43,680 bases of DNA from Deltaproteobacteria bacterium. GTDB taxonomy: Bacteria > Myxococcota_A > UBA9160 > SMWR01. Of this stretch, positions 1 through 43,680 are shown piece after piece. The stretch spans positions 1-43,680 of the forward strand of contig JAHEEJ010000001.1 of NCBI GenBank assembly GCA_024640705.1. Reading direction: 5' to 3'. Position 1 is the stretch's first letter, and every line of letters begins with the position of its first letter. The notes beneath the pieces were generated by a model that saw nothing but the letters and a program-made list of their open reading frames with translations, made no database searches and was not told where the DNA came from. Made by a program: the position numbers and the translations under genes.

Positions 1-1
1 G

Positions 2-1612
2 CAGAACCCGCGCCACTGGGCGGTCGAAGGAGCGCCCTGGGACTTCGGGATGACGCTGTTCCCGGAAGAGATCGATCGCATCATGCCGGAACTCTCGATC
101 GGCTTCGAGCGCTTTCCCGTGCTGCAGAACGTCGGCATCAAGCGCTGGGTCAACGGCGCGTTCACCTTCACGCCCGATGGCAACCCGTTGGTCGGGCCGG
201 TCGAGGGCATCCCGAACTACTGGGCGGCGTGCGGTTGCATGTCGGGATTCTCGCAGTGCGCCGGGATCGGGCTCGCGCTCGCCAACTGGATCGTCGACGG
301 TGACCCGGGGCTGAACGCATTCGGAATGGATGTCGCGCGCTTCGGCCCCTACGCGTCGAACGATCGCTACCTGCGGGACACCACCGGACAATTCTACGCG
401 CGGCGGTTCGTGATGGCGTATCCGAACGAAGAGCTGCCCGCGGGTCGGCCGCTCAAGACGACGCCGTGTTACGACGAGCTGGCGGCGGCGGGGGCGCGAT
501 TCAGTGTGAACTGGGGGCTCGAGGTTCCGCTGTATTTCGCGCCCAATTCGGCGTTCGAGGAGAACGAAACGCTCGGCCGCTCGAATGCGGAGTTGCTCGT
601 GGCCGACGAGGTCGAGGCCGTGCGCACCGCTGCGGGCGCGTACGAGATTGCGCAGTACGCGCGCTACGAGGTCAGCGGCGCGGGCGCCGAAGCGTGGCTC
701 GATCGTCTGGTGGCGAGTCGCAACCCGGAAGTCGGCCGCATCCGTCTGGCGCCCATGCTCGGCGAAGCGGGCCGCTTGATGGGCGATCTTTCGGTTTCGC
801 GGCTGGAAGAGCAGCGCTTCTGGCTCACGGGCTCCTACTACCTCCAGACCTGGCACCAGCGCTGGTTTCGCGATCAGCTGCCCCACAGCGGGGTGGCACT
901 GCGCAACATCACGGACGATTGGATGGGTTTTTCGCTGTCCGGACCCGCGTCGCGCGCGATCCTCGAGCGGCTCGTTCACGACGACGTGTCGGACGAGGCG
1001 TTCCCGTTCCTGGCGGTTCGGATGCTGGATGTCGGTACTGCACGCGCTGCCGTCGGAAGGATTTCACTCACCGGCGAGCTCGGCTACGAGATCGTGGTCC
1101 CGGCGAACCGGCACCGGACGCTCTTGCGGGAGCTGCGAGAGGCGGGGCAGGAGAGCGGACTGCGCCTCGTTGGAGACCGCGCGATCGACAGCCTCCGGTT
1201 GGAGAAGGCGTACGGCATCTGGAACGCGGAGTTCACGCAGGCCTACACACCGGGCATGAGCGGACTCGATCGGTTCGTGGCGTTCGACAAGGGCGACTTC
1301 ATCGGTCGTGCGGCCGCGCTCCGCGAGCGCGAAGAGGGTGCGGCTCAACGACTCGTATTGCTCGAAGTGGATGCTGGAGATGCGGACGCGTCCGCCGACG
1401 ACGGAATCTGGATCGGCGAGCGGCGGGTGGGATTCGTCACCTCAGGCGCGTACGGTCACCATGTGAAGAAGAGTCTGGCGCTCGCGTACGTCGATCGGGA
1501 CGCCATCGACTCCGCGGACGACCTCGACGTGTACGTCGTGGGAGAAGCGCGAACGGCCCGAATCCTTCCGGCGGCTCCGTACGATCCGACGAGCAGCAAG
1601 CTCCGCGGTTAG
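2..1612 (+). CDS. FAD-dependent oxidoreductase with C-terminal GcvT (aminomethyltransferase, folate-binding) domain, dimethylglycine/sarcosine dehydrogenase family; 5' end lies outside the window
   Basis: The frame is open from nt 2 with no stop before the ATG at 50. The C-terminal half has GcvT-like segments (LTGELGYEIVVP, GDRAIDSLRLEKAYGIW, VTSGAYGHHVKKSLALAYV). The N-terminal part looks like the end of a DAO-type FAD domain. Confidence 0.8.
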   Translation, partial: QNPRHWAVEGAPWDFGMTLFPEEIDRIMPELSIGFERFPVLQNVGIKRWVNGAFTFTPDGNPLVGPVEGIPNYWAACGCMSGFSQCAGIGLALANWIVDGDPGLNAFGMDVARFGPYASNDRYLRDTTGQFYARRFVMAYPNEELPAGRPLKTTPCYDELAAAGARFSVNWGLEVPLYFAPNSAFEENETLGRSNAELLVADEVEAVRTAAGAYEIAQYARYEVSGAGAEAWLDRLVASRNPEVGRIRLAPMLGEAGRLMGDLSVSRLEEQRFWLTGSYYLQTWHQRWFRDQLPHSGVALRNITDDWMGFSLSGPASRAILERLVHDDVSDEAFPFLAVRMLDVGTARAAVGRISLTGELGYEIVVPANRHRTLLRELREAGQESGLRLVGDRAIDSLRLEKAYGIWNAEFTQAYTPGMSGLDRFVAFDKGDFIGRAAALREREEGAAQRLVLLEVDAGDADASADDGIWIGERRVGFVTSGAYGHHVKKSLALAYVDRDAIDSADDLDVYVVGEARTARILPAAPYDPTSSKLRG

Positions 1613-1613
1613 G

Positions 1614-1668
1614 CGTGCGGCCCCACGCTGGGGCCGTGCGGCGCTGCAAGCGAATCCGAAAGATTCGC
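1614..1668 (+). terminator. Two GC-rich hairpins directly after the stop codon (possible U-tract-less terminator)
   Basis: Perfect 8-bp stem cggcccca/tggggccg (1618-1636), extendable with G-U pairs to 1614-1640. Second stem gcgaatc/gattcgc (1650-1668). No T-run follows either. Confidence 0.3.
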
Positions 1669-1865
1669 CAGTTGGCTCGGCGCCCGGTCCGCACTCGCAC
1701 GAGCAGGCGGTGTCGCGTAGAATGCCGCCTCCGCTGGCCCCCGGGATTCGAGGCCGGGAATTGGCCTCACGGGCGACTCGTGGCTGCAGCCGCGCGACGC
1801 GCGAGCACCTGCCTCGGAATCGCCGGGTGGTCGGGAAGGCCTCAATCCGGTAGGTAGAAGGCCAG

Positions 1866-2390
1866 ATGATCGACGCTGAAAATAATGGGCAGACACGCAT
1901 CGATGTCGACGAGGCGCTGCCCTCGGTGGAGATTCCGCGGCGGATTCTCAACGATCTCTACGCACACGCGATCCAGAGCCTGCCCGAGGAGTGCTGCGGG
2001 TTGATCGTGGGGACGGACGAAGACCGTTTCGAGCGCCTCGTGCGCTGCCGCAACGAGATGACGATGCGCCACCGGCAAGACCCGGTCGAATATCCTCGGG
2101 ATGGAACGGAAGCGTTCTACATGAATTCGCTGGACTACATGATCGTCTTCGAGGAGGCCGAAGCGCGCGGAGCGCAGGTGACGGCGGTCTATCACTCGCA
2201 CGTCGGTGTAGGTGCCTACTTCTCTGGAATGGATCTGACCTACGCGGAAAGCGCGAACTTTCCGTTTCCCAACGCAGATCACATCGTCGTCGCAATCTTC
2301 GACCGCAAGGTGGATTCCGTGGGCTTCTTCCGCAAGGGCGGGGAAGGGCAAGCGTTTCTTGGGCACACGGTCATTTCTTCCGAAACGTGA
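1866..2390 (+). CDS. JAMM/MPN+ (Mov34) family zinc metalloprotease, Mec/CysO-hydrolase-like
   Basis: Catalytic Glu context PEECCGLIVG, and YHSHVGVGAYFSGMD, which matches the HxHx7Sx2D JAMM zinc motif. 174 aa, single domain. Confidence 0.85.
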   Translation: MIDAENNGQTRIDVDEALPSVEIPRRILNDLYAHAIQSLPEECCGLIVGTDEDRFERLVRCRNEMTMRHRQDPVEYPRDGTEAFYMNSLDYMIVFEEAEARGAQVTAVYHSHVGVGAYFSGMDLTYAESANFPFPNADHIVVAIFDRKVDSVGFFRKGGEGQAFLGHTVISSET

Positions 2391-2468
2391 AAATGAACGG
2401 CTGGGGTGCTTGCCGCGTGGATCGCAGCGCCTCGACTGGCCCGGGCCGGGTTCGTATCCCCGGCGCGC

Positions 2469-4904
2469 TCAGCGTACCGGTTGCAACCGCCAGGTCTGCT
2501 CGGCGTACTCGCGTACCGTGCGATCGCTCGAGAAGCGGCCGATCCGAGCCACGTTCAGCGCGGCGCGGCGCGCCCAACCGTGGGTGTCGGTGAAATCGCG
2601 CTCGACCCGATGTTGCGTCGCCACGTAGGCGTCGAAGTCCGCCAGGTGGTAGAAGACGTCGCCGTGCTCGACGAGTGCGGCAAAGATCGACTGAAACAGA
2701 TCCGGCCCATCCGATGAGAAGCGTCCGTCGCGCAGCGCGTCGAGTGCGCGACGCAGCTCCGGCGAGGACTCGTAGATCTTCCGGGGGTCATATGCCGCTC
2801 GAGCCTCGAGATCCTCGATCTCTTCGGTGCGCAAGCCGAAGATGTAGATGTTTTCTTCGCCCACCGCGTCGCGGATCTCGATGTTTGCACCATCGAGCGT
2901 ACCGATCGTCACGGCGCCGTTGAGTGCGAGTTTCATGTTTCCCGTACCCGAGGCCTCGCGTCCAGCGGTGGAGATCTGCTCCGACAGGTCGGCCGCCGGG
3001 ATGATGCGCTCGGCGAGCGACACGCTGTAGTCGGGCAGGAATGCCACGCGCAGTCGGCCCTGCACGCGAGCGTCCGCGTTCACGACCCGGGCCACCTCGT
3101 TGATGAGTCGGATCACCAGCTTTGCCATTGCGTAACTCGGCGCCGCCTTGCCAGCGAAGAGGCAGGTCCTGGGCGTCTCGAGTTCGCGACCATCCTCCAC
3201 GATTGACAGATAGAGATGAATCATGTGCAGAGCCGCCAGCAGCTGGCGCTTGTACTCGTGGATTCGCTTCACCTGCACGTCGAAGAGGCTAGCCGGATCG
3301 ACTTCGATGCCGGTTTTCGCCTTCACCACTCGCGCGAGTCGCTGCTTGTTGGCGAGCTTGACGGCCAGGAAGCGTTCGCGGAATGCCGGATCCTCGATGT
3401 GGGGTTCGAGTGTCACCAGGGCATCGAGGTTGCGCACCCACTCGTCTCCGATGCGCTCGCTGACCAGCGCGGCCAGCTCGGGGTTGGCGTGCCGCAGCCA
3501 GCGCCGTGGTGTAATGCCGTTGGTCTTGTTGTGGAACTTCTCGGGCCACAATTCGTAGAAATCCGGCACGAGGCGTTTCTTCAGCAGGCGGGTGTGCAGT
3601 TCAGAGACGCCGTTCACCGCGAAACTCCCGGCGATGGCGAGGTTCGCCATTCGCGCGCGTTTCGGATCGCTCTCTTCGATGATCGACACGCGCCGCAGGC
3701 GCTCCAGATCGCCAGGCCAGCGCCCGTCGACCTGCTTCAGCAGCCGCTCGTTCACCAGCTCGATCAGCTGAAGGTGGCGAGGCAACACCCGGGCGAGCAT
3801 CGGCAGCGGCCAGCACTCGAGCGCTTCGGGAAGCAAGGTGTGGTTCGTATACGCGAAACTCTTCTCGACGAGTGCCCAGGCTGCGTCGAACGCGAAGCCC
3901 TGCTCGTCCACCAGCAGTCGCAGCAGCTCCACCACCGCAAGCGCCGGGTGGGTGTCGTTCAAATGGATCGCGACGCGCTCGGGCAGGGTCTGCGGGGGCT
4001 CGCCGGCCGCCCGGTGACGCGCACAGATGTCGCGCAGCGCGCAGGCGACGAAGAAGTACTCCTGCAGCAGGCGCAGCTCCCGACCTGATTCGTGCGAATC
4101 CGATGGATAGAGCAGCTTCGAGATGCGCTCGTAGTCGATCTTGTTGCGAAAGGCTGCCGCGTAGTCACCCCGATTGAACTGCTCGAAATCGATCTCGTCG
4201 AGTGGATGGGCGGAATAGAGCCGCAGCACGTTCACCGTGTGACCGCCGTAGCCGACGATCGGCATGTCGTGAGGGATGCCGATCAGCGCGCGCCAACCCG
4301 TCCAGGCCGCCTTTCCGCGCAAGCGGCGCCGGCGCGCGCGGCCGAACACCGGAATCAATACGGCCTGGTCGCGTCGTTCGATCAACCAGGGCGTACCGAG
4401 TGCGCGCCAGCTGTCCGGCTCTTCGCGTTGTTCGCCGTTTTCGAAACGCTGGCGGAACAGACCGTGTTCGTAGTTGATGCCGTAACCGAGTCCGGGAAGA
4501 TCGAGCGTGGCGAGCGAGTCCAGCATGCAGGCTGCGAGCCTGCCGAGTCCTCCGTTGCCCAACGCGGCGTCCGGCTCGACCTGGTCGAGATCGCTGAGGT
4601 CGACGCCGAGTTCTGCGAGCGCGCGTTCGACGACGTCGAGCAGGTCGAGGTTCAGCAGGTTGTTCGACAGAGAACGCCCGACCATGTATTCGACGGAGAG
4701 GTAGTAGACGTGTCGCGCGCGGGGTCGTGTCGCCGCGTAGCGTTCCTCGGTCGCGAACATGCGTTCGATCATCTGCTCCCGCACGGCGAGACTGGTCGCC
4801 TGGAAGAAGTCGCGCGCAGAGGCATCGCTCCAGCGTTTGCCGAGCGTGTACCGGAGCTTTCGGCGAATCAGGCTGGCCAGCTCGGTGGGTTGGGGCAGTG
4901 TCAT
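2469..4904 (-). CDS. glgP: Glycogen/alpha-glucan phosphorylase (GT35)
   Basis: 811 aa. PLP-lysine motif EASGTGNMKLALNGA. Family-typical length and N-terminal RKLRYTLGK segment. Confidence 0.95.
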   Translation of the reverse strand: MTLPQPTELASLIRRKLRYTLGKRWSDASARDFFQATSLAVREQMIERMFATEERYAATRPRARHVYYLSVEYMVGRSLSNNLLNLDLLDVVERALAELGVDLSDLDQVEPDAALGNGGLGRLAACMLDSLATLDLPGLGYGINYEHGLFRQRFENGEQREEPDSWRALGTPWLIERRDQAVLIPVFGRARRRRLRGKAAWTGWRALIGIPHDMPIVGYGGHTVNVLRLYSAHPLDEIDFEQFNRGDYAAAFRNKIDYERISKLLYPSDSHESGRELRLLQEYFFVACALRDICARHRAAGEPPQTLPERVAIHLNDTHPALAVVELLRLLVDEQGFAFDAAWALVEKSFAYTNHTLLPEALECWPLPMLARVLPRHLQLIELVNERLLKQVDGRWPGDLERLRRVSIIEESDPKRARMANLAIAGSFAVNGVSELHTRLLKKRLVPDFYELWPEKFHNKTNGITPRRWLRHANPELAALVSERIGDEWVRNLDALVTLEPHIEDPAFRERFLAVKLANKQRLARVVKAKTGIEVDPASLFDVQVKRIHEYKRQLLAALHMIHLYLSIVEDGRELETPRTCLFAGKAAPSYAMAKLVIRLINEVARVVNADARVQGRLRVAFLPDYSVSLAERIIPAADLSEQISTAGREASGTGNMKLALNGAVTIGTLDGANIEIRDAVGEENIYIFGLRTEEIEDLEARAAYDPRKIYESSPELRRALDALRDGRFSSDGPDLFQSIFAALVEHGDVFYHLADFDAYVATQHRVERDFTDTHGWARRAALNVARIGRFSSDRTVREYAEQTWRLQPVR

Positions 4905-4908
4905 GCGA

Positions 4909-7056
4909 TTACGCTCCTTTCGCGTCGGGCGGAAGAGTATCGGCTGCCCGCCCGATCTGCGGGAGCCCAGCCCGCAGCGGTGCGTCGGCCGCCAACGCCT
5001 CGAGCGTGCAGCCCATCCGCCGACACCATCCCGGGTGGCGCTCCGAGCCGATTCCGGGCAGGTGCAGCGGCTCGATCTCGCCGGCCAGATCGTCGAGCGA
5101 GACGGCTACGAGTCGAGCCGCGGTCTTTGCCAGGAACGCCGACGTCGCCCGGCACCAATCCGCCGGAGTGGGCTCGCCGTCGGGCGGAAGCAGATCCTCG
5201 GTGCGCAACCGCTCCAGCCAGGCGCTGCGCTCGGCAGCGCGTTGTTGCTGGGCGGATGCATGGTCCGATGGGTCGGCGAGTTCGCCCAGGCCATGCCGCA
5301 GCTCGAGATCGCGTCCGCGGAGCCAGCCCGAAAGCGGTGCCAGGTCGTGCGTATTGGCACTCGCGAGCGCCCGCGCGGGGATTTGCGAAGCCGGGCGGAA
5401 GCTCGTGTCCTCGCGCTCGAAGGTCAGCACCGACGAGGACAGAATCCCCCAGGAAGCCAACTCGGCGGGCAGGTCCGCCGGCACGGTGCCGAGATCCTCG
5501 CCCACCACGACAGCGCGATGGCGCTGGCTCTCGAGCGCCACCACGCCGAGCAGTTCGTCGCGCGGGTAGCGGACGTAGGCGCCTTCTGCAGCGGGGCGCC
5601 CTTGCGGGATCCAGAACAGCCGCTCGAAACCCATCACGTGATCGATTCGCAAGGCCCCGAGGTGGCGGAAGTTGTTGGCCAGCAGTCGGGCGAAAAACCG
5701 GTAGCCGTCCGCGCGAAGCGCCTGCGGGTCGAGCGGTGCGACGCCCCAATCCTGACCGTCCGCACTGAAGGCGTCCGGCGGCGCGCCGACGTGGACACCG
5801 GACGCGAATCGCCCGCCGAAACTCCAGGTGTCGGCGGAGCCCAGCGACGAGCCGACGGCCAGGTCCCCGTAGAGTCCGAGGCGCAAGCCCGCGGCGCGCC
5901 CCGTTTTGGCGGCACGGCCGAGCTGCCGGTCGAGTTCGAACTGGAGCCAACTGCGAAAATCCACCTCGCCCACGTGCTCGGCGCGGAAGCGAGCGACGGC
6001 GGCACCGCGTGCATCGCGCAGCGGAGCGGGCCACAACCGCCAGTCCGAACCGCCTTGCTGAGCTGCGATCGTTTCGAAGGTGGCGAAGTCGAGCAGCGCC
6101 TCCCCCTCGCGCTCGCGGTAGGCATCGCAGGCAGCGCGGCGCGTCGCCTGTGCTTCAGAGCACCGGTGGAGTTCGCGCAGCAGCTCCAGCTTTGCGTCGA
6201 GCACGGCGCCGTAATCGATCGCCTTCGCGCTGCGCAGCGAAGCGAGGGTCTGCCGCTTGGCGGGCGTGTCGAGCCCGGTTCGCGCGGCTTCGCAGTCGGC
6301 GAACTCCGGAACCGCTTCGACATCCAGATAGAGCGGGCTGCGAAACAGCCGACTCACCGGTCCGTACGGCGAGACTTCGTCGGCACGAGCCGGAATCGCG
6401 TGCAACGGCGGGATGCCGATGAAGTCGCCGCCCCACTCGCCGCAAAGGCGCGCCAGTGTTCCAAGGTCGCTGAGATCTCCGAAACCCCAGTGTCCGCTGC
6501 GTTCACTCCGAACGGTGTAGAGGTTGGTCCAGACGCCGAAACCGCGCGTCGCACCCAACGCCTCGGCTGCGCCGAAGGCCGTGCGCGGCACGACCCAGAG
6601 GCGCTGTTCGGCGCGGCCGCTGGCCCAGATCAGCCGGACGCAGTGAACCCCCGCGCTCGGCTGTGCGGGGAGGGGGAGGCGCAGCGGTGTCCCGGCGGGC
6701 ATGCCCGGCAGCTCGCGCTCGAGCGCGGCCTGGGTTCCGTCCTCGTGCTCGAGTTCGATGCGGATGGCCAATGCGTTGCGGGTACCCGGATGGCGCAACA
6801 GCAGCGCGGGTGTGAGTCGCGCGTGTTGCCGCCACACCTGAACGGGCTCGATCGGGGCCGAGTGCTGCTCGCGCTCGAGGGTGGCGAGCGCTCGTGCCGC
6901 GAGATCTTCGCACGAAGCGTCATGGCCCATCGCCGCGCACAAGGCTTCGCGCGTGGTGTCGCTCGTCTCGTGCCGGACACCGGCGATATCGTGAAAGACG
7001 TCCACCACGCCGAGGCGTGCAGCCAGCGCTTGCAGACACGGCCGCGTGGCGGTCAT
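4909..7056 (-). CDS. malQ: 4-alpha-glucanotransferase (amylomaltase, GH77), long form
   Basis: GH77 motifs GIPPLHA, SPYGPVSRLFRSPLYLD, GALRIDHVMGF, VVGEDLGTVP. The start overlaps the glgB stop by 4 nt (ATGA). Confidence 0.93.
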   Translation of the reverse strand: MTATRPCLQALAARLGVVDVFHDIAGVRHETSDTTREALCAAMGHDASCEDLAARALATLEREQHSAPIEPVQVWRQHARLTPALLLRHPGTRNALAIRIELEHEDGTQAALERELPGMPAGTPLRLPLPAQPSAGVHCVRLIWASGRAEQRLWVVPRTAFGAAEALGATRGFGVWTNLYTVRSERSGHWGFGDLSDLGTLARLCGEWGGDFIGIPPLHAIPARADEVSPYGPVSRLFRSPLYLDVEAVPEFADCEAARTGLDTPAKRQTLASLRSAKAIDYGAVLDAKLELLRELHRCSEAQATRRAACDAYREREGEALLDFATFETIAAQQGGSDWRLWPAPLRDARGAAVARFRAEHVGEVDFRSWLQFELDRQLGRAAKTGRAAGLRLGLYGDLAVGSSLGSADTWSFGGRFASGVHVGAPPDAFSADGQDWGVAPLDPQALRADGYRFFARLLANNFRHLGALRIDHVMGFERLFWIPQGRPAAEGAYVRYPRDELLGVVALESQRHRAVVVGEDLGTVPADLPAELASWGILSSSVLTFEREDTSFRPASQIPARALASANTHDLAPLSGWLRGRDLELRHGLGELADPSDHASAQQQRAAERSAWLERLRTEDLLPPDGEPTPADWCRATSAFLAKTAARLVAVSLDDLAGEIEPLHLPGIGSERHPGWCRRMGCTLEALAADAPLRAGLPQIGRAADTLPPDAKGA

Positions 7057-9257
7057 GTGCGTGCCGGGACCAGCACCAGCGCCGAGAGCGCGGGCAGACA
7101 GAGCCGGAGCGATTGCGGCAGACCGTGCCAGGGGATCGCTTCCGTTTCAACCAGCTCACGCGTCGATTGCCCACCGCCGCCGTAGCGGGAGGCGTCACTC
7201 GAGAGCAGCTCCCGGTAGGCGCCGCCGCTGGGCACTCCGATCCGATGGTCGAGGCGAGGCACCGGTGTCAGGTTCAGGATCACCAGCGCGTGGGCATCTC
7301 CGTCGCGACGCTGGTACGAAAGCACGGAGTTCTCCCGGTCGTTGCAGTCGATCCAGGCGAAGCCCGTCGGATCGTGATCCCAGCGCCAGAAACAGGGGCG
7401 CTCGCGATAGATTCGAGCCAGATCCTGCAGGAATTGCTGCAGCCCTCGCCGACGCGGGTCGTCCGCCAGGTGCCAGTCGAGGCTCGCGTCGAAGTTCCAT
7501 TCGTTTGCAGGACCCAGCTCGGTGCCCATGAAGGTGAGTTGCTTTCCCGGCCGCGTCCACTGGTAGGCGAGCAGCAGGCGCAACTGGGCGAAGCGCTGCG
7601 CCTCGTCTCCCGCAAATTTTGCCAGCAACGAGCCCTTGCCGTGCACGACCTCGTCGTGGGAGAGCGGCATCAGGAAGAATTCGTCGTACTCGTAGAGCAT
7701 GGCGAAGCTGAGCTCGTCGTGATGAAAGCGACGGTGGACCGGGTCCCGCTCCAGGTAGCGGAGCGTGTCGTGCATCCAACCGAGGTTCCACTTGAAGGTG
7801 AAACCGAGGCCGTCTTCGGCGACGGGGTGTGTGACGCCGCGCCAGGCGGTCGATTCTTCGGCGATCGTCATGCAGCCCGGATGCCGCTCGGCGACCAGGC
7901 TCGTGAGCTCGCGCAGAAACGCCACCGCTTCGATGTTCTCGCGGCCGCCGTAGCGATTGGGCGTCCACTCGCCCGGCTTGCGCGAGTAGTCGAGGTAGAG
8001 CATCGAAGCCACCGCGTCTACGCGCAGCCCATCCACGTGGAACTCTTCGAGCCAGTAGAGCGCATTCGCGATCAGGAAGTTCTTCACCTCCAGGCGGCCG
8101 AAGTTGAAGATCAGGGTGCCCCAATCCGGGTGTTCGGCGCGCTTGGGGTCGGCGTGCTCGTAGAGGGGGGTTCCGTCGAAGAGGCGCAGCGCCCAGTCGT
8201 CGCGCGGAAAGTGCGCAGGCACCCAGTCGAGAATCACGCCGAGGCCGTGCTGGTGGCAGTGGTCTACCAGAAATCGCAGATCGTCCGGATCGCCGTAGCG
8301 CGCGGTGGGTGCGTAGTAGCCGGTCACCTGGTAACCCCAGGACGGCGTGAAGGGATGCTCCATGACCGGCAGCAGTTCGATGTGCGTAAAGCCGAAGCGC
8401 TGCGCGTGGGCGACGAGGCGCGGGGCCAGTTCGCGGTAGCCGAGGACGCGGTTGCCGTCCTCGGGCACCCGCGCGAAAGAACCGAGGTGCACCTCGTAGA
8501 TCGCGAGTGGCTCCCGCCGCGGCTCGCGCCCGCCGCGCTCGCGGATCCAGGCGTCGTCGCCCCAGCTGTAGTGGGAGGCGTGCACGCGGGCGGCCATGGC
8601 CGACGGGTGCTCGGTCTGGCGGGCGAGCGGGTCGGCCTTCTCGCGCAGCACGCCGTCCGGTGTGCGGATCTCGAATTGGTAGAGCGCGCCCGGTTCGACA
8701 TCGGGGACGAAAAGCTCGAACACGCCGGATCCGCCCAGAGAGCGCATCGGAAACAGGCGCCCGTCCCAGGCGCAGAAGTCGCCGAGCACGCTCACTCCGG
8801 CCGCGTTGGGGGCCCAGACCGCGAATCGGACACCGTCGCTGCCATCGACACGGCACGGGTTTGCGCCGAGTGCCTCCCAAAGCCGCCAGTGTTGGCCTTC
8901 TCCGATCAAGTGCAGGTCGAGTTCACCCAGGGTCGGTGCGAATCGGTAGGGGTCGCCGCGCTCCCATTCGGCTCCGTTGGCAAAAGCAAAATGCAGCCGG
9001 TACGCGAACGGAACGGAGCGATCTGGAATGAAACCCTCGAACAGCCCCGCTGCGATGGCCGGCAGTGAAACGCGCTCACCGTCGGGCATGACACAGGCGG
9101 CACTGCGCGCCTCCGGGTGAAATGCGCGCACCAGCGCTCCAGTGCGTCCGCGCCGGGTGATGGGATGCGCTCCGAGCAGGCGGTGGGGGTCGGTGTGCCG
9201 ACCGGCCAACAGCGCATCTCGCTCGACCGCGGCAAGCGTGGAGCCGCTCGGTGTCAC
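7053..9257 (-). CDS. glgB: 1,4-alpha-glucan branching enzyme (GH13_9)
   Basis: Motifs GFTHIELLPVMEHPFTPSWGYQ, GVILDWVPAHF, VDGLRVDAVASMLY, IAEESTAW, LSHDEVVHGK. The track start is GTG at 9272. I prefer the GTG at 9257, which has a GGAGG 7 nt upstream and overlaps the glgX TGA as GTGA. Confidence 0.93.
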   Translation of the reverse strand: MTPSGSTLAAVERDALLAGRHTDPHRLLGAHPITRRGRTGALVRAFHPEARSAACVMPDGERVSLPAIAAGLFEGFIPDRSVPFAYRLHFAFANGAEWERGDPYRFAPTLGELDLHLIGEGQHWRLWEALGANPCRVDGSDGVRFAVWAPNAAGVSVLGDFCAWDGRLFPMRSLGGSGVFELFVPDVEPGALYQFEIRTPDGVLREKADPLARQTEHPSAMAARVHASHYSWGDDAWIRERGGREPRREPLAIYEVHLGSFARVPEDGNRVLGYRELAPRLVAHAQRFGFTHIELLPVMEHPFTPSWGYQVTGYYAPTARYGDPDDLRFLVDHCHQHGLGVILDWVPAHFPRDDWALRLFDGTPLYEHADPKRAEHPDWGTLIFNFGRLEVKNFLIANALYWLEEFHVDGLRVDAVASMLYLDYSRKPGEWTPNRYGGRENIEAVAFLRELTSLVAERHPGCMTIAEESTAWRGVTHPVAEDGLGFTFKWNLGWMHDTLRYLERDPVHRRFHHDELSFAMLYEYDEFFLMPLSHDEVVHGKGSLLAKFAGDEAQRFAQLRLLLAYQWTRPGKQLTFMGTELGPANEWNFDASLDWHLADDPRRRGLQQFLQDLARIYRERPCFWRWDHDPTGFAWIDCNDRENSVLSYQRRDGDAHALVILNLTPVPRLDHRIGVPSGGAYRELLSSDASRYGGGGQSTRELVETEAIPWHGLPQSLRLCLPALSALVLVPART

Positions 9258-11365
9258 GGCGTCGCCTCCCACTCGAGCACGACGAGTGAGTGTGCGTGCA
9301 CCCAGAGTATCGAGCCGTCGCGCTCACGGCCGGGCGGTCCAGCTGTATCGAGGCGCTCGACGAAGCGCCCGGCCAACGGCAGTGCGGGCAGCGCGAAGGG
9401 GATGTCCTCCGGTCCACTGTTCAACAACATCAGCACGGGGCGCGCCGCCTGTGCACGGCCAAACTCGTCTCGATCCTCGGCAGCCTCTGCGGCCAGCAGG
9501 ATTGCGAGTGCGTGGCCGGGTGTCTGCCAATCTTGCGGTTCGAGAGCGGTTCCGTCTGGACGCAGCCAGGCGACGTCCATCAGGCCCAGCGGTCCGACCC
9601 GCGTTCCGGTCAGGTGCCAGGGGCGCCGGAAGACGGCATTGGCCCGGCGCAGTGTCAGGCAGCGGCGCACGAATTCGCGAAAGGCCTCCTGCGCGGGATC
9701 GAAGCTCCAATCCACCCAGGTGAGATCGGAGTCGTGACAGTAGGCGTTGTTGTTGCCGCGCTGGGTTCGTCCCAGTTCATCGCCGTGGGAGAGCATCGGC
9801 ACCCCAAGCGAGAGCGCGAGGGTGGCGATCAGATTGCGGCGCGCGCGTTCGCGCAGCCGCCGCACCGCGGCGTCTTCACAAGGCCCCTCCACGCCCCAGT
9901 TGCAGCTCGGCTCGCCGTTTCTGCCGTCGCCTCCCTGTTCGAGATTGGCCTCGTTGTGTTTTTCGTTGTAGCTGGCCACGTCGCTCAGGGTAAAACCGTC
10001 GTGGCAGGTCACGAAGTTGATGCTCGCCTGGGGTGTGCGGCCGCTCGGTTCGAAGATGTTGCTCGAGCCGCTGAGCGCTGCGGCGAGAGCGGGCCGGTTT
10101 CCCGGATCTCCGCACCAGTAGCGCCGGACCACGTCGCGGTATTGATCATTCCACTCCGCAAAGGGAGACGGGAAGCCTCCCAGTCGATGGCCGTCGGGTC
10201 CCAGATCCCAGGGCTCTGCGATCAGCTTCCGCTGGGCGAGCAGCGGATCTTCACGCAGGCAGCGCAAGAACGGCGCCTCGGGGTTGAAGCGTCCCTCGGC
10301 ATCGCGGCACAGGGCGGGCGCCAGGTCGAATCGGAAACCGTCCACGTGCATCTCACCCGCCCAGTAGCGCAGGCTGTCGAGCACGAACTCGAGGGCGACC
10401 GGTGAATTCAGGTCGAGGCTGTTGCCACAGCCACTGTAGTCGACGTACTCACCGGGGTGTATGAGATCATGACGGTAGTAGGCAGCATCATCGATGCCGC
10501 GCAGATTGAACGTAGCGCCGCGCGGGTCCGTTTCTGGTGTGTGGTTGTAGACCACGTCGAGGATCACTTCGAGACCGGCGGCGTGCAGTGCGCGCACCAT
10601 CTGCCGGAATTCGTGCACCTGCTCGCCTCGATCTCCGGAGGCAAAGCGCGCGTCCGGGGCGAAGAATCCGAGGGTGCCGTAACCCCAATAGTTGACCAGA
10701 CCGCGACGCCCCAGGTGTGCGTCGAGTCCCGCATGCTGGACCGGGAGCAGGCACAGCGAGGTGACGCCGAGCGTGCGCAGGTGATCCAGCAGATCGGGAT
10801 GGGTCAGTCCGAGAAACCGGCCGCGTTGATCGGGAGGGAGGCCCGGATGCTGCTGCGTCATTCCCTTCACGTGGCATTCGTAGAGTACGCTGCGGCTCCA
10901 GGGAGTTTGGGGCAGGCAATCGTCCTGCCAGTCGAAAGCGGGGTCGACGACGACGGCGCGCGGTACGAACGGTGCGGTGTCAGACGGGGGCGTTTCGCCG
11001 TCGGGTCGGGCCGTGAGCGCTTCGTCCCAGACCAGGGGGCCCGAGAGCGCTGCGGCGCGCGGATCGACGAGCAGCTTGGAGGAGTCGAAGCGCAGACTCT
11101 GCTCGGGCAGCCAGGGTCCGGATACGCGGTAGCCGTAGAGCAACCCGGGTCCTGCACCCGGGAGGTAGCCATGCCACACGCCGTTCGTGCGGCCCGGGAG
11201 AGGCAGGCGCTGCGTCTCGGGAGCACCGGGTGCTTCGGCGTCGAACAGGCACAACTCGGCGCCCGTACTGGCCGCCGATTGGAGCGCGAAGTTTACGCCC
11301 GCACCGTCCCAAACGGCGCCCAGGGGTTCCGGCCTACCGGGTTCGAGTTTCAGGTCGCGCTCCAT
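9254..11365 (-). CDS. glgX: Glycogen debranching enzyme (GH13_11)
   Basis: N-terminus PLGAVWDGAGVNFAL. Motifs EVILDVVYNHT, VDGFRFDLA, LIAEPWD, CHDGFTLSD. The ATG directly abuts the glgA TAG. Confidence 0.93.
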   Translation of the reverse strand: MERDLKLEPGRPEPLGAVWDGAGVNFALQSAASTGAELCLFDAEAPGAPETQRLPLPGRTNGVWHGYLPGAGPGLLYGYRVSGPWLPEQSLRFDSSKLLVDPRAAALSGPLVWDEALTARPDGETPPSDTAPFVPRAVVVDPAFDWQDDCLPQTPWSRSVLYECHVKGMTQQHPGLPPDQRGRFLGLTHPDLLDHLRTLGVTSLCLLPVQHAGLDAHLGRRGLVNYWGYGTLGFFAPDARFASGDRGEQVHEFRQMVRALHAAGLEVILDVVYNHTPETDPRGATFNLRGIDDAAYYRHDLIHPGEYVDYSGCGNSLDLNSPVALEFVLDSLRYWAGEMHVDGFRFDLAPALCRDAEGRFNPEAPFLRCLREDPLLAQRKLIAEPWDLGPDGHRLGGFPSPFAEWNDQYRDVVRRYWCGDPGNRPALAAALSGSSNIFEPSGRTPQASINFVTCHDGFTLSDVASYNEKHNEANLEQGGDGRNGEPSCNWGVEGPCEDAAVRRLRERARRNLIATLALSLGVPMLSHGDELGRTQRGNNNAYCHDSDLTWVDWSFDPAQEAFREFVRRCLTLRRANAVFRRPWHLTGTRVGPLGLMDVAWLRPDGTALEPQDWQTPGHALAILLAAEAAEDRDEFGRAQAARPVLMLLNSGPEDIPFALPALPLAGRFVERLDTAGPPGRERDGSILWVHAHSLVVLEWEATP

Positions 11366-12805
11366 CTAGGTTCGCGCGCTCGCGGCGGCTCGCACCGCCT
11401 CTTCGAGCAACGCCACCCAGTGTCGGGCGGGTTCGGCCCAGGAAACATCCTGTTTCATCAGTCGACGACGCAGGTCCGCCGCCCCCGGCCCAGCCAAAAG
11501 CTTCGCAGCGCGCTCCGCCGCGCCGATCAACACGTCCGGTTCTAGCGGAGCGAACAGCAAACCGGTTTCGCCGTCGACGATCGTATCCACGAGTCCCCCC
11601 ACCCGATTTGCGATCGGCAAGCATCCATAGCGTTGAGCGAGCAGCTGCACCAGCCCGCAGGGCTCGAAGCGAGAGGGCACCAGCAGCGCGTCTGCGCCCG
11701 CGTAGATCCGCCGGGACAGCGCTGCATCCCAGCCGCGCACCAGCCGTACACGGCCCGGGTGCCTTACGGCGGCGTCTTCGATCACGGCGGCAATCAGCGG
11801 GTCCCCTTCGCCGAGCAGCGCGAGTGCAGCACCGGCGGCGACCAGTCCGTCCAGCGCATCTGCGAGCACGTCCCAGCCCTTCTGTGCAGCCAAGCGCCCG
11901 ACCGACGCGATCAAGCGCCCCGCGGGCGGTGTCGCGAGTTCGAGTTCGTCGAGCAGTGCGGTGCGACAGCGGGTGCGGCCCGCCGGGTTGGCGGCAGAAA
12001 AGCGGGCTGCCAGCGCCGCGTCGCTTTCCGGCGCGTAGCTTTGGGTGTCGATGCCGTTGTGGATGCCGATCAGGCGATCGGCGCAAGCGCGATAGACACC
12101 GTCCAGGCCTCCACCCAACTCCGGCGTGCACAGCTCGCGCGCGTAGGTCGGGGATACGGCGACGACGCGGTCTGAGAAGAGCAGACCCGCTTTCAGCAGG
12201 CAGATTCCGCCGTAGAACTCCAGACCACTCGGCCCGAAGAGTTTGGAGGGCAGGCCGGTATGCGCGAACTGATCCGCTTCGAAGCGGCCGATGTAGGCGC
12301 CGTTGTGCACGACCTGCACGGCGGCGGGAACGCTGTCTCGAGCGCGTGTCGCAGCGCCCGCCTGCTGCACACGCAACACACAGGGTGCGAGCGCCGCGTG
12401 CCAGTCGTGCGCCACCAAGACGTCGCTTGCGAGCTGCAAGGCGAGCTGCGCGCCCGCTTGCCCGAGCGCGATGAAACGGCGCGCGTCCGACTCGTCTCCG
12501 GCGTAGAGGCCGGGCCCGTCGTAGAGTTCGGGCAGTTCGAGCACTCTCAGCTCGACACCCGTCGCAAGTCTACCCGCGAGCCAACGGCCGCGTTGCCATT
12601 CGCCAGCGCCGCCAAGCTCCACGCTTTCGGCTGGAGCCAGCGCGGGACACTCCGGATGCGTGAGGAGATCCCGGTAGCCGGGCAGTGCGCAGCAGACGTC
12701 GTGCCCGAGACGGACCAACTCCGTGGCAAGCCCCGCGACCGCCTCTCCGAGTCCACCCGTTTGCGCCAGCGGCGCCAACTCAGACGCCAGAAACAGGATG
12801 CGCAT
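11366..12805 (-). CDS. glgA: Glycogen synthase (ADP-glucose type, GT5)
   Basis: N-terminus MRILFLASELAPLAQTGGLGEAV (KTGGL-type motif). C-terminal LVPSRFEPCGLVQL. Confidence 0.93.
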   Translation of the reverse strand: MRILFLASELAPLAQTGGLGEAVAGLATELVRLGHDVCCALPGYRDLLTHPECPALAPAESVELGGAGEWQRGRWLAGRLATGVELRVLELPELYDGPGLYAGDESDARRFIALGQAGAQLALQLASDVLVAHDWHAALAPCVLRVQQAGAATRARDSVPAAVQVVHNGAYIGRFEADQFAHTGLPSKLFGPSGLEFYGGICLLKAGLLFSDRVVAVSPTYARELCTPELGGGLDGVYRACADRLIGIHNGIDTQSYAPESDAALAARFSAANPAGRTRCRTALLDELELATPPAGRLIASVGRLAAQKGWDVLADALDGLVAAGAALALLGEGDPLIAAVIEDAAVRHPGRVRLVRGWDAALSRRIYAGADALLVPSRFEPCGLVQLLAQRYGCLPIANRVGGLVDTIVDGETGLLFAPLEPDVLIGAAERAAKLLAGPGAADLRRRLMKQDVSWAEPARHWVALLEEAVRAAASART

Positions 12806-12811
12806 CTAGAA

Positions 12812-14086
12812 TCAGCCCTGGGCCTGTCTTGGAGCCGGAGGGTCGAACTCGTCGAGTTGGTCGTAGTGCTCGCGGGCCACCACGACGATGCCACCCGGAC
12901 TGACCGCGAAGCGACTCCGGTCCCGCTCCGGATCCTCGCCGATCACTTCTCCGGCTGGGATCCGGACGCCCTTGTCGACGATGCAACGCCGCAGCCGCGC
13001 GTCGCGCCCCACATCGACTTGCGGGAAGAGCACGCTCTCCTGCACATCCGCGCGGCTGTGCACGTAGACCCCCTGGAAGGCCACGGTGCGGTTGATCCGG
13101 CCGCCCGACAGGATGGCTCCGGCGCCGACGACCGAGTCGGTGGCCATGCCGACGCGGCCATCGCCAGTATCGTTGAAGGTGAATTTCGCCGGACCGTGTG
13201 AGGGCAGCAGGCCGCGGATAGGCCACCCATCATTGTACAAGTTGAGCTTCGGCGAAACGGACACGACGTCCATGCTCGCCTCGAAGTACGCATCGAGGTC
13301 GCCGACGTCTCGCCAGTAGCCGCGCCCCCCCTCCGCTTCGCCGGTGCACAGGTGCGAGGTGAAATCGTACGCGAATACGGCCATCCGCTTGTGGGAAGTG
13401 CTCAGGATGTCGCGACCGAAGTCGTGGGTGGTCTGTTCAGCGGAGGCATTGCGCTTGAGTTCCTCGAGCAGTGCGGGGGTGCGGAAGATGTAGTTGCCCA
13501 TCGACACCAAAGCATGATCGGGCCTGCCCGGCATCGCGGGCGGATCGGCGGGCTTCTCGTGGAAGTCGGTGACGCGGCCGTCGTGGTCCACCGACAAACA
13601 GCCGAACGCGTGGGCCTCCGCTCGAGGCATGGGCAGCGTTGCGACGGTGAGATCCGCGCCAGCATTCCGATGCTTGGCCAACATTTGACGCACATCCATC
13701 TTGTAGACATGGTCCGCGCCAAACACCAGCACGTCCTGCGGGCGCTCTTCTCGCAGCAGGTCGATGTTCTGCCAGATGGCGTCTGCGGTGCCGCGAAACC
13801 ACGACGGCCCCAGGTTCATCGCCGCCGGGACCGGATCGATGAACTGATCGAGCACGCCGGGCGCCACCGACCAGGCTCGCGCCAGGTGCCGCACCAGCGA
13901 GGTGGCCCGGTACTGGGTCAGCACCTTGATGCGCAGCATGCGGCTGTTCACCAGATTGGACAGCACGAAGTCGATCAGCCGATACCGACCGCCGAAGTAG
14001 ACCGCTGGCTTGCTCCGCTCGCGCGTGAGCGGGTAAAGCCGCCGACCTTCACCGCCGGCGAGAACCAGTGCCAGTGTTCCGTGCAT
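12812..14086 (-). CDS. glgC: Glucose-1-phosphate adenylyltransferase
   Basis: LVLAGGEGRRLYPLTRERSKPAV, FGADHVYKMD, and a C-terminal hexapeptide-repeat region. The start was re-called to the ATG at 14086 (MHGTLALV), which has a GGAGGG RBS. The 92 codons upstream in the track ORF are Arg/Pro/Ala-rich and not GlgC-like. Confidence 0.93.
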   Translation of the reverse strand: MHGTLALVLAGGEGRRLYPLTRERSKPAVYFGGRYRLIDFVLSNLVNSRMLRIKVLTQYRATSLVRHLARAWSVAPGVLDQFIDPVPAAMNLGPSWFRGTADAIWQNIDLLREERPQDVLVFGADHVYKMDVRQMLAKHRNAGADLTVATLPMPRAEAHAFGCLSVDHDGRVTDFHEKPADPPAMPGRPDHALVSMGNYIFRTPALLEELKRNASAEQTTHDFGRDILSTSHKRMAVFAYDFTSHLCTGEAEGGRGYWRDVGDLDAYFEASMDVVSVSPKLNLYNDGWPIRGLLPSHGPAKFTFNDTGDGRVGMATDSVVGAGAILSGGRINRTVAFQGVYVHSRADVQESVLFPQVDVGRDARLRRCIVDKGVRIPAGEVIGEDPERDRSRFAVSPGGIVVVAREHYDQLDEFDPPAPRQAQG

Positions 14087-14109
14087 TTCCGCCCTCCCAG
14101 AATCCCTCG

Positions 14110-14115
14110 ATTGTA
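14110..14115 (-). promoter_or_regulatory. Candidate -10 hexamer (TACAAT) for the glycogen operon
   Basis: The minus strand reads TACAAT 23 nt upstream of the glgC ATG. The -35 at 17-nt spacing is weak (CGGGCA). Confidence 0.2.
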
Positions 14116-14360
14116 GGCGCAGATCCGCGGAGTGCCCGGCTGTCCTGGGGCGGAGCCCGATCTCGGGTAAGATCGCCGAGGATCTTGGGCGCAACGCCAA
14201 AATCGCGTCGATTCTGAGCCTGCCCGAAGCCGGGCCCGAACGCGCCGTCGGCGCTGACGATGCGGCAGCGACGGGAGCCGGTCGAGTGCCGCAAGGTGAC
14301 GATCGGCGGCCCTGCCGCAAAAATCTTCGAGCCGAGACAATCTTTGGGGCACGATCAAAC

Positions 14361-15401
14361 ATGAGAAGTGCACGGGTCGCGATCGCGATCGGGTGGGTGC
14401 TCGTCGCGCTCGGATGTCAGGGGCCGGGCGTGGCGCGAAAAGAGATCCCGGAGGATCCGATTGCGTTCATCTTTCACCCCGAAGACGAAGCCCGCCGCCG
14501 CGCAGAGGCGCGCGCAACGCGCGGGGCGGCGGAATCCCGACGCGGGCTCGACCATTCCGCGGTCGTCCATCTGAACACGTTTCGCGACTACCTCGCCAAG
14601 GCGTTTGGCGGCCGCGCGAATGACGAATTTGCGGGTCGGCTCTCCCTCCTCGATCCCAGGAGTCGGCAGGTGACGCCAATCGAGTCGGCGCGGGCGGGTG
14701 CGATTCCGCTTGCCTGGTCTCCCGGGCGCGATCGTCTGCTGTTCGCCCAGTGGGACCAGCAAACGCTTCAACTCTTCGAATTCGAGCGCGACTCGCAGAT
14801 CGTGTCCCAACTCACGAGAGGGCCCGACCATCACCCACAGGGCTGCTACGGGCCGGGCGGGCGACTGGTCGCGGCGGTCGCGAGGCGGCCGAAACCGGAG
14901 GAGGGCGGGGTGAGCCGGGCGAAGCTGGTCTCGCAGATTGCCGCATTGGGCCCGGGCGACGCGGTCGAACCGATCTCCGCGGGGCCGATGGACGGAGAGC
15001 CCGCCTGCAGCCCGGACGGCGCTGCGGTTGCCTACGTCCGGCTTTTCCCCGATCGGCGCAGCGAGATCTGGATCCACACCTTTGGAGGCGCAGAACCCGC
15101 CCGGGTGCTCGCCCAGGGCCGGGAACCTTCTTTTTCGCCGGATGGCGAGTGGATCGTCTACAGTCGGACCGTCGGCAAGACGCCCGCGCTATGGCGCATC
15201 CGCCGCGACGGCACCGGCCGCACCCGGATCGGGCGCGGATCCGGTGCGGAAGAGTACGGCCCGGCGGTTTCACCGGATGGCTCACTCGTGGTCTACGAGT
15301 CCGTATCGGGCAATCGCTATCGGCTCTTCGTGAGGCGGTTCGATGGATCCGGTGACACGGTTTTGTTCGCGGATGGAGATGGCAATCATGTTGTGTGGTA
15401 G
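14361..15401 (+). CDS. TolB-like / PD40 beta-propeller repeat periplasmic (lipo)protein
   Basis: Start re-called to the ATG at 14361. Signal peptide MRSARVAIAIGWVLVALGC with a lipobox-like LGC. Repeated SPDG motifs (CSPDGAAVAYV, SFSPDGEWIVYS, AVSPDGSLVVYES). Confidence 0.75.
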   Translation: MRSARVAIAIGWVLVALGCQGPGVARKEIPEDPIAFIFHPEDEARRRAEARATRGAAESRRGLDHSAVVHLNTFRDYLAKAFGGRANDEFAGRLSLLDPRSRQVTPIESARAGAIPLAWSPGRDRLLFAQWDQQTLQLFEFERDSQIVSQLTRGPDHHPQGCYGPGGRLVAAVARRPKPEEGGVSRAKLVSQIAALGPGDAVEPISAGPMDGEPACSPDGAAVAYVRLFPDRRSEIWIHTFGGAEPARVLAQGREPSFSPDGEWIVYSRTVGKTPALWRIRRDGTGRTRIGRGSGAEEYGPAVSPDGSLVVYESVSGNRYRLFVRRFDGSGDTVLFADGDGNHVVW

Positions 15402-15419
15402 AGAAGGAGAGATCGAGGG

Positions 15420-16694
15420 ATGACCGAAAACAAGTTGGATACGAGCGCCGATCTGGTTCCGGTGCATGGCGGGTTGCACGATTTGATCGACCGCCGTGTT
15501 CCGCTCGGACAGCGGAGCCGGTTCGTGAAGGAGGCGGAAGCGCTTCCGTCGGTGCGCGTCACCCGGGCCGATCTCTCGACCGTTTATCGGATTTCTGATG
15601 GTGCGTTGTCGCCGATGGAAGGCCCGATGCGCGCCGACGTGTGGAATCGCGTTCTCGACGAACAGTGCATCGAAGTGGGTGGGCGTCGCTTCGCGTGGGG
15701 GATTCCGTTGTCGCTTCCCGTGACGCCCGAAGAAATCTCCTCGTTGTCCGCCGGAGGGTCGGCCGCACTTCGAGACGAGTCGGGCACGGTGGTCGGGGTC
15801 CTCGATGATCTCGAGATCTTCGAGTGGGACAAGACGCGCTACATCGAGAAGGTGTACCGGACGGATCGATTCGATCATCCGGGTGGACGCGCGGTCGAAA
15901 GTGATCCGCGCAATCATCTGCTTGGGGGGACGCTGCGCGTACTCCCGCAACCCATCGATCCCGATTACGGCGAGTACATGCTCTCGCCGAGAATGACGCG
16001 CACGTTCATTCGGGAGCACAAGTGGGATCGCGCGCTGGCTTTCCAGACCCGCAATCCGCTGCACCGAGCCCACGAATACGCGCTGGTCGCGGGCGCCGAA
16101 ATCCTCACGCGTGGGGGTCATTTCACGGGCGTCGTCCTCAATCCGCTCGTTGGTGAACTCAAGGGCGATGACGTGCCGGCCGCCACCCGGATGCGTTGTT
16201 ACCGGCTGCTCCACGACCGGCGGCTGCTCGGAGAGGGTGACAAGGACGAGGCGCTCTGGCGCTCCGTTGGGTACGACTTGTCGGAAGTGTTCGAACTGAT
16301 CGGGCTCGACATCAAGATGTTCTACGGCGGCCCGAGCGAAGCCATCATGCACGCGATCTACCGCCAGAACTACGGCTTCAGCGATCTCGTGATCGGCCGC
16401 AAACACGCCGATGCCCCGTTCGAGGATGGCAGTCCGATCTGGGGCGACTTCGATGCCCAGGAGGTGTTCGACCAGCTCGCGGGTGAGCTGCACATCCGGC
16501 CCTGCAAGATCGGGTTTGCGGCGTTCTACGAATCGCTCGGGCGCGTCGATCTCACGGAAAGGCATCCCGATGAGAAACCGGTGATGGTGAGCGGTACCAA
16601 GGTGCGCGAACAGCTGCACTCCGGGGAGACGCCGGATCCGCGAATCATGCGACCGGAGGTCGCCGCCATCCTGATCGAAGCATTTCGCTCGTAG
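15420..16694 (+). CDS. sat: Sulfate adenylyltransferase (ATP sulfurylase), single-function form
   Basis: FQTRNPLHRAHEYA (QTRNPxHRAHE) and GGPSEAIMHAIYRQNYG motifs. AAGGAGAG RBS upstream. No APS-kinase domain. Confidence 0.9.
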   Translation: MTENKLDTSADLVPVHGGLHDLIDRRVPLGQRSRFVKEAEALPSVRVTRADLSTVYRISDGALSPMEGPMRADVWNRVLDEQCIEVGGRRFAWGIPLSLPVTPEEISSLSAGGSAALRDESGTVVGVLDDLEIFEWDKTRYIEKVYRTDRFDHPGGRAVESDPRNHLLGGTLRVLPQPIDPDYGEYMLSPRMTRTFIREHKWDRALAFQTRNPLHRAHEYALVAGAEILTRGGHFTGVVLNPLVGELKGDDVPAATRMRCYRLLHDRRLLGEGDKDEALWRSVGYDLSEVFELIGLDIKMFYGGPSEAIMHAIYRQNYGFSDLVIGRKHADAPFEDGSPIWGDFDAQEVFDQLAGELHIRPCKIGFAAFYESLGRVDLTERHPDEKPVMVSGTKVREQLHSGETPDPRIMRPEVAAILIEAFRS

Positions 16695-16715
16695 ATCGGG
16701 TGGGCTCGAGACCCG

Positions 16716-19004
16716 CTAGACCATGCGAATACGGGGAGTCCCTGCGCGCGTGAGCAGGTCTTCGCGCGCTGTGCCCTCGGTCGGATAGAGCGCATATCCG
16801 AAGCTCAGCGCAATCCGGATCGGATCGTTGAGGGTGTTGTCCTTGGATATGTCGTCGGCGACTGCGCGAGCCAGCGCGTAGACGCGCTCTCCCGCCGAGT
16901 AGCCCGGGTCGGGCATGAGGATGGTAAATTCGCCCTTGCCGGTGCGGCCGATCACGTCGAAATCCCGCAGGTGATTGCGAAGCGCTTCGACGGCTCGCTG
17001 CACCACCTCGCGGGCGCGCCCCCGGCCCGTCGCATTCCGGATCTCATCGAGGTTCTCGAGCGAGCAAACCGCAATCGCGAGCGCGCCCTCGTGTTCCGAT
17101 GCGCGTGCAATTTCGTCGTCGATTCGCTTGTTCAGATAGCGCTCGTTGGGGAGGCCCGTCTCAGTCTCGAAATTTCGATATTGGCGCGCCTGGGCGTAGA
17201 AGTCCGCGTTGGTCACCGCCCGCTCGACATAGGACGCGAACTTCGTGAACAGTCCGAGGTCTTCCTGCGAAAAACGGCCAACGTAGAAGCGGTCGGCAAC
17301 GACCTTGTCGTAGATGGTGAGCGTTCCGATCACGCGGCCTTCTCGCATCAGTGGCGCTGCGATCGCGGACTGGAAGTCTGCGCGGAGTTCGCTCAGTGCG
17401 GCGTCGTCTGCGAGGTCGGCGATCAGATGGGGCGCGCGCTTCTTGATGACTTCGACGGCGATTCGCTTGTCCAGTCGGAACAACTGCTCCTGGAGTCGGC
17501 CATCTGCGGAACCGAAATAGGACCGGATCACATACCGCCGGGTTTCTTCATCCTGGATCCTGAGGATCGCGTGATCGGCTCCCAGTGCCATCGCGGCAGA
17601 CGAGGTTGCCATGCGCAGCACCTCGGCGGGATCGGTCGCGGAGATCATCCGGATTCCGGCTTCGTTGAGTGCACCCACCTTGGTGGCTTGGGAAGTCATG
17701 CTGGCTTCGCGCTCTGCGTGGGCGATCTCTTCAGCTGCCGCCGCGGCAATTTCGGACAGCGTTTCCTCGGCAGCGCGGCTGCCAGCCGCCTCGTTGCCAC
17801 CCTGGACGGATAGAACACCAAAGAGAGTATCGCCGGCAATCAGTGGAACGGCCGCGTAGGCGAGGTTGCCCTTCGCGGACCGCAAGATCGAAGGTTCTCG
17901 TGCCTGTGCGGCGGACCCATCGATGCCTCTGCCGATCTTGATCCGGTATTCGCCACCGAAACCGCCGCCTTCCAGCGAGGTCGCACTCAGTCGCAGATCC
18001 GTTTCGCCACTATCACGCAGGTAGATGGTCGCTATGCCATGGCCGACTTGTTCGGCGACGAAGAGGCAGAACGAGCGCAGTCGATCCGGAAGCGGATCTC
18101 TTCCCGACAGGATCTCCCGCACGCGCCGTACCGCGGTGTAGCGAGCGGCCTGACTCCGCAGGGCTTCGTGTTCCTGGGATCGGGCGATGATCTGGGCGTC
18201 GAGGTGTGCGAGCTGCTCGGCGAATTCGAGACTCTCATCCGAAAAGGCATCTGCCTGGGTCGAGTGGTGCAGATTGAGGACGCCGAGCACGCGGCCTTCG
18301 AAGATCAGCGGCACCGAGATGGCCGATTCGACGTCGAGGCGCTCGCGGACGATCTGGAAAGCCTGGCGATCGGCCTTGCCGCGAAGCCGGAGCGGGCGAG
18401 CGTCTGCGGCGACGCGGCCCGCAATGCCATGACCGATCGGAACCCGGATTTTGGGCCACAATTCGGGTTCGACACCCGCTGCGACCCGCACGCGAAGCTC
18501 GCGGGCAGCGTGATCCAACAACATCAGGGAGCCGCCCTCGGCACCGGTGACGGCGACGGCAATCTCGAGCACACGCGAAAAGAGTTCGTCCGCGTCGACG
18601 GTGAGGTTGTAGGACTCCACGATCTCGTGAAGCGCAGTCAGGAGATCGGCCTTGCTGTTCGGCGAGGTGCGACCGAAGCACCAGAGGAGGCGCGCGGTCA
18701 GGGGGGTGACGATCTGGACGCCTCGCTCGCTGAGGGCTGGGTGGCTCGCGGCAAAATCGCCGCTCGCGCTGGCATCAATCACGGCGTGAAGGTTCGTATC
18801 GAGAATCAGCGCGTCGAGATCGGTAGTCATGCACGCGTCCAACACGCGCGCGATGCCGGGATCGATTGCGCTGAAATGCTGCCGAATCGATTCGTCATCG
18901 GGCTCGACGATGGCGCCGATCTCGAACTCGGGATTTTCCAGCAGTGAGGGGATCAGCTGGCGCGCTTCTTCGGTTGCGCGATAGATGCCGATCCGCTTGC
19001 GCAT
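16716..19004 (-). CDS. Multi-GAF protein with C-terminal degenerate GGDEF domain (GKGEF) that retains an RxxD I-site
   Basis: 762 aa. GAF-like blocks (e.g. GGSLMLLD...VLGVLNL, LFGVLSVQGG, VIGTLTIYD). GGDEF-domain entry ETGLPNERYL. The sequence RDFDVIGRTGKGEF (16926-16967) has GKGEF in place of GGDEF. The ATG overlaps the upstream TGA by 1 nt. Confidence 0.8.
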   Translation of the reverse strand: MRKRIGIYRATEEARQLIPSLLENPEFEIGAIVEPDDESIRQHFSAIDPGIARVLDACMTTDLDALILDTNLHAVIDASASGDFAASHPALSERGVQIVTPLTARLLWCFGRTSPNSKADLLTALHEIVESYNLTVDADELFSRVLEIAVAVTGAEGGSLMLLDHAARELRVRVAAGVEPELWPKIRVPIGHGIAGRVAADARPLRLRGKADRQAFQIVRERLDVESAISVPLIFEGRVLGVLNLHHSTQADAFSDESLEFAEQLAHLDAQIIARSQEHEALRSQAARYTAVRRVREILSGRDPLPDRLRSFCLFVAEQVGHGIATIYLRDSGETDLRLSATSLEGGGFGGEYRIKIGRGIDGSAAQAREPSILRSAKGNLAYAAVPLIAGDTLFGVLSVQGGNEAAGSRAAEETLSEIAAAAAEEIAHAEREASMTSQATKVGALNEAGIRMISATDPAEVLRMATSSAAMALGADHAILRIQDEETRRYVIRSYFGSADGRLQEQLFRLDKRIAVEVIKKRAPHLIADLADDAALSELRADFQSAIAAPLMREGRVIGTLTIYDKVVADRFYVGRFSQEDLGLFTKFASYVERAVTNADFYAQARQYRNFETETGLPNERYLNKRIDDEIARASEHEGALAIAVCSLENLDEIRNATGRGRAREVVQRAVEALRNHLRDFDVIGRTGKGEFTILMPDPGYSAGERVYALARAVADDISKDNTLNDPIRIALSFGYALYPTEGTAREDLLTRAGTPRIRMV

Positions 19005-20062
19005 CAGCCGCTTTCTCCGTTGGGCTCGGGATCGAGCTGGATGGTGAGCACGAGATTCGATGTCCGGCCACTCTTGTCGCTGACGACGAGCGGGATGCGC
19101 ACGCCGCGCTCGCCACTTCGGGTGGCCTCTCCGACGGATGCAATCGAAAATTCGGAATCGAGTTGGACGGCCGCCGCCGGTTCGCCCTCGTCTTCGAGTT
19201 CGCCCCAGGGGATATCGAGCGCGGTCTGCGCGGATGCGGCCAGGTCGTCGATCAGATTGGCCTCGGGGTGCTCTTCTTCGGCGAGGATCGCGTCTTCCAT
19301 CCTGGCCGCTGCGCTGACTTCCGCAGCGGGAGCCGTCGGCGCGACCTCCTCGGCAGCGTCCATCGGCGTCGGTTCGGCAGCGGGTTCGATTGCCTCGGTC
19401 TGGATCGGTTCTGGCTGGGCCTGGAGGCCGCTGAGGCTGTCGCCGGGCTCCGCCTTGGCGTCGGTCTGGGCGGAGAACTGCTGGCCTCGCAGGCTGCGAA
19501 TCACGTGCTTGGAGAGCGTCGAAAGCGTCTGGAGGACACCCGAGTTCTCGGTCGCAATCGCCTCGAATACGGCGACTCCATTCATCCCGAGTTTCCGATG
19601 CAACTCTTCGATCGCATAGGGATCCGCTAGATCGCGCTTGTTGTATTGCAAGACGAGGGGAACGTCTTCGAGCTCGCGCCCGTAGTCGAGCAGCATCTTG
19701 CCGAGTTCGGCCAGGCTCGACGCGTTTTCTGCGATGCGCTCTCTTTGCGAATCGACCACCATCACGATGCCGTCTACCTGGTCGAGCAGCTGCTTTCGGG
19801 TGGGCGCCTGATTGGAGCCGCCCGGGACGGCGATCATTTGAATGCGGGTCTTCAACCCTCCGACTTCGCCGAGTTCGATGGCCAGGGTTTCGTATTCGAC
19901 CGCCGGATCGATCAGGGTGGCTTCGCGTTGAATCTCCCCGCGGTGATCCGCCCTGAGCTTGCGATGGATCGACTGTAGATTCGTGGTTTTGCCGGCTCCG
20001 TCGATCCCCCAGTAGAGGATTCGCGCGTTTACCGCGGTCTCGTCGGAGTTCATCTTGGCCAT
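19004..20062 (-). CDS. MglA-like Ras-superfamily small GTPase with a ~160-aa acidic C-terminal extension
   Basis: Start re-called to the ATG at 20062 (MAKMNSDETAVNARILYWG). P-loop GIDGAGKTT, LQYNKRD (NKxD), AVPGG in place of the MglA TVPGQ. Collinear with MglA as I remember it, over about residues 1-190. Confidence 0.8.
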   Translation of the reverse strand: MAKMNSDETAVNARILYWGIDGAGKTTNLQSIHRKLRADHRGEIQREATLIDPAVEYETLAIELGEVGGLKTRIQMIAVPGGSNQAPTRKQLLDQVDGIVMVVDSQRERIAENASSLAELGKMLLDYGRELEDVPLVLQYNKRDLADPYAIEELHRKLGMNGVAVFEAIATENSGVLQTLSTLSKHVIRSLRGQQFSAQTDAKAEPGDSLSGLQAQPEPIQTEAIEPAAEPTPMDAAEEVAPTAPAAEVSAAARMEDAILAEEEHPEANLIDDLAASAQTALDIPWGELEDEGEPAAAVQLDSEFSIASVGEATRSGERGVRIPLVVSDKSGRTSNLVLTIQLDPEPNGESG

Positions 20063-21168
20063 CAGACCTTCCCCTTCCTGGACAATATGCGGCGGGCGTG
20101 AGTGGAAATGACTCGCGAAACGTCTCGGCTTCGCATCAAATTGCGCAGATCCTTGTCCTGTAGGTAATTGACGAATTTCACCGCCATCGACTGCGGGCAC
20201 TTGGGGTTCGCGGCGAGGGCCAGTTTGATCTGGTAGTTGCGCGTCCAATCCTTGTTCATCGCAATTACGCGATACACCTCATCGCAGACGTTGCGCGACT
20301 GCGCGATCGCGATGATTTCGGACTCGGTGATCTTGGGGCTGGTGGCCACCGAAATTGCGACGAGTTTGTTGCGATCCCGTACGAGCAGACTGCGCGCCTC
20401 CTTGTTTCCCATTCGGCCGATCTGGATCTTCTGGAAGACGGTCATCTGCTGGACCAGCTGGAAGAGGTTGCCCTGCTGGAGTTCCTGGATCTGTTCCTCG
20501 GTAATGTCCTCGCCCTTCTCCTCGACGAGTTGTTTGACGTAGTGGCCCATTTCGTCGCCGAGTACCGCGCGCAGCGCGGCTTCGGCTTCCTGGTCGGTGA
20601 TTGCCGATTCGTCGCGCTGTCCGTCGAGATTCTCGGCGACTTCACTCGCTCCGATGAAATTGAGGATCCGCTCGATGACTGCGCGCCCCGTGAGGGGATT
20701 GGTGCCGAGCGCATCGACGATCTCGGGTGCGCGCAGTATGCGGTCCTGATTGTTCGAGATGATCTCCACGACCTTCTTGTGCGGCGAGGCGGCGAGCTTT
20801 GCAATCGTCGCATCGTCGGTCGCGGGGTTGAGGGCGATCATTTCGAGCTGGTCGGATTTGTCCGCGCGGCAGCCTGCAAAAAACGAGAGCAGGGCTGGAT
20901 GGCTCGGGCCGCTCAGCACGGCGTTCGTGATGGTTGCGGGCAGACTTTCGAGACTGTCGCGCGCGGTCGATTTGACTTCGGCGTCCGGATCGTGTGTCAG
21001 TGCGAAGAGCACGGTGGCGAGTTCGATTGCGGGCAGGGGCAGGGCGCCTTTCGCCGCCATCAGGCGCGTGTCTCGCGGAGCGTCCTGCCGCGCATAGCGC
21101 TCTGCGCGCTTGGACAGGGTCAAGCGGATCTTTTTCGCCTGTCGCTCCATTGACGCGCTTCCCCGCAT
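20062..21168 (-). CDS. All-alpha helical-repeat protein (HEAT/LRV-like), function unknown
   Basis: 368 aa. Recurrent helix-turn units containing NPxT/NPKCP turns (ALNPATDDATIAKLAASP, LGTNPLTGRAVIERIL, LAANPKCPQSMAVKFV). An alternative start is the ATG at 21150 (MERQAKK), with GGGGAAG upstream. Confidence 0.6.
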   Translation of the reverse strand: MRGSASMERQAKKIRLTLSKRAERYARQDAPRDTRLMAAKGALPLPAIELATVLFALTHDPDAEVKSTARDSLESLPATITNAVLSGPSHPALLSFFAGCRADKSDQLEMIALNPATDDATIAKLAASPHKKVVEIISNNQDRILRAPEIVDALGTNPLTGRAVIERILNFIGASEVAENLDGQRDESAITDQEAEAALRAVLGDEMGHYVKQLVEEKGEDITEEQIQELQQGNLFQLVQQMTVFQKIQIGRMGNKEARSLLVRDRNKLVAISVATSPKITESEIIAIAQSRNVCDEVYRVIAMNKDWTRNYQIKLALAANPKCPQSMAVKFVNYLQDKDLRNLMRSRDVSRVISTHARRILSRKGKV

Positions 21169-21221
21169 TCTCGCCGGGGCAGCGTGCCCCGACCCAAGGC
21201 CGGCCTTCGACCTCCGGCCGG

Positions 21222-23276
21222 CTATGCACCCTCCGCCGCGGCGGTCCCGACCTCGGCGATGACCTTCTCTTTGATGTGACTCGGTGCTTCGTCGTAATGG
21301 GAGAACTCCATGTGGAATTCCCCCTGTCCTCCGGTCATGCTCGTCAGCTGGCTCGCGTACTCGAGCATCTCTGACATCGGCACTTGTGCCTGGATGACCT
21401 GAGTCGAACCTTTCGCTTCACTCGATTGGACCCGGCCGCGCCGGCTCGAGAGATCCCCCATGATGTCGCCCACGAAGGTTCCCGGGATCGAGACTTCGAC
21501 GTCCATCACGGGCTCGAGCAGGACCGGTTTCGCCTTCTGGACGGCCGCCTTGAGGCCAAAAGACCCCGCAAGCTTGAACGCCATCTCGTTCGAGTCCACG
21601 GCGTGGTGTTTGCCATCGATGCAGTGGACCCGGACATCGACGACCGGGTAGCCGGCGAGGGGTCCGGCCTCGCAGGCCGCGTAGATCCCCTTCTCGACAG
21701 CCGGGATCAGGCTCCTGGGGATGGAGCCGCCCTTGATTTCGTCCACGAACTCGATTCCTTCCCCGCGGGGCTTCGGCTCGACGGTGAGGTAACAGACGCC
21801 GAACATCCCCTTGCCTCCGGTCTGCTTCTTGAGCTTTCCCTCTACGTTCTCGGCTCGGCGCGTGATGGTCTCGCGGTAGGGGACCTTCGGTCTCTTCAGC
21901 TCGACATCGACCCCGAACAAGCGTTGTAGTTTTTGCATCGTGATCCGGACGTGAAGCTCGCCCATCCCGGTGAGAAGGAACTCGCCGGTGGAGGCTTCTC
22001 GGCCGAGGTGGAGGGTCGGATCTTCCTCCACGAGTCGGCCGAGCGAGGCGTAAACTTTATCCTCATCCCCCTTTGATTTCGCTGAGATGGCGTATGAAAT
22101 GACACCCTGCGGAATCGGGATCTCACGCAGCGTGGGGGCGCCTTTTTCCGCCGTGAGCACGTCTCCCGTGTGGGTGTCCTTGAGCTTCGCAACGGCGACG
22201 ATGTCGCCCGGGCCGGCTGAATCGACTTCCACGTGTTCGATGCCCCGCAGCAGCTGGAGCTTGCCGAAGCGCTCCCGCTGATCTCGCGTGGGGTTCAGCA
22301 CGTTCGAGTCCGAGTGCGCGGTTCCGGAGACCACCCGAAACACCGACAGTGCCCCCGCGTAGCGATCGATGACGGTCTTGAATACCACTGCCGCAAACGG
22401 CGCATCGGGATCGGCGGCCACGGGTTCACCGTTGGCATCCTTCCAGGGCCTGCGGTCGGCGGCCGAAGGCAGCAGTTGAATGGCCCCCTGCATGAGCGTT
22501 TCGACGCCGAGTTCCGAGAGCGCCGCGCCACAGAAGACCGGCGTCACCTGACGGCCGTGGGTCGCGATGACGAGGCCCTTTGCGACTTCCGCATCCGTGA
22601 GTTCGCCCTCTTCGAGGTATTTCTCGAGCAGGGAATCGTCGCACTCGGCTACGGCCTCGACGAGTTGCGCGCGTGCGTCGGCGGCCGCTTCTGCGAGTTC
22701 GCTCGGGATCTCCGATTCTCCGGACGCAGTCATCGCCTTCATCTTCAGCAGGTCGATGACGCCCTTGAAGTCGTCGCCGTGGCCGATCGGCAGGCTGACG
22801 GCCACCGGATTGGCACCCAACTGCTTCAGTGCGTCGATCATGGCCGGGAAGTCACTTCGCTCTTTGTCCAATGCGTTGACGAACGCGAGCAGCGGAATCT
22901 CCTTCGATCGACAGAATTTCCACATGCGCTGGGTTCCCACCTTGGGTCCGGAGGCCGCGGACACCAGCAGGATCGCTCCGTCGAGCGCGCAGAGTGCAAT
23001 GCGTCCGTCGGCCTGGAAATTGGAATCCCCTGGAGTGTCGACGAGCGTGAGGTGCTTGCCCGACCATTCGAAGCCGAAGACGGATGAGGTCAGGGTGGAC
23101 TGGCGCTCCTTCTCCTCGGGAAGCGTGCTCAGGTGTGAGGTCCCTTCGGTGACGATTCCCAACGAGGTGGTCGCGCCCGCGCGATGCAGGATGGCTTCGC
23201 CGAGCGAAGTCTTGCCATCGCCTGTGTGTCCGATCAGTGCAAAGCAGTGGGTATCGTTGACCTTCACGTCTTTCAT
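21222..23276 (-). CDS. Elongation factor G paralogue (EF-G II-like translational GTPase)
   Basis: 684 aa with EF-G domain order. G1 GHTGDGKTS, G3 DTPGDSNF, G4 NALD. Domain IV/V segments (GMGELHV, HAVDSNEMAFK). GAAGGAGG RBS. Confidence 0.88.
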   Translation of the reverse strand: MKDVKVNDTHCFALIGHTGDGKTSLGEAILHRAGATTSLGIVTEGTSHLSTLPEEKERQSTLTSSVFGFEWSGKHLTLVDTPGDSNFQADGRIALCALDGAILLVSAASGPKVGTQRMWKFCRSKEIPLLAFVNALDKERSDFPAMIDALKQLGANPVAVSLPIGHGDDFKGVIDLLKMKAMTASGESEIPSELAEAAADARAQLVEAVAECDDSLLEKYLEEGELTDAEVAKGLVIATHGRQVTPVFCGAALSELGVETLMQGAIQLLPSAADRRPWKDANGEPVAADPDAPFAAVVFKTVIDRYAGALSVFRVVSGTAHSDSNVLNPTRDQRERFGKLQLLRGIEHVEVDSAGPGDIVAVAKLKDTHTGDVLTAEKGAPTLREIPIPQGVISYAISAKSKGDEDKVYASLGRLVEEDPTLHLGREASTGEFLLTGMGELHVRITMQKLQRLFGVDVELKRPKVPYRETITRRAENVEGKLKKQTGGKGMFGVCYLTVEPKPRGEGIEFVDEIKGGSIPRSLIPAVEKGIYAACEAGPLAGYPVVDVRVHCIDGKHHAVDSNEMAFKLAGSFGLKAAVQKAKPVLLEPVMDVEVSIPGTFVGDIMGDLSSRRGRVQSSEAKGSTQVIQAQVPMSEMLEYASQLTSMTGGQGEFHMEFSHYDEAPSHIKEKVIAEVGTAAAEGA

Positions 23277-23296
23277 CTGGGCCTCCTTCGAGCGGC

Positions 23297-24091
23297 TTAT
23301 GAATTGGACCGGTTCTTTTCAAAAATCAACCTGAGGCCTTCCAGTGTCAGGAAGGGCTCGACTCGATCGATGACTCTGCATTCGGCGGAAACCCGGCCCG
23401 CGAGCCCGCCGGTGGCGACCACCCGGGCGTCGGCTCCGAGTTCGCCGCGAATTCGCTCGACCATCGAGTCCACGACTCCTGCGAATCCGTAGAGGAGCCC
23501 GGATTGGAGGGCCCCGGTCGTGGTCTTTCCGATCACACTGCGCGGACGCACGAGTTCGACCTGGTGGAGCATCGAGGCGCGCTCGAACAGCGCGGCCATC
23601 GAGGTGTGGATCCCCGGGAAGATGGCGCCGCCGAGGTACTCGCCGTCCTTCGACACACAGTCGAAGGTCGTCGCCGTGCCGAAGTCGACCGCAATCACCG
23701 GGCCTCCGAGCAGTTCGAATGCGGCCAGTGAATTGACGATCCGATCGGCGCCGACCTCGCGTGGGTTGTCGTAACGCACGGGGATGCCGGTGCGGATGCC
23801 CGGGCCGACCACGAGGGGCGGGCGCCCGAAGAGCTTGGTCGAGACCCGCTCCCAGATCGGGAGCAGCGGTGGCACCACGCTCGAGATCACGATGTCCGTG
23901 ACTTCCCCGCAATCGCGATCGACGTGCCGAAACAGCTCACGCACCGTCAGTGCGGTCTCATCCGACGTTTGCTCGCGATGGGTGCCGATGCGCCAGTGTT
24001 CGGAAAGCGTGGCCGCGCCGCTGGCGGGATAGTCGAAAACTCCCAGGGATACGTTCGTGTTCCCGATGTCGATGGCGAGTAGGGTGGTCAA
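23297..24091 (-). CDS. coaX: Type III pantothenate kinase
   Basis: LLAIDIGNTN and VIAVDFGTATTFD motifs. Start re-called to the TTG at 24091, which has AAGGAGAG upstream and overlaps the birA TGA (TTGA). The upstream 71 codons of the track ORF are Arg-rich junk. Confidence 0.88.
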   Translation of the reverse strand: MTTLLAIDIGNTNVSLGVFDYPASGAATLSEHWRIGTHREQTSDETALTVRELFRHVDRDCGEVTDIVISSVVPPLLPIWERVSTKLFGRPPLVVGPGIRTGIPVRYDNPREVGADRIVNSLAAFELLGGPVIAVDFGTATTFDCVSKDGEYLGGAIFPGIHTSMAALFERASMLHQVELVRPRSVIGKTTTGALQSGLLYGFAGVVDSMVERIRGELGADARVVATGGLAGRVSAECRVIDRVEPFLTLEGLRLIFEKNRSNS

Positions 24092-25086
24092 TGGCTCTCC
24101 TTGGCCAGCGTTACATCGCCTGCGATCACCCGGATCACGTCTCCGGTTTCCAGTTGGAGACGCAACGCGCCATCGCCGTCGATGCCCAGCGCGGTTCCGC
24201 GGCGTTCGCAACCGTCGAGTTCGAGCACGCTGACCTGCTGGCCGCGCATCTGGAAGCGCGCATCGAACTTGTCGCGCACGCCATCGAAGCCGCGGTCCGC
24301 GCAAACGTCCAGGGTCCCTTCGAGGTTACCGTACAGACGCCTCGCGAATGCCAATCGATCGACGGGGCGACCGCTGTGGCTCGCGAGGCTCGTCGCGCGG
24401 TCTCGGAACTCGTCGGGGAACTGGTTGCGGTCGACATTGAGGTTGACGCCGATTCCGAGCACCAGGAAGTCGACCCGGGTGGCCTCGGCGCCGAGTTCCA
24501 TCAGGATTCCAGAAGTCTTGAGGCCGCCGAGCAGCACGTCATTCGGCCATTTGATCGAGACATCGCCCGCCTTTCCGAGCGTCTGTTCGATGGTCTCGGC
24601 AACGGAAACCGCCGCTGCGAGGATCCAGCTCGGTGCTTCTGCGGTGTGGATTCTGGGCCGCAGGACGATCGAGGTGTAGAGGTTCGCGGAGGGGGGAGAG
24701 AAGAAGGAGCGCCCGAGGCGGCCCCTCCCGGCCGTCTGTTGATCCGCGACGACGGTGGTTCCGTGGGCGGCGCCGGATCGCGCGAGATCGAGCGCGACCC
24801 GATTGGTGGAATCGACGGTCTCGAAGTAGTGGATCTCCGTCGCGAGCCAGCTGGTTTCCAGGCCGGTCTGGATCTCTTCTACGTAGAGGCGATCGGGAAT
24901 CTCGGCAAGTCGATAGCCGCCGCCCGGATCGCCATCGATCGTGTAGCCGCGAGCTCGCAACGCTTCGACGTGTTTCCACACCTGTGCGCGCGTTACCCCA
25001 AGTCGGGACGAGAGCACTTCACCTGAACAGGTTTCACCACCGGCGCGGCGGAGAGCATCGAGAATGCGCGCCGGGCCGCCCGTCAC
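24088..25086 (-). CDS. birA: Bifunctional biotin-[acetyl-CoA-carboxylase] ligase / biotin operon repressor
   Basis: N-terminal wHTH (ILDALRRAGGETCSGEVLSSRLGVTRAQVWKHVEALR). GRGRxGR motif in ADQQTAGRGRLGRSF. GTG start overlapping the nadC TGA (GTGA). Confidence 0.9.
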   Translation of the reverse strand: MTGGPARILDALRRAGGETCSGEVLSSRLGVTRAQVWKHVEALRARGYTIDGDPGGGYRLAEIPDRLYVEEIQTGLETSWLATEIHYFETVDSTNRVALDLARSGAAHGTTVVADQQTAGRGRLGRSFFSPPSANLYTSIVLRPRIHTAEAPSWILAAAVSVAETIEQTLGKAGDVSIKWPNDVLLGGLKTSGILMELGAEATRVDFLVLGIGVNLNVDRNQFPDEFRDRATSLASHSGRPVDRLAFARRLYGNLEGTLDVCADRGFDGVRDKFDARFQMRGQQVSVLELDGCERRGTALGIDGDGALRLQLETGDVIRVIAGDVTLAKESH

Positions 25087-25967
25087 GCGGGAGCCCTCCC
25101 TGGTTTGGCGACCACGTCCTCGATTTCCAGCGCGACATCCGCCGCGGGTGCAGAATGGGTCAGGGCACCGATGGAGATGCGATGCACGCCGGTCTCGGCG
25201 ATTTCACGCACATTGCCGAGGTGAACGCCGCCCGAGACCTCGAGCTGGGCGCGGTCCGCGAGTTGTGCGGCGATGGCTCGCATTTCGGCCGGCGTGCGGT
25301 TGTCGAGCAGCAGGTAGTCGGCGCCCGACTCGACCGCCTCGATCGCTTGCGCTTCGCTCTCGACTTCGACGCAAACCCGCAGGTTCGCGGGCGCGGCGGC
25401 GAGCGCGGCTTTGACCGCGAGCCCCACGCCTCCGGCGATCGCGACGTGATTGTCCTTGAGCAAGATGCCGTCGTACAAGCCGACGCGGTGGTTCGTGGCG
25501 CCGCCCACTGCGGTCGCGTATTTGTCGAGGCCCCTCCAGCCGGGCAGGGTCTTGCGCGTGTCGACGATGCGAACGCCCGTGCCCTTCACGGCGTCGACAA
25601 AACGGTGTGTCCAGGTTGCGACGCCGCACATTCGCATCAGGAAATTCAGCGCCGTTCGTTCGGCGGCGAGGATGCCGCGCAGATCTCCCTGTACGGTTGC
25701 CAGGATGTCTCCGGGTTCCGCCTGCTCGCCGTCGCGGATCAGGGTTCGAAGCTGGAGCTGGGCATCGATTTCGCGAAACACCGCGAACGCGATCTCGAGT
25801 CCGCACACGACCAGGGGCTGGCGGGCTTCGATGATCGCAGAGCCCTGGCGGCCGGCCTCTACGACCAGGGGTGTCGTCGCGTCGCCGGCGCCGATGTCCT
25901 CGCCGACCGCCAATTCGACGAGCGGAAACCAGGTTCGCTCCGGCGGGAGGGCCGGCGGAAAACCCAT
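25083..25967 (-). CDS. nadC: Nicotinate-nucleotide diphosphorylase (carboxylating)
   Basis: AERTALNFLMRMCGVAT, DTRKTLPGWRGLDKYA, GILLKDNH. Start re-called to the ATG at 25967. Confidence 0.9.
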   Translation of the reverse strand: MGFPPALPPERTWFPLVELAVGEDIGAGDATTPLVVEAGRQGSAIIEARQPLVVCGLEIAFAVFREIDAQLQLRTLIRDGEQAEPGDILATVQGDLRGILAAERTALNFLMRMCGVATWTHRFVDAVKGTGVRIVDTRKTLPGWRGLDKYATAVGGATNHRVGLYDGILLKDNHVAIAGGVGLAVKAALAAAPANLRVCVEVESEAQAIEAVESGADYLLLDNRTPAEMRAIAAQLADRAQLEVSGGVHLGNVREIAETGVHRISIGALTHSAPAADVALEIEDVVAKPGRAPA

Positions 25968-26165
25968 GTGAGCTCCATCGGCCCGTTGTGATGGCGAGAC
26001 GCTGCACGCGCAGCGCGCGCCGTCGGACACCCCGGGGGCCGGGCGGGGGAAGTCGAGGATAGCCGAAGCGAACGCGAGCGGTTCAGTGGATCGCAAACGC
26101 GAGGGTGGGGCGCATCGGAGGGGGGAATCGGCGATCGGAGTCCGTCCCGCCCATCGGCGGCCGGA

Positions 26166-27641
26166 TCAGCCCTCCTCGGGCTCGGACTTCATCCTGCGGA
26201 TCTCTTCCTGGATCAGGGTTTCGGCCATCCGCGGGATGACCTCCCAGGCGATCGATTCGACCCGCTCCACCGACTGGCGGACGATCGCTTCCGTGAGTTC
26301 CCCGAAAGACTCCCAGGCAATCTTCTCCAGGGTGTCGTGGAGTTGCTGGCGCAATTCGGGCCCGATCGACGCCATCAGCGCTTCCGCCCGATCGGCGGCC
26401 GGCTCGGCAGCCTTGCCCGGAGCGGGCGCTGCGTAGAGGTCGGCGGCGATATCGGCGGGCGCCTCTTCGACCACCGCGACTGCGACGGGCTCGACCGGTG
26501 GCGGCGCGCTAAAGCCCTCGTATACCGGGTCATGGCTCACGACCGTGGTGAGGTCGCTCGCGAGCGGGGCCGATTCGAACGGGTCCGTATCCGCTCCCGC
26601 ATTGGTTTCGGGCAGCGCTTCGGGAGCCAGCACCGTCATCTCCGCTTCATCCGCGCGGGGCGTCTCGATCGGAGGCGAGCTGGGCCGGGTATCGGTGATC
26701 GGCGGCCCGAGATCGGATGACGAGACGTCGTAGCCGGATGCGCCGAGCGGATCGATCACGGTGGCGTGCGCAAAGTCATTGGCATCCACAGGCGGCACCA
26801 GGTCGAGATCGGCGAGCGGATCGGTCGGGTTTTCCGCAAGCGCGAAGTCGAAGGGCTGGTCACCGCTGCGGCTGGCGTCCGGGGCCAGCGAATCGTCGAG
26901 GCCATCGTCATCGAGGACCAGATCCGCTGCGGCGGTGGGCGCCGGTTCGAGTTCGACGCCGAACGGAACGGCGTTGCCGAACGAGCTGGCGGCATCGACA
27001 GCGACGGGTTCCGCCTGGATCGCGACTGCCGGCGTGACGGGCGCCGGTTTTTTCGGCACCGCTGCGGGCGCGCCGAGGTCGTCGTCGCCGAAGGAGAAAT
27101 CGCTGGCAGGATCCTGGAACTCGAGATCGCTTCCATCGTCGAGAGAGGTCTGCGCGGGCGTGATGTCGGGCGCGCCCATCTCGTCGTCGAAAAAGTCGAA
27201 AGCGCCTGCATCATCAGCCAGATCGGGCTGCGATTCTACGGCAGGTGCTGGAGTCGGTCGCGGGCTTGCCGCGGTTGCTTCGATCAGGCTTCGGACCTGG
27301 GCGACGAGGGATTGCGCTTCGAAGGGTTTGGCGATGTGGCCCGCCGAGCCCACGCTGCGCGCGCGCGGCTCGTCGAAGGCTTCGAACGTTCCGGTCAGCA
27401 GCAACACCGGAATGTGCGCGAGCTCGGGATTGGCTTTGATGGCCGCGCAGACCTCGTAGCCGTTCTTGCCGGGCATCACGACATCCGCGAGCACGATGTC
27501 GGGGCGGAGTTCCTGGGTCTTGATGATCGCATCGTCGCCGTTGTCGACGGTCACGACGGTGGCGTCTTCGCTGGCGAAGCTGATCGCCACGACCTTCTGG
27601 ATCGTGACGCTGTCGTCAGCCAATAAAATCGTCTTCGGCAT
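26166..27641 (-). CDS. Response regulator: receiver domain + long acidic/Pro-rich linker + conserved C-terminal helical tail (RomR-like architecture)
   Basis: Start re-called to the ATG at 27641 (MPKTILLADDSVTIQK), with a G-rich RBS. Receiver motifs LLADD, LADVVMPGKNGYE, LLLTGTFEAFDE, AKPFE. A ~300-aa low-complexity D/E/P/A linker follows. The C-terminus has a duplicated IAWE motif (EKIAWESFGELTEAIV / ESIAWEVIPRMAETLIQEEIRR). Confidence 0.7.
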   Translation of the reverse strand: MPKTILLADDSVTIQKVVAISFASEDATVVTVDNGDDAIIKTQELRPDIVLADVVMPGKNGYEVCAAIKANPELAHIPVLLLTGTFEAFDEPRARSVGSAGHIAKPFEAQSLVAQVRSLIEATAASPRPTPAPAVESQPDLADDAGAFDFFDDEMGAPDITPAQTSLDDGSDLEFQDPASDFSFGDDDLGAPAAVPKKPAPVTPAVAIQAEPVAVDAASSFGNAVPFGVELEPAPTAAADLVLDDDGLDDSLAPDASRSGDQPFDFALAENPTDPLADLDLVPPVDANDFAHATVIDPLGASGYDVSSSDLGPPITDTRPSSPPIETPRADEAEMTVLAPEALPETNAGADTDPFESAPLASDLTTVVSHDPVYEGFSAPPPVEPVAVAVVEEAPADIAADLYAAPAPGKAAEPAADRAEALMASIGPELRQQLHDTLEKIAWESFGELTEAIVRQSVERVESIAWEVIPRMAETLIQEEIRRMKSEPEEG

Positions 27642-27887
27642 GGTCCCCCCCACAGGTGCGTGCGTCGTGCAAAACGGTGCTGCTCGGCCCAGCGCTCCTC
27701 GACATGTAGTATCGACGGCGGATCCCCTGGAATTGAATGGTTTTTTGCCCTTGTCGACCCGTGCGCGCCGAGCGGCGGGGTCAAGGCGGCTCCCCCTCAT
27801 TCCGATGAACCCTGGGGAGAGTATTCCGCCTCCGGCCGCGTGGGTCGACCGGCGGACCGGCACACCCTGTGAGGGCCCCCAGAGCGC

Positions 27888-28622
27888 ATGATACTCCGAT
27901 CAGCCGCCCGAACCGATGTTGGCCGCCGACGTCGGGCCAACGAGGACTGCTACGCGATCGCCGCGGAATTGGGGTATTTCGTCGTCGCCGATGGAATGGG
28001 GGGCCACAAGGCCGGCCAGCTCGCCAGCCGACTCGCCGCCGAAGCAGCCGTGGCCGCGCTCGAAGCCCTCGAAGGCTCGGCGGCGACGCTCACCGAAAAA
28101 TTGAGATGCACGATCGCCGCCGCGAATCGGGAGATCTACGTCGCCGCTCAGGCCAAGCCCGAATACTCCGGTATGGGGACGACGCTCGTTTCGCTGCTGG
28201 CCGTGGAGGGTCGGGTTGCGCTCGCACACGTAGGAGACAGCCGCGCTTATCTGGTCCGTGGCGGCCGTATTCGACAACTCACCGATGATCACTCGGTCGT
28301 CGGCGAACTCGTTCGACGCCGCGAGATCACGGAGTTGGCCGCTCGCGAACATCCGCACCGGCACGTGCTGACCCGAGCGATCGGTGTGCGGCGCGAGGTC
28401 GCTCCCGATCTGGCGGAGTTGACCTCGTCTCCTGGGGATCTCTTCGTGCTCTGTTCCGACGGTCTGACCGGTCTCGTCCACGACGAAGAAATTGCCGAGG
28501 CTGCGAACACCGGCAGCGACCTCGACACGATCTGCGAGCAACTCGTCGATCTTGCAAACGAGCGCGGCGGTGAGGACAACATCACGGTCGTCGTCGTCCG
28601 CTACGAGAAGGAATCCGCCTGA
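27888..28622 (+). CDS. PP2C-family Ser/Thr protein phosphatase
   Basis: RTDVGRRRRANEDC, VVADGMGGHKAG, LCSDGL, GGEDNITVVVV. Confidence 0.9.
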   Translation: MILRSAARTDVGRRRRANEDCYAIAAELGYFVVADGMGGHKAGQLASRLAAEAAVAALEALEGSAATLTEKLRCTIAAANREIYVAAQAKPEYSGMGTTLVSLLAVEGRVALAHVGDSRAYLVRGGRIRQLTDDHSVVGELVRRREITELAAREHPHRHVLTRAIGVRREVAPDLAELTSSPGDLFVLCSDGLTGLVHDEEIAEAANTGSDLDTICEQLVDLANERGGEDNITVVVVRYEKESA

Positions 28623-28661
28623 TTTCGCGGGGCTGAGGAGTCGGCCACCTCGGTCGATCGC

Positions 28662-29426
28662 CTAGCGATCCAGCATCCCCTTGAGCTTGGCTCGCAGTCG
28701 CAGTACGGACTTGGTGTGAATCTGACAGACCCGCGATTCCGTGATGCCGAGGATCGATCCGATTTCCTTCATGTTGAGATCTTCGTAGTAGTAGAGCGAA
28801 ATGACCAGGCGCTCCTTTTCGGGAAGCGTCCCGATCGTATCCGCGATCACCTGCTTGCTCTCGGCGAGCTTGAGTGAGGCGAACGGGTTCTCGGAATTCA
28901 CGTCTTCGACGATGTCGCTGAAGGTGCCCGTGCGATCGCCGTCGGAGTTGGTTCCACGAATTTCTTCGAGATTCACCAGGGAAATACCGCGCACCTGGTT
29001 GAGGAGTTCATGGAATTTATCGATCTGGATGCCGAGTGAATCCGCGACCTCGTCTTCGCTCGCGGTACGTCCCAGGCGTTGCTCGACCTCGCCGTAAGCG
29101 CGCTCGAGTTTTCGGCTCTTCTGGCGAACGCTGCGCGGCACCCAGTCCATCGAGCGGAGTTGGTCGAGAATTGCACCCTTGATGCGGAACTCTGCGTAGG
29201 TCTTGAACTTGCAGTTCTTCTCGGGGTCGTACTTGTCGATCGCGTCCATCAAACCGATCACGCCCGTATTGTGCAGATCGTCGAGATCGATGTGAGAGGG
29301 CAGTCGAACCGCGATGCGATTGACGATGTAACGGATCAGCGGCGTGTGCTCGAGCACGATCTGCTCTTTGAGCAACGGGGGGACCTCGGAACTCTGTTCT
29401 TTGGCTTCTCTGAGCAGACCTTCCAT
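28662..29426 (-). CDS. FliA/WhiG-type (group 3, sigma-28-like) RNA polymerase sigma factor
   Basis: Start re-called to the ATG at 29426, with a GAGGAGAGG RBS. Region 2: GVIGLMDAIDKYDPEKNCKFKTYAEFRIKGAILDQLR. Region 4.2 HTH: LNMKEIGSILGITESRVCQIHTKSVLRLR. Confidence 0.85.
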   Translation of the reverse strand: MEGLLREAKEQSSEVPPLLKEQIVLEHTPLIRYIVNRIAVRLPSHIDLDDLHNTGVIGLMDAIDKYDPEKNCKFKTYAEFRIKGAILDQLRSMDWVPRSVRQKSRKLERAYGEVEQRLGRTASEDEVADSLGIQIDKFHELLNQVRGISLVNLEEIRGTNSDGDRTGTFSDIVEDVNSENPFASLKLAESKQVIADTIGTLPEKERLVISLYYYEDLNMKEIGSILGITESRVCQIHTKSVLRLRAKLKGMLDR

Positions 29427-29516
29427 GAATGAATTCCTCTCCTCGGCTGACGGAATGCTTCGGGCCCCGGGGCACTCGGCGAGTTGCCGCCTCATGCCCG
29501 TTGGTTGCGCAGAGAA

Positions 29517-29531
29517 GCACGCGCTGTGCCA
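29517..29531 (-). promoter_or_regulatory. Sigma-54 (-24/-12) promoter upstream of the FliA-type sigma gene
   Basis: The minus strand reads TTGGCACAGCGCGTGCTT, i.e. TGGCAC-N5-GTGC with exact GG-N10-GC spacing and one mismatch to TGGCAC-N5-TTGC. It lies about 90 nt upstream of the ATG at 29426. Confidence 0.6.
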
Positions 29532-29821
29532 ATCGGGTTGGAATGCCGAAGTCGAGCGTGAACGGCCGCGCGCAAATCTGCGGCAAGATGCACTCGAGCC
29601 TGCTCAGGTGCTTGATTCCGCTAGCTTTTCGATCGGGGCAAAACGAATCGCAGGAGTCTGGAACTAGGTTGATTCACGTGCCGCCGATGGCGGCAGTCGA
29701 TCTCAGCCGCGCGCAACAGCGTCAGGGGTTCGACGCTTGGGACGCGGAACGGTTACGAAACCGTCAGCGTTTTGCCGGTGCTGTGCCGCTCGCCCGCGAT
29801 CCGAGATCCGCCGTTGCGGGT

Positions 29822-31342
29822 TCAGTGCGAACGCTGGGGATCCGGTATGTCGCCTGTCTCGGATCCGGCATCCCGTTCTGCGAACTCGCCAGCTCCACTC
29901 TGGCGCTCGGCCCGCGTGCGGGCAGTTCCTTCTGTATCCATTGAATCGCGCGATGCTCCATCGAACTTGACACCCTTCTTCTTCATTTTTTCGAGCATCG
30001 TCGTCCGATTCATTCGGATCAGCTGTGCGGCGCGGTTCTTGTTGCCATGGGTGATCTCGAGTGCCTGCAAGATCAGGTCCGATTCGAACTGGTCGACTAC
30101 GTCGCGGAAGCTCAGTCCTTGCGGTGGGATCTGCGGCGCCGTGGGCGGTGGCGGACAGCTCGCCTGGAGTGACTTTGGCAAGTCACTCGCAACGATCTCG
30201 CGACCGGAACAGAGAGTCACCAGGCGCTCGACGAGGTTTTCGAGTTCGCGGACGTTTCCCGGCCAATTGAAACGGGTCATTCGCTCGATGACCTCGTCCG
30301 AAAATTCAACCACCTCGTTGCCGCGGCCTTCGTTGGCGATGTTCAAGAAGTGCTGAGCGAGCAGCGGAATGTCGTCGCTGCGCTCTCGAAGCGGAGGCAC
30401 CACGATCGGAATCACATTGAGTCGGTAGAAGAGGTCTTCTCGGAACCGGCGCTCGGCAATCGCATCCTCGAGGTCCTGGTTGGTCGCGGCGATGACCCGC
30501 ACGTCCACGCTCTGGGTCTTGGACGAGCCGACGGGTTCGAAGGTGCGATCCTGGAGCACCCGCAGCAGCTTCACCTGCAAGGTGGAGCTCATGTCCCCGA
30601 TCTCATCGAGGAAGATCGTGCCCTCGTGGGCAACGGAAAATCGCCCCTCGCGATTGGCGACGGCATTGGTGAAGGCGCCGCGAACGTGGCCGAAGAGTTC
30701 GGATTCGAGCAGTTCTTCCGGAATCGCTCCGCAATTGACGGTGACGAACATCTTGTCCGCCCGCTTGCTGTTGAAATGGATCGCACGCGCCACGAGTTCT
30801 TTGCCGGTTCCGCTTTCTCCGGTGATCAGAACCGTGCTCTCCGTCATGGCCACCTTGGAGACGGTCTCGAGCACGCTGCGCAGTGCTGCGCTCGAGCCGA
30901 TGATGTTCTCGAAGCGGTACCTCGAGCGGAGCTGGCCCTGGAGCAGCCGATTCTCGGACTTGAGTCGGCCGTGCTCGATGGCCTGCTCGACGAGCCGACG
31001 CACCACATCGAGGTGGCCCTGGTCGAAGGGTTTCTCCAGGTACCAGTAGGCACCGGCCCTGAGCGCCTCGACCGAGCTCTCCGGGCTCCCGTAACCCGTG
31101 ATCACGATGCAGGGCAGGTCCGGGGCGAACTCGTGAATCTGCCGCACCAGCTCGAGGCCGTTGATCCCGGGCATCTTGATGTCCGCGAGAACCAGGTCGA
31201 TCGGCTGGCTCGAGACGATTTCGAGCGCAGATGTGGCATCGCGCGCCGTGGCGACGTGATGGCCTACGCGAACGAGGATGCGCTCGAGGGCTCGCCGATA
31301 GAGTTCCTCGTCGTCAACGACGAGGATGTTGGATTCACGCAG
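29822..31342 (-). CDS. Sigma-54-dependent response regulator (NtrC family), variant GAFTNA loop
   Basis: Walker A GESGTGKELVARAIH, Walker B TIFLDEIGDM, GAFTNA in place of GAFTGA, Fis-type HTH GNKNRAAQLIRMNRTTMLEKMKK. The receiver sequence (SNILVVDDEE...LVLADIKMPG) continues 56 codons upstream of the first ATG (31174), and there is no ATG/GTG/TTG before the in-frame stop at 31382-31384. I call a CTG start at 31342, 8 nt after a GGAGG. Confidence 0.8.
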   Translation of the reverse strand: MRESNILVVDDEELYRRALERILVRVGHHVATARDATSALEIVSSQPIDLVLADIKMPGINGLELVRQIHEFAPDLPCIVITGYGSPESSVEALRAGAYWYLEKPFDQGHLDVVRRLVEQAIEHGRLKSENRLLQGQLRSRYRFENIIGSSAALRSVLETVSKVAMTESTVLITGESGTGKELVARAIHFNSKRADKMFVTVNCGAIPEELLESELFGHVRGAFTNAVANREGRFSVAHEGTIFLDEIGDMSSTLQVKLLRVLQDRTFEPVGSSKTQSVDVRVIAATNQDLEDAIAERRFREDLFYRLNVIPIVVPPLRERSDDIPLLAQHFLNIANEGRGNEVVEFSDEVIERMTRFNWPGNVRELENLVERLVTLCSGREIVASDLPKSLQASCPPPPTAPQIPPQGLSFRDVVDQFESDLILQALEITHGNKNRAAQLIRMNRTTMLEKMKKKGVKFDGASRDSMDTEGTARTRAERQSGAGEFAERDAGSETGDIPDPQRSH

Positions 31343-31350
31343 TGAGGTTG

Positions 31351-31367
31351 CCTCCGCTTGGCGGAGG
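31351..31367 (-). promoter_or_regulatory. 7-bp GC hairpin (CCTCCGC-N3-GCGGAGG) containing the Shine-Dalgarno of the NtrC-type gene
   Basis: Perfect inverted repeat cctccgc ttg gcggagg. On the minus-strand RNA, the 3' arm GCGGAGG carries the GGAGG that sits 8 nt before the proposed CTG start. Confidence 0.35.
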
Positions 31368-31438
31368 GGGGCGCACCTATCTTAGAGAGCCCTGCCGAAC
31401 CATTCAAGCGTCTCGATTTCGAAACCGATAGAGCTGTC

Positions 31439-32911
31439 ATGGCAGCCTCGAGTGCGGGATCCGCCGATCAAAACTATTCCCCGCCGGATGAGGCTGGCTT
31501 CGTGCTTCTCGTTGACGACGAGGTGCTGCTGCTCCGGTCGTTGAAGCGGGTTCTCGAGCGGGTCGGCTATGAGGTCGCGCTCGCGGAATCCGTGGCAGAG
31601 GCGGAGCCTTATCTAACCGATCCTCGCCTCGACGCGGTGCTCGTGGACCTCCTGCTCGGGCCGGTCAGCGGGCTTCAATTGCTCGAGCAGATCAAGAGCA
31701 TGCGCCCCGAAGTCGAGGTCATCGTGATGACCGGCCACGGCAGCATCGAGAGTGCCGTGGGCTGCATTCGGCGAGGCGCCTTCGACTATCTCGAAAAACC
31801 ATTCGACGATGTGCACCGGATCCAAACGACCGTTCGCAAGGCGATCGAAAGGCGCAGCCTCGTTCGCCGCAACCGTCAACTCGAGGACGAATTGCGCGCG
31901 CGCTCTTCGATTCCGCAGCTCGTCGGCAAGTCGCGGGCCATGCGGACTCTGGCGAGCAAGGTTCACAGCCTCCGGCACAACGAAAGCCACGTTCTGATCC
32001 AGGGCGAGAGCGGGACCGGGAAGGAACTGGTCGCCTATGCGATCCATTCCAGCAGCCCGCGCTCTTCGGGCGATTTCGTCCCGGTGGATTGTGGAGCCCT
32101 GCCGGAGACGATCATCGAAAGCGAGTTGTTCGGTCACGAGAAGGGCGCCTTCACGGGTGCGGTCGGCTCGCCAGGATTGTTTCGGATCGCGAATCGAGGG
32201 ACCCTCTTCCTCGATGAGATCGGCGAGATCCCGCCGCACGTCCAGGCGAAATTGCTGCGTGCCCTGCAGCACAAGGAAATTCGGCCCGTGGGCGCAGCGA
32301 ACTCCGTGCCCGTCGATATCCGGGTCGTCTCTGCCACCCACCGCGACCTCGCGACAATGGTCGAAGAGGGCGGATTCCGAACGGATCTCTTCTATCGGCT
32401 CAATGTGGTTCGGATCGTGATTCCACCGCTTCGCGAGCGACGCGAGGACATTCCGCTGCTCGTCCACCATTTTCTGCGCAAGCACGCAGACGAGAATTCT
32501 CGCATCGAGGGGATCGACGAGCGGGCGCTCGAGCTGCTGATCGCATCCGATTGGCCGGGCAACGTCCGCGAGCTCGAGAACAGCATCGAGTCGGCGATGG
32601 CGTTGGCCCCCGGACCGCGGCTGCGCGTTTCCGATCTCGCGATCAATCGTCCGACCTACCGTTCGAGTTCGGTGCCCGTTCCGGCGAATCTGCCGATTTC
32701 CCTGGACGCCTACGAGCGGTGCGCGCTCGAGCGAGCGTTGGCGGAATGTGCGGGAGATGTCAGTGCTGCTGCACGGATTCTCGGGGTGGGTCGCAGCACC
32801 CTGTATCGGAAGCTCGCCAAGCACGACATTTCCGCGGGAGGCCGCTTTCAGCCGGAACCATCGGCGGCCGCTTCGACTTCGGAACGCTACGAGATGAGCG
32901 GGGACAGCTGA
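31439..32911 (+). CDS. Sigma-54-dependent response regulator (NtrC family)
   Basis: Receiver (FVLLVDDE, AVLVDLLLGPVSG, VMTGHG, LEKPF). AAA+ domain (GESGTGKELVAYAIH, GAFTGA, TLFLDEIGEI). HTH GDVSAAARILGVGRSTLYRKLAK. The start is uncertain: ATG at 31439 preferred, TTG at 31358 possible. Confidence 0.88.
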   Translation: MAASSAGSADQNYSPPDEAGFVLLVDDEVLLLRSLKRVLERVGYEVALAESVAEAEPYLTDPRLDAVLVDLLLGPVSGLQLLEQIKSMRPEVEVIVMTGHGSIESAVGCIRRGAFDYLEKPFDDVHRIQTTVRKAIERRSLVRRNRQLEDELRARSSIPQLVGKSRAMRTLASKVHSLRHNESHVLIQGESGTGKELVAYAIHSSSPRSSGDFVPVDCGALPETIIESELFGHEKGAFTGAVGSPGLFRIANRGTLFLDEIGEIPPHVQAKLLRALQHKEIRPVGAANSVPVDIRVVSATHRDLATMVEEGGFRTDLFYRLNVVRIVIPPLRERREDIPLLVHHFLRKHADENSRIEGIDERALELLIASDWPGNVRELENSIESAMALAPGPRLRVSDLAINRPTYRSSSVPVPANLPISLDAYERCALERALAECAGDVSAAARILGVGRSTLYRKLAKHDISAGGRFQPEPSAAASTSERYEMSGDS

Positions 32912-33109
32912 ACGCTCTCGCGATCCCTCCGGGCAATGTGTTCGAGCTTCGGACGCGTTCGCCAGCAGCGCGCAGTCATTCGGGCGGGAGATTCACGCTT
33001 CGCGCTTGCTGGAGCGGGGCTCGATCCGGTAGGCTCGGCCTCCGCATCTCTGCACCATGGTCTCACGGTCCGTTGTTCAGGCGACCTGCCCCCCGTAGGA
33101 GTGAGCCAC

Positions 33110-40971: not shown

Positions 40972-42120
40972 ATGCGCGTGATCGGATTGATGTCGGGAAC
41001 TTCCGCAGACGGGGTGGATGCGGCCCTGGTCGAGTGGCCCGCGGGAGAGGCTCCGAGGCCCTTCGAGCTGGTTGCTTTTCGCCAGGATCCGTTTCCGGAA
41101 TCGCTGCAGGCGCGGATTCACGCACTCGCCGCGGGGCGCCTGCCGCCCGGAAGCGCGCTGAGCGAGCTGGCGGCCCTCGACGTGCTGCTCGCGGAGCGCT
41201 TCGCGGAGTCGGCGATCGCGCTGGCCGAGAGCGCCCGCATCCCGCTGGCCGAAATCGACGCGATCGCGTCTCACGGCCAGACGGTCGCCCATCACCCGGA
41301 ACTCCGGGCCACGCTCCAGATCGGCGACCCCTCGCTGATCGCGGAGCGGACCGGCTGCACGACGGTGGCCAATTTCCGCCCGCGCGACATTGCGGCGGGC
41401 GGGGAGGGCGCGCCGCTGGCGCCGTTCTTCCATTTTGCCGCGCTCTCGGATCCCGCCGAAAATCGGCTCGCGCTCAATCTGGGGGGCATCGCGAACCTCA
41501 CCTGGCTGCCGCGCGGCGGCCGAGCGGATGACGTGATCGCTTTCGATGTCGGCCCCGCAAACGCGCTGATCGATGGCGTGGTTGCGATCCTCTCCGAGGG
41601 TCGCGAGTCGATGGATCGCGACGGCGCGCGCGCGCGTCGCGGCCGGATCGACGAAGGCTTGCTGGCTCGCCTGCTCGACGACGACTTCCTCGGGCGCCCA
41701 CCGCCGAAGTCGACCGGGCGCGAGCGCTACGGGACCGAGCAGGCGGAGGCCCTGGTCGGCGAATCGCAGCGCGAAGGGCGCACGGACGACGATCTCGTCG
41801 CGACGCTGGTGGCCTTTACCGCGCAGGCGATCGCTCGCGCGCAGCGCGATTTCATCGACGGGCCGGTGGATCGACTGCTGGTCGGCGGCGGAGGCGTGGA
41901 CAATCCCGCGCTGATGGCAGCACTCGGCGCGGCACTGCCCGGCGTGCCGATCGCCGCGTTCGATGCGGCCGGCGTCCCCGCCCGCGCCGCCGAGGCGATG
42001 GCGTTCGCACTGATGGGCCGCCACACACTGCTCGGAATCCCGAACCACCTTCCGCGCTGCACCGGCGCAAGCCACGCCGTGGTGTTGGGCGAAATCTCGC
42101 CCGGAAAGTCCGGCGGCTAG
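40972..42120 (+). CDS. anmK: Anhydro-N-acetylmuramic acid kinase
   Basis: N-terminus MRVIGLMSGTSADGVDAALV. Family-typical length (382 aa), with GGGVDNPALM near the C-terminus. Confidence 0.9.
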   Translation: MRVIGLMSGTSADGVDAALVEWPAGEAPRPFELVAFRQDPFPESLQARIHALAAGRLPPGSALSELAALDVLLAERFAESAIALAESARIPLAEIDAIASHGQTVAHHPELRATLQIGDPSLIAERTGCTTVANFRPRDIAAGGEGAPLAPFFHFAALSDPAENRLALNLGGIANLTWLPRGGRADDVIAFDVGPANALIDGVVAILSEGRESMDRDGARARRGRIDEGLLARLLDDDFLGRPPPKSTGRERYGTEQAEALVGESQREGRTDDDLVATLVAFTAQAIARAQRDFIDGPVDRLLVGGGGVDNPALMAALGAALPGVPIAAFDAAGVPARAAEAMAFALMGRHTLLGIPNHLPRCTGASHAVVLGEISPGKSGG

Positions 42121-42390
42121 CAGCGAAGCTTCATTCTTCCCAATTCAGGTGGGTGTTGAGCGCAGGTTTCATTACGGGGGCTGTGCTCTGGGGGCAGGAC
42201 GCGAGAGCTATTCGCTCCAACCCCATGTTGCCCGCGCAGGACCGTTGTTTCTTGACGGGATCCGCAGCTGGCGGGGGTCCCGTTGGCCGGGTCACTCCGC
42301 GCGCTCCTGAAACCGAGCCGCTGGTTGCCAGTGCGTGAGAGAAGGCCACTCGAATTGGGCGCTCGAGTCGGCAGGGCGTTACTCGGGGGC

Positions 42391-42446
42391 GGTGACGGGG
42401 GGCCATCGGGCGACATGGGGTTTGAGCCCGATGGCCCCCCGTCACC
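42391..42446. repeat. Perfect 20-bp inverted repeat with a 16-nt spacer in a convergent intergenic region (possible bidirectional terminator or REP-like element)
   Basis: ggtgacggggggccatcggg (42391-42410) and cccgatggccccccgtcacc (42427-42446) are exact reverse complements. No flanking T/A runs. Confidence 0.8.
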
Positions 42447-42495
42447 GAACCCGTGCAACCAACCCGGTCAAACAAACTGCGGCAGAGGCGTTCAA

Positions 42496-43413
42496 TTAGA
42501 CCGGGTGGAATTCTCCGCCGGCGAAGGTGCCGTTGCTGGCCTCGAGATCGTCGGGGACGTGTTCGCCGTCCCAGACGACTGCGCGTTGCAGTCGGACTCC
42601 GGTGCCGAGTTCGGCGCCTGCGCCGATCACGACGTCGCCTTCGATGCGCGCGCCCGCGCGCTGTGCGCCGGCGATTGCAGCCCCGTAGGAGAGTTCGATC
42701 GGGTCGAGGTTGGCGGCGAGGTATTCGGCGGGTGTTCCCACGGGTTCCCAGACGAAGTCGTTCGCGGCGAGGATTTCGGCTCGGATGTCGGTGGCGCCCG
42801 AAGCGAGTTGGGGAGCGATCCAGTCGTCGAAGTGGCTGAAGATTTCGCGATCGGGCAGCGCATCGAAGGCCCGGGCTGCAACCACATTGGCCCACGCGTA
42901 GAGGCCCGCGCGGTGTTCGCCGCCGAAGTCGTGGCGCGTGCCGATGCGCCGCACGCGGTCGTGTGGATCGACTCCGACGCTCCCGAAGGCCTTCTCGCGC
43001 CGATCGCCCGCGCGAAGCAGCATCGTCCAGGCGTCCTGGCGTTCGCGGTGGCTGGCGACCAATGCGGACAGGTCCGCGTCGAGCAGCATGTCGCCGGCGA
43101 CGATCAAGCACGGATCGCTCTGGCGCAGATAATCCGCGACGCGCCGGATGCCGCCGCCGGTGTCGAGCAATTCGGATTCGATCGAAAAACGCAATTCCAT
43201 GTCGAGCGGGCAATGGCGGCGGGCCGCGTCCATCAGGATGTCGGGAAGGTGGTGGCAGTTGACGATCACTTCGCTCACGCCGTGGCGTGCGAGCAGCGCG
43301 AGCGTGTAGGCGATGAGCGGAATGCCGCGCACGGGGAGGGCGGGTTTCGGGCGCAGTTCGGTCAGCGGCCGCAGCCGGGTTCCGAGCCCCGCGGCGACGA
43401 TCATCGCTCTCAA
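42496..43413 (-). CDS. Sugar-1-phosphate nucleotidyltransferase, MurU-like, with C-terminal hexapeptide (LbH-like) extension
   Basis: MRAMIVAAGLGTRLRPLTELRPKPALPV (GxGTRxxPxT). C-terminal IEGDVVIGAGAELGTGVRLQRAVVWDG. TTG at 43413 overlaps the upstream TGA (TTGA); an alternative ATG is at 43404. Confidence 0.75.
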   Translation of the reverse strand: MRAMIVAAGLGTRLRPLTELRPKPALPVRGIPLIAYTLALLARHGVSEVIVNCHHLPDILMDAARRHCPLDMELRFSIESELLDTGGGIRRVADYLRQSDPCLIVAGDMLLDADLSALVASHRERQDAWTMLLRAGDRREKAFGSVGVDPHDRVRRIGTRHDFGGEHRAGLYAWANVVAARAFDALPDREIFSHFDDWIAPQLASGATDIRAEILAANDFVWEPVGTPAEYLAANLDPIELSYGAAIAGAQRAGARIEGDVVIGAGAELGTGVRLQRAVVWDGEHVPDDLEASNGTFAGGEFHPV

Positions 43414-43680
43414 GAGTGCTCCGGTATTGCTTGAATTAGATCGTTTAGGTCACTGTATTCTTTGAGTTTTGATGATATGCGACTGGAGGCATTCTGGAGG
43501 TAACGGCGCGTCGCGGGGAGGTGGCTCAGATAGCGGTCGTCGCCCCGCTCCGCCGCCACGGCGCGGAACAGGGCGTGGTCCTTTCCCTTGCGGGTGAGCG
43601 TGAGCAGGTCGAAGCGCAACCGGAAGGTCTCTTCGTCCGGGGGGTCCGGCAGCGCGGTGCGCACGCGCGCGAGGTGTGCG
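43410..43680 (-). CDS. C-terminal part of an aminoglycoside-phosphotransferase-fold kinase, AmgK-like (MurNAc/GlcNAc kinase); 5' end lies outside the window
   Basis: The frame is open to the window edge. FRLRFDLLTLTRKGKDHALFRAVAAERGDDRYLSHLPATRRYL resembles the FDLMGLQRHLK..GIFARL...YL..IP...YL tail of AmgK-type kinases as I remember them. It sits immediately upstream of the MurU-like gene. Confidence 0.5.
   Translation of the reverse strand, partial: AHLARVRTALPDPPDEETFRLRFDLLTLTRKGKDHALFRAVAAERGDDRYLSHLPATRRYLQNASSRISSKLKEYSDLNDLIQAIPEHS

Follow-up and report, generated by a model that had tools for sequence, protein, structure and literature searches.

The window analysed here, a stretch of 43,680 nucleotides, carries on its minus strand three contiguous open reading frames (21168-20062, 20062-19004, and 19004-16716). 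They encode a 368-residue HEAT/LRV-like alpha-solenoid protein (HEL), a 352-residue MglA-like G protein (counted from the ATG within TGATG), and a 762-residue GAF-GGDEF protein. The minus strand reads GGTCTGATGGCC at 20064-20060, between the HEL and GTPase genes, and GGCTGATGCGC at 19006-19002, between the GTPase and GAF-GGDEF genes; both junctions (20060..20064 and 19002..19006) are thus one-base TGATG stop/start overlaps. A preliminary description of this DNA had reported the same three minus-strand genes and the same overlaps, which the ORFs and the minus-strand reading confirm. Its assignments of the products, namely, an all-helical protein of no recognizable family, a Ras-like GTPase collinear with MglA, and a multi-GAF protein ending in a degenerate GGDEF domain, are likewise borne out by the domain searches and models below.

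The G protein (19004..20062, minus strand) retrieves MglA from the PDB (phmmer, E = 7.8e-35), and its residues 4-192 align gaplessly with M. xanthus MglA, to which it is 37% identical; the best Foldseek match of its AF2 model is MglA-GTPgammaS (6h17; TMt 0.90, RMSD 2.0), and Pfam assigns it to Arf (7e-13). In the model, the G domain (aa 10-200) is followed by a disordered linker (aa 203-247), two helices (aa 251-282), and a C-terminal beta mini-domain of three predicted strands (aa 305-342, pLDDT 83-87). This mini-domain of ~45 residues (EFSIASVG...LTIQLD, about aa 304-345, 19028..19153, minus strand) is conserved in the 74 orthologues and extends to canonical long MglA proteins that are only distantly related. 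Guanine specificity is retained in the G4 motif NKRD (aa 141-144, 19631..19642, minus strand), whose N, K, and D are essentially invariant among 74 locus orthologues and 114 database homologues.

The catalytic positions, however, have diverged from those of MglA. In the P-loop GIDGAGKT (aa 19-26, 19985..20008, minus strand), position 21, a glycine in MglA equivalent to Ras G12, is Asp, and E, D, or A among orthologues. In the switch I segment IDPAVEY (aa 51-57, 19892..19912, minus strand), Pro stands in place of the Arg53 finger and Ala in place of Thr54; position 53 is Pro in 73 of 74 orthologues and P or S, never R, in the 114 homologues. The G3 motif AVPGG (aa 78-82, 19817..19831, minus strand) has Gly in place of the catalytic Gln82 of MglA (TVPGQ), and Gln is never found there in the 74 and 114 sequences. 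All 120 canonical long MglA relatives retain R53, T54, and TVPGQ, indicating that the loss is clade specific. Because Gly21, Arg53, and Gln82 are absent, the G protein is predicted to be unable to act as a normal MglA switch. The P-loop lysine is retained in 65/74 locus orthologues and 113/114 database homologues; since eight orthologues lack it and others show GK[R/K], nucleotide binding may be absent altogether in parts of the clade, and a "GTP-locked" picture may be wrong for them. Substitutions at each of the three positions are known to impair hydrolysis: MglA G21V and Ras G12S have been discussed as hydrolysis-crippling substitutions in a study that inferred a GTP-locked, MglB-less MglA (PMC3983030), and the roles of the Arg finger and Gln in MglA hydrolysis have been described (PMC4316618).

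The HEL ORF (20062..21168, minus strand) probably starts at Met7 (21150), giving 362 residues, since its homologues measure 361 to 362 aa. Its AF2 model (pLDDT 77) is all helical and two lobed, with lobe 1 at about aa 12-165 (21135-20674) and lobe 2 at aa 235-368 (20466-20065) separated by a disordered, acidic linker (aa 166-234). HEL has no match in Pfam, NCBIfam, or PADLOC. Foldseek, which had been suggested as a check on this protein, returned generic ARM/HEAT matches alone, none with E < 1e-3, so that no known family emerges; relatives of HEL give subthreshold HEAT_2/LRV_2 matches, the sole PDB matches of its profile are designed alphaRep repeats (3.6e-6), and Pfam and domain searches that included relatives found no TPR match. 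HEL is therefore modeled as a two-lobed HEAT/LRV-like solenoid without a curated family, although the family is large (4176 representative clusters at E <= 1e-3). It also stands alone in Bradymonadia, Oligoflexia, and further lineages, indicating some role independent of the GTPase.

Some GAPs complete an active site in trans, RasGAP with an Arg finger and RapGAP with an Asn thumb, and HEL holds residues that could be cast in such a part: the LGxNPLTGR motif, including Arg162, and Arg252 are invariant in 81/81 HELs of the lineage whose GTPase lacks Arg53 but are not conserved among HELs paired with canonical long MglA. The G protein might then still be a working switch, HEL or the GGDEF protein acting as its GAP and providing the catalytic residues that it lacks, and conservation of the G4 motif and most P-loops does suggest that nucleotide binding still matters. 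We nevertheless consider this unlikely. Three hydrolysis determinants are missing together, and Asp/Glu at position 21 is a substitution of the type by which GAP-assisted catalysis is blocked (PMC3983030); in addition, the P-loop lysine is lost in several orthologues, Arg162 also turns up in certain HELs without a partner GTPase, and descent alone predicts clade-specific invariant residues.

Immediately upstream of HEL lies an EF-G paralogue (21222..23276, minus strand; NCBIfam NF009381, 6e-246), across a 53-nt spacer with two GC hairpins. It is preceded on the same strand by coaX (about 23297-24100), birA (24088-25086), and nadC (25083-26096), all assigned by Pfam. The order of this nadC-birA-coaX block (23297..26096) is repeated in loci L082, L091, and L092, and birA or coaX is close to HEL in L083, L085, L088, and L093; the block is a conserved backbone beside which HEL sits in many lineages. 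An EF-G paralogue is found upstream of HEL in 58/80 related loci and in three of five remote lineages (L090, L091, and L093), and ribosome-associated factors commonly include HEAT-like proteins and small GTPases. A cassette serving translation or ribosome biology, in which HEL and the G protein act with the EF-G paralogue rather than in polarity, is nonetheless quite improbable: EF-G has no match in 19 of the 80 related loci, and in at least 15 loci, all with complete upstream sequence, it is absent from between coaX and HEL although the trio is intact. Loci L082 and L092 also lack EF-G, the EF-G/HEL spacer is variable and bears hairpins, and the G domain is specifically MglA-like rather than translational.

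Farther upstream, 5 kb and five genes from the trio on the same strand, is a gene for a RomR-like response regulator (26166..27641; Pfam Response_reg, 2.3e-20), whose probable start is Met75 of the ORF. Its receiver domain is followed by a Pro/Asp/Ala-rich disordered linker of ~300 aa and a conserved Glu-rich alpha-helical C terminus, an architecture that matches the published description of RomR (PMC3441718, PMC2034494). A RomR-like protein is encoded upstream in 44/80 loci, and in the Oligoflexia locus L088 its gene lies beside valS. Neither this gene, the absence of Gly21, Arg53, and Gln82 from the GTPase, nor the ancient core pair described below figured in the preliminary description. No Roadblock/LC7 domain occurs in any window ORF scanned, consistent with the earlier statement that no such gene adjoins the trio.

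Compact operons often contain 1-nt overlaps, and a lone one is no proof of anything; it is the conservation of the trio overlaps, rather than their mere presence, that goes beyond chance. Overlaps and gene order are maintained in about 80 species-level Myxococcota genomes. The HEL/GTPase junction is -1 nt in 62/79 species-level loci, with nearly all the rest within 0 to 1 nt, and the GTPase/GGDEF junction is -1 in 45/67 and -4 in 12/67 loci, whereas the EF-G/HEL spacer ranges from -4 to 131 nt across the same genomes. The linkage is found from any of the three proteins. In loci chosen by HEL, the GTPase is next in 79/80 and the GGDEF gene is present in 67/80; metagenome loci chosen by the GGDEF protein alone have the GTPase upstream in 66/66 and HEL in 37/37, so that this GGDEF family was never observed without the HEL-GTPase pair; and HEL is directly upstream in 5/5 loci chosen by a distant GTPase (E = 1e-77 to 1e-127). 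The preliminary description had named absence of synteny among homologues as what would refute its proposal of a conserved small-GTPase/c-di-GMP unit; the synteny and conserved overlaps instead support the proposal. Its statement that the arrangement is not a described MglA module also holds, as our literature search found no description of a HEL/long-MglA/GAF-GGDEF arrangement. Five genomes hold the degenerate GTPase without an adjoining GGDEF gene, and the receptor is therefore either not obligatory or encoded elsewhere in them.

In Desulfuromonas, Chrysiogenetes, and other distant bacterial lineages, a two-gene cassette is found in which the solenoid gene precedes that of a long MglA with the C-terminal beta mini-domain, the two being -1 to 15 nt apart. 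The G protein of these remote cassettes keeps all MglA catalytic residues, a SPOR-domain gene lies ahead of HEL in 5/5 remote loci, and the genes downstream of the pair differ. The core of the system is thus an ancient, widespread HEL + long MglA pair, to which the GGDEF receptor was added in the window's Myxococcota lineage, the one in which the G protein has lost Gly21, Arg53, and Gln82; according to the literature search, this pair is previously unstudied. Shared descent accounts for part of the trio synteny, since the close relatives all belong to a single uncultured lineage. The flanking coaX and EF-G are also conserved in that lineage, and overlapping stop/start codons are frequent in the window (e.g., nadC/birA), as would be expected if the trio were mere neighbours in the nadC-birA-coaX housekeeping operon, held by descent and a compact genome and forming no complex. 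That the HEL-GTPase adjacency persists in the distant lineages amid different downstream genes, that the GGDEF family keeps to the pair, and that the trio junctions stay fixed while the EF-G/HEL spacer drifts make this very improbable.

The GAF-GGDEF protein (16716..19004, minus strand) comprises an N-terminal alpha/beta-like domain (aa 1-125) with no relative in the PDB, three GAF domains (about aa 136-600, 18599-17205; GAF_2, 7.7e-38 over three stretches), and a degenerate GGDEF domain (aa 616-755, 17159-16740; Pfam 1.1e-18, above threshold). The active-site motif is GKGEF (aa 689-693, 16926..16940, minus strand), and xxxEF in orthologues, with the first three positions varying (G/A/D, D/E/P, and A/D/G). 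The A-site and the metal-binding Asp, the latter R/K/S where PleD has Asp, are lost in all 62 orthologues examined, and the substrate-binding Asp is replaced too. The inhibitory-site RxxD motif, RDFD (aa 680-683, 16956..16967, minus strand), lies five residues ahead of the GGDEF position, the canonical spacing, and its R and D are each kept in 60/62 orthologues. By sequence, the domain is therefore predicted to be catalytically dead but to have kept its I-site. An active GAF-regulated diguanylate cyclase, through which the module makes c-di-GMP, is scarcely credible despite the above-threshold Pfam match and a GAF-GGDEF layout shared with the active M. xanthus cyclase DmxA (PMC11255338), given the replaced residues and NCBIfam cyclase equivalogs that all score far under their cutoffs.

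We give about an even chance to a stoichiometric scaffold/pseudo-GTPase/c-di-GMP-receptor complex that works like the Bdellovibrio MglA-SgmX1-CdgA pole hub. The three genes would specify one signalling complex erected on the older two-gene cassette, with HEL binding the G domain as scaffold or effector. The G protein, whose window copy has the P-loop and NKxD, may still bind guanine nucleotide without hydrolyzing it. It would therefore serve as an adaptor, either always "on" or independent of nucleotide, instead of as a timer. Switching would have passed to the GAF-GGDEF protein, whose I-site may sense c-di-GMP and whose GAF domains might respond to a second ligand. The output would most probably be spatial, with proteins recruited to, or retained at, a cell pole or the site of division. 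What points to such a role in polarity or division is only the descent from MglA and the gene neighbourhood, namely, the SPOR gene beside the ancestral cassette and the RomR-like gene upstream of the trio.

Among known systems, the M. xanthus module of MglA, MglB-RomY (GAP), and RomR-RomX (GEF) shares the MglA-type G domain with the trio (37% identity, TM 0.90) and a RomR-like gene in the neighbourhood, and HEL, as a helical-repeat partner, could plausibly act as an effector in the way SgmX does. However, the window has no Roadblock gene, the MglB mechanism positions the intrinsic Arg53 and Gln82 and so would be unusable by the trio G protein, and this 352-residue protein has an extra domain and a partner whose gene overlaps its own within one operon. 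SofG of M. xanthus (239 aa, acting with bactofilin BacP) is likewise an MglA paralogue without a cognate MglB and extended beyond the G domain, but it retains the Arg finger and hydrolyzes GTP (PMC4316618) and differs in architecture and neighbours, there being no bactofilin gene at the trio. The actinobacterial conservons (CvnA-D) and the remaining MglA systems of Groups 2-5 (PMC4316618) are also multigene operons around an MglA-family G protein, but with a Roadblock protein and GTPGQ in G3. The survey that defined these groups (Wuichet and Sogaard-Andersen 2015, PMC4316618) took only G proteins of 150 to 240 aa, so the long MglA family fell outside it.

The degenerate GGDEF receptors PopA, PelD, SgmT, and CdgA, which bind through RxxD, share the lost A-site and conserved RxxD of the GAF-GGDEF protein. 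To our knowledge, an N-terminal domain with three GAFs and obligatory coupling to a G-protein gene are not features of these receptors. DmxA (TM-GAF-GAF-GGDEF) is recruited to the divisome and sets polarity proteins at new poles (PMC11255338), linking c-di-GMP, the division site, and MglA polarity proteins; this cyclase is active, anchored in the membrane, and encoded together with ftsB, whereas the trio protein is soluble, catalytically dead by prediction, and encoded with a G protein.

For the invasive-pole hub of Bdellovibrio bacteriovorus (Milner 2014, PMC3983030; Remy 2024, PMC11025332), which the preliminary description had not mentioned, experiments have demonstrated interactions among proteins of these same three types. 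There, MglA (Bd3734), predicted to be GTP locked and without MglB, forms a 1:1 complex with Bd2492/SgmX1, and CdgA (Bd3125) is bound by Bd2492 and RomR (PMC3983030). The genes of that hub are unlinked, with Bd2492 in the tamAB operon, whereas those of the trio overlap; MglA_Bd (197 aa) has G21S only, whereas G21, R53, and Q82 are all lost here and a C-terminal domain is present; and Bd2492 is termed a TPR protein, whereas HEL gives HEAT/LRV-like signals and no TPR match, a comparison made by description only. Both sets nevertheless combine a G protein of the MglA family with predicted impairment of hydrolysis and no MglB, a helical-repeat protein of ~350 aa, a degenerate-GGDEF c-di-GMP receptor, and a RomR-type regulator.

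The trio is encoded on the minus strand by three consecutive reading frames, which specify the helical-repeat protein HEL (21168-20062; 368 aa), an MglA-type G protein (20062-19004; 352 aa with the ATG of the overlap as start codon), and a GAF-GGDEF protein (19004-16716; 762 aa). Read on the minus strand, the junctions are GGTCTGATGGCC (HEL/G protein) and GGCTGATGCGC (G protein/GAF-GGDEF), so both are TGA/ATG overlaps with one base in common; reading frames and junction reads agree with the layout given in the preliminary description, three minus-strand genes joined by two 1-nt stop/start overlaps. Homologues of HEL are 361 to 362 aa long, and its true start is therefore probably Met7 (21150), which has a Shine-Dalgarno-like GGGGAAG 7 nt upstream. 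The 53-nt spacer between HEL and the preceding gene for an EF-G paralogue (21169-21221, minus strand) holds two GC-rich hairpins (GCCGGCC...GGCCGGC and GGGGCA...TGCCCC) and no T-run; their role may lie in processing or stability, or in weak termination. Terminator and promoter scans over the cluster gave matches at or below chance level, and none on the minus strand. Downstream, the GGDEF gene faces a convergent ATP sulfurylase gene (15420-16694, plus strand), and 21 nt separate its stop codon from the end of the latter; where related genomes lack the GGDEF gene, the neighbour that adjoins the GTPase gene is the same sulfurylase gene or one resembling alanine dehydrogenase.

HEL has no match in Pfam, NCBIfam, or PADLOC, and an anti-phage defence system was set aside as a reading of the trio, since PADLOC matched none of the three proteins. 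The AlphaFold2 model of HEL (pLDDT 77) consists of 27 short stacked helices in two lobes (aa 12-165 and 235-368) that are linked by an acidic disordered segment, and its helical hairpins stack in the manner of a HEAT/ARM-type alpha-solenoid. The family is highly conserved (mean column identity of 69% over 21 sequences, with many invariant Arg, Asn, and Pro residues) and large: a threshold of E <= 1e-3 takes in 4176 representative clusters, and one of 1e-30 takes in 919. The best Foldseek matches in the PDB are designed armadillo repeats, PP2A-A, and importins, all with E>=0.02, and a profile of 40 diverse relatives finds only a designed, HEAT-like alphaRep (3.6e-6) there; membership of a known fold family was rejected, as both searches yield generic or designed HEAT/ARM repeats only. 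Curated models give HEAT_2 in 13 and LRV_2 in 7 of 40 relatives, all below the gathering score, and neither these relatives nor HEL of the window has a curated HEAT/LRV match above threshold. HEL is thus a HEAT/LRV-like solenoid outside the well-known families. The earlier reading of a 368-aa all-helical repeat protein is borne out, and the structural search that it called for returned no match with E < 1e-3. Pfam scans of HEL and the 40 relatives detected no TPR families, and the Oligoflexia HEL lies outside any tamAB operon; by these features alone, HEL is set apart from Bd2492/SgmX. In the lineage of the window, the motif LGxNPLTGR (20674-20700, aa 155-162) and Arg252 (about 20413) are invariant, and neither is conserved in HELs partnered by a catalytically intact long MglA, an MglA-like protein with a linker and a C-terminal beta mini-domain.

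The closest PDB relatives of the G protein by phmmer are MglA of Myxococcus xanthus (7.8e-35) and of Thermus thermophilus (4e-34). Residues 4-192 align to MglA without a gap, and the predicted G domain superimposes on MglA-GTPgammaS (6h17; Foldseek E 1.6e-19, TMt 0.90, rmsd 2.0 Å), in agreement with the preliminary assignment of a Ras-like GTPase collinear with MglA. Past residue 200, a disordered Pro/Ala/Glu-rich linker and two helices lead to a three-strand beta mini-domain (aa 305-342, pLDDT 83-87) of about 45 aa, which is kept in all orthologues. A PilZ domain was considered for this region and rejected on inspection, because it has only about 45 aa and its RxxxR/DxSxxG-like strings are too closely spaced. 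With 352 aa in several parts, the protein falls outside the single-domain, 150- to 240-aa format of MglA Group 1; the P-loop (GIDGAGKT) and G4 (NKRD) are those of the group. The residues of the hydrolytic machinery are replaced. Gly21 of MglA (equivalent to Ras G12) is Asp in the window and E, D, or A in orthologues; Arg53-Thr54 is Pro53-Ala54, with Pro at position 53 in 73 of 74 orthologues; and the G3 motif TVPGQ is AVPGG, so that Gln82 is Gly in the window, while the 74 orthologues have A, G, or other residues and none has Gln. A separate collection of 114 homologues from databases shows the same pattern: Arg53 is replaced by P or S and Gln82 by G, S, N, or A, without exception. The window protein therefore lacks both the Arg finger and the catalytic Gln of TVPGQ expected of a Group 1 protein. 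Among the degenerate GTPases, NKxD is invariant and most proteins retain the Lys of the P-loop; this Lys is gone in eight orthologues with GAG[V/T] (loci L045, L046, L048, L051, L065, L066, L070, and L076), and in other orthologues GK[R/K] replaces GK[T/S]. Three of the Lys-less proteins (L045, L051, L070) also come from genomes without an adjacent GGDEF gene.

An intrinsic Arg finger beside the G2 threonine (Arg53-Thr54) is common to all MglA Group 1 members, and MglB acts by positioning the intrinsic Arg53 and Gln82 of MglA (PMC4316618). Given this mode of action and the loss of Gly21, Arg53, and Gln82, the G protein is predicted to be incapable of GTP hydrolysis and insensitive to an MglB-type GAP. 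In Bdellovibrio MglA, the G21S change alone has been argued to give a permanent GTP-bound state, which would account for the loss of MglB (PMC3983030), and orphan MglA proteins without MglB do exist (PMC4316618). The predicted insensitivity fits the gene content of the window, where no Roadblock/LC7 (MglB) gene was found among the ORFs scanned, within four genes of the G protein or elsewhere, as had already been noted for the adjacent genes. A trans-acting GAP function of HEL is hinted at by two arginines that are invariant in this lineage only, Arg162 and Arg252; however, Asp21 and the missing Gln speak against any rescue, and invariant residues are expected from descent alone.

With each species represented by a single genome, a scan found relatives of HEL in 148 genomes, and the best 80 loci (53-90% identity) were analysed. 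Upstream of HEL in the window, the same strand carries the EF-G paralogue (21222-23276; NCBIfam subfamily NF009381), coaX, birA, and nadC, followed, five genes upstream of the trio, by a response regulator (26166-27641) that is there in 44 of the 80 related loci. The EF-G paralogue is a frequent, non-obligatory neighbour from Myxococcota to Desulfuromonas. Its position next to HEL would suggest that HEL and the G protein serve translation, but at least 15 loci have the whole trio without the EF-G paralogue, and two remote lineages also lack it. The response regulator combines a Pfam REC domain, a disordered Pro/Asp/Ala-rich linker of roughly 300 aa, and a conserved Glu-rich helical C terminus, and a REC domain followed by an unstructured linker and a conserved Glu-rich alpha-helical C-terminal region is the architecture of RomR (PMC3441718, PMC2034494). 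In Oligoflexia (L088), a REC protein with the same C-terminal motif adjoins valS and birA near HEL, and romR adjoins valS in M. xanthus (PMC2034494). Architecture and synteny, the only grounds for the assignment, thus suggest that 26166-27641 is RomR-like; a literature search for the M. xanthus genes beside romR-valS (MXAN_4454-4459) found nothing. Further genes form a dense regulatory island (27888-35187), with a PP2C phosphatase (27888-28622, plus), a sigma-70 family factor (28662-29495, minus), two sigma-54 activators (29822-31174, minus; 31358-32911, plus), a PAS histidine kinase (32936-34735, plus), and a single-domain REC protein (34696-35187, plus). At the other end, 2469-14362 holds a run of large genes resembling glycogen metabolism, including an ADP-glucose pyrophosphorylase-like gene (12812-14362; NTP_transferase and hexapeptide by domain scan) and a gene with a GlgA-like N terminus by appearance (11366-12805).

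One-base overlaps are common among genes, and the conservation of the junctions, not their mere presence, was therefore examined. Among the best 80 loci, the GTPase gene directly follows HEL in 79, the exception being a contig end, and the GAF-GGDEF gene is third in 67. At the HEL/GTPase junction, 62 of the 79 loci have -1 nt and almost all others 0 or +1; at the GTPase/GAF-GGDEF junction, 45 of the 67 have -1 and 12 have -4. The EF-G/HEL spacer of the same genomes ranges from -4 to 131 nt, and since this spacer drifts whereas the junctions of the trio do not, the fixed geometry is specific to the latter. In the reverse direction, metagenome loci were chosen by the GAF-GGDEF protein alone (53-91% identity): the GTPase lies directly upstream in 66/66 loci with at least 700 nt of upstream sequence, and HEL is present in 37/37 with at least 2300 nt, so that among the loci with enough sequence the GAF-GGDEF family was never found apart from the other two. 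The three genes are genetically coupled, and the neighbourhood survey proposed in the preliminary description, for synteny with overlapping junctions, came out in favour of a module from either starting point. Mere neighbourhood is contradicted by three independent linkage tests. The GGDEF gene is not universal, since in five genomes of the window's lineage the degenerate GTPase is followed by other genes. Several bins with the Myxococcota-type cluster (L002, L017, L021, L023, and others) are titled Spirochaetales, Opitutales, or Gammaproteobacteria and are probably mislabelled.

The third protein has three GAF stretches and a GGDEF domain in Pfam (PF00990, 68 bits against a cut-off of 23.8), as had been proposed for a multi-GAF protein ending in a degenerate GGDEF; its first 125 residues are alpha/beta-like in appearance and have no relative in the PDB. 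Aligned with PleD, the active-site motif is GKGEF, of which the first three positions vary freely in 62 orthologues, and both the metal-binding and the substrate-binding Asp are replaced, the metal-Asp position of PleD being R, K, or S. The GG[DE]EF motif and metal Asp of a diguanylate cyclase are therefore missing, NCBIfam cyclase equivalogs all score far under their cut-offs, and an active cyclase, which the GGDEF family match alone would allow, is excluded by this motif analysis. The RxxD I-site is retained as RDFD (aa 680-683) at the canonical five-residue spacing ahead of the GGDEF position, and its R and D are each present in 60 of the 62 orthologues. A lost active site with a kept RxxD is the mark of GGDEF domains turned c-di-GMP receptors, such as PopA, PelD, and SgmT. 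The GAF-GGDEF protein bears this signature and is predicted to bind c-di-GMP.

HEL and its G protein are an ancient pair, to which the third gene was added. Distant relatives of HEL (about 30-40% identity) often have birA and coaX close by but lack a GTPase neighbour, as in Bradymonadia, Oligoflexia, and others. In one remote locus (L082), a nadC-birA-coaX-SPOR-HEL series ends 12 nt before the gene for a 387-aa MglA-like protein that keeps TDRT and TVPGQ and has the same C-terminal beta mini-domain. A search with this protein retrieves MglA-like proteins 270-400 aa in length, a large family with sources that include Desulfuromonas, Dadabacteria, and Chrysiogenetes; R53, T54, and TVPGQ are kept in 120/120 of the best matches, and the mini-domain in nearly all. 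In four such loci chosen by the GTPase only (L090-L093), a HEL homologue is directly upstream in every case (hmmsearch E 1e-77 to 1e-127; gaps of -1 to 15 nt). HEL thus directly precedes a long MglA in 5/5 remote loci including L082, as it precedes the G protein in the window, which shares the linker and the C-terminal mini-domain of roughly 45 aa. Upstream of HEL, the four GTPase-picked loci have a SPOR gene (4/4), the EF-G paralogue (3/4; L090, L091, L093), coaX and birA (3/4), and nadC (1/4). The SPOR-domain genes are directly adjacent to HEL (L082, 5594-6991; L090, 3820-4899; L091, 4093-5013; L092, 3659-4783; L093, 3607-4767). These remote loci, with their intact catalytic residues, point to an ancestral unit composed of SPOR, HEL, and a long MglA whose GTPase was active. 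The lineage of the window departs from it in three ways: no SPOR gene lies at this position, the GTPase is degenerate, and a GAF-GGDEF gene has been gained. In a Deltaproteobacteria MAG (L085, 1750-3004), an IS605 OrfB/Cas12f-like TnpB pair sits inside a V-type ATPase operon just before coaX-TPR-HEL.

The trio is best described, from its genes and predicted folds, as an MglA-family module whose partner family, architecture, and pseudo-GTPase state appear to be new. Full-text searches, of incomplete coverage, on MglA with Bd2492 and CdgA, on degenerate GGDEF, GAF, and c-di-GMP, on MglA-like GTPases with SPOR or HEAT repeats, and on the M. xanthus genes beside romR gave no account of the cassette or the trio, which is consistent with the early impression that this is not a described MglA module. 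The HEL solenoid would bind the G protein, which may act as a permanently loaded or nucleotide-independent adaptor, while the GAF-GGDEF protein would sense c-di-GMP and so provide the regulated step. The output, the least secure part of the argument, may be a function at the division site or pole, as suggested by the RomR-like gene and by the SPOR gene beside HEL in the ancestral unit. In a broader and rather unlikely reading, the SPOR/solenoid/long-MglA unit, from Desulfuromonas and Chrysiogenetes to Myxococcota, would be an unrecognised ancient system whose Ras-like G protein marks the new pole or the division site and turned pseudo-GTPase in the window's lineage, with switching passed to the c-di-GMP receptor; if true, it would be a natural case of a GTPase cycle replaced by second-messenger control.

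The bacterial paradigm of Ras-like spatial control is MglA, whose known partners are few. The principal survey of Ras-like GTPases in prokaryotes was limited to proteins of 150-240 aa (PMC4316618), and because of this limit it missed the large family of long MglA paralogues, each tied to a conserved solenoid. One clade of it has lost Gly21, Arg53, and Gln82 together, a clean natural pseudo-GTPase. Because some carriers of the cassette, Desulfuromonas among them, are cultivable genera, the ancestral pair is open to genetics. The closest experimentally studied case is the pole hub of Bdellovibrio. There, MglA and Bd2492, a helical-repeat protein of 353 aa, copurify in a 1:1 ratio, and CdgA, a degenerate-GGDEF c-di-GMP receptor, is bound by Bd2492 and RomR (PMC3983030); the RomR-Bd2492 contact was questioned in a later study (PMC11025332). 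In M. xanthus, a c-di-GMP burst made by DmxA at the divisome sets polarity proteins at the new poles (PMC11255338). Crosstalk between c-di-GMP and polarity G proteins is a question in both organisms, with CdgA in the one and the DmxA burst in the other, and a pseudo-GTPase clade joined through overlapping genes to a predicted c-di-GMP receptor would offer a handle on it.

Follow-up and report, generated by a model that had tools for sequence, protein, structure and literature searches.

A conserved MglA paralogue without arginine finger and catalytic glutamine: a probable nucleotide-bound pseudo-GTPase encoded beside a helical-repeat protein

The 43,680-nucleotide stretch of deltaproteobacterial DNA analysed here (the window) encodes an MglA paralogue that most likely binds guanine nucleotide without cycling. 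Our reading, to which we assign a probability of roughly 0.6, is that it derives from a Group-1-type MglA, still binds guanine nucleotide, has lost hydrolysis by the MglA mechanism, and acts in a fixed complex. It keeps the elements for nucleotide binding, with GxxxxGKT and NKRD intact and position 58 still acidic, and has replacements in those for hydrolysis: Pro for the arginine finger (R53P), Ala for the Thr that senses Mg and the gamma-phosphate (T54A), Gly for the catalytic Gln (Q82G) and Asp for the P-loop Gly (G21D). The protein would then be a constitutively loaded, non-cycling G protein, or pseudo-GTPase, and not a timer switch. The gene and the elements of its G domain are as follows.

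19004..20062, minus strand: MglA-derived paralogue (P0001), 352 aa, from open reading frame and translation, stop codon counted in, start ATG (MAKMNSD...)
19478..20062, minus strand: G domain, residues 1-195; AF2 pLDDT 80-90, top Foldseek match 6h17, dN/dS 0.12
19985..20008, minus strand: P-loop GIDGAGKT, residues 19-26, from the alignment; Asp21 at the Ras-Gly12/MglA-Gly21 site, Lys25 and Thr26 intact
19886..19918, minus strand: switch I or 'arginine-finger loop' TLIDPAVEYET, residues 49-59, from the alignment; Pro53, Ala54 and Glu58 for Arg53, Thr54 and Asp58
19808..19831, minus strand: G3/switch II AVPGGSNQ, residues 78-85; Gly82 for the catalytic Gln82
19631..19642, minus strand: G4 NKRD, residues 141-144, for guanine specificity; intact, and present in 62/62 close orthologues

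The open reading frame bore out the MAKMNSD start chosen in the initial annotation. More than 100 orthologues retain the substituted catalytic positions of the paralogue together with intact GTP-binding motifs, and the low dN/dS of its G domain indicates purifying selection. The paralogue is therefore a maintained gene and not a decaying copy. It carries the signature of a pseudo-GTPase: a G fold, catalytic residues that are gone, and purifying selection.

By sequence and by fold, the G domain belongs to the MglA family (as classified by Wuichet & Sogaard-Andersen, 2014), and not to Ras, Arf or Rup. In a phmmer search of the PDB it matched M. xanthus MglA (5ymx, 6h17, 6hjh) at E 8e-35, compared to E 1.5e-8 for the best Arf match. 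The alignment pairs residues 4-192 of the paralogue with residues 4-192 of MglA with zero indels and 37% identity over 189 residues, and NKRD is identical at 141-144, as the residue-for-residue correspondence claimed from the sequence had implied. Foldseek with the paralogue model gave MglA-GTPgammaS (6h17) as best match at a TM score of 0.88; the top 14 matches were all MglA, and the 150 best representatives were all MglA-like. The sequence also falls beside canonical MglA in our tree, so that a grouping with another GTPase family was not seen. The G domain begins at about residue 10, and there is no N-terminal extension.

This alignment decides what stands at the catalytic positions. No gap occurs at position 53 or 82 in phmmer, hmmalign or MAFFT, and hence no Arg or Gln falls at either site. 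The replacement of Gln82 by Gly and of Arg53 by Pro, as first proposed, can be read directly from the gap-free phmmer alignment. In G3, TVPGQ82 of MglA has become AVPGG82, followed by S-N-Q85, with the VPG core that lacks the Asp retained. The Arg-Thr finger of Group 1 is absent, its place being taken by Pro53-Ala54; the acidic residue at 58 is retained as Glu (Asp58 in MglA), and residues 56-59 have changed from FFDF to EYET, where the degenerate consensus is S/T-Y-E-V. The P-loop reads GIDGAGKT compared to GPGLCGKT in MglA; it was correctly recognised and aligned in the initial annotation, but it extends over residues 19-26 (GxxxxGKT) and not from G19 to T27. Beyond Arg53 and Gln82, switch-I Thr54 and the Ras-G12-equivalent Gly21 have been substituted as well (Ala54, Asp21). 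In M. xanthus MglA, Arg53 is the arginine finger and Thr54 the Mg-binding threonine, and the Q82L substitution abolishes hydrolysis (PMC6876712). Substitutions of Gly21 lower hydrolysis (PMC3983030), and every Group 1 MglA so far described has the arginine finger (PMC4316618).

Among 62 close orthologues, Pro53 is found in 58, and position 82 is occupied by Gly (47), Ser (10), Ala (3) or Asn (2), but never by Gln. Lys25 and the NKxD residues N141, K142 and D144 are each present in 62/62, and GxxxxGK(T/S) is kept. For the wider family, a degenerate set of 71 representative clusters (50% identity) carrying the substitutions was assembled. None of the 71 has Gln82 and 80% have Pro53, in contrast to the 100% Arg of canonical MglAs. 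The P-loop Lys has been lost in 16% of these representatives, the P-loop Ser/Thr in 20% and the G4 Lys in 29%; the resulting motifs include GKR, GKL, GIT, GLS and GAS in the P-loop and NHxD and NRxD in G4. Such losses show that the nucleotide cycle is under relaxed selection across these proteins. Clade-wide erosion of the G motifs fits a pseudo-GTPase trajectory, and it is consistent with the initial prediction of a switch that is either hydrolysis-deficient or completed in trans. Of the 55 representatives that passed the alignment-coverage filter, 53 formed a single clade that appears to be sister to, and not nested in, canonical MglA (support 0.78, in a tree of degenerate and canonical MglAs with HRas/Arf1 as outgroup). 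Judging by these sequences, the clade appears to be a natural bacterial case of pseudo-GTPase evolution. We found no account of it in the literature on MglA pseudo-GTPases, armadillo/HEAT partners and C-terminal extensions or paralogs.

The neighbouring genes are as follows.

20062..21150, minus strand: W13, a 362-aa all-alpha, two-lobed helical-repeat protein; probably starting with the Met at 21150; stop codon TGA overlapping the ATG of the GTPase (TGATG)
21222..23276, minus strand: upstream EF-G paralogue; DTPGD without the catalytic His, NALD for NKxD; adjoins in 11/15 loci
16716..19004, minus strand: downstream coupled gene encoding three GAF domains and a degenerate GGDEF (motif GKGEF, with Ser at the site of the first metal Asp; RxxD retained as RDFD); its ATG is overlapped by the TGA of the paralogue; adjoins in 12/15 loci

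In 15/15 loci W13 adjoins the degenerate GTPase, and its stop codon overlaps the start codon of the GTPase gene. This constant adjacency to a helical-repeat gene points to what is probably a fixed, non-cycling G-protein module. The AF2 model of W13 consists of helices throughout, Foldseek gave weak ARM/HEAT-like matches at best, and searches of Pfam and NCBIfam returned no family match, TPR included. A resemblance of its acidic linker motif to the tail of an archaeal stalk protein was considered and rejected, as the PDB profile match was insignificant (E 1.6) and the motif varies independently of EF-G adjacency. W13 homologues also adjoin canonical MglAs, at loci L050, L051 and L109 and in the order mglB-mglA-W13 in genome G120, which indicates that the pairing is older than the loss of catalysis; the EF-G paralogue is also found at L109, a Thermodesulfobacteriota locus. 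The W13 family is present in 174/201 sampled genomes of the phylum, occasionally inside the mglBA operon. The canonical neighbourhoods speak for W13 as a general partner of the MglA family, one that was retained after catalytic loss.

From gene order we infer a complex of W13 and the GTPase, in which the conserved switch surfaces would hold the co-translated alpha-solenoid protein stoichiometrically. This complex would be co-expressed with the degenerate EF-G paralogue and the GAF/degenerate-GGDEF protein with its I-site. Such co-expression would suggest a module that reads small-molecule signals (c-di-GMP, GAF ligands) and not a GTPase clock. With whatever role in polarity it may have, the module would run parallel to the cell's canonical MglA/MglB switch. 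The canonical mglA lies on a separate contig (C261) with TETERTLFF and TVPGQ intact, beside the single Robl_LC7 (Roadblock/MglB) gene of the genome. A search of this 88% complete assembly showed no Roadblock/LC7 gene coupled to the paralogue. With the sole Robl_LC7 gene adjoining canonical mglA, the paralogue appears to be without a dedicated MglB-type GAP. A RomR-like response regulator, with a receiver domain and a long tail, is syntenic with the GTPase locus.

Beyond the G domain, the paralogue has a tail of 157 aa (residues 196-352; 48% A+E+P+D, net charge -26), in agreement with the Ala/Glu/Pro-rich extension described initially. It consists of three parts.

19316..19477, minus strand: acidic Ala/Glu/Pro-rich linker, residues 196-249; pLDDT <50, alignment indels, dN/dS 0.71, net charge -10
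19199..19315, minus strand: helical segment, residues 250-288 (RMEDAILxExEHPE...LAASAQTALDxPW); helices 251-261 and 268-283 at pLDDT ~72, conserved in orthologues, dN/dS 0.15
19025..19165, minus strand: C-terminal beta module, here called ct, residues 300-346 (EFSIASVGEATRSGERGVRIPLVVSDKSGRTSNLVLTIQLDP); four strands, pLDDT ~80

The linker is variable in length and sequence and evolves near-neutrally. The tail as a whole is kept in the alignment of orthologues, and the segment that had looked ordered at its end is ct, whose strands were modelled by AF2 across residues 306-342. Substitutions in ct comprise 0 nonsynonymous and 10 synonymous changes (dN/dS 0), and the module occurs as a single copy per genome in 21/21 relatives. 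It had no Pfam match at E values up to 1 and none in the PDB (best E 1.2). The extension, noted initially as absent from MglA, is indeed lacking in the MglAs of M. xanthus and Thermus, but long tails at the C-terminus occur commonly elsewhere in the family, and ct spans the whole degenerate clade as well as a subset of canonical long MglAs. The tails of the longer relatives showed no additional domains, except for one MglA-Ser/Thr-kinase fusion. Possibly, the flexible linker, the helices and the terminal beta module together tether or anchor the W13 complex.

Lack of the intrinsic Gln and Arg does not equal lack of hydrolysis: Rap with RapGAP and the HAS-GTPases take their catalytic groups from elsewhere. 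The paralogue might thus be a true GTPase switch, with an arginine finger from W13, from the tail (Arg315, Arg319 or Arg322) or from another GAP, and with the water placed by Gln85 or by a partner Asn or Gln in a Rap/RapGAP-like manner, but we consider this unlikely. It would be in line with the intact G1 and G4 motifs and with switch regions I and II that are nearly invariant among close orthologues; this very strong conservation would also suit a genuine conformational switch. Gln85 is found in 62/62 close orthologues, at a site where canonical MglAs invariably carry Tyr, and position 85 is His or Gln in 81% of the 71 degenerate representatives. Against a non-cycling reading, this residue could be a displaced catalytic one; Arg50, present in 52% of the representatives (Leu50 in the paralogue itself), weighs in the same direction. 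However, the Thr54 site varies (27% Ala in close orthologues), as does Gly81, and a degenerate set that loses its P-loop Lys and G4 Lys is ill-suited to an obligatory GTPase cycle. A finger supplied by the tail was not supported. R315, R319 and R322 of ct are present in 61-62 of 62 close orthologues, but they are conserved only in this close subfamily and not across the wider module, and ct also occurs on canonical MglAs with an arginine finger of their own. Similarly, W13 is rich in invariant Arg and Asn residues, yet a clade-specific catalytic Arg, Asn or Gln was not found among them: the conserved Args occur just as well in W13 homologues that adjoin canonical MglAs, so that the degenerate clade has none of them to itself.

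At the other extreme, the G domain could be a nucleotide-independent scaffold, a structural platform that binds no nucleotide in vivo and functions via its tail and former switch surfaces. The many degenerate representatives without Lys25, Ser/Thr26 or NKxD would suit such a role. For the paralogue itself it is rather improbable, because complete retention of GxxxxGK(T/S) and NKxD here and in 62/62 close orthologues would be unexpected if binding were dispensable in this lineage. That the paralogue is a decoy, a permanently 'on-like' MglA mimic that titrates regulators or effectors (a RomR/RomX-type GEF, MglB, effectors) and thereby tunes polarity, would suit the canonical mglBA in the same genome, the syntenic RomR-like regulator and the W13 homologues that accompany canonical mglBA in a different lineage, but is very improbable, as the strong divergence of its effector- and MglB-facing switch-I residues (56-59) makes binding of shared MglA partners doubtful.

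A more far-reaching and distinctly tentative proposal can also be made. W13 and ct-bearing MglA might be an old and so far undescribed pair at the core of MglA signalling, found in several phyla as mglB-mglA-W13 or as W13 followed by a long MglA. The module in the window might then be an all-'dead' version (EF-G without its His, MglA without Arg and Gln, GGDEF without active site) that serves as a sensor of nucleotide or second messenger or as a polar scaffold, with binding replacing catalysis, and ct might be a new targeting or autoregulatory domain of the MglA family. MglA is the model Ras-like polarity switch of bacteria, and the published survey of its family describes an intrinsic arginine finger in every Group 1 member (PMC4316618). 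A large sister clade under purifying selection lacks both Arg and Gln, and some of its lineages have dropped the P-loop Lys as well, yet it keeps a dedicated partner gene. The W13 helical-repeat family and the C-terminal beta module of long MglAs are two undescribed elements of MglA biology, and the W13-MglA interaction, if true, may expose a regulator or effector still missing from the picture of canonical MglA too.

Compared to known systems, the paralogue is nearest in sequence and fold to the Group 1 MglAs of M. xanthus and T. thermophilus (5ymx, 6h17, 3t12), with which it shares a G3 of the form xVPGx that lacks the Asp of Ras, acidity at position 58 and the QYNKRD G4. It differs in having no arginine finger, switch-I Thr, catalytic Gln, Gly21 or cognate MglB, and in having the 157-aa tail with its terminal beta module and a gene coupled to W13.

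The genes at the locus also recall the invasive-pole hub of Bdellovibrio bacteriovorus, which comprises MglA (with Ser21), the TPR protein Bd2492, RomR and CdgA with its degenerate GVNEF (PMC3983030). Both have an MglA-type protein predicted to be GTP-locked (through position 21 and the lack of MglB), a helical-repeat partner, a degenerate-GGDEF protein of the c-di-GMP-receptor type and a RomR-like regulator nearby. Here, these four component types (MglA-like, W13, GGDEF with RxxD, receiver protein) lie within 11 kb and are syntenic. In contrast, the Bdellovibrio MglA keeps Arg53 and Gln82 and is the sole MglA of that cell, and the hub genes there lie scattered, not in an operon as they do here. 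Moreover, Bd2492 is a TPR protein, whereas W13 has no TPR match and resembles it in being a helical-repeat protein.

SofG of M. xanthus is likewise a second MglA-family GTPase in a myxobacterium, with sequence extensions and with hydrolysis that is not stimulated by MglB. SofG bears an N-terminal extension, which the paralogue lacks, and the paralogue has Pro53 for Arg. SofG retains the arginine finger and GTPase activity in vitro (PMC4316618).

The pseudo-GTPases of eukaryotes, finally, are similar in that a Ras-superfamily G domain has kept binding while sites of the Gly12/Gln61 type have been replaced. The Rnd proteins and RhoH bind nucleotide with their Gly12 and Gln61 equivalents substituted, are constitutively bound, and are controlled by expression or by partners. 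The bacterial clade differs from them in its independent origin, in its subfamily, and in containing lineages that have lost even the P-loop Lys.

Our results point, with a probability of roughly 0.6, to a hydrolysis-deficient MglA paralogue of GTP-binding type, which would sit in a fixed complex with the product of the adjoining gene W13, while its tail would tether or target this complex. The genes concerned are:

16716-19004, reverse strand: protein with three GAF domains and a degenerate GGDEF domain (GGDEF part at about 16716-17300)
19004-20062, reverse strand: the GTPase, ATG start (MAKMNSD...), 352 aa
20062-21150, reverse strand: W13, directly 5' of the GTPase gene
21222-23276, reverse strand: EF-G paralogue with DTPGDSNF (catalytic His replaced by Asp) and NALD for NKxD
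26166-27863, reverse strand: receiver-domain protein with a long low-complexity tail and RomR-like architecture, upstream

The ATG of the GTPase overlaps the TGA of the 5' 362/368-aa ORF (…GTCTGATGGCC…), and its TGA overlaps the ATG of the 3' 762-aa ORF (…GGCTGATGCGC…). Through these overlaps on both sides, the three genes are translationally coupled. The start at MAKMNSD is supported by the orthologue alignment, where MAK(L/M)S.DE is the common N-terminus.

In a phmmer search of all PDB chains, the best match of the GTPase was MglA of M. xanthus (5ymx, 6h17, 6hjh; E 8e-35), followed by Thermus MglA (4e-34), while the best Arf reached only 1.5e-8. The alignment of residues 4-192 with MglA 4-192 is gap-free, and hence MglA residue numbers carry over directly. 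The P-loop reads GIDGAGKT versus GPGLCGKT in MglA, which replaces Gly21, the equivalent of Ras Gly12, by Asp and retains Lys25 and Thr26. Switch I (TLIDPAVEYET versus TETDRTLFFDF) carries R53P, T54A and D58E, G3 (AVPGGSNQ versus TVPGQVFY) carries Q82G with a Gln at 85, and G4 (QYNKRD) is the same in both proteins. In M. xanthus MglA, the arginine finger is Arg53; Thr54 is the threonine of switch I that binds Mg and that MglB moves into the site, and Q82L abolishes GTP hydrolysis (PMC6876712). Substitutions of G21 lower hydrolysis; Bdellovibrio MglA naturally has S21, which has been interpreted as GTP-locking (PMC3983030). The initial annotation had correctly aligned the P-loop and NKRD with MglA and placed Gly at Gln82 and Pro at Arg53. 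It was also right that two hydrolysis residues are absent, but it understated the loss, since four hydrolysis-linked residues are replaced. Its reading as a GTP-binding switch predicted to be hydrolysis-deficient, or completed in trans, is supported.

A collection of 5.8 billion proteins yielded more than 100 full-length relatives (53-92% identity, all about 320-390 aa), all from metagenome bins of uncultured Myxococcota or 'Deltaproteobacteria' that bear generic names only. Among 62 close orthologues, K25, N141, K142, D144, Q85, R89 and K90 are invariant and P53 occurs in 58; position 54 is T in 40, A in 17 and S in 5, position 82 is G in 47, S in 10, A in 3 and N in 2, and position 21 is D, E, S, A or Q, rarely G. 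Compared with one 92%-identical orthologue locus (L126), a single pair with small counts, dN/dS was 0.12 for the G domain, 0.71 for the linker, 0.15 for the tail helices and 0.13 for W13, and the C-terminal beta module of the GTPase (residues 300-346) showed 0 nonsynonymous and 10 synonymous changes. These values agree with the orthologue alignments. Judged from such sequence comparisons, the GTPase is not a decaying copy.

The Ala/Glu/Pro-rich acidic tail noticed earlier spans residues 196-352 (net charge -26; 48% A/E/P/D). Conservation of the tail among orthologues, a check that the initial annotation had proposed, is seen in the helical block (RMEDAILxExEHPE…LAASAQTALDxPW) and in the final 45 or so residues; the linker varies in length and sequence. 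AlphaFold2, with the orthologue alignment as input, predicted a G domain with pLDDT 80-90, disorder at residues 197-248, two tail helices (251-261 and 268-283; pLDDT about 72) and a four-stranded beta unit at 306-342 (about 80). The top 14 PDB matches of this model in Foldseek were all MglA chains, the best being MglA-GTPgammaS (6h17; TM 0.88). The C-terminal module, with the wider-family consensus l.ivsvG.a...g....riPLvl.d..Gr...l.Lti.ld, has no Pfam or PDB counterpart. In 21/21 relatives the genome contains a single copy of it, each time at the end of the GTPase gene, and it occurs in all full-length representatives of the MglA relatives with substituted catalytic positions (degenerate, as opposed to canonical proteins with RT and PGQ). 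An HMM built from degenerate sequences only, at a cut-off of 10 bits or more, also found the module in 19/81 long canonical MglAs (13 of these 19 at the extreme C-terminus), versus 1/81 reversed and 0/81 shuffled tails. Canonical MglA-like proteins commonly have long C-terminal tails, among others in Fibrobacter, Planctomycetota and Acidobacteriota, so the claim that the tail is absent from MglA is true of the model proteins but not of the family. That R315, R319 and R322 are invariant only within the close subfamily argues against a general Arg finger provided in cis by this module.

With residues 1-195 as the query, an exhaustive HMMER search across 1.84 billion representatives returned 402 matches below 1e-30. 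The best 150 of these, together with the GTPase and two reference MglAs, split into 71 degenerate and 82 canonical sequences. The degenerate consensus is T-(R)-x-D-P-(T/S)-V-x-Y-E in switch I and (A/T)VPG(G/A)xE(H/Q) in G3.

Table. Residues at G-domain positions (MglA numbering) in canonical (82) and degenerate (71) sequences.
Position 21: canonical Gly/Ala 95%; degenerate Glu/Ala/Pro/Gln/Asp
Position 25: canonical Lys 100%; degenerate Lys 84%
Position 26: canonical Thr 100%; degenerate Thr/Ser 79% (Arg 12%)
Position 53: canonical Arg 100%; degenerate Pro 80%
Position 54: canonical Thr 98%; degenerate Thr/Ser 78%
Position 58: canonical Asp 100%; degenerate Glu 68%
Position 81: canonical Gly 100%; degenerate Gly 79%
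Position 82: canonical Gln 100%; degenerate Gly 42%, Ala 36%, never Gln
Position 85: canonical Tyr 100%; degenerate His 49%, Gln 32%
Position 142: canonical Lys 100%; degenerate Lys 71%

An alternative explanation might be that the switch is completed in trans or by the displaced Gln85 or His85, which we consider rather unlikely. The strongest comparative evidence against a GTPase cycle still being maintained by selection is that the Lys of the P-loop and that of G4 are eroded in a sizeable minority of lineages. A nucleotide-free scaffold seems more doubtful still, and is disfavoured for the GTPase by its intact G1 and G4; the nucleotide-binding motifs are fully retained in its own subfamily. 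Arg at position 50 (T-R-x-D-P, three residues before the lost Arg53) occurs in 52% of the degenerate representatives and could be a shifted finger in other degenerate lineages; the GTPase has Leu50.

A tree limited to sequences passing an alignment-coverage filter (55 degenerate) had HRas and Arf1 as its outgroup; an unrooted version was also built. In the rooted tree, one clade (support 0.78), sister to the canonical sequences, holds 53/55 degenerate sequences, and the remaining two are canonical-type proteins with isolated substitutions. The proteins P0338 and P0326 are nested among canonical MglAs, one with R53V and the other with R53T and Q82D; such isolated losses indicate that catalytic residues were lost independently more than once. 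In another protein, P0315 (622 aa), the G domain is of canonical MglA type and is fused to a Ser/Thr protein kinase domain. According to a family survey, all Group 1 MglAs conserve the Arg, and Groups 2-5 have GTPGQ (PMC4316618). The degenerate clade retains a Group-1-like VPG core, yet matches neither description, and we found no publication describing it in our literature searches.

W13 matches no Pfam or NCBIfam family. Its AF2 model consists of two helical-repeat lobes (14-165 and 218-359) with an acidic disordered linker between them, and its Foldseek matches were weak and ARM/HEAT/importin-alpha-like (E above 0.03). At residues of about 185-200, the linker contains the short motif (E/D)xxAEAAL(R)A(V/L)LG(D/E), which is conserved and whose similarity to the archaeal ribosomal stalk protein, in its C-terminal tail, is weak and insignificant (E 1.6); it is kept across the order, not in the sister family, and does not track with EF-G adjacency.

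Homologues of W13 occur in 174/201 sampled genomes of the phylum, including classes without a degenerate GTPase. In G120, a genome of another class, locus L118 (C2:1698-4002) is an operon of mglB (Robl_LC7), a canonical 197-aa mglA and a W13 homologue. Given this third place in a canonical operon, proteins of the W13 family may partner MglA in general, in a role so far unrecognised. At three loci outside the lineage (L050, L051 and Thermodesulfobacteriota L109), a W13 homologue (E-values 1e-104, 9e-63 and 7e-36 in this trio) immediately precedes a long MglA whose RT and PGQ are canonical; L109 also carries a His-less EF-G paralogue (DTPGDANF, NKID) upstream of the W13-like gene. In genome G044 (L119, C28, ORF 4441-7140), a 900-aa degenerate MglA-like protein is encoded directly 3' of a W13 homologue, and its 692-aa tail has no Pfam domains and ends in the C-terminal module. 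Because W13 homologues lie beside canonical as well as degenerate MglAs, the gene pair is, on this comparative evidence, old and independent of catalytic state, and predates the catalytic loss. Retention of W13 after R53 and Q82 were lost argues for a role as binding partner, either effector or scaffold, and against one in which W13 simply positions intrinsic catalytic residues as MglB does. We found no degenerate-specific trans Arg finger in W13, since its conserved Arg residues are common to homologues of both GTPase types.

In 15 genomes drawn from the same order and class, the genes are arranged nadC-birA-coaX-[EF-G paralogue]-W13-GTPase-[GAF x3 degenerate GGDEF]. W13 adjoins the GTPase in 15/15 loci and the EF-G paralogue in 11/15; the GGDEF protein is adjacent in 12/15. 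In nearly all related loci, the receiver part of the 26166-27863 protein keeps its synteny with the module. The GGDEF motif reads GKGEF in the window, where orthologues have GVGEF, GAGEF, DEAEF or DRDEF; in the window, the first metal Asp is replaced by Ser and ND by RN, and the RxxD I-site is retained (RDFD; R[DE]FD in orthologues). This protein is likely a c-di-GMP receptor, not a cyclase. The same genome has a canonical mglB-mglA pair on another contig, with the sole Roadblock gene of the genome, and thus the GTPase would work beside the standard switch, not in its place; that it acts as a decoy of this canonical system is very improbable.

A hydrolysis-deficient paralogue in complex with W13 would bind nucleotide without hydrolysing it, its conserved former switch surfaces would hold W13, and the flexible acidic linker and C-terminal module would tether or target the pair, co-expressed with the c-di-GMP-receptor-type GAF/GGDEF protein and the degenerate EF-G. 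The degenerate clade is an undescribed, conserved, catalytically stripped MglA branch with a dedicated partner, whose function we infer, and is of solid interest for researchers of bacterial small GTPases and polarity. In component types, the nearest functional analogy to the GTPase module is the hub at the invasive pole of Bdellovibrio, which comprises MglA(S21), the TPR protein Bd2492, CdgA (GVNEF) and RomR (PMC3983030).

Follow-up and report, generated by a model that had tools for sequence, protein, structure and literature searches.

MglA, MglB and RomR form the best-studied bacterial polarity switch. In the genome of an uncultured myxobacterium, a RomR-like regulator is encoded near an MglA-like GTPase, a helical-repeat protein and a degenerate GGDEF protein. 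Do these genes specify a joint signalling module, or do they share no more than an inherited gene order? We addressed this question for a window of 43,680 nucleotides, i.e. the whole stretch of DNA that was analysed (Deltaproteobacteria bacterium, GCA_024640705.1, JAHEEJ010000001.1:1-43680).

Gene order and conservation of the locus

Domain searches place all four component types on one strand, the minus strand, between positions 16716 and 27641, as a preliminary description of the locus had stated, and the gene order bears out that they are separated by nadC-birA-coaX and an EF-G paralogue. Downstream of the romR gene follow nadC, encoding the housekeeping enzyme quinolinate phosphoribosyltransferase (25083..25967, minus strand; Pfam QRPTase_C/N, E 1e-51), birA for the likewise housekeeping biotin ligase/repressor (24088..25086, minus strand; Pfam BPL_LplA_LipB, HTH_11 and BPL_C), and coaX for a type III pantothenate kinase (23297..24100, minus strand; Pfam Pan_kinase, E 2e-69), the start of which can be placed only approximately and lies within the end of birA. 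The EF-G paralogue (21222..23276, minus strand) contains all five EF-G domains in Pfam and matches NCBIfam NF009381 with 818 bits; the G motifs read off its translation are altered (DTPGD, NALD). The genes for the helical-repeat, MglA-like and GGDEF proteins, hereafter the trio, complete the row. On its other side, a PP2C-type Ser/Thr phosphatase gene (27888..28622, plus strand; Pfam PP2C) diverges from romR, and a gene for a FliA-type sigma factor (28662..29495, minus strand; Pfam Sigma70 r2/r3/r4) forms the conserved upstream flank. Mechanically listed long ORFs start too early here; RomR in fact begins at M75 and the GTPase at M63.

The co-localisation is no one-off: about 80 species-level MAG loci have the complete row with RomR. 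nadC is syntenic across all related loci, in most of them the EF-G paralogue separates coaX from the helical gene, the PP2C gene holds the same position in most of the 80 loci, and the FliA gene is 75-95% identical across related loci.

A hydrolysis-dead paralogue of MglA

The second trio gene (19004..20062, minus strand) encodes a protein with 37% identity to MglA of Myxococcus xanthus (E 1e-34; phmmer against PDB), which belongs to a family that is reportedly Group 1 of Wuichet & Sogaard-Andersen 2014. The best Foldseek match of its model (pLDDT 82.8) is MglA-GTPgammaS, 6h17, with a TM score of 0.90 (0.89-0.90 for 6izw/6h17). In the model, a GTPase-like domain (residues 10-200) is followed by an acidic disordered linker and then by three helices (251-292) and a three-stranded sheet (306-342). 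The window copy has the P-loop GIDGAGKT and the NKRD motif, but Arg53, Thr54 and Gln82 are replaced by Pro, Ala and Gly, respectively. Arg53 and Gln82 are lacking in all 9 + 76 clade members examined. The 76 orthologues keep a GxxGxGK P-loop, and 65 of them keep NKRD; nucleotide binding may be irrelevant to this protein, since the P-loop Lys or NKxD has also gone from some copies. The motifs DRTLFFD and VPGQ are missing from every helical-adjacent copy, while all other MglA paralogues detected in 20 genomes retain them. In the tree, the clade is monophyletic (support 100/99), and all clades of arginine-bearing paralogues fall outside it.

A canonical mglBA pair is located on another contig of the genome (C261). 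The MglA encoded there shares 79% identity with M. xanthus MglA; the accompanying MglB gene is the genome's only Robl_LC7 gene (50 bits). Next to the MglA-like gene no mglB was found; the upstream gene encodes the helical protein. We therefore rejected the identification of the window GTPase as MglA itself. The earlier MglA-like call holds for the family but not for the function: judging by its residues, the protein is a hydrolysis-dead paralogue of the MglA family ('pseudo-MglA'), and given the loss of Arg53, Thr54 and Gln82, stimulation by an MglB-type GAP should be impossible.

Such losses might also mark a decaying duplicate that is heading for disappearance, in a cluster that has no joint function. 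The catalytic residues are gone, in some copies together with the P-loop Lys or NKxD, the length of the linker ranges from 60 to 650 aa, and the gene has disappeared from one genus (g26). However, about 130 genomes carry it with an uninterrupted reading frame, and among 50 sequences 26 columns are invariant and another 46 nearly so, with the C-terminal module included. The fold is also predicted confidently, the overlapping start/stop junctions of the gene are conserved, and the clade is old, as it extends over several families and two further lineages. Because these conservation data contradict it, we consider decay highly improbable.

A HEAT/ARM-like protein that is nearly universal in Myxococcota

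The first trio gene (20062..21168, minus strand), characterized by an AF2 model and profile search, encodes a protein with no family match in Pfam or NCBIfam. Its model (mean pLDDT 88.7) consists of two solenoid lobes (residues ~20-175 and 192-365) with a disordered linker between them. The profile of the family matches alphaRep and the HEAT repeats of PP2A-A, and Foldseek returned only generic importin-alpha/PP2A-A matches for the model. The helical-repeat call of the preliminary description holds, but the protein is HEAT/ARM-like and no relative of the TPR protein Bd2492/SgmX. None of 46 family members contains a TPR in Pfam, where the weak matches are HEAT_2 and LRV. In the window, the gene follows the EF-G paralogue and precedes the dead MglA, with no tamA/tamB-like genes beside it, and neither DUF490 nor Omp85 occurs in the row. 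On these grounds, an assignment to the SgmX/Bd2492 type was rejected.

We detected the family in 266 of 301 Myxococcota genomes (~88%), far more widely than the dead MglA. Cultured species are therefore likely to carry it, and its role could be genetically testable there. What could this role be? One explanation is a general function outside polarity, for example with translation factors or in CoA/biotin metabolism, to which the dead MglA and the GGDEF protein would have been added as lineage-specific regulators. The neighbourhood of the gene in several lineages, i.e. CoA/pantothenate genes (coaX, panBC) and EF-G, makes such a non-polarity role possible: coaX is the commonest neighbour and adjoins the helical gene also in several other Myxococcota families, panB-panC follow in G041, and an EF-G paralogue precedes the gene in the window's class and, independently, in G216. 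On the other hand, the position beside birA-coaX may reflect old synteny, and ARM/HEAT solenoids have no catalytic features. In G120, mglB, mglA and the helical gene are contiguous, and in two other families the helical gene lies within 4-25 kb of mglBA (4 kb downstream in G041 and G065). Moreover, the gene to which it is most tightly and invariably linked encodes an MglA-family protein. We consider a purely general function unlikely. Slightly better placed, though still speculative, is the idea that this is an unrecognised phylum-wide partner of MglA-family proteins, be it effector, regulator or scaffold, and that a non-cycling G protein connects the level of c-di-GMP to the polarity switch. 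According to this idea, the window's class gained its own dead MglA and c-di-GMP receptor, in a row with romR.

A putative c-di-GMP receptor completes a three-gene operon

The third trio gene (16716..19004, minus strand; Pfam GAF and GGDEF) encodes an N-terminal domain (residues 1-120), three GAF stretches and a GGDEF domain with the motif order RDFD-VIGRT-GKGEF, in which RxxD lies five residues upstream of the A-site. With GKGEF at this site, an active diguanylate cyclase was rejected. The degenerate-GGDEF call of the preliminary description was right, and the signature is of the CdgA type: an intact GG[DE]EF occurs in 0 of 64 orthologues, which display 42 different A-site pentapeptides, whereas the RxxD I-site is present in 63 of the 64. 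From the dead A-site and the kept I-site we predict a c-di-GMP receptor. Orthologues are confined to the window's class, where they stand beside pseudo-MglA.

Both trio junctions read TGATG, with a stop/start overlap of 1 nt, and -1 nt is the modal spacing at both across orthologous loci. Coordinates of both genes are available for about 50 genomes; in these, 0-150 bp separate the end of the helical gene from the start of the dead MglA, except in one case, where the contig breaks. By these junctions, the trio is a translationally coupled three-gene operon. Its families are nested in their distribution over the 301 Myxococcota genomes (helical protein 266, dead MglA ~53, GGDEF partner 46). In five genomes of the class, the helical and dead-MglA genes occur as a pair without the GGDEF gene, so that the receptor is dispensable. 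So far, the trio is known from uncultured lineages alone. It is a previously undescribed variant of MglA-type signalling, and we estimate the probability that its products work together as one signalling module of the MglA type at about one half.

The RomR-family regulator: functional link or inherited order

The gene at the head of the row (26166..27641, minus strand) encodes a REC domain (Pfam Response_reg, E 2e-20), a disordered Pro/Ala/Asp/Glu-rich linker of ~300 aa with no domain match, and a RomR-C helical tail (...IAWEVIPRMAETLIQEEIRRM). The phospho-acceptor Asp is residue 53, numbered from MPKTILL; in RomR of M. xanthus, the phospho-acceptor of the N-terminal receiver domain is likewise D53. 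Over 38 aa, this tail shares 50% identity with that of a REC protein in G240 (tblastn), which is the reciprocal best match and is encoded directly upstream of valS, as is romR of M. xanthus (PMC2034494). An HMM of RomR-C, built from six other Myxococcota tails with the window sequence excluded, detects the protein with E 2.5e-9 as the sole match in the genome; the next protein scores 0.28. The RomR-like call can thus be sharpened: by sequence, the protein does belong to the RomR family, and it is the sole member encoded in this genome, where MglA and MglB, encoded on the other contig, co-occur with it. In the outgroup G044, the row likewise begins with a REC protein of this architecture, whose similarity to RomR-C is not significant (E 0.14).

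romR lies ~5 kb upstream of the trio on the same strand, and 51 related loci have an ORF with RomR-C upstream of nadC. In other families, hundreds of kb separate romR from the helical gene, or the two genes are on different contigs; outside the window's lineage, romR adjoins valS. The romR-trio linkage is one lineage-specific arrangement and no proof of joint function. nadC, birA, coaX and the EF-G gene are as syntenic as romR, and the link may consequently be plain gene-order inheritance. The trio would then be a real module, and one ancestral rearrangement would have put romR ahead of an older nadC-birA-coaX-helical row, with the block unbroken since; this we regard as a serious contender, if somewhat short of even odds. 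The same holds for its corollary that RomR serves the canonical MglA/MglB and is unrelated to the trio. In line with this explanation, the housekeeping genes nadC, birA and coaX and the flanking FliA and PP2C genes keep their order in the same 80 loci, the order birA-coaX-helical or coaX-helical occurs in families without a dead MglA or an adjacent romR, the G240 romR adjoins valS, and romR and trio are separated by an intergenic gap and four unrelated genes. Against it, romR is part of the row solely where the dead MglA exists (the window's class and probably G044), the row survives divergence of the GTPase down to ~42% identity, no minus-strand terminator-like site splits it between 16716 and 27641, and both RomR and the MglA paralogue stem from one known functional circuit. 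Taken together, a functional link between RomR and the trio is suggested by the conserved row but is less likely than not.

A possible mechanism and its significance

If the trio proteins indeed act jointly, we infer the following scenario. The dead MglA paralogue could not cycle and would be either permanently 'on' or a nucleotide-independent adaptor. It may bind the HEAT-like protein as a scaffold, by analogy with ARM/HEAT proteins that bind small GTPases, while the GAF/GGDEF protein would sense c-di-GMP, and perhaps a GAF ligand too, and thereby gate the complex. This complex could tie into the canonical MglA/MglB/RomR circuit encoded elsewhere, for instance through competition for the partners of MglA-GTP or for RomR.

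In a row with romR, the trio represents a testable candidate link between c-di-GMP and the MglA/MglB/RomR switch. We found no prior description of a bacterial MglA-type 'pseudoGTPase' in the literature, and as far as that literature showed, the paralogue would be the first of its kind.

Comparison with known systems

Several components resemble those of M. xanthus. RomR has the same build there, with a REC domain carrying Asp53, an unstructured linker and RomR-C, MglA has the same fold as the window GTPase (TM 0.90 to 6h17), and the window genome has a canonical MglA (79% identical) and MglB as well. M. xanthus RomR is polar and, together with RomX, has GEF activity on MglA. Unlike M. xanthus MglA, however, the window GTPase lacks Arg53, Thr54 and Gln82 and has an extra tail of 160 aa, and its gene is coupled to the HEAT-like gene rather than to MglB. 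SofG is an MglA paralogue of M. xanthus that acts with bactofilins. It resembles the window GTPase in being an orphan MglA-family paralogue of Myxococcota with an extension and without MglB service. SofG, however, keeps the arginine finger, which is needed for its GTPase activity, and hydrolyses GTP (PMC4316618). Identity with SofG was rejected, as the window protein has Pro at the position of Arg53 and belongs to a clade apart from the arginine-bearing paralogues.

The GGDEF protein shares the dead A-site and RxxD at canonical spacing with receptors of the CdgA, PopA, PelD and SgmT type, but differs from them in its unknown N-terminal domain and three GAF domains, and in the strict position of its gene after an MglA-family gene. 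Among eukaryotes, pseudoGTPases of the Rnd/RhoH type similarly keep nucleotide-binding motifs without hydrolysis, as the window sequence would predict for its GTPase, and ARM/HEAT partners of GTPases (importin, SmgGDS, formin GBD) may offer a parallel for a solenoid paired with a GTPase fold. Both are analogies of logic, with no homology beyond general folds.

The preliminary description had correctly described the protein-interaction hub of Bdellovibrio bacteriovorus, which belongs to the invasive pole and comprises MglA, the TPR protein Bd2492, RomR and CdgA, encoded by dispersed genes (PMC3983030). Bd2492 is syntenic with tamA/tamB-like genes, and CdgA combines GVNEF with an RxxD I-site (PMC3983030); with this dead A-site and kept I-site, it binds c-di-GMP (PMC3271064). 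The contact between Bd2492 and RomR was not reproduced in a 2024 study (PMC11025332). Gene for gene, the two systems do not correspond. Bdellovibrio has no MglA other than Bd3734, in which the GTP-binding residues are retained, whereas the window encodes a hydrolysis-dead paralogue in a genome with a normal mglBA. Bd2492/SgmX1 is a TPR protein heading a tamAB operon, in contrast to the HEAT/ARM-like protein without tamAB neighbours, and the GGDEF protein of the window carries three GAF domains and is likened to CdgA (Bd3125) by motif signature, not orthology. The component types and their conserved arrangement agree with the proposal of a related pole-organising module, and the analogy to the hub is supported in part, by type of component and not by orthology. 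Both systems combine a helical-repeat protein and a RomR with an MglA-family G protein that has no MglB gene beside it and with a degenerate GGDEF protein in which RxxD lies five residues upstream of a dead A-site, and the genes that are dispersed in Bdellovibrio are clustered in the window.

A minus-strand gene row in the window

The window is contig C416 of a 3.68-Mb MAG of 88% completeness, which the source labels of close homologues assign to uncultured Myxococcota. All real genes between its positions 27641 and 16716 lie on the minus strand. The row begins with a gene for a REC protein with a long proline/acidic linker and continues with nadC, birA, coaX, an EF-G paralogue (21222-23276), a 368-aa helical protein without a Pfam or NCBIfam match (20062-21168), an Arf/MglA-like protein (19004-20062) and a 762-aa protein combining three GAF domains with a GGDEF domain (16716-19004). 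A PP2C phosphatase gene is divergent from the REC gene, and beyond it lies the gene of a FliA-type sigma factor (28662-29495, minus strand), whose position heading the row is conserved, with 75-95% identity in relatives. The preliminary description had placed a RomR-like, an MglA-like, a helical-repeat and a degenerate-GGDEF protein together on this strand at 16716-27641, and was correct in coordinates and component types. Our scans found no minus-strand terminator-like site inside the row, terminator-like sites being confined to the plus strand, and no sigma-70-like site; they are uninformative except that nothing splits the row.

The remainder of the window holds glycogen metabolism genes and NtrC-type regulators, including a complete glycogen gene row at 2469-14362 on the minus strand (glgP, malQ, glgB, a glgX-like gene, glgA and glgC). 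The EF-G paralogue has altered GTPase motifs, with DTPGD for the DTPGH of EF-G and NALD for NKxD.

The helical, MglA-like and GGDEF genes form one unit

The last three genes of the row, here called the trio, appear from their arrangement to be one unit. Both junctions in the window read TGATG, a stop/start overlap of 1 nt with a purine-rich stretch ahead of each, and -1 nt is also the modal spacing at both junctions in related loci. The MglA-like gene starts 0-150 bp past the helical gene in the approximately 50 genomes for which both coordinates are listed, with one exception, a contig break. The three distributions are nested within our set of 301 Myxococcota genomes: the helical family occurs phylum-wide (266 genomes), the MglA-like protein in about 53 genomes of the window's class and of families f32 and f60, and orthologues of the GGDEF protein (E <= 1e-40) in 46 genomes of the window's class only, nearly all of them encoded directly after the MglA-like gene. 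In two outgroup lineages, phoH and a 7TM-HD gene take the place of the GGDEF gene behind the helical and MglA-like genes. In genus g11, the GGDEF gene is reduced to short N- and C-terminal remnants after the MglA-like gene (locus L190, G021:C38, about 2866-3669), and a copy with 37% identity lies on another contig.

The G protein is a predicted hydrolysis-dead MglA paralogue

Counted from MAKMNSD, the GTPase shares 37% identity with M. xanthus MglA (E 1e-34), and its AF2 model (pLDDT 82.8) fits the structure of MglA-GTPgammaS with a TM score of 0.90. Its description as MglA-like thus holds for family and fold, but not for MglA itself: the catalytic residues are gone, and a canonical mglB-mglA pair, whose MglA shares 79% identity with the M. 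xanthus protein, is encoded on contig C261 of the same genome. When MglA-family members from 20 Myxococcota genomes were aligned, the switch-1 motif DRTLFFD (Arg53, Thr54) and VPGQ (Gln82) were absent from all copies whose gene follows the helical gene and both kept in every other MglA paralogue. The copies lacking them form one clade (support 100/99). None of 76 orthologues has the catalytic residues, but most retain the P-loop GxxGxGK and NKxD (NKRD in 65); a few members also lack the P-loop lysine or the NKxD motif. These features mark the window GTPase as a predicted dead paralogue, distinct from MglA. SofG was considered as an identity and rejected, because SofG keeps the arginine finger (PMC4316618) and the window protein does not; the latter also falls in a separate clade.

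Beyond the GTPase domain, the dead MglA has an acidic disordered linker, whose length ranges between lineages from 60 to 650 aa, and it ends in a conserved, folded region with three helices plus a three-stranded sheet. The linker reaches about 550-650 aa in two outgroup lineages (L024, 11243-13897, and L025, 4789-7023), whose proteins of 885 and 745 aa retain the GTPase-like domain and a C-terminal module of about 45 aa. At locus L189 (G108:C41, 387-1211), the dead MglA lacks the guanine-specificity motif NKxD (it reads QYHQIE). As its gene is nonetheless flanked by the helical and GGDEF genes, the protein may not need to bind nucleotide.

A HEAT-like protein and a putative c-di-GMP receptor

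The AF2 model of the helical protein (pLDDT 88.7) has two solenoid lobes with a disordered linker between them. The family profile matches alphaRep and the HEAT repeats of PP2A-A, and weak Pfam matches among its members are to HEAT_2 and LRV, never to TPR. Foldseek against the PDB returned generic importin-alpha and PP2A-A solenoid matches (best E 5e-3, TM <0.3), from which no specific structural relative can be named. Model and profile together indicate a HEAT/ARM-like protein, which belongs to a large, unnamed family (3315 representatives at E <= 0.001). A TPR protein of the Bd2492/SgmX type, Bd2492 being the counterpart proposed earlier, is ruled out by the HEAT-type matches, the lack of a TPR signal and the absence of tamAB-like genes near the helical gene. 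PomY of M. xanthus, considered as a possible relation, also contains HEAT repeats but differs from the window protein in size and context.

The HEAT-like family has further neighbors of interest. At L105 (G120:C2, 1698-4002), mglB, mglA and the helical gene are contiguous on one strand, and the encoded MglA is canonical (84% identity to M. xanthus MglA); nowhere else did we see a helical gene directly follow true mglBA. G041 and G065 have 4 kb, including ftsEX-envC, between mglBA and the downstream helical gene, which is followed by panBC (in G041, L030, C12, 4756-12925, same strand: mglB-mglA-GH113-ftsE-ftsX-M23 peptidase-HEAT-like-panB-panC), and in family f22 the distance to mglA is 11-25 kb. 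An EF-G paralogue adjoins the helical gene in the window's class and in G216. These arrangements are hints, short of proof, of a general association of the family with MglA. Pantothenate/CoA genes are repeated neighbors of the helical gene, panB-panC in G041 and an upstream coaX in many other lineages. The EF-G paralogue of the distant genome G216 (L039) directly precedes the helical gene and is 45% identical to that of the window. G240 has a second MglA paralogue, arginine-bearing and about 53% identical to MglA, at a distance of 3 kb from canonical mglA (L085, C1, 7047340-7055891), and about 25 kb separate each of the two from the HEAT-like gene.

The third trio protein reads RDFD-VIGRT-GKGEF in its A-site region. 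GG[DE]EF occurs in none of its 64 orthologues, whose A-site pentapeptide takes 42 different forms, and RxxD is present at canonical spacing in 63; the most conserved part is the first GAF domain. The same combination of a degenerate A-site (GVNEF) and RxxD is seen in Bdellovibrio CdgA, which binds c-di-GMP (PMC3271064). The window protein therefore looks like a c-di-GMP receptor, with binding predicted. The earlier reading as a degenerate GGDEF protein is borne out, although the receptor signature is all that it shares with CdgA.

RomR and its link to the trio

The REC protein at the head of the row, earlier designated RomR-like, is, by tail similarity and gene context, the single RomR-family member of its genome. 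Its best REC match in G240 shares 50% identity over 38 aa of the tail and is encoded directly upstream of valS, and romR of M. xanthus (MXAN4461) likewise adjoins the Val-tRNA synthetase gene (PMC2034494). A RomR-C HMM, built from six such tails of other Myxococcota with the window sequence left out, matched the window ORF with E 2.5e-9 and everything else in the genome no better than E 0.28. The acceptor aspartate is residue 53, the same number as in M. xanthus.

A scan of species-representative genomes yielded 80 related loci, all from uncultured MAGs. Wherever flanks suffice, the order is FliA, PP2C, RomR, nadC, birA, coaX, EF-G paralogue, helical gene, dead MglA and GGDEF gene, and at 51 of the 80 loci the ORF upstream of nadC is matched by the RomR-C HMM. 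REC proteins of family f15 (L048, L052) were not taken as RomR, since their tail differs. The outgroup genome G044 likewise encodes a similarly built REC protein (REC, acidic linker, helical tail) ahead of nadC-coaX-helical-dead MglA. The HMM matches its tail weakly (E 0.14), and the REC proteins of the outgroup genomes G044 and G292 gave no significant match (E 0.14-1.4), so that outside the class the case for romR heading the row depends on resemblance in the REC domain and in architecture. Families without the dead MglA carry romR elsewhere, in G240 at 750 kb from the helical gene.

The co-localisation of RomR and trio is thus real, old and lineage-specific. Function and inherited gene order cannot be separated by synteny alone, because nadC, birA and coaX show the same degree of conservation in the row as romR does, and because the order birA-coaX-helical or coaX-helical was in place before romR and the dead MglA. 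A functional tie of the trio to RomR is plausible, with a probability of about one in three, and rests on one conserved gene arrangement.

Comparison with the Bdellovibrio polarity hub

FlhA (FHIPEP) was not found in the 88%-complete genome, which makes a flagellar role of the conserved FliA-type sigma factor at the row head unlikely; this factor may have a non-flagellar regulon. As the genome also encodes several T2SS/T4P-type ATPases, a pilus-related or polarity role of the cluster is possible.

The preliminary description likened the cluster to the pole hub of Bdellovibrio, composed of MglA, the TPR protein Bd2492, RomR and CdgA. That composition of the hub is correct (PMC3983030), though the contact between Bd2492 and RomR was unconfirmed in a later study (PMC11025332). 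Our comparison indicates that the clustering is real and beyond chance, and partly supports the analogy: hub and window have kinds of parts in common, and RomR is the only clear family member in the window. The other parts are not counterparts, as the window's G protein is a dead paralogue, its helical protein is built from a different class of repeat, and its GGDEF protein has only the receptor signature in common. Our literature searches found no description of the trio. It is the most solid new object here and, judged by its genes, an undescribed variant of MglA-type signalling around a G protein predicted not to hydrolyse GTP.
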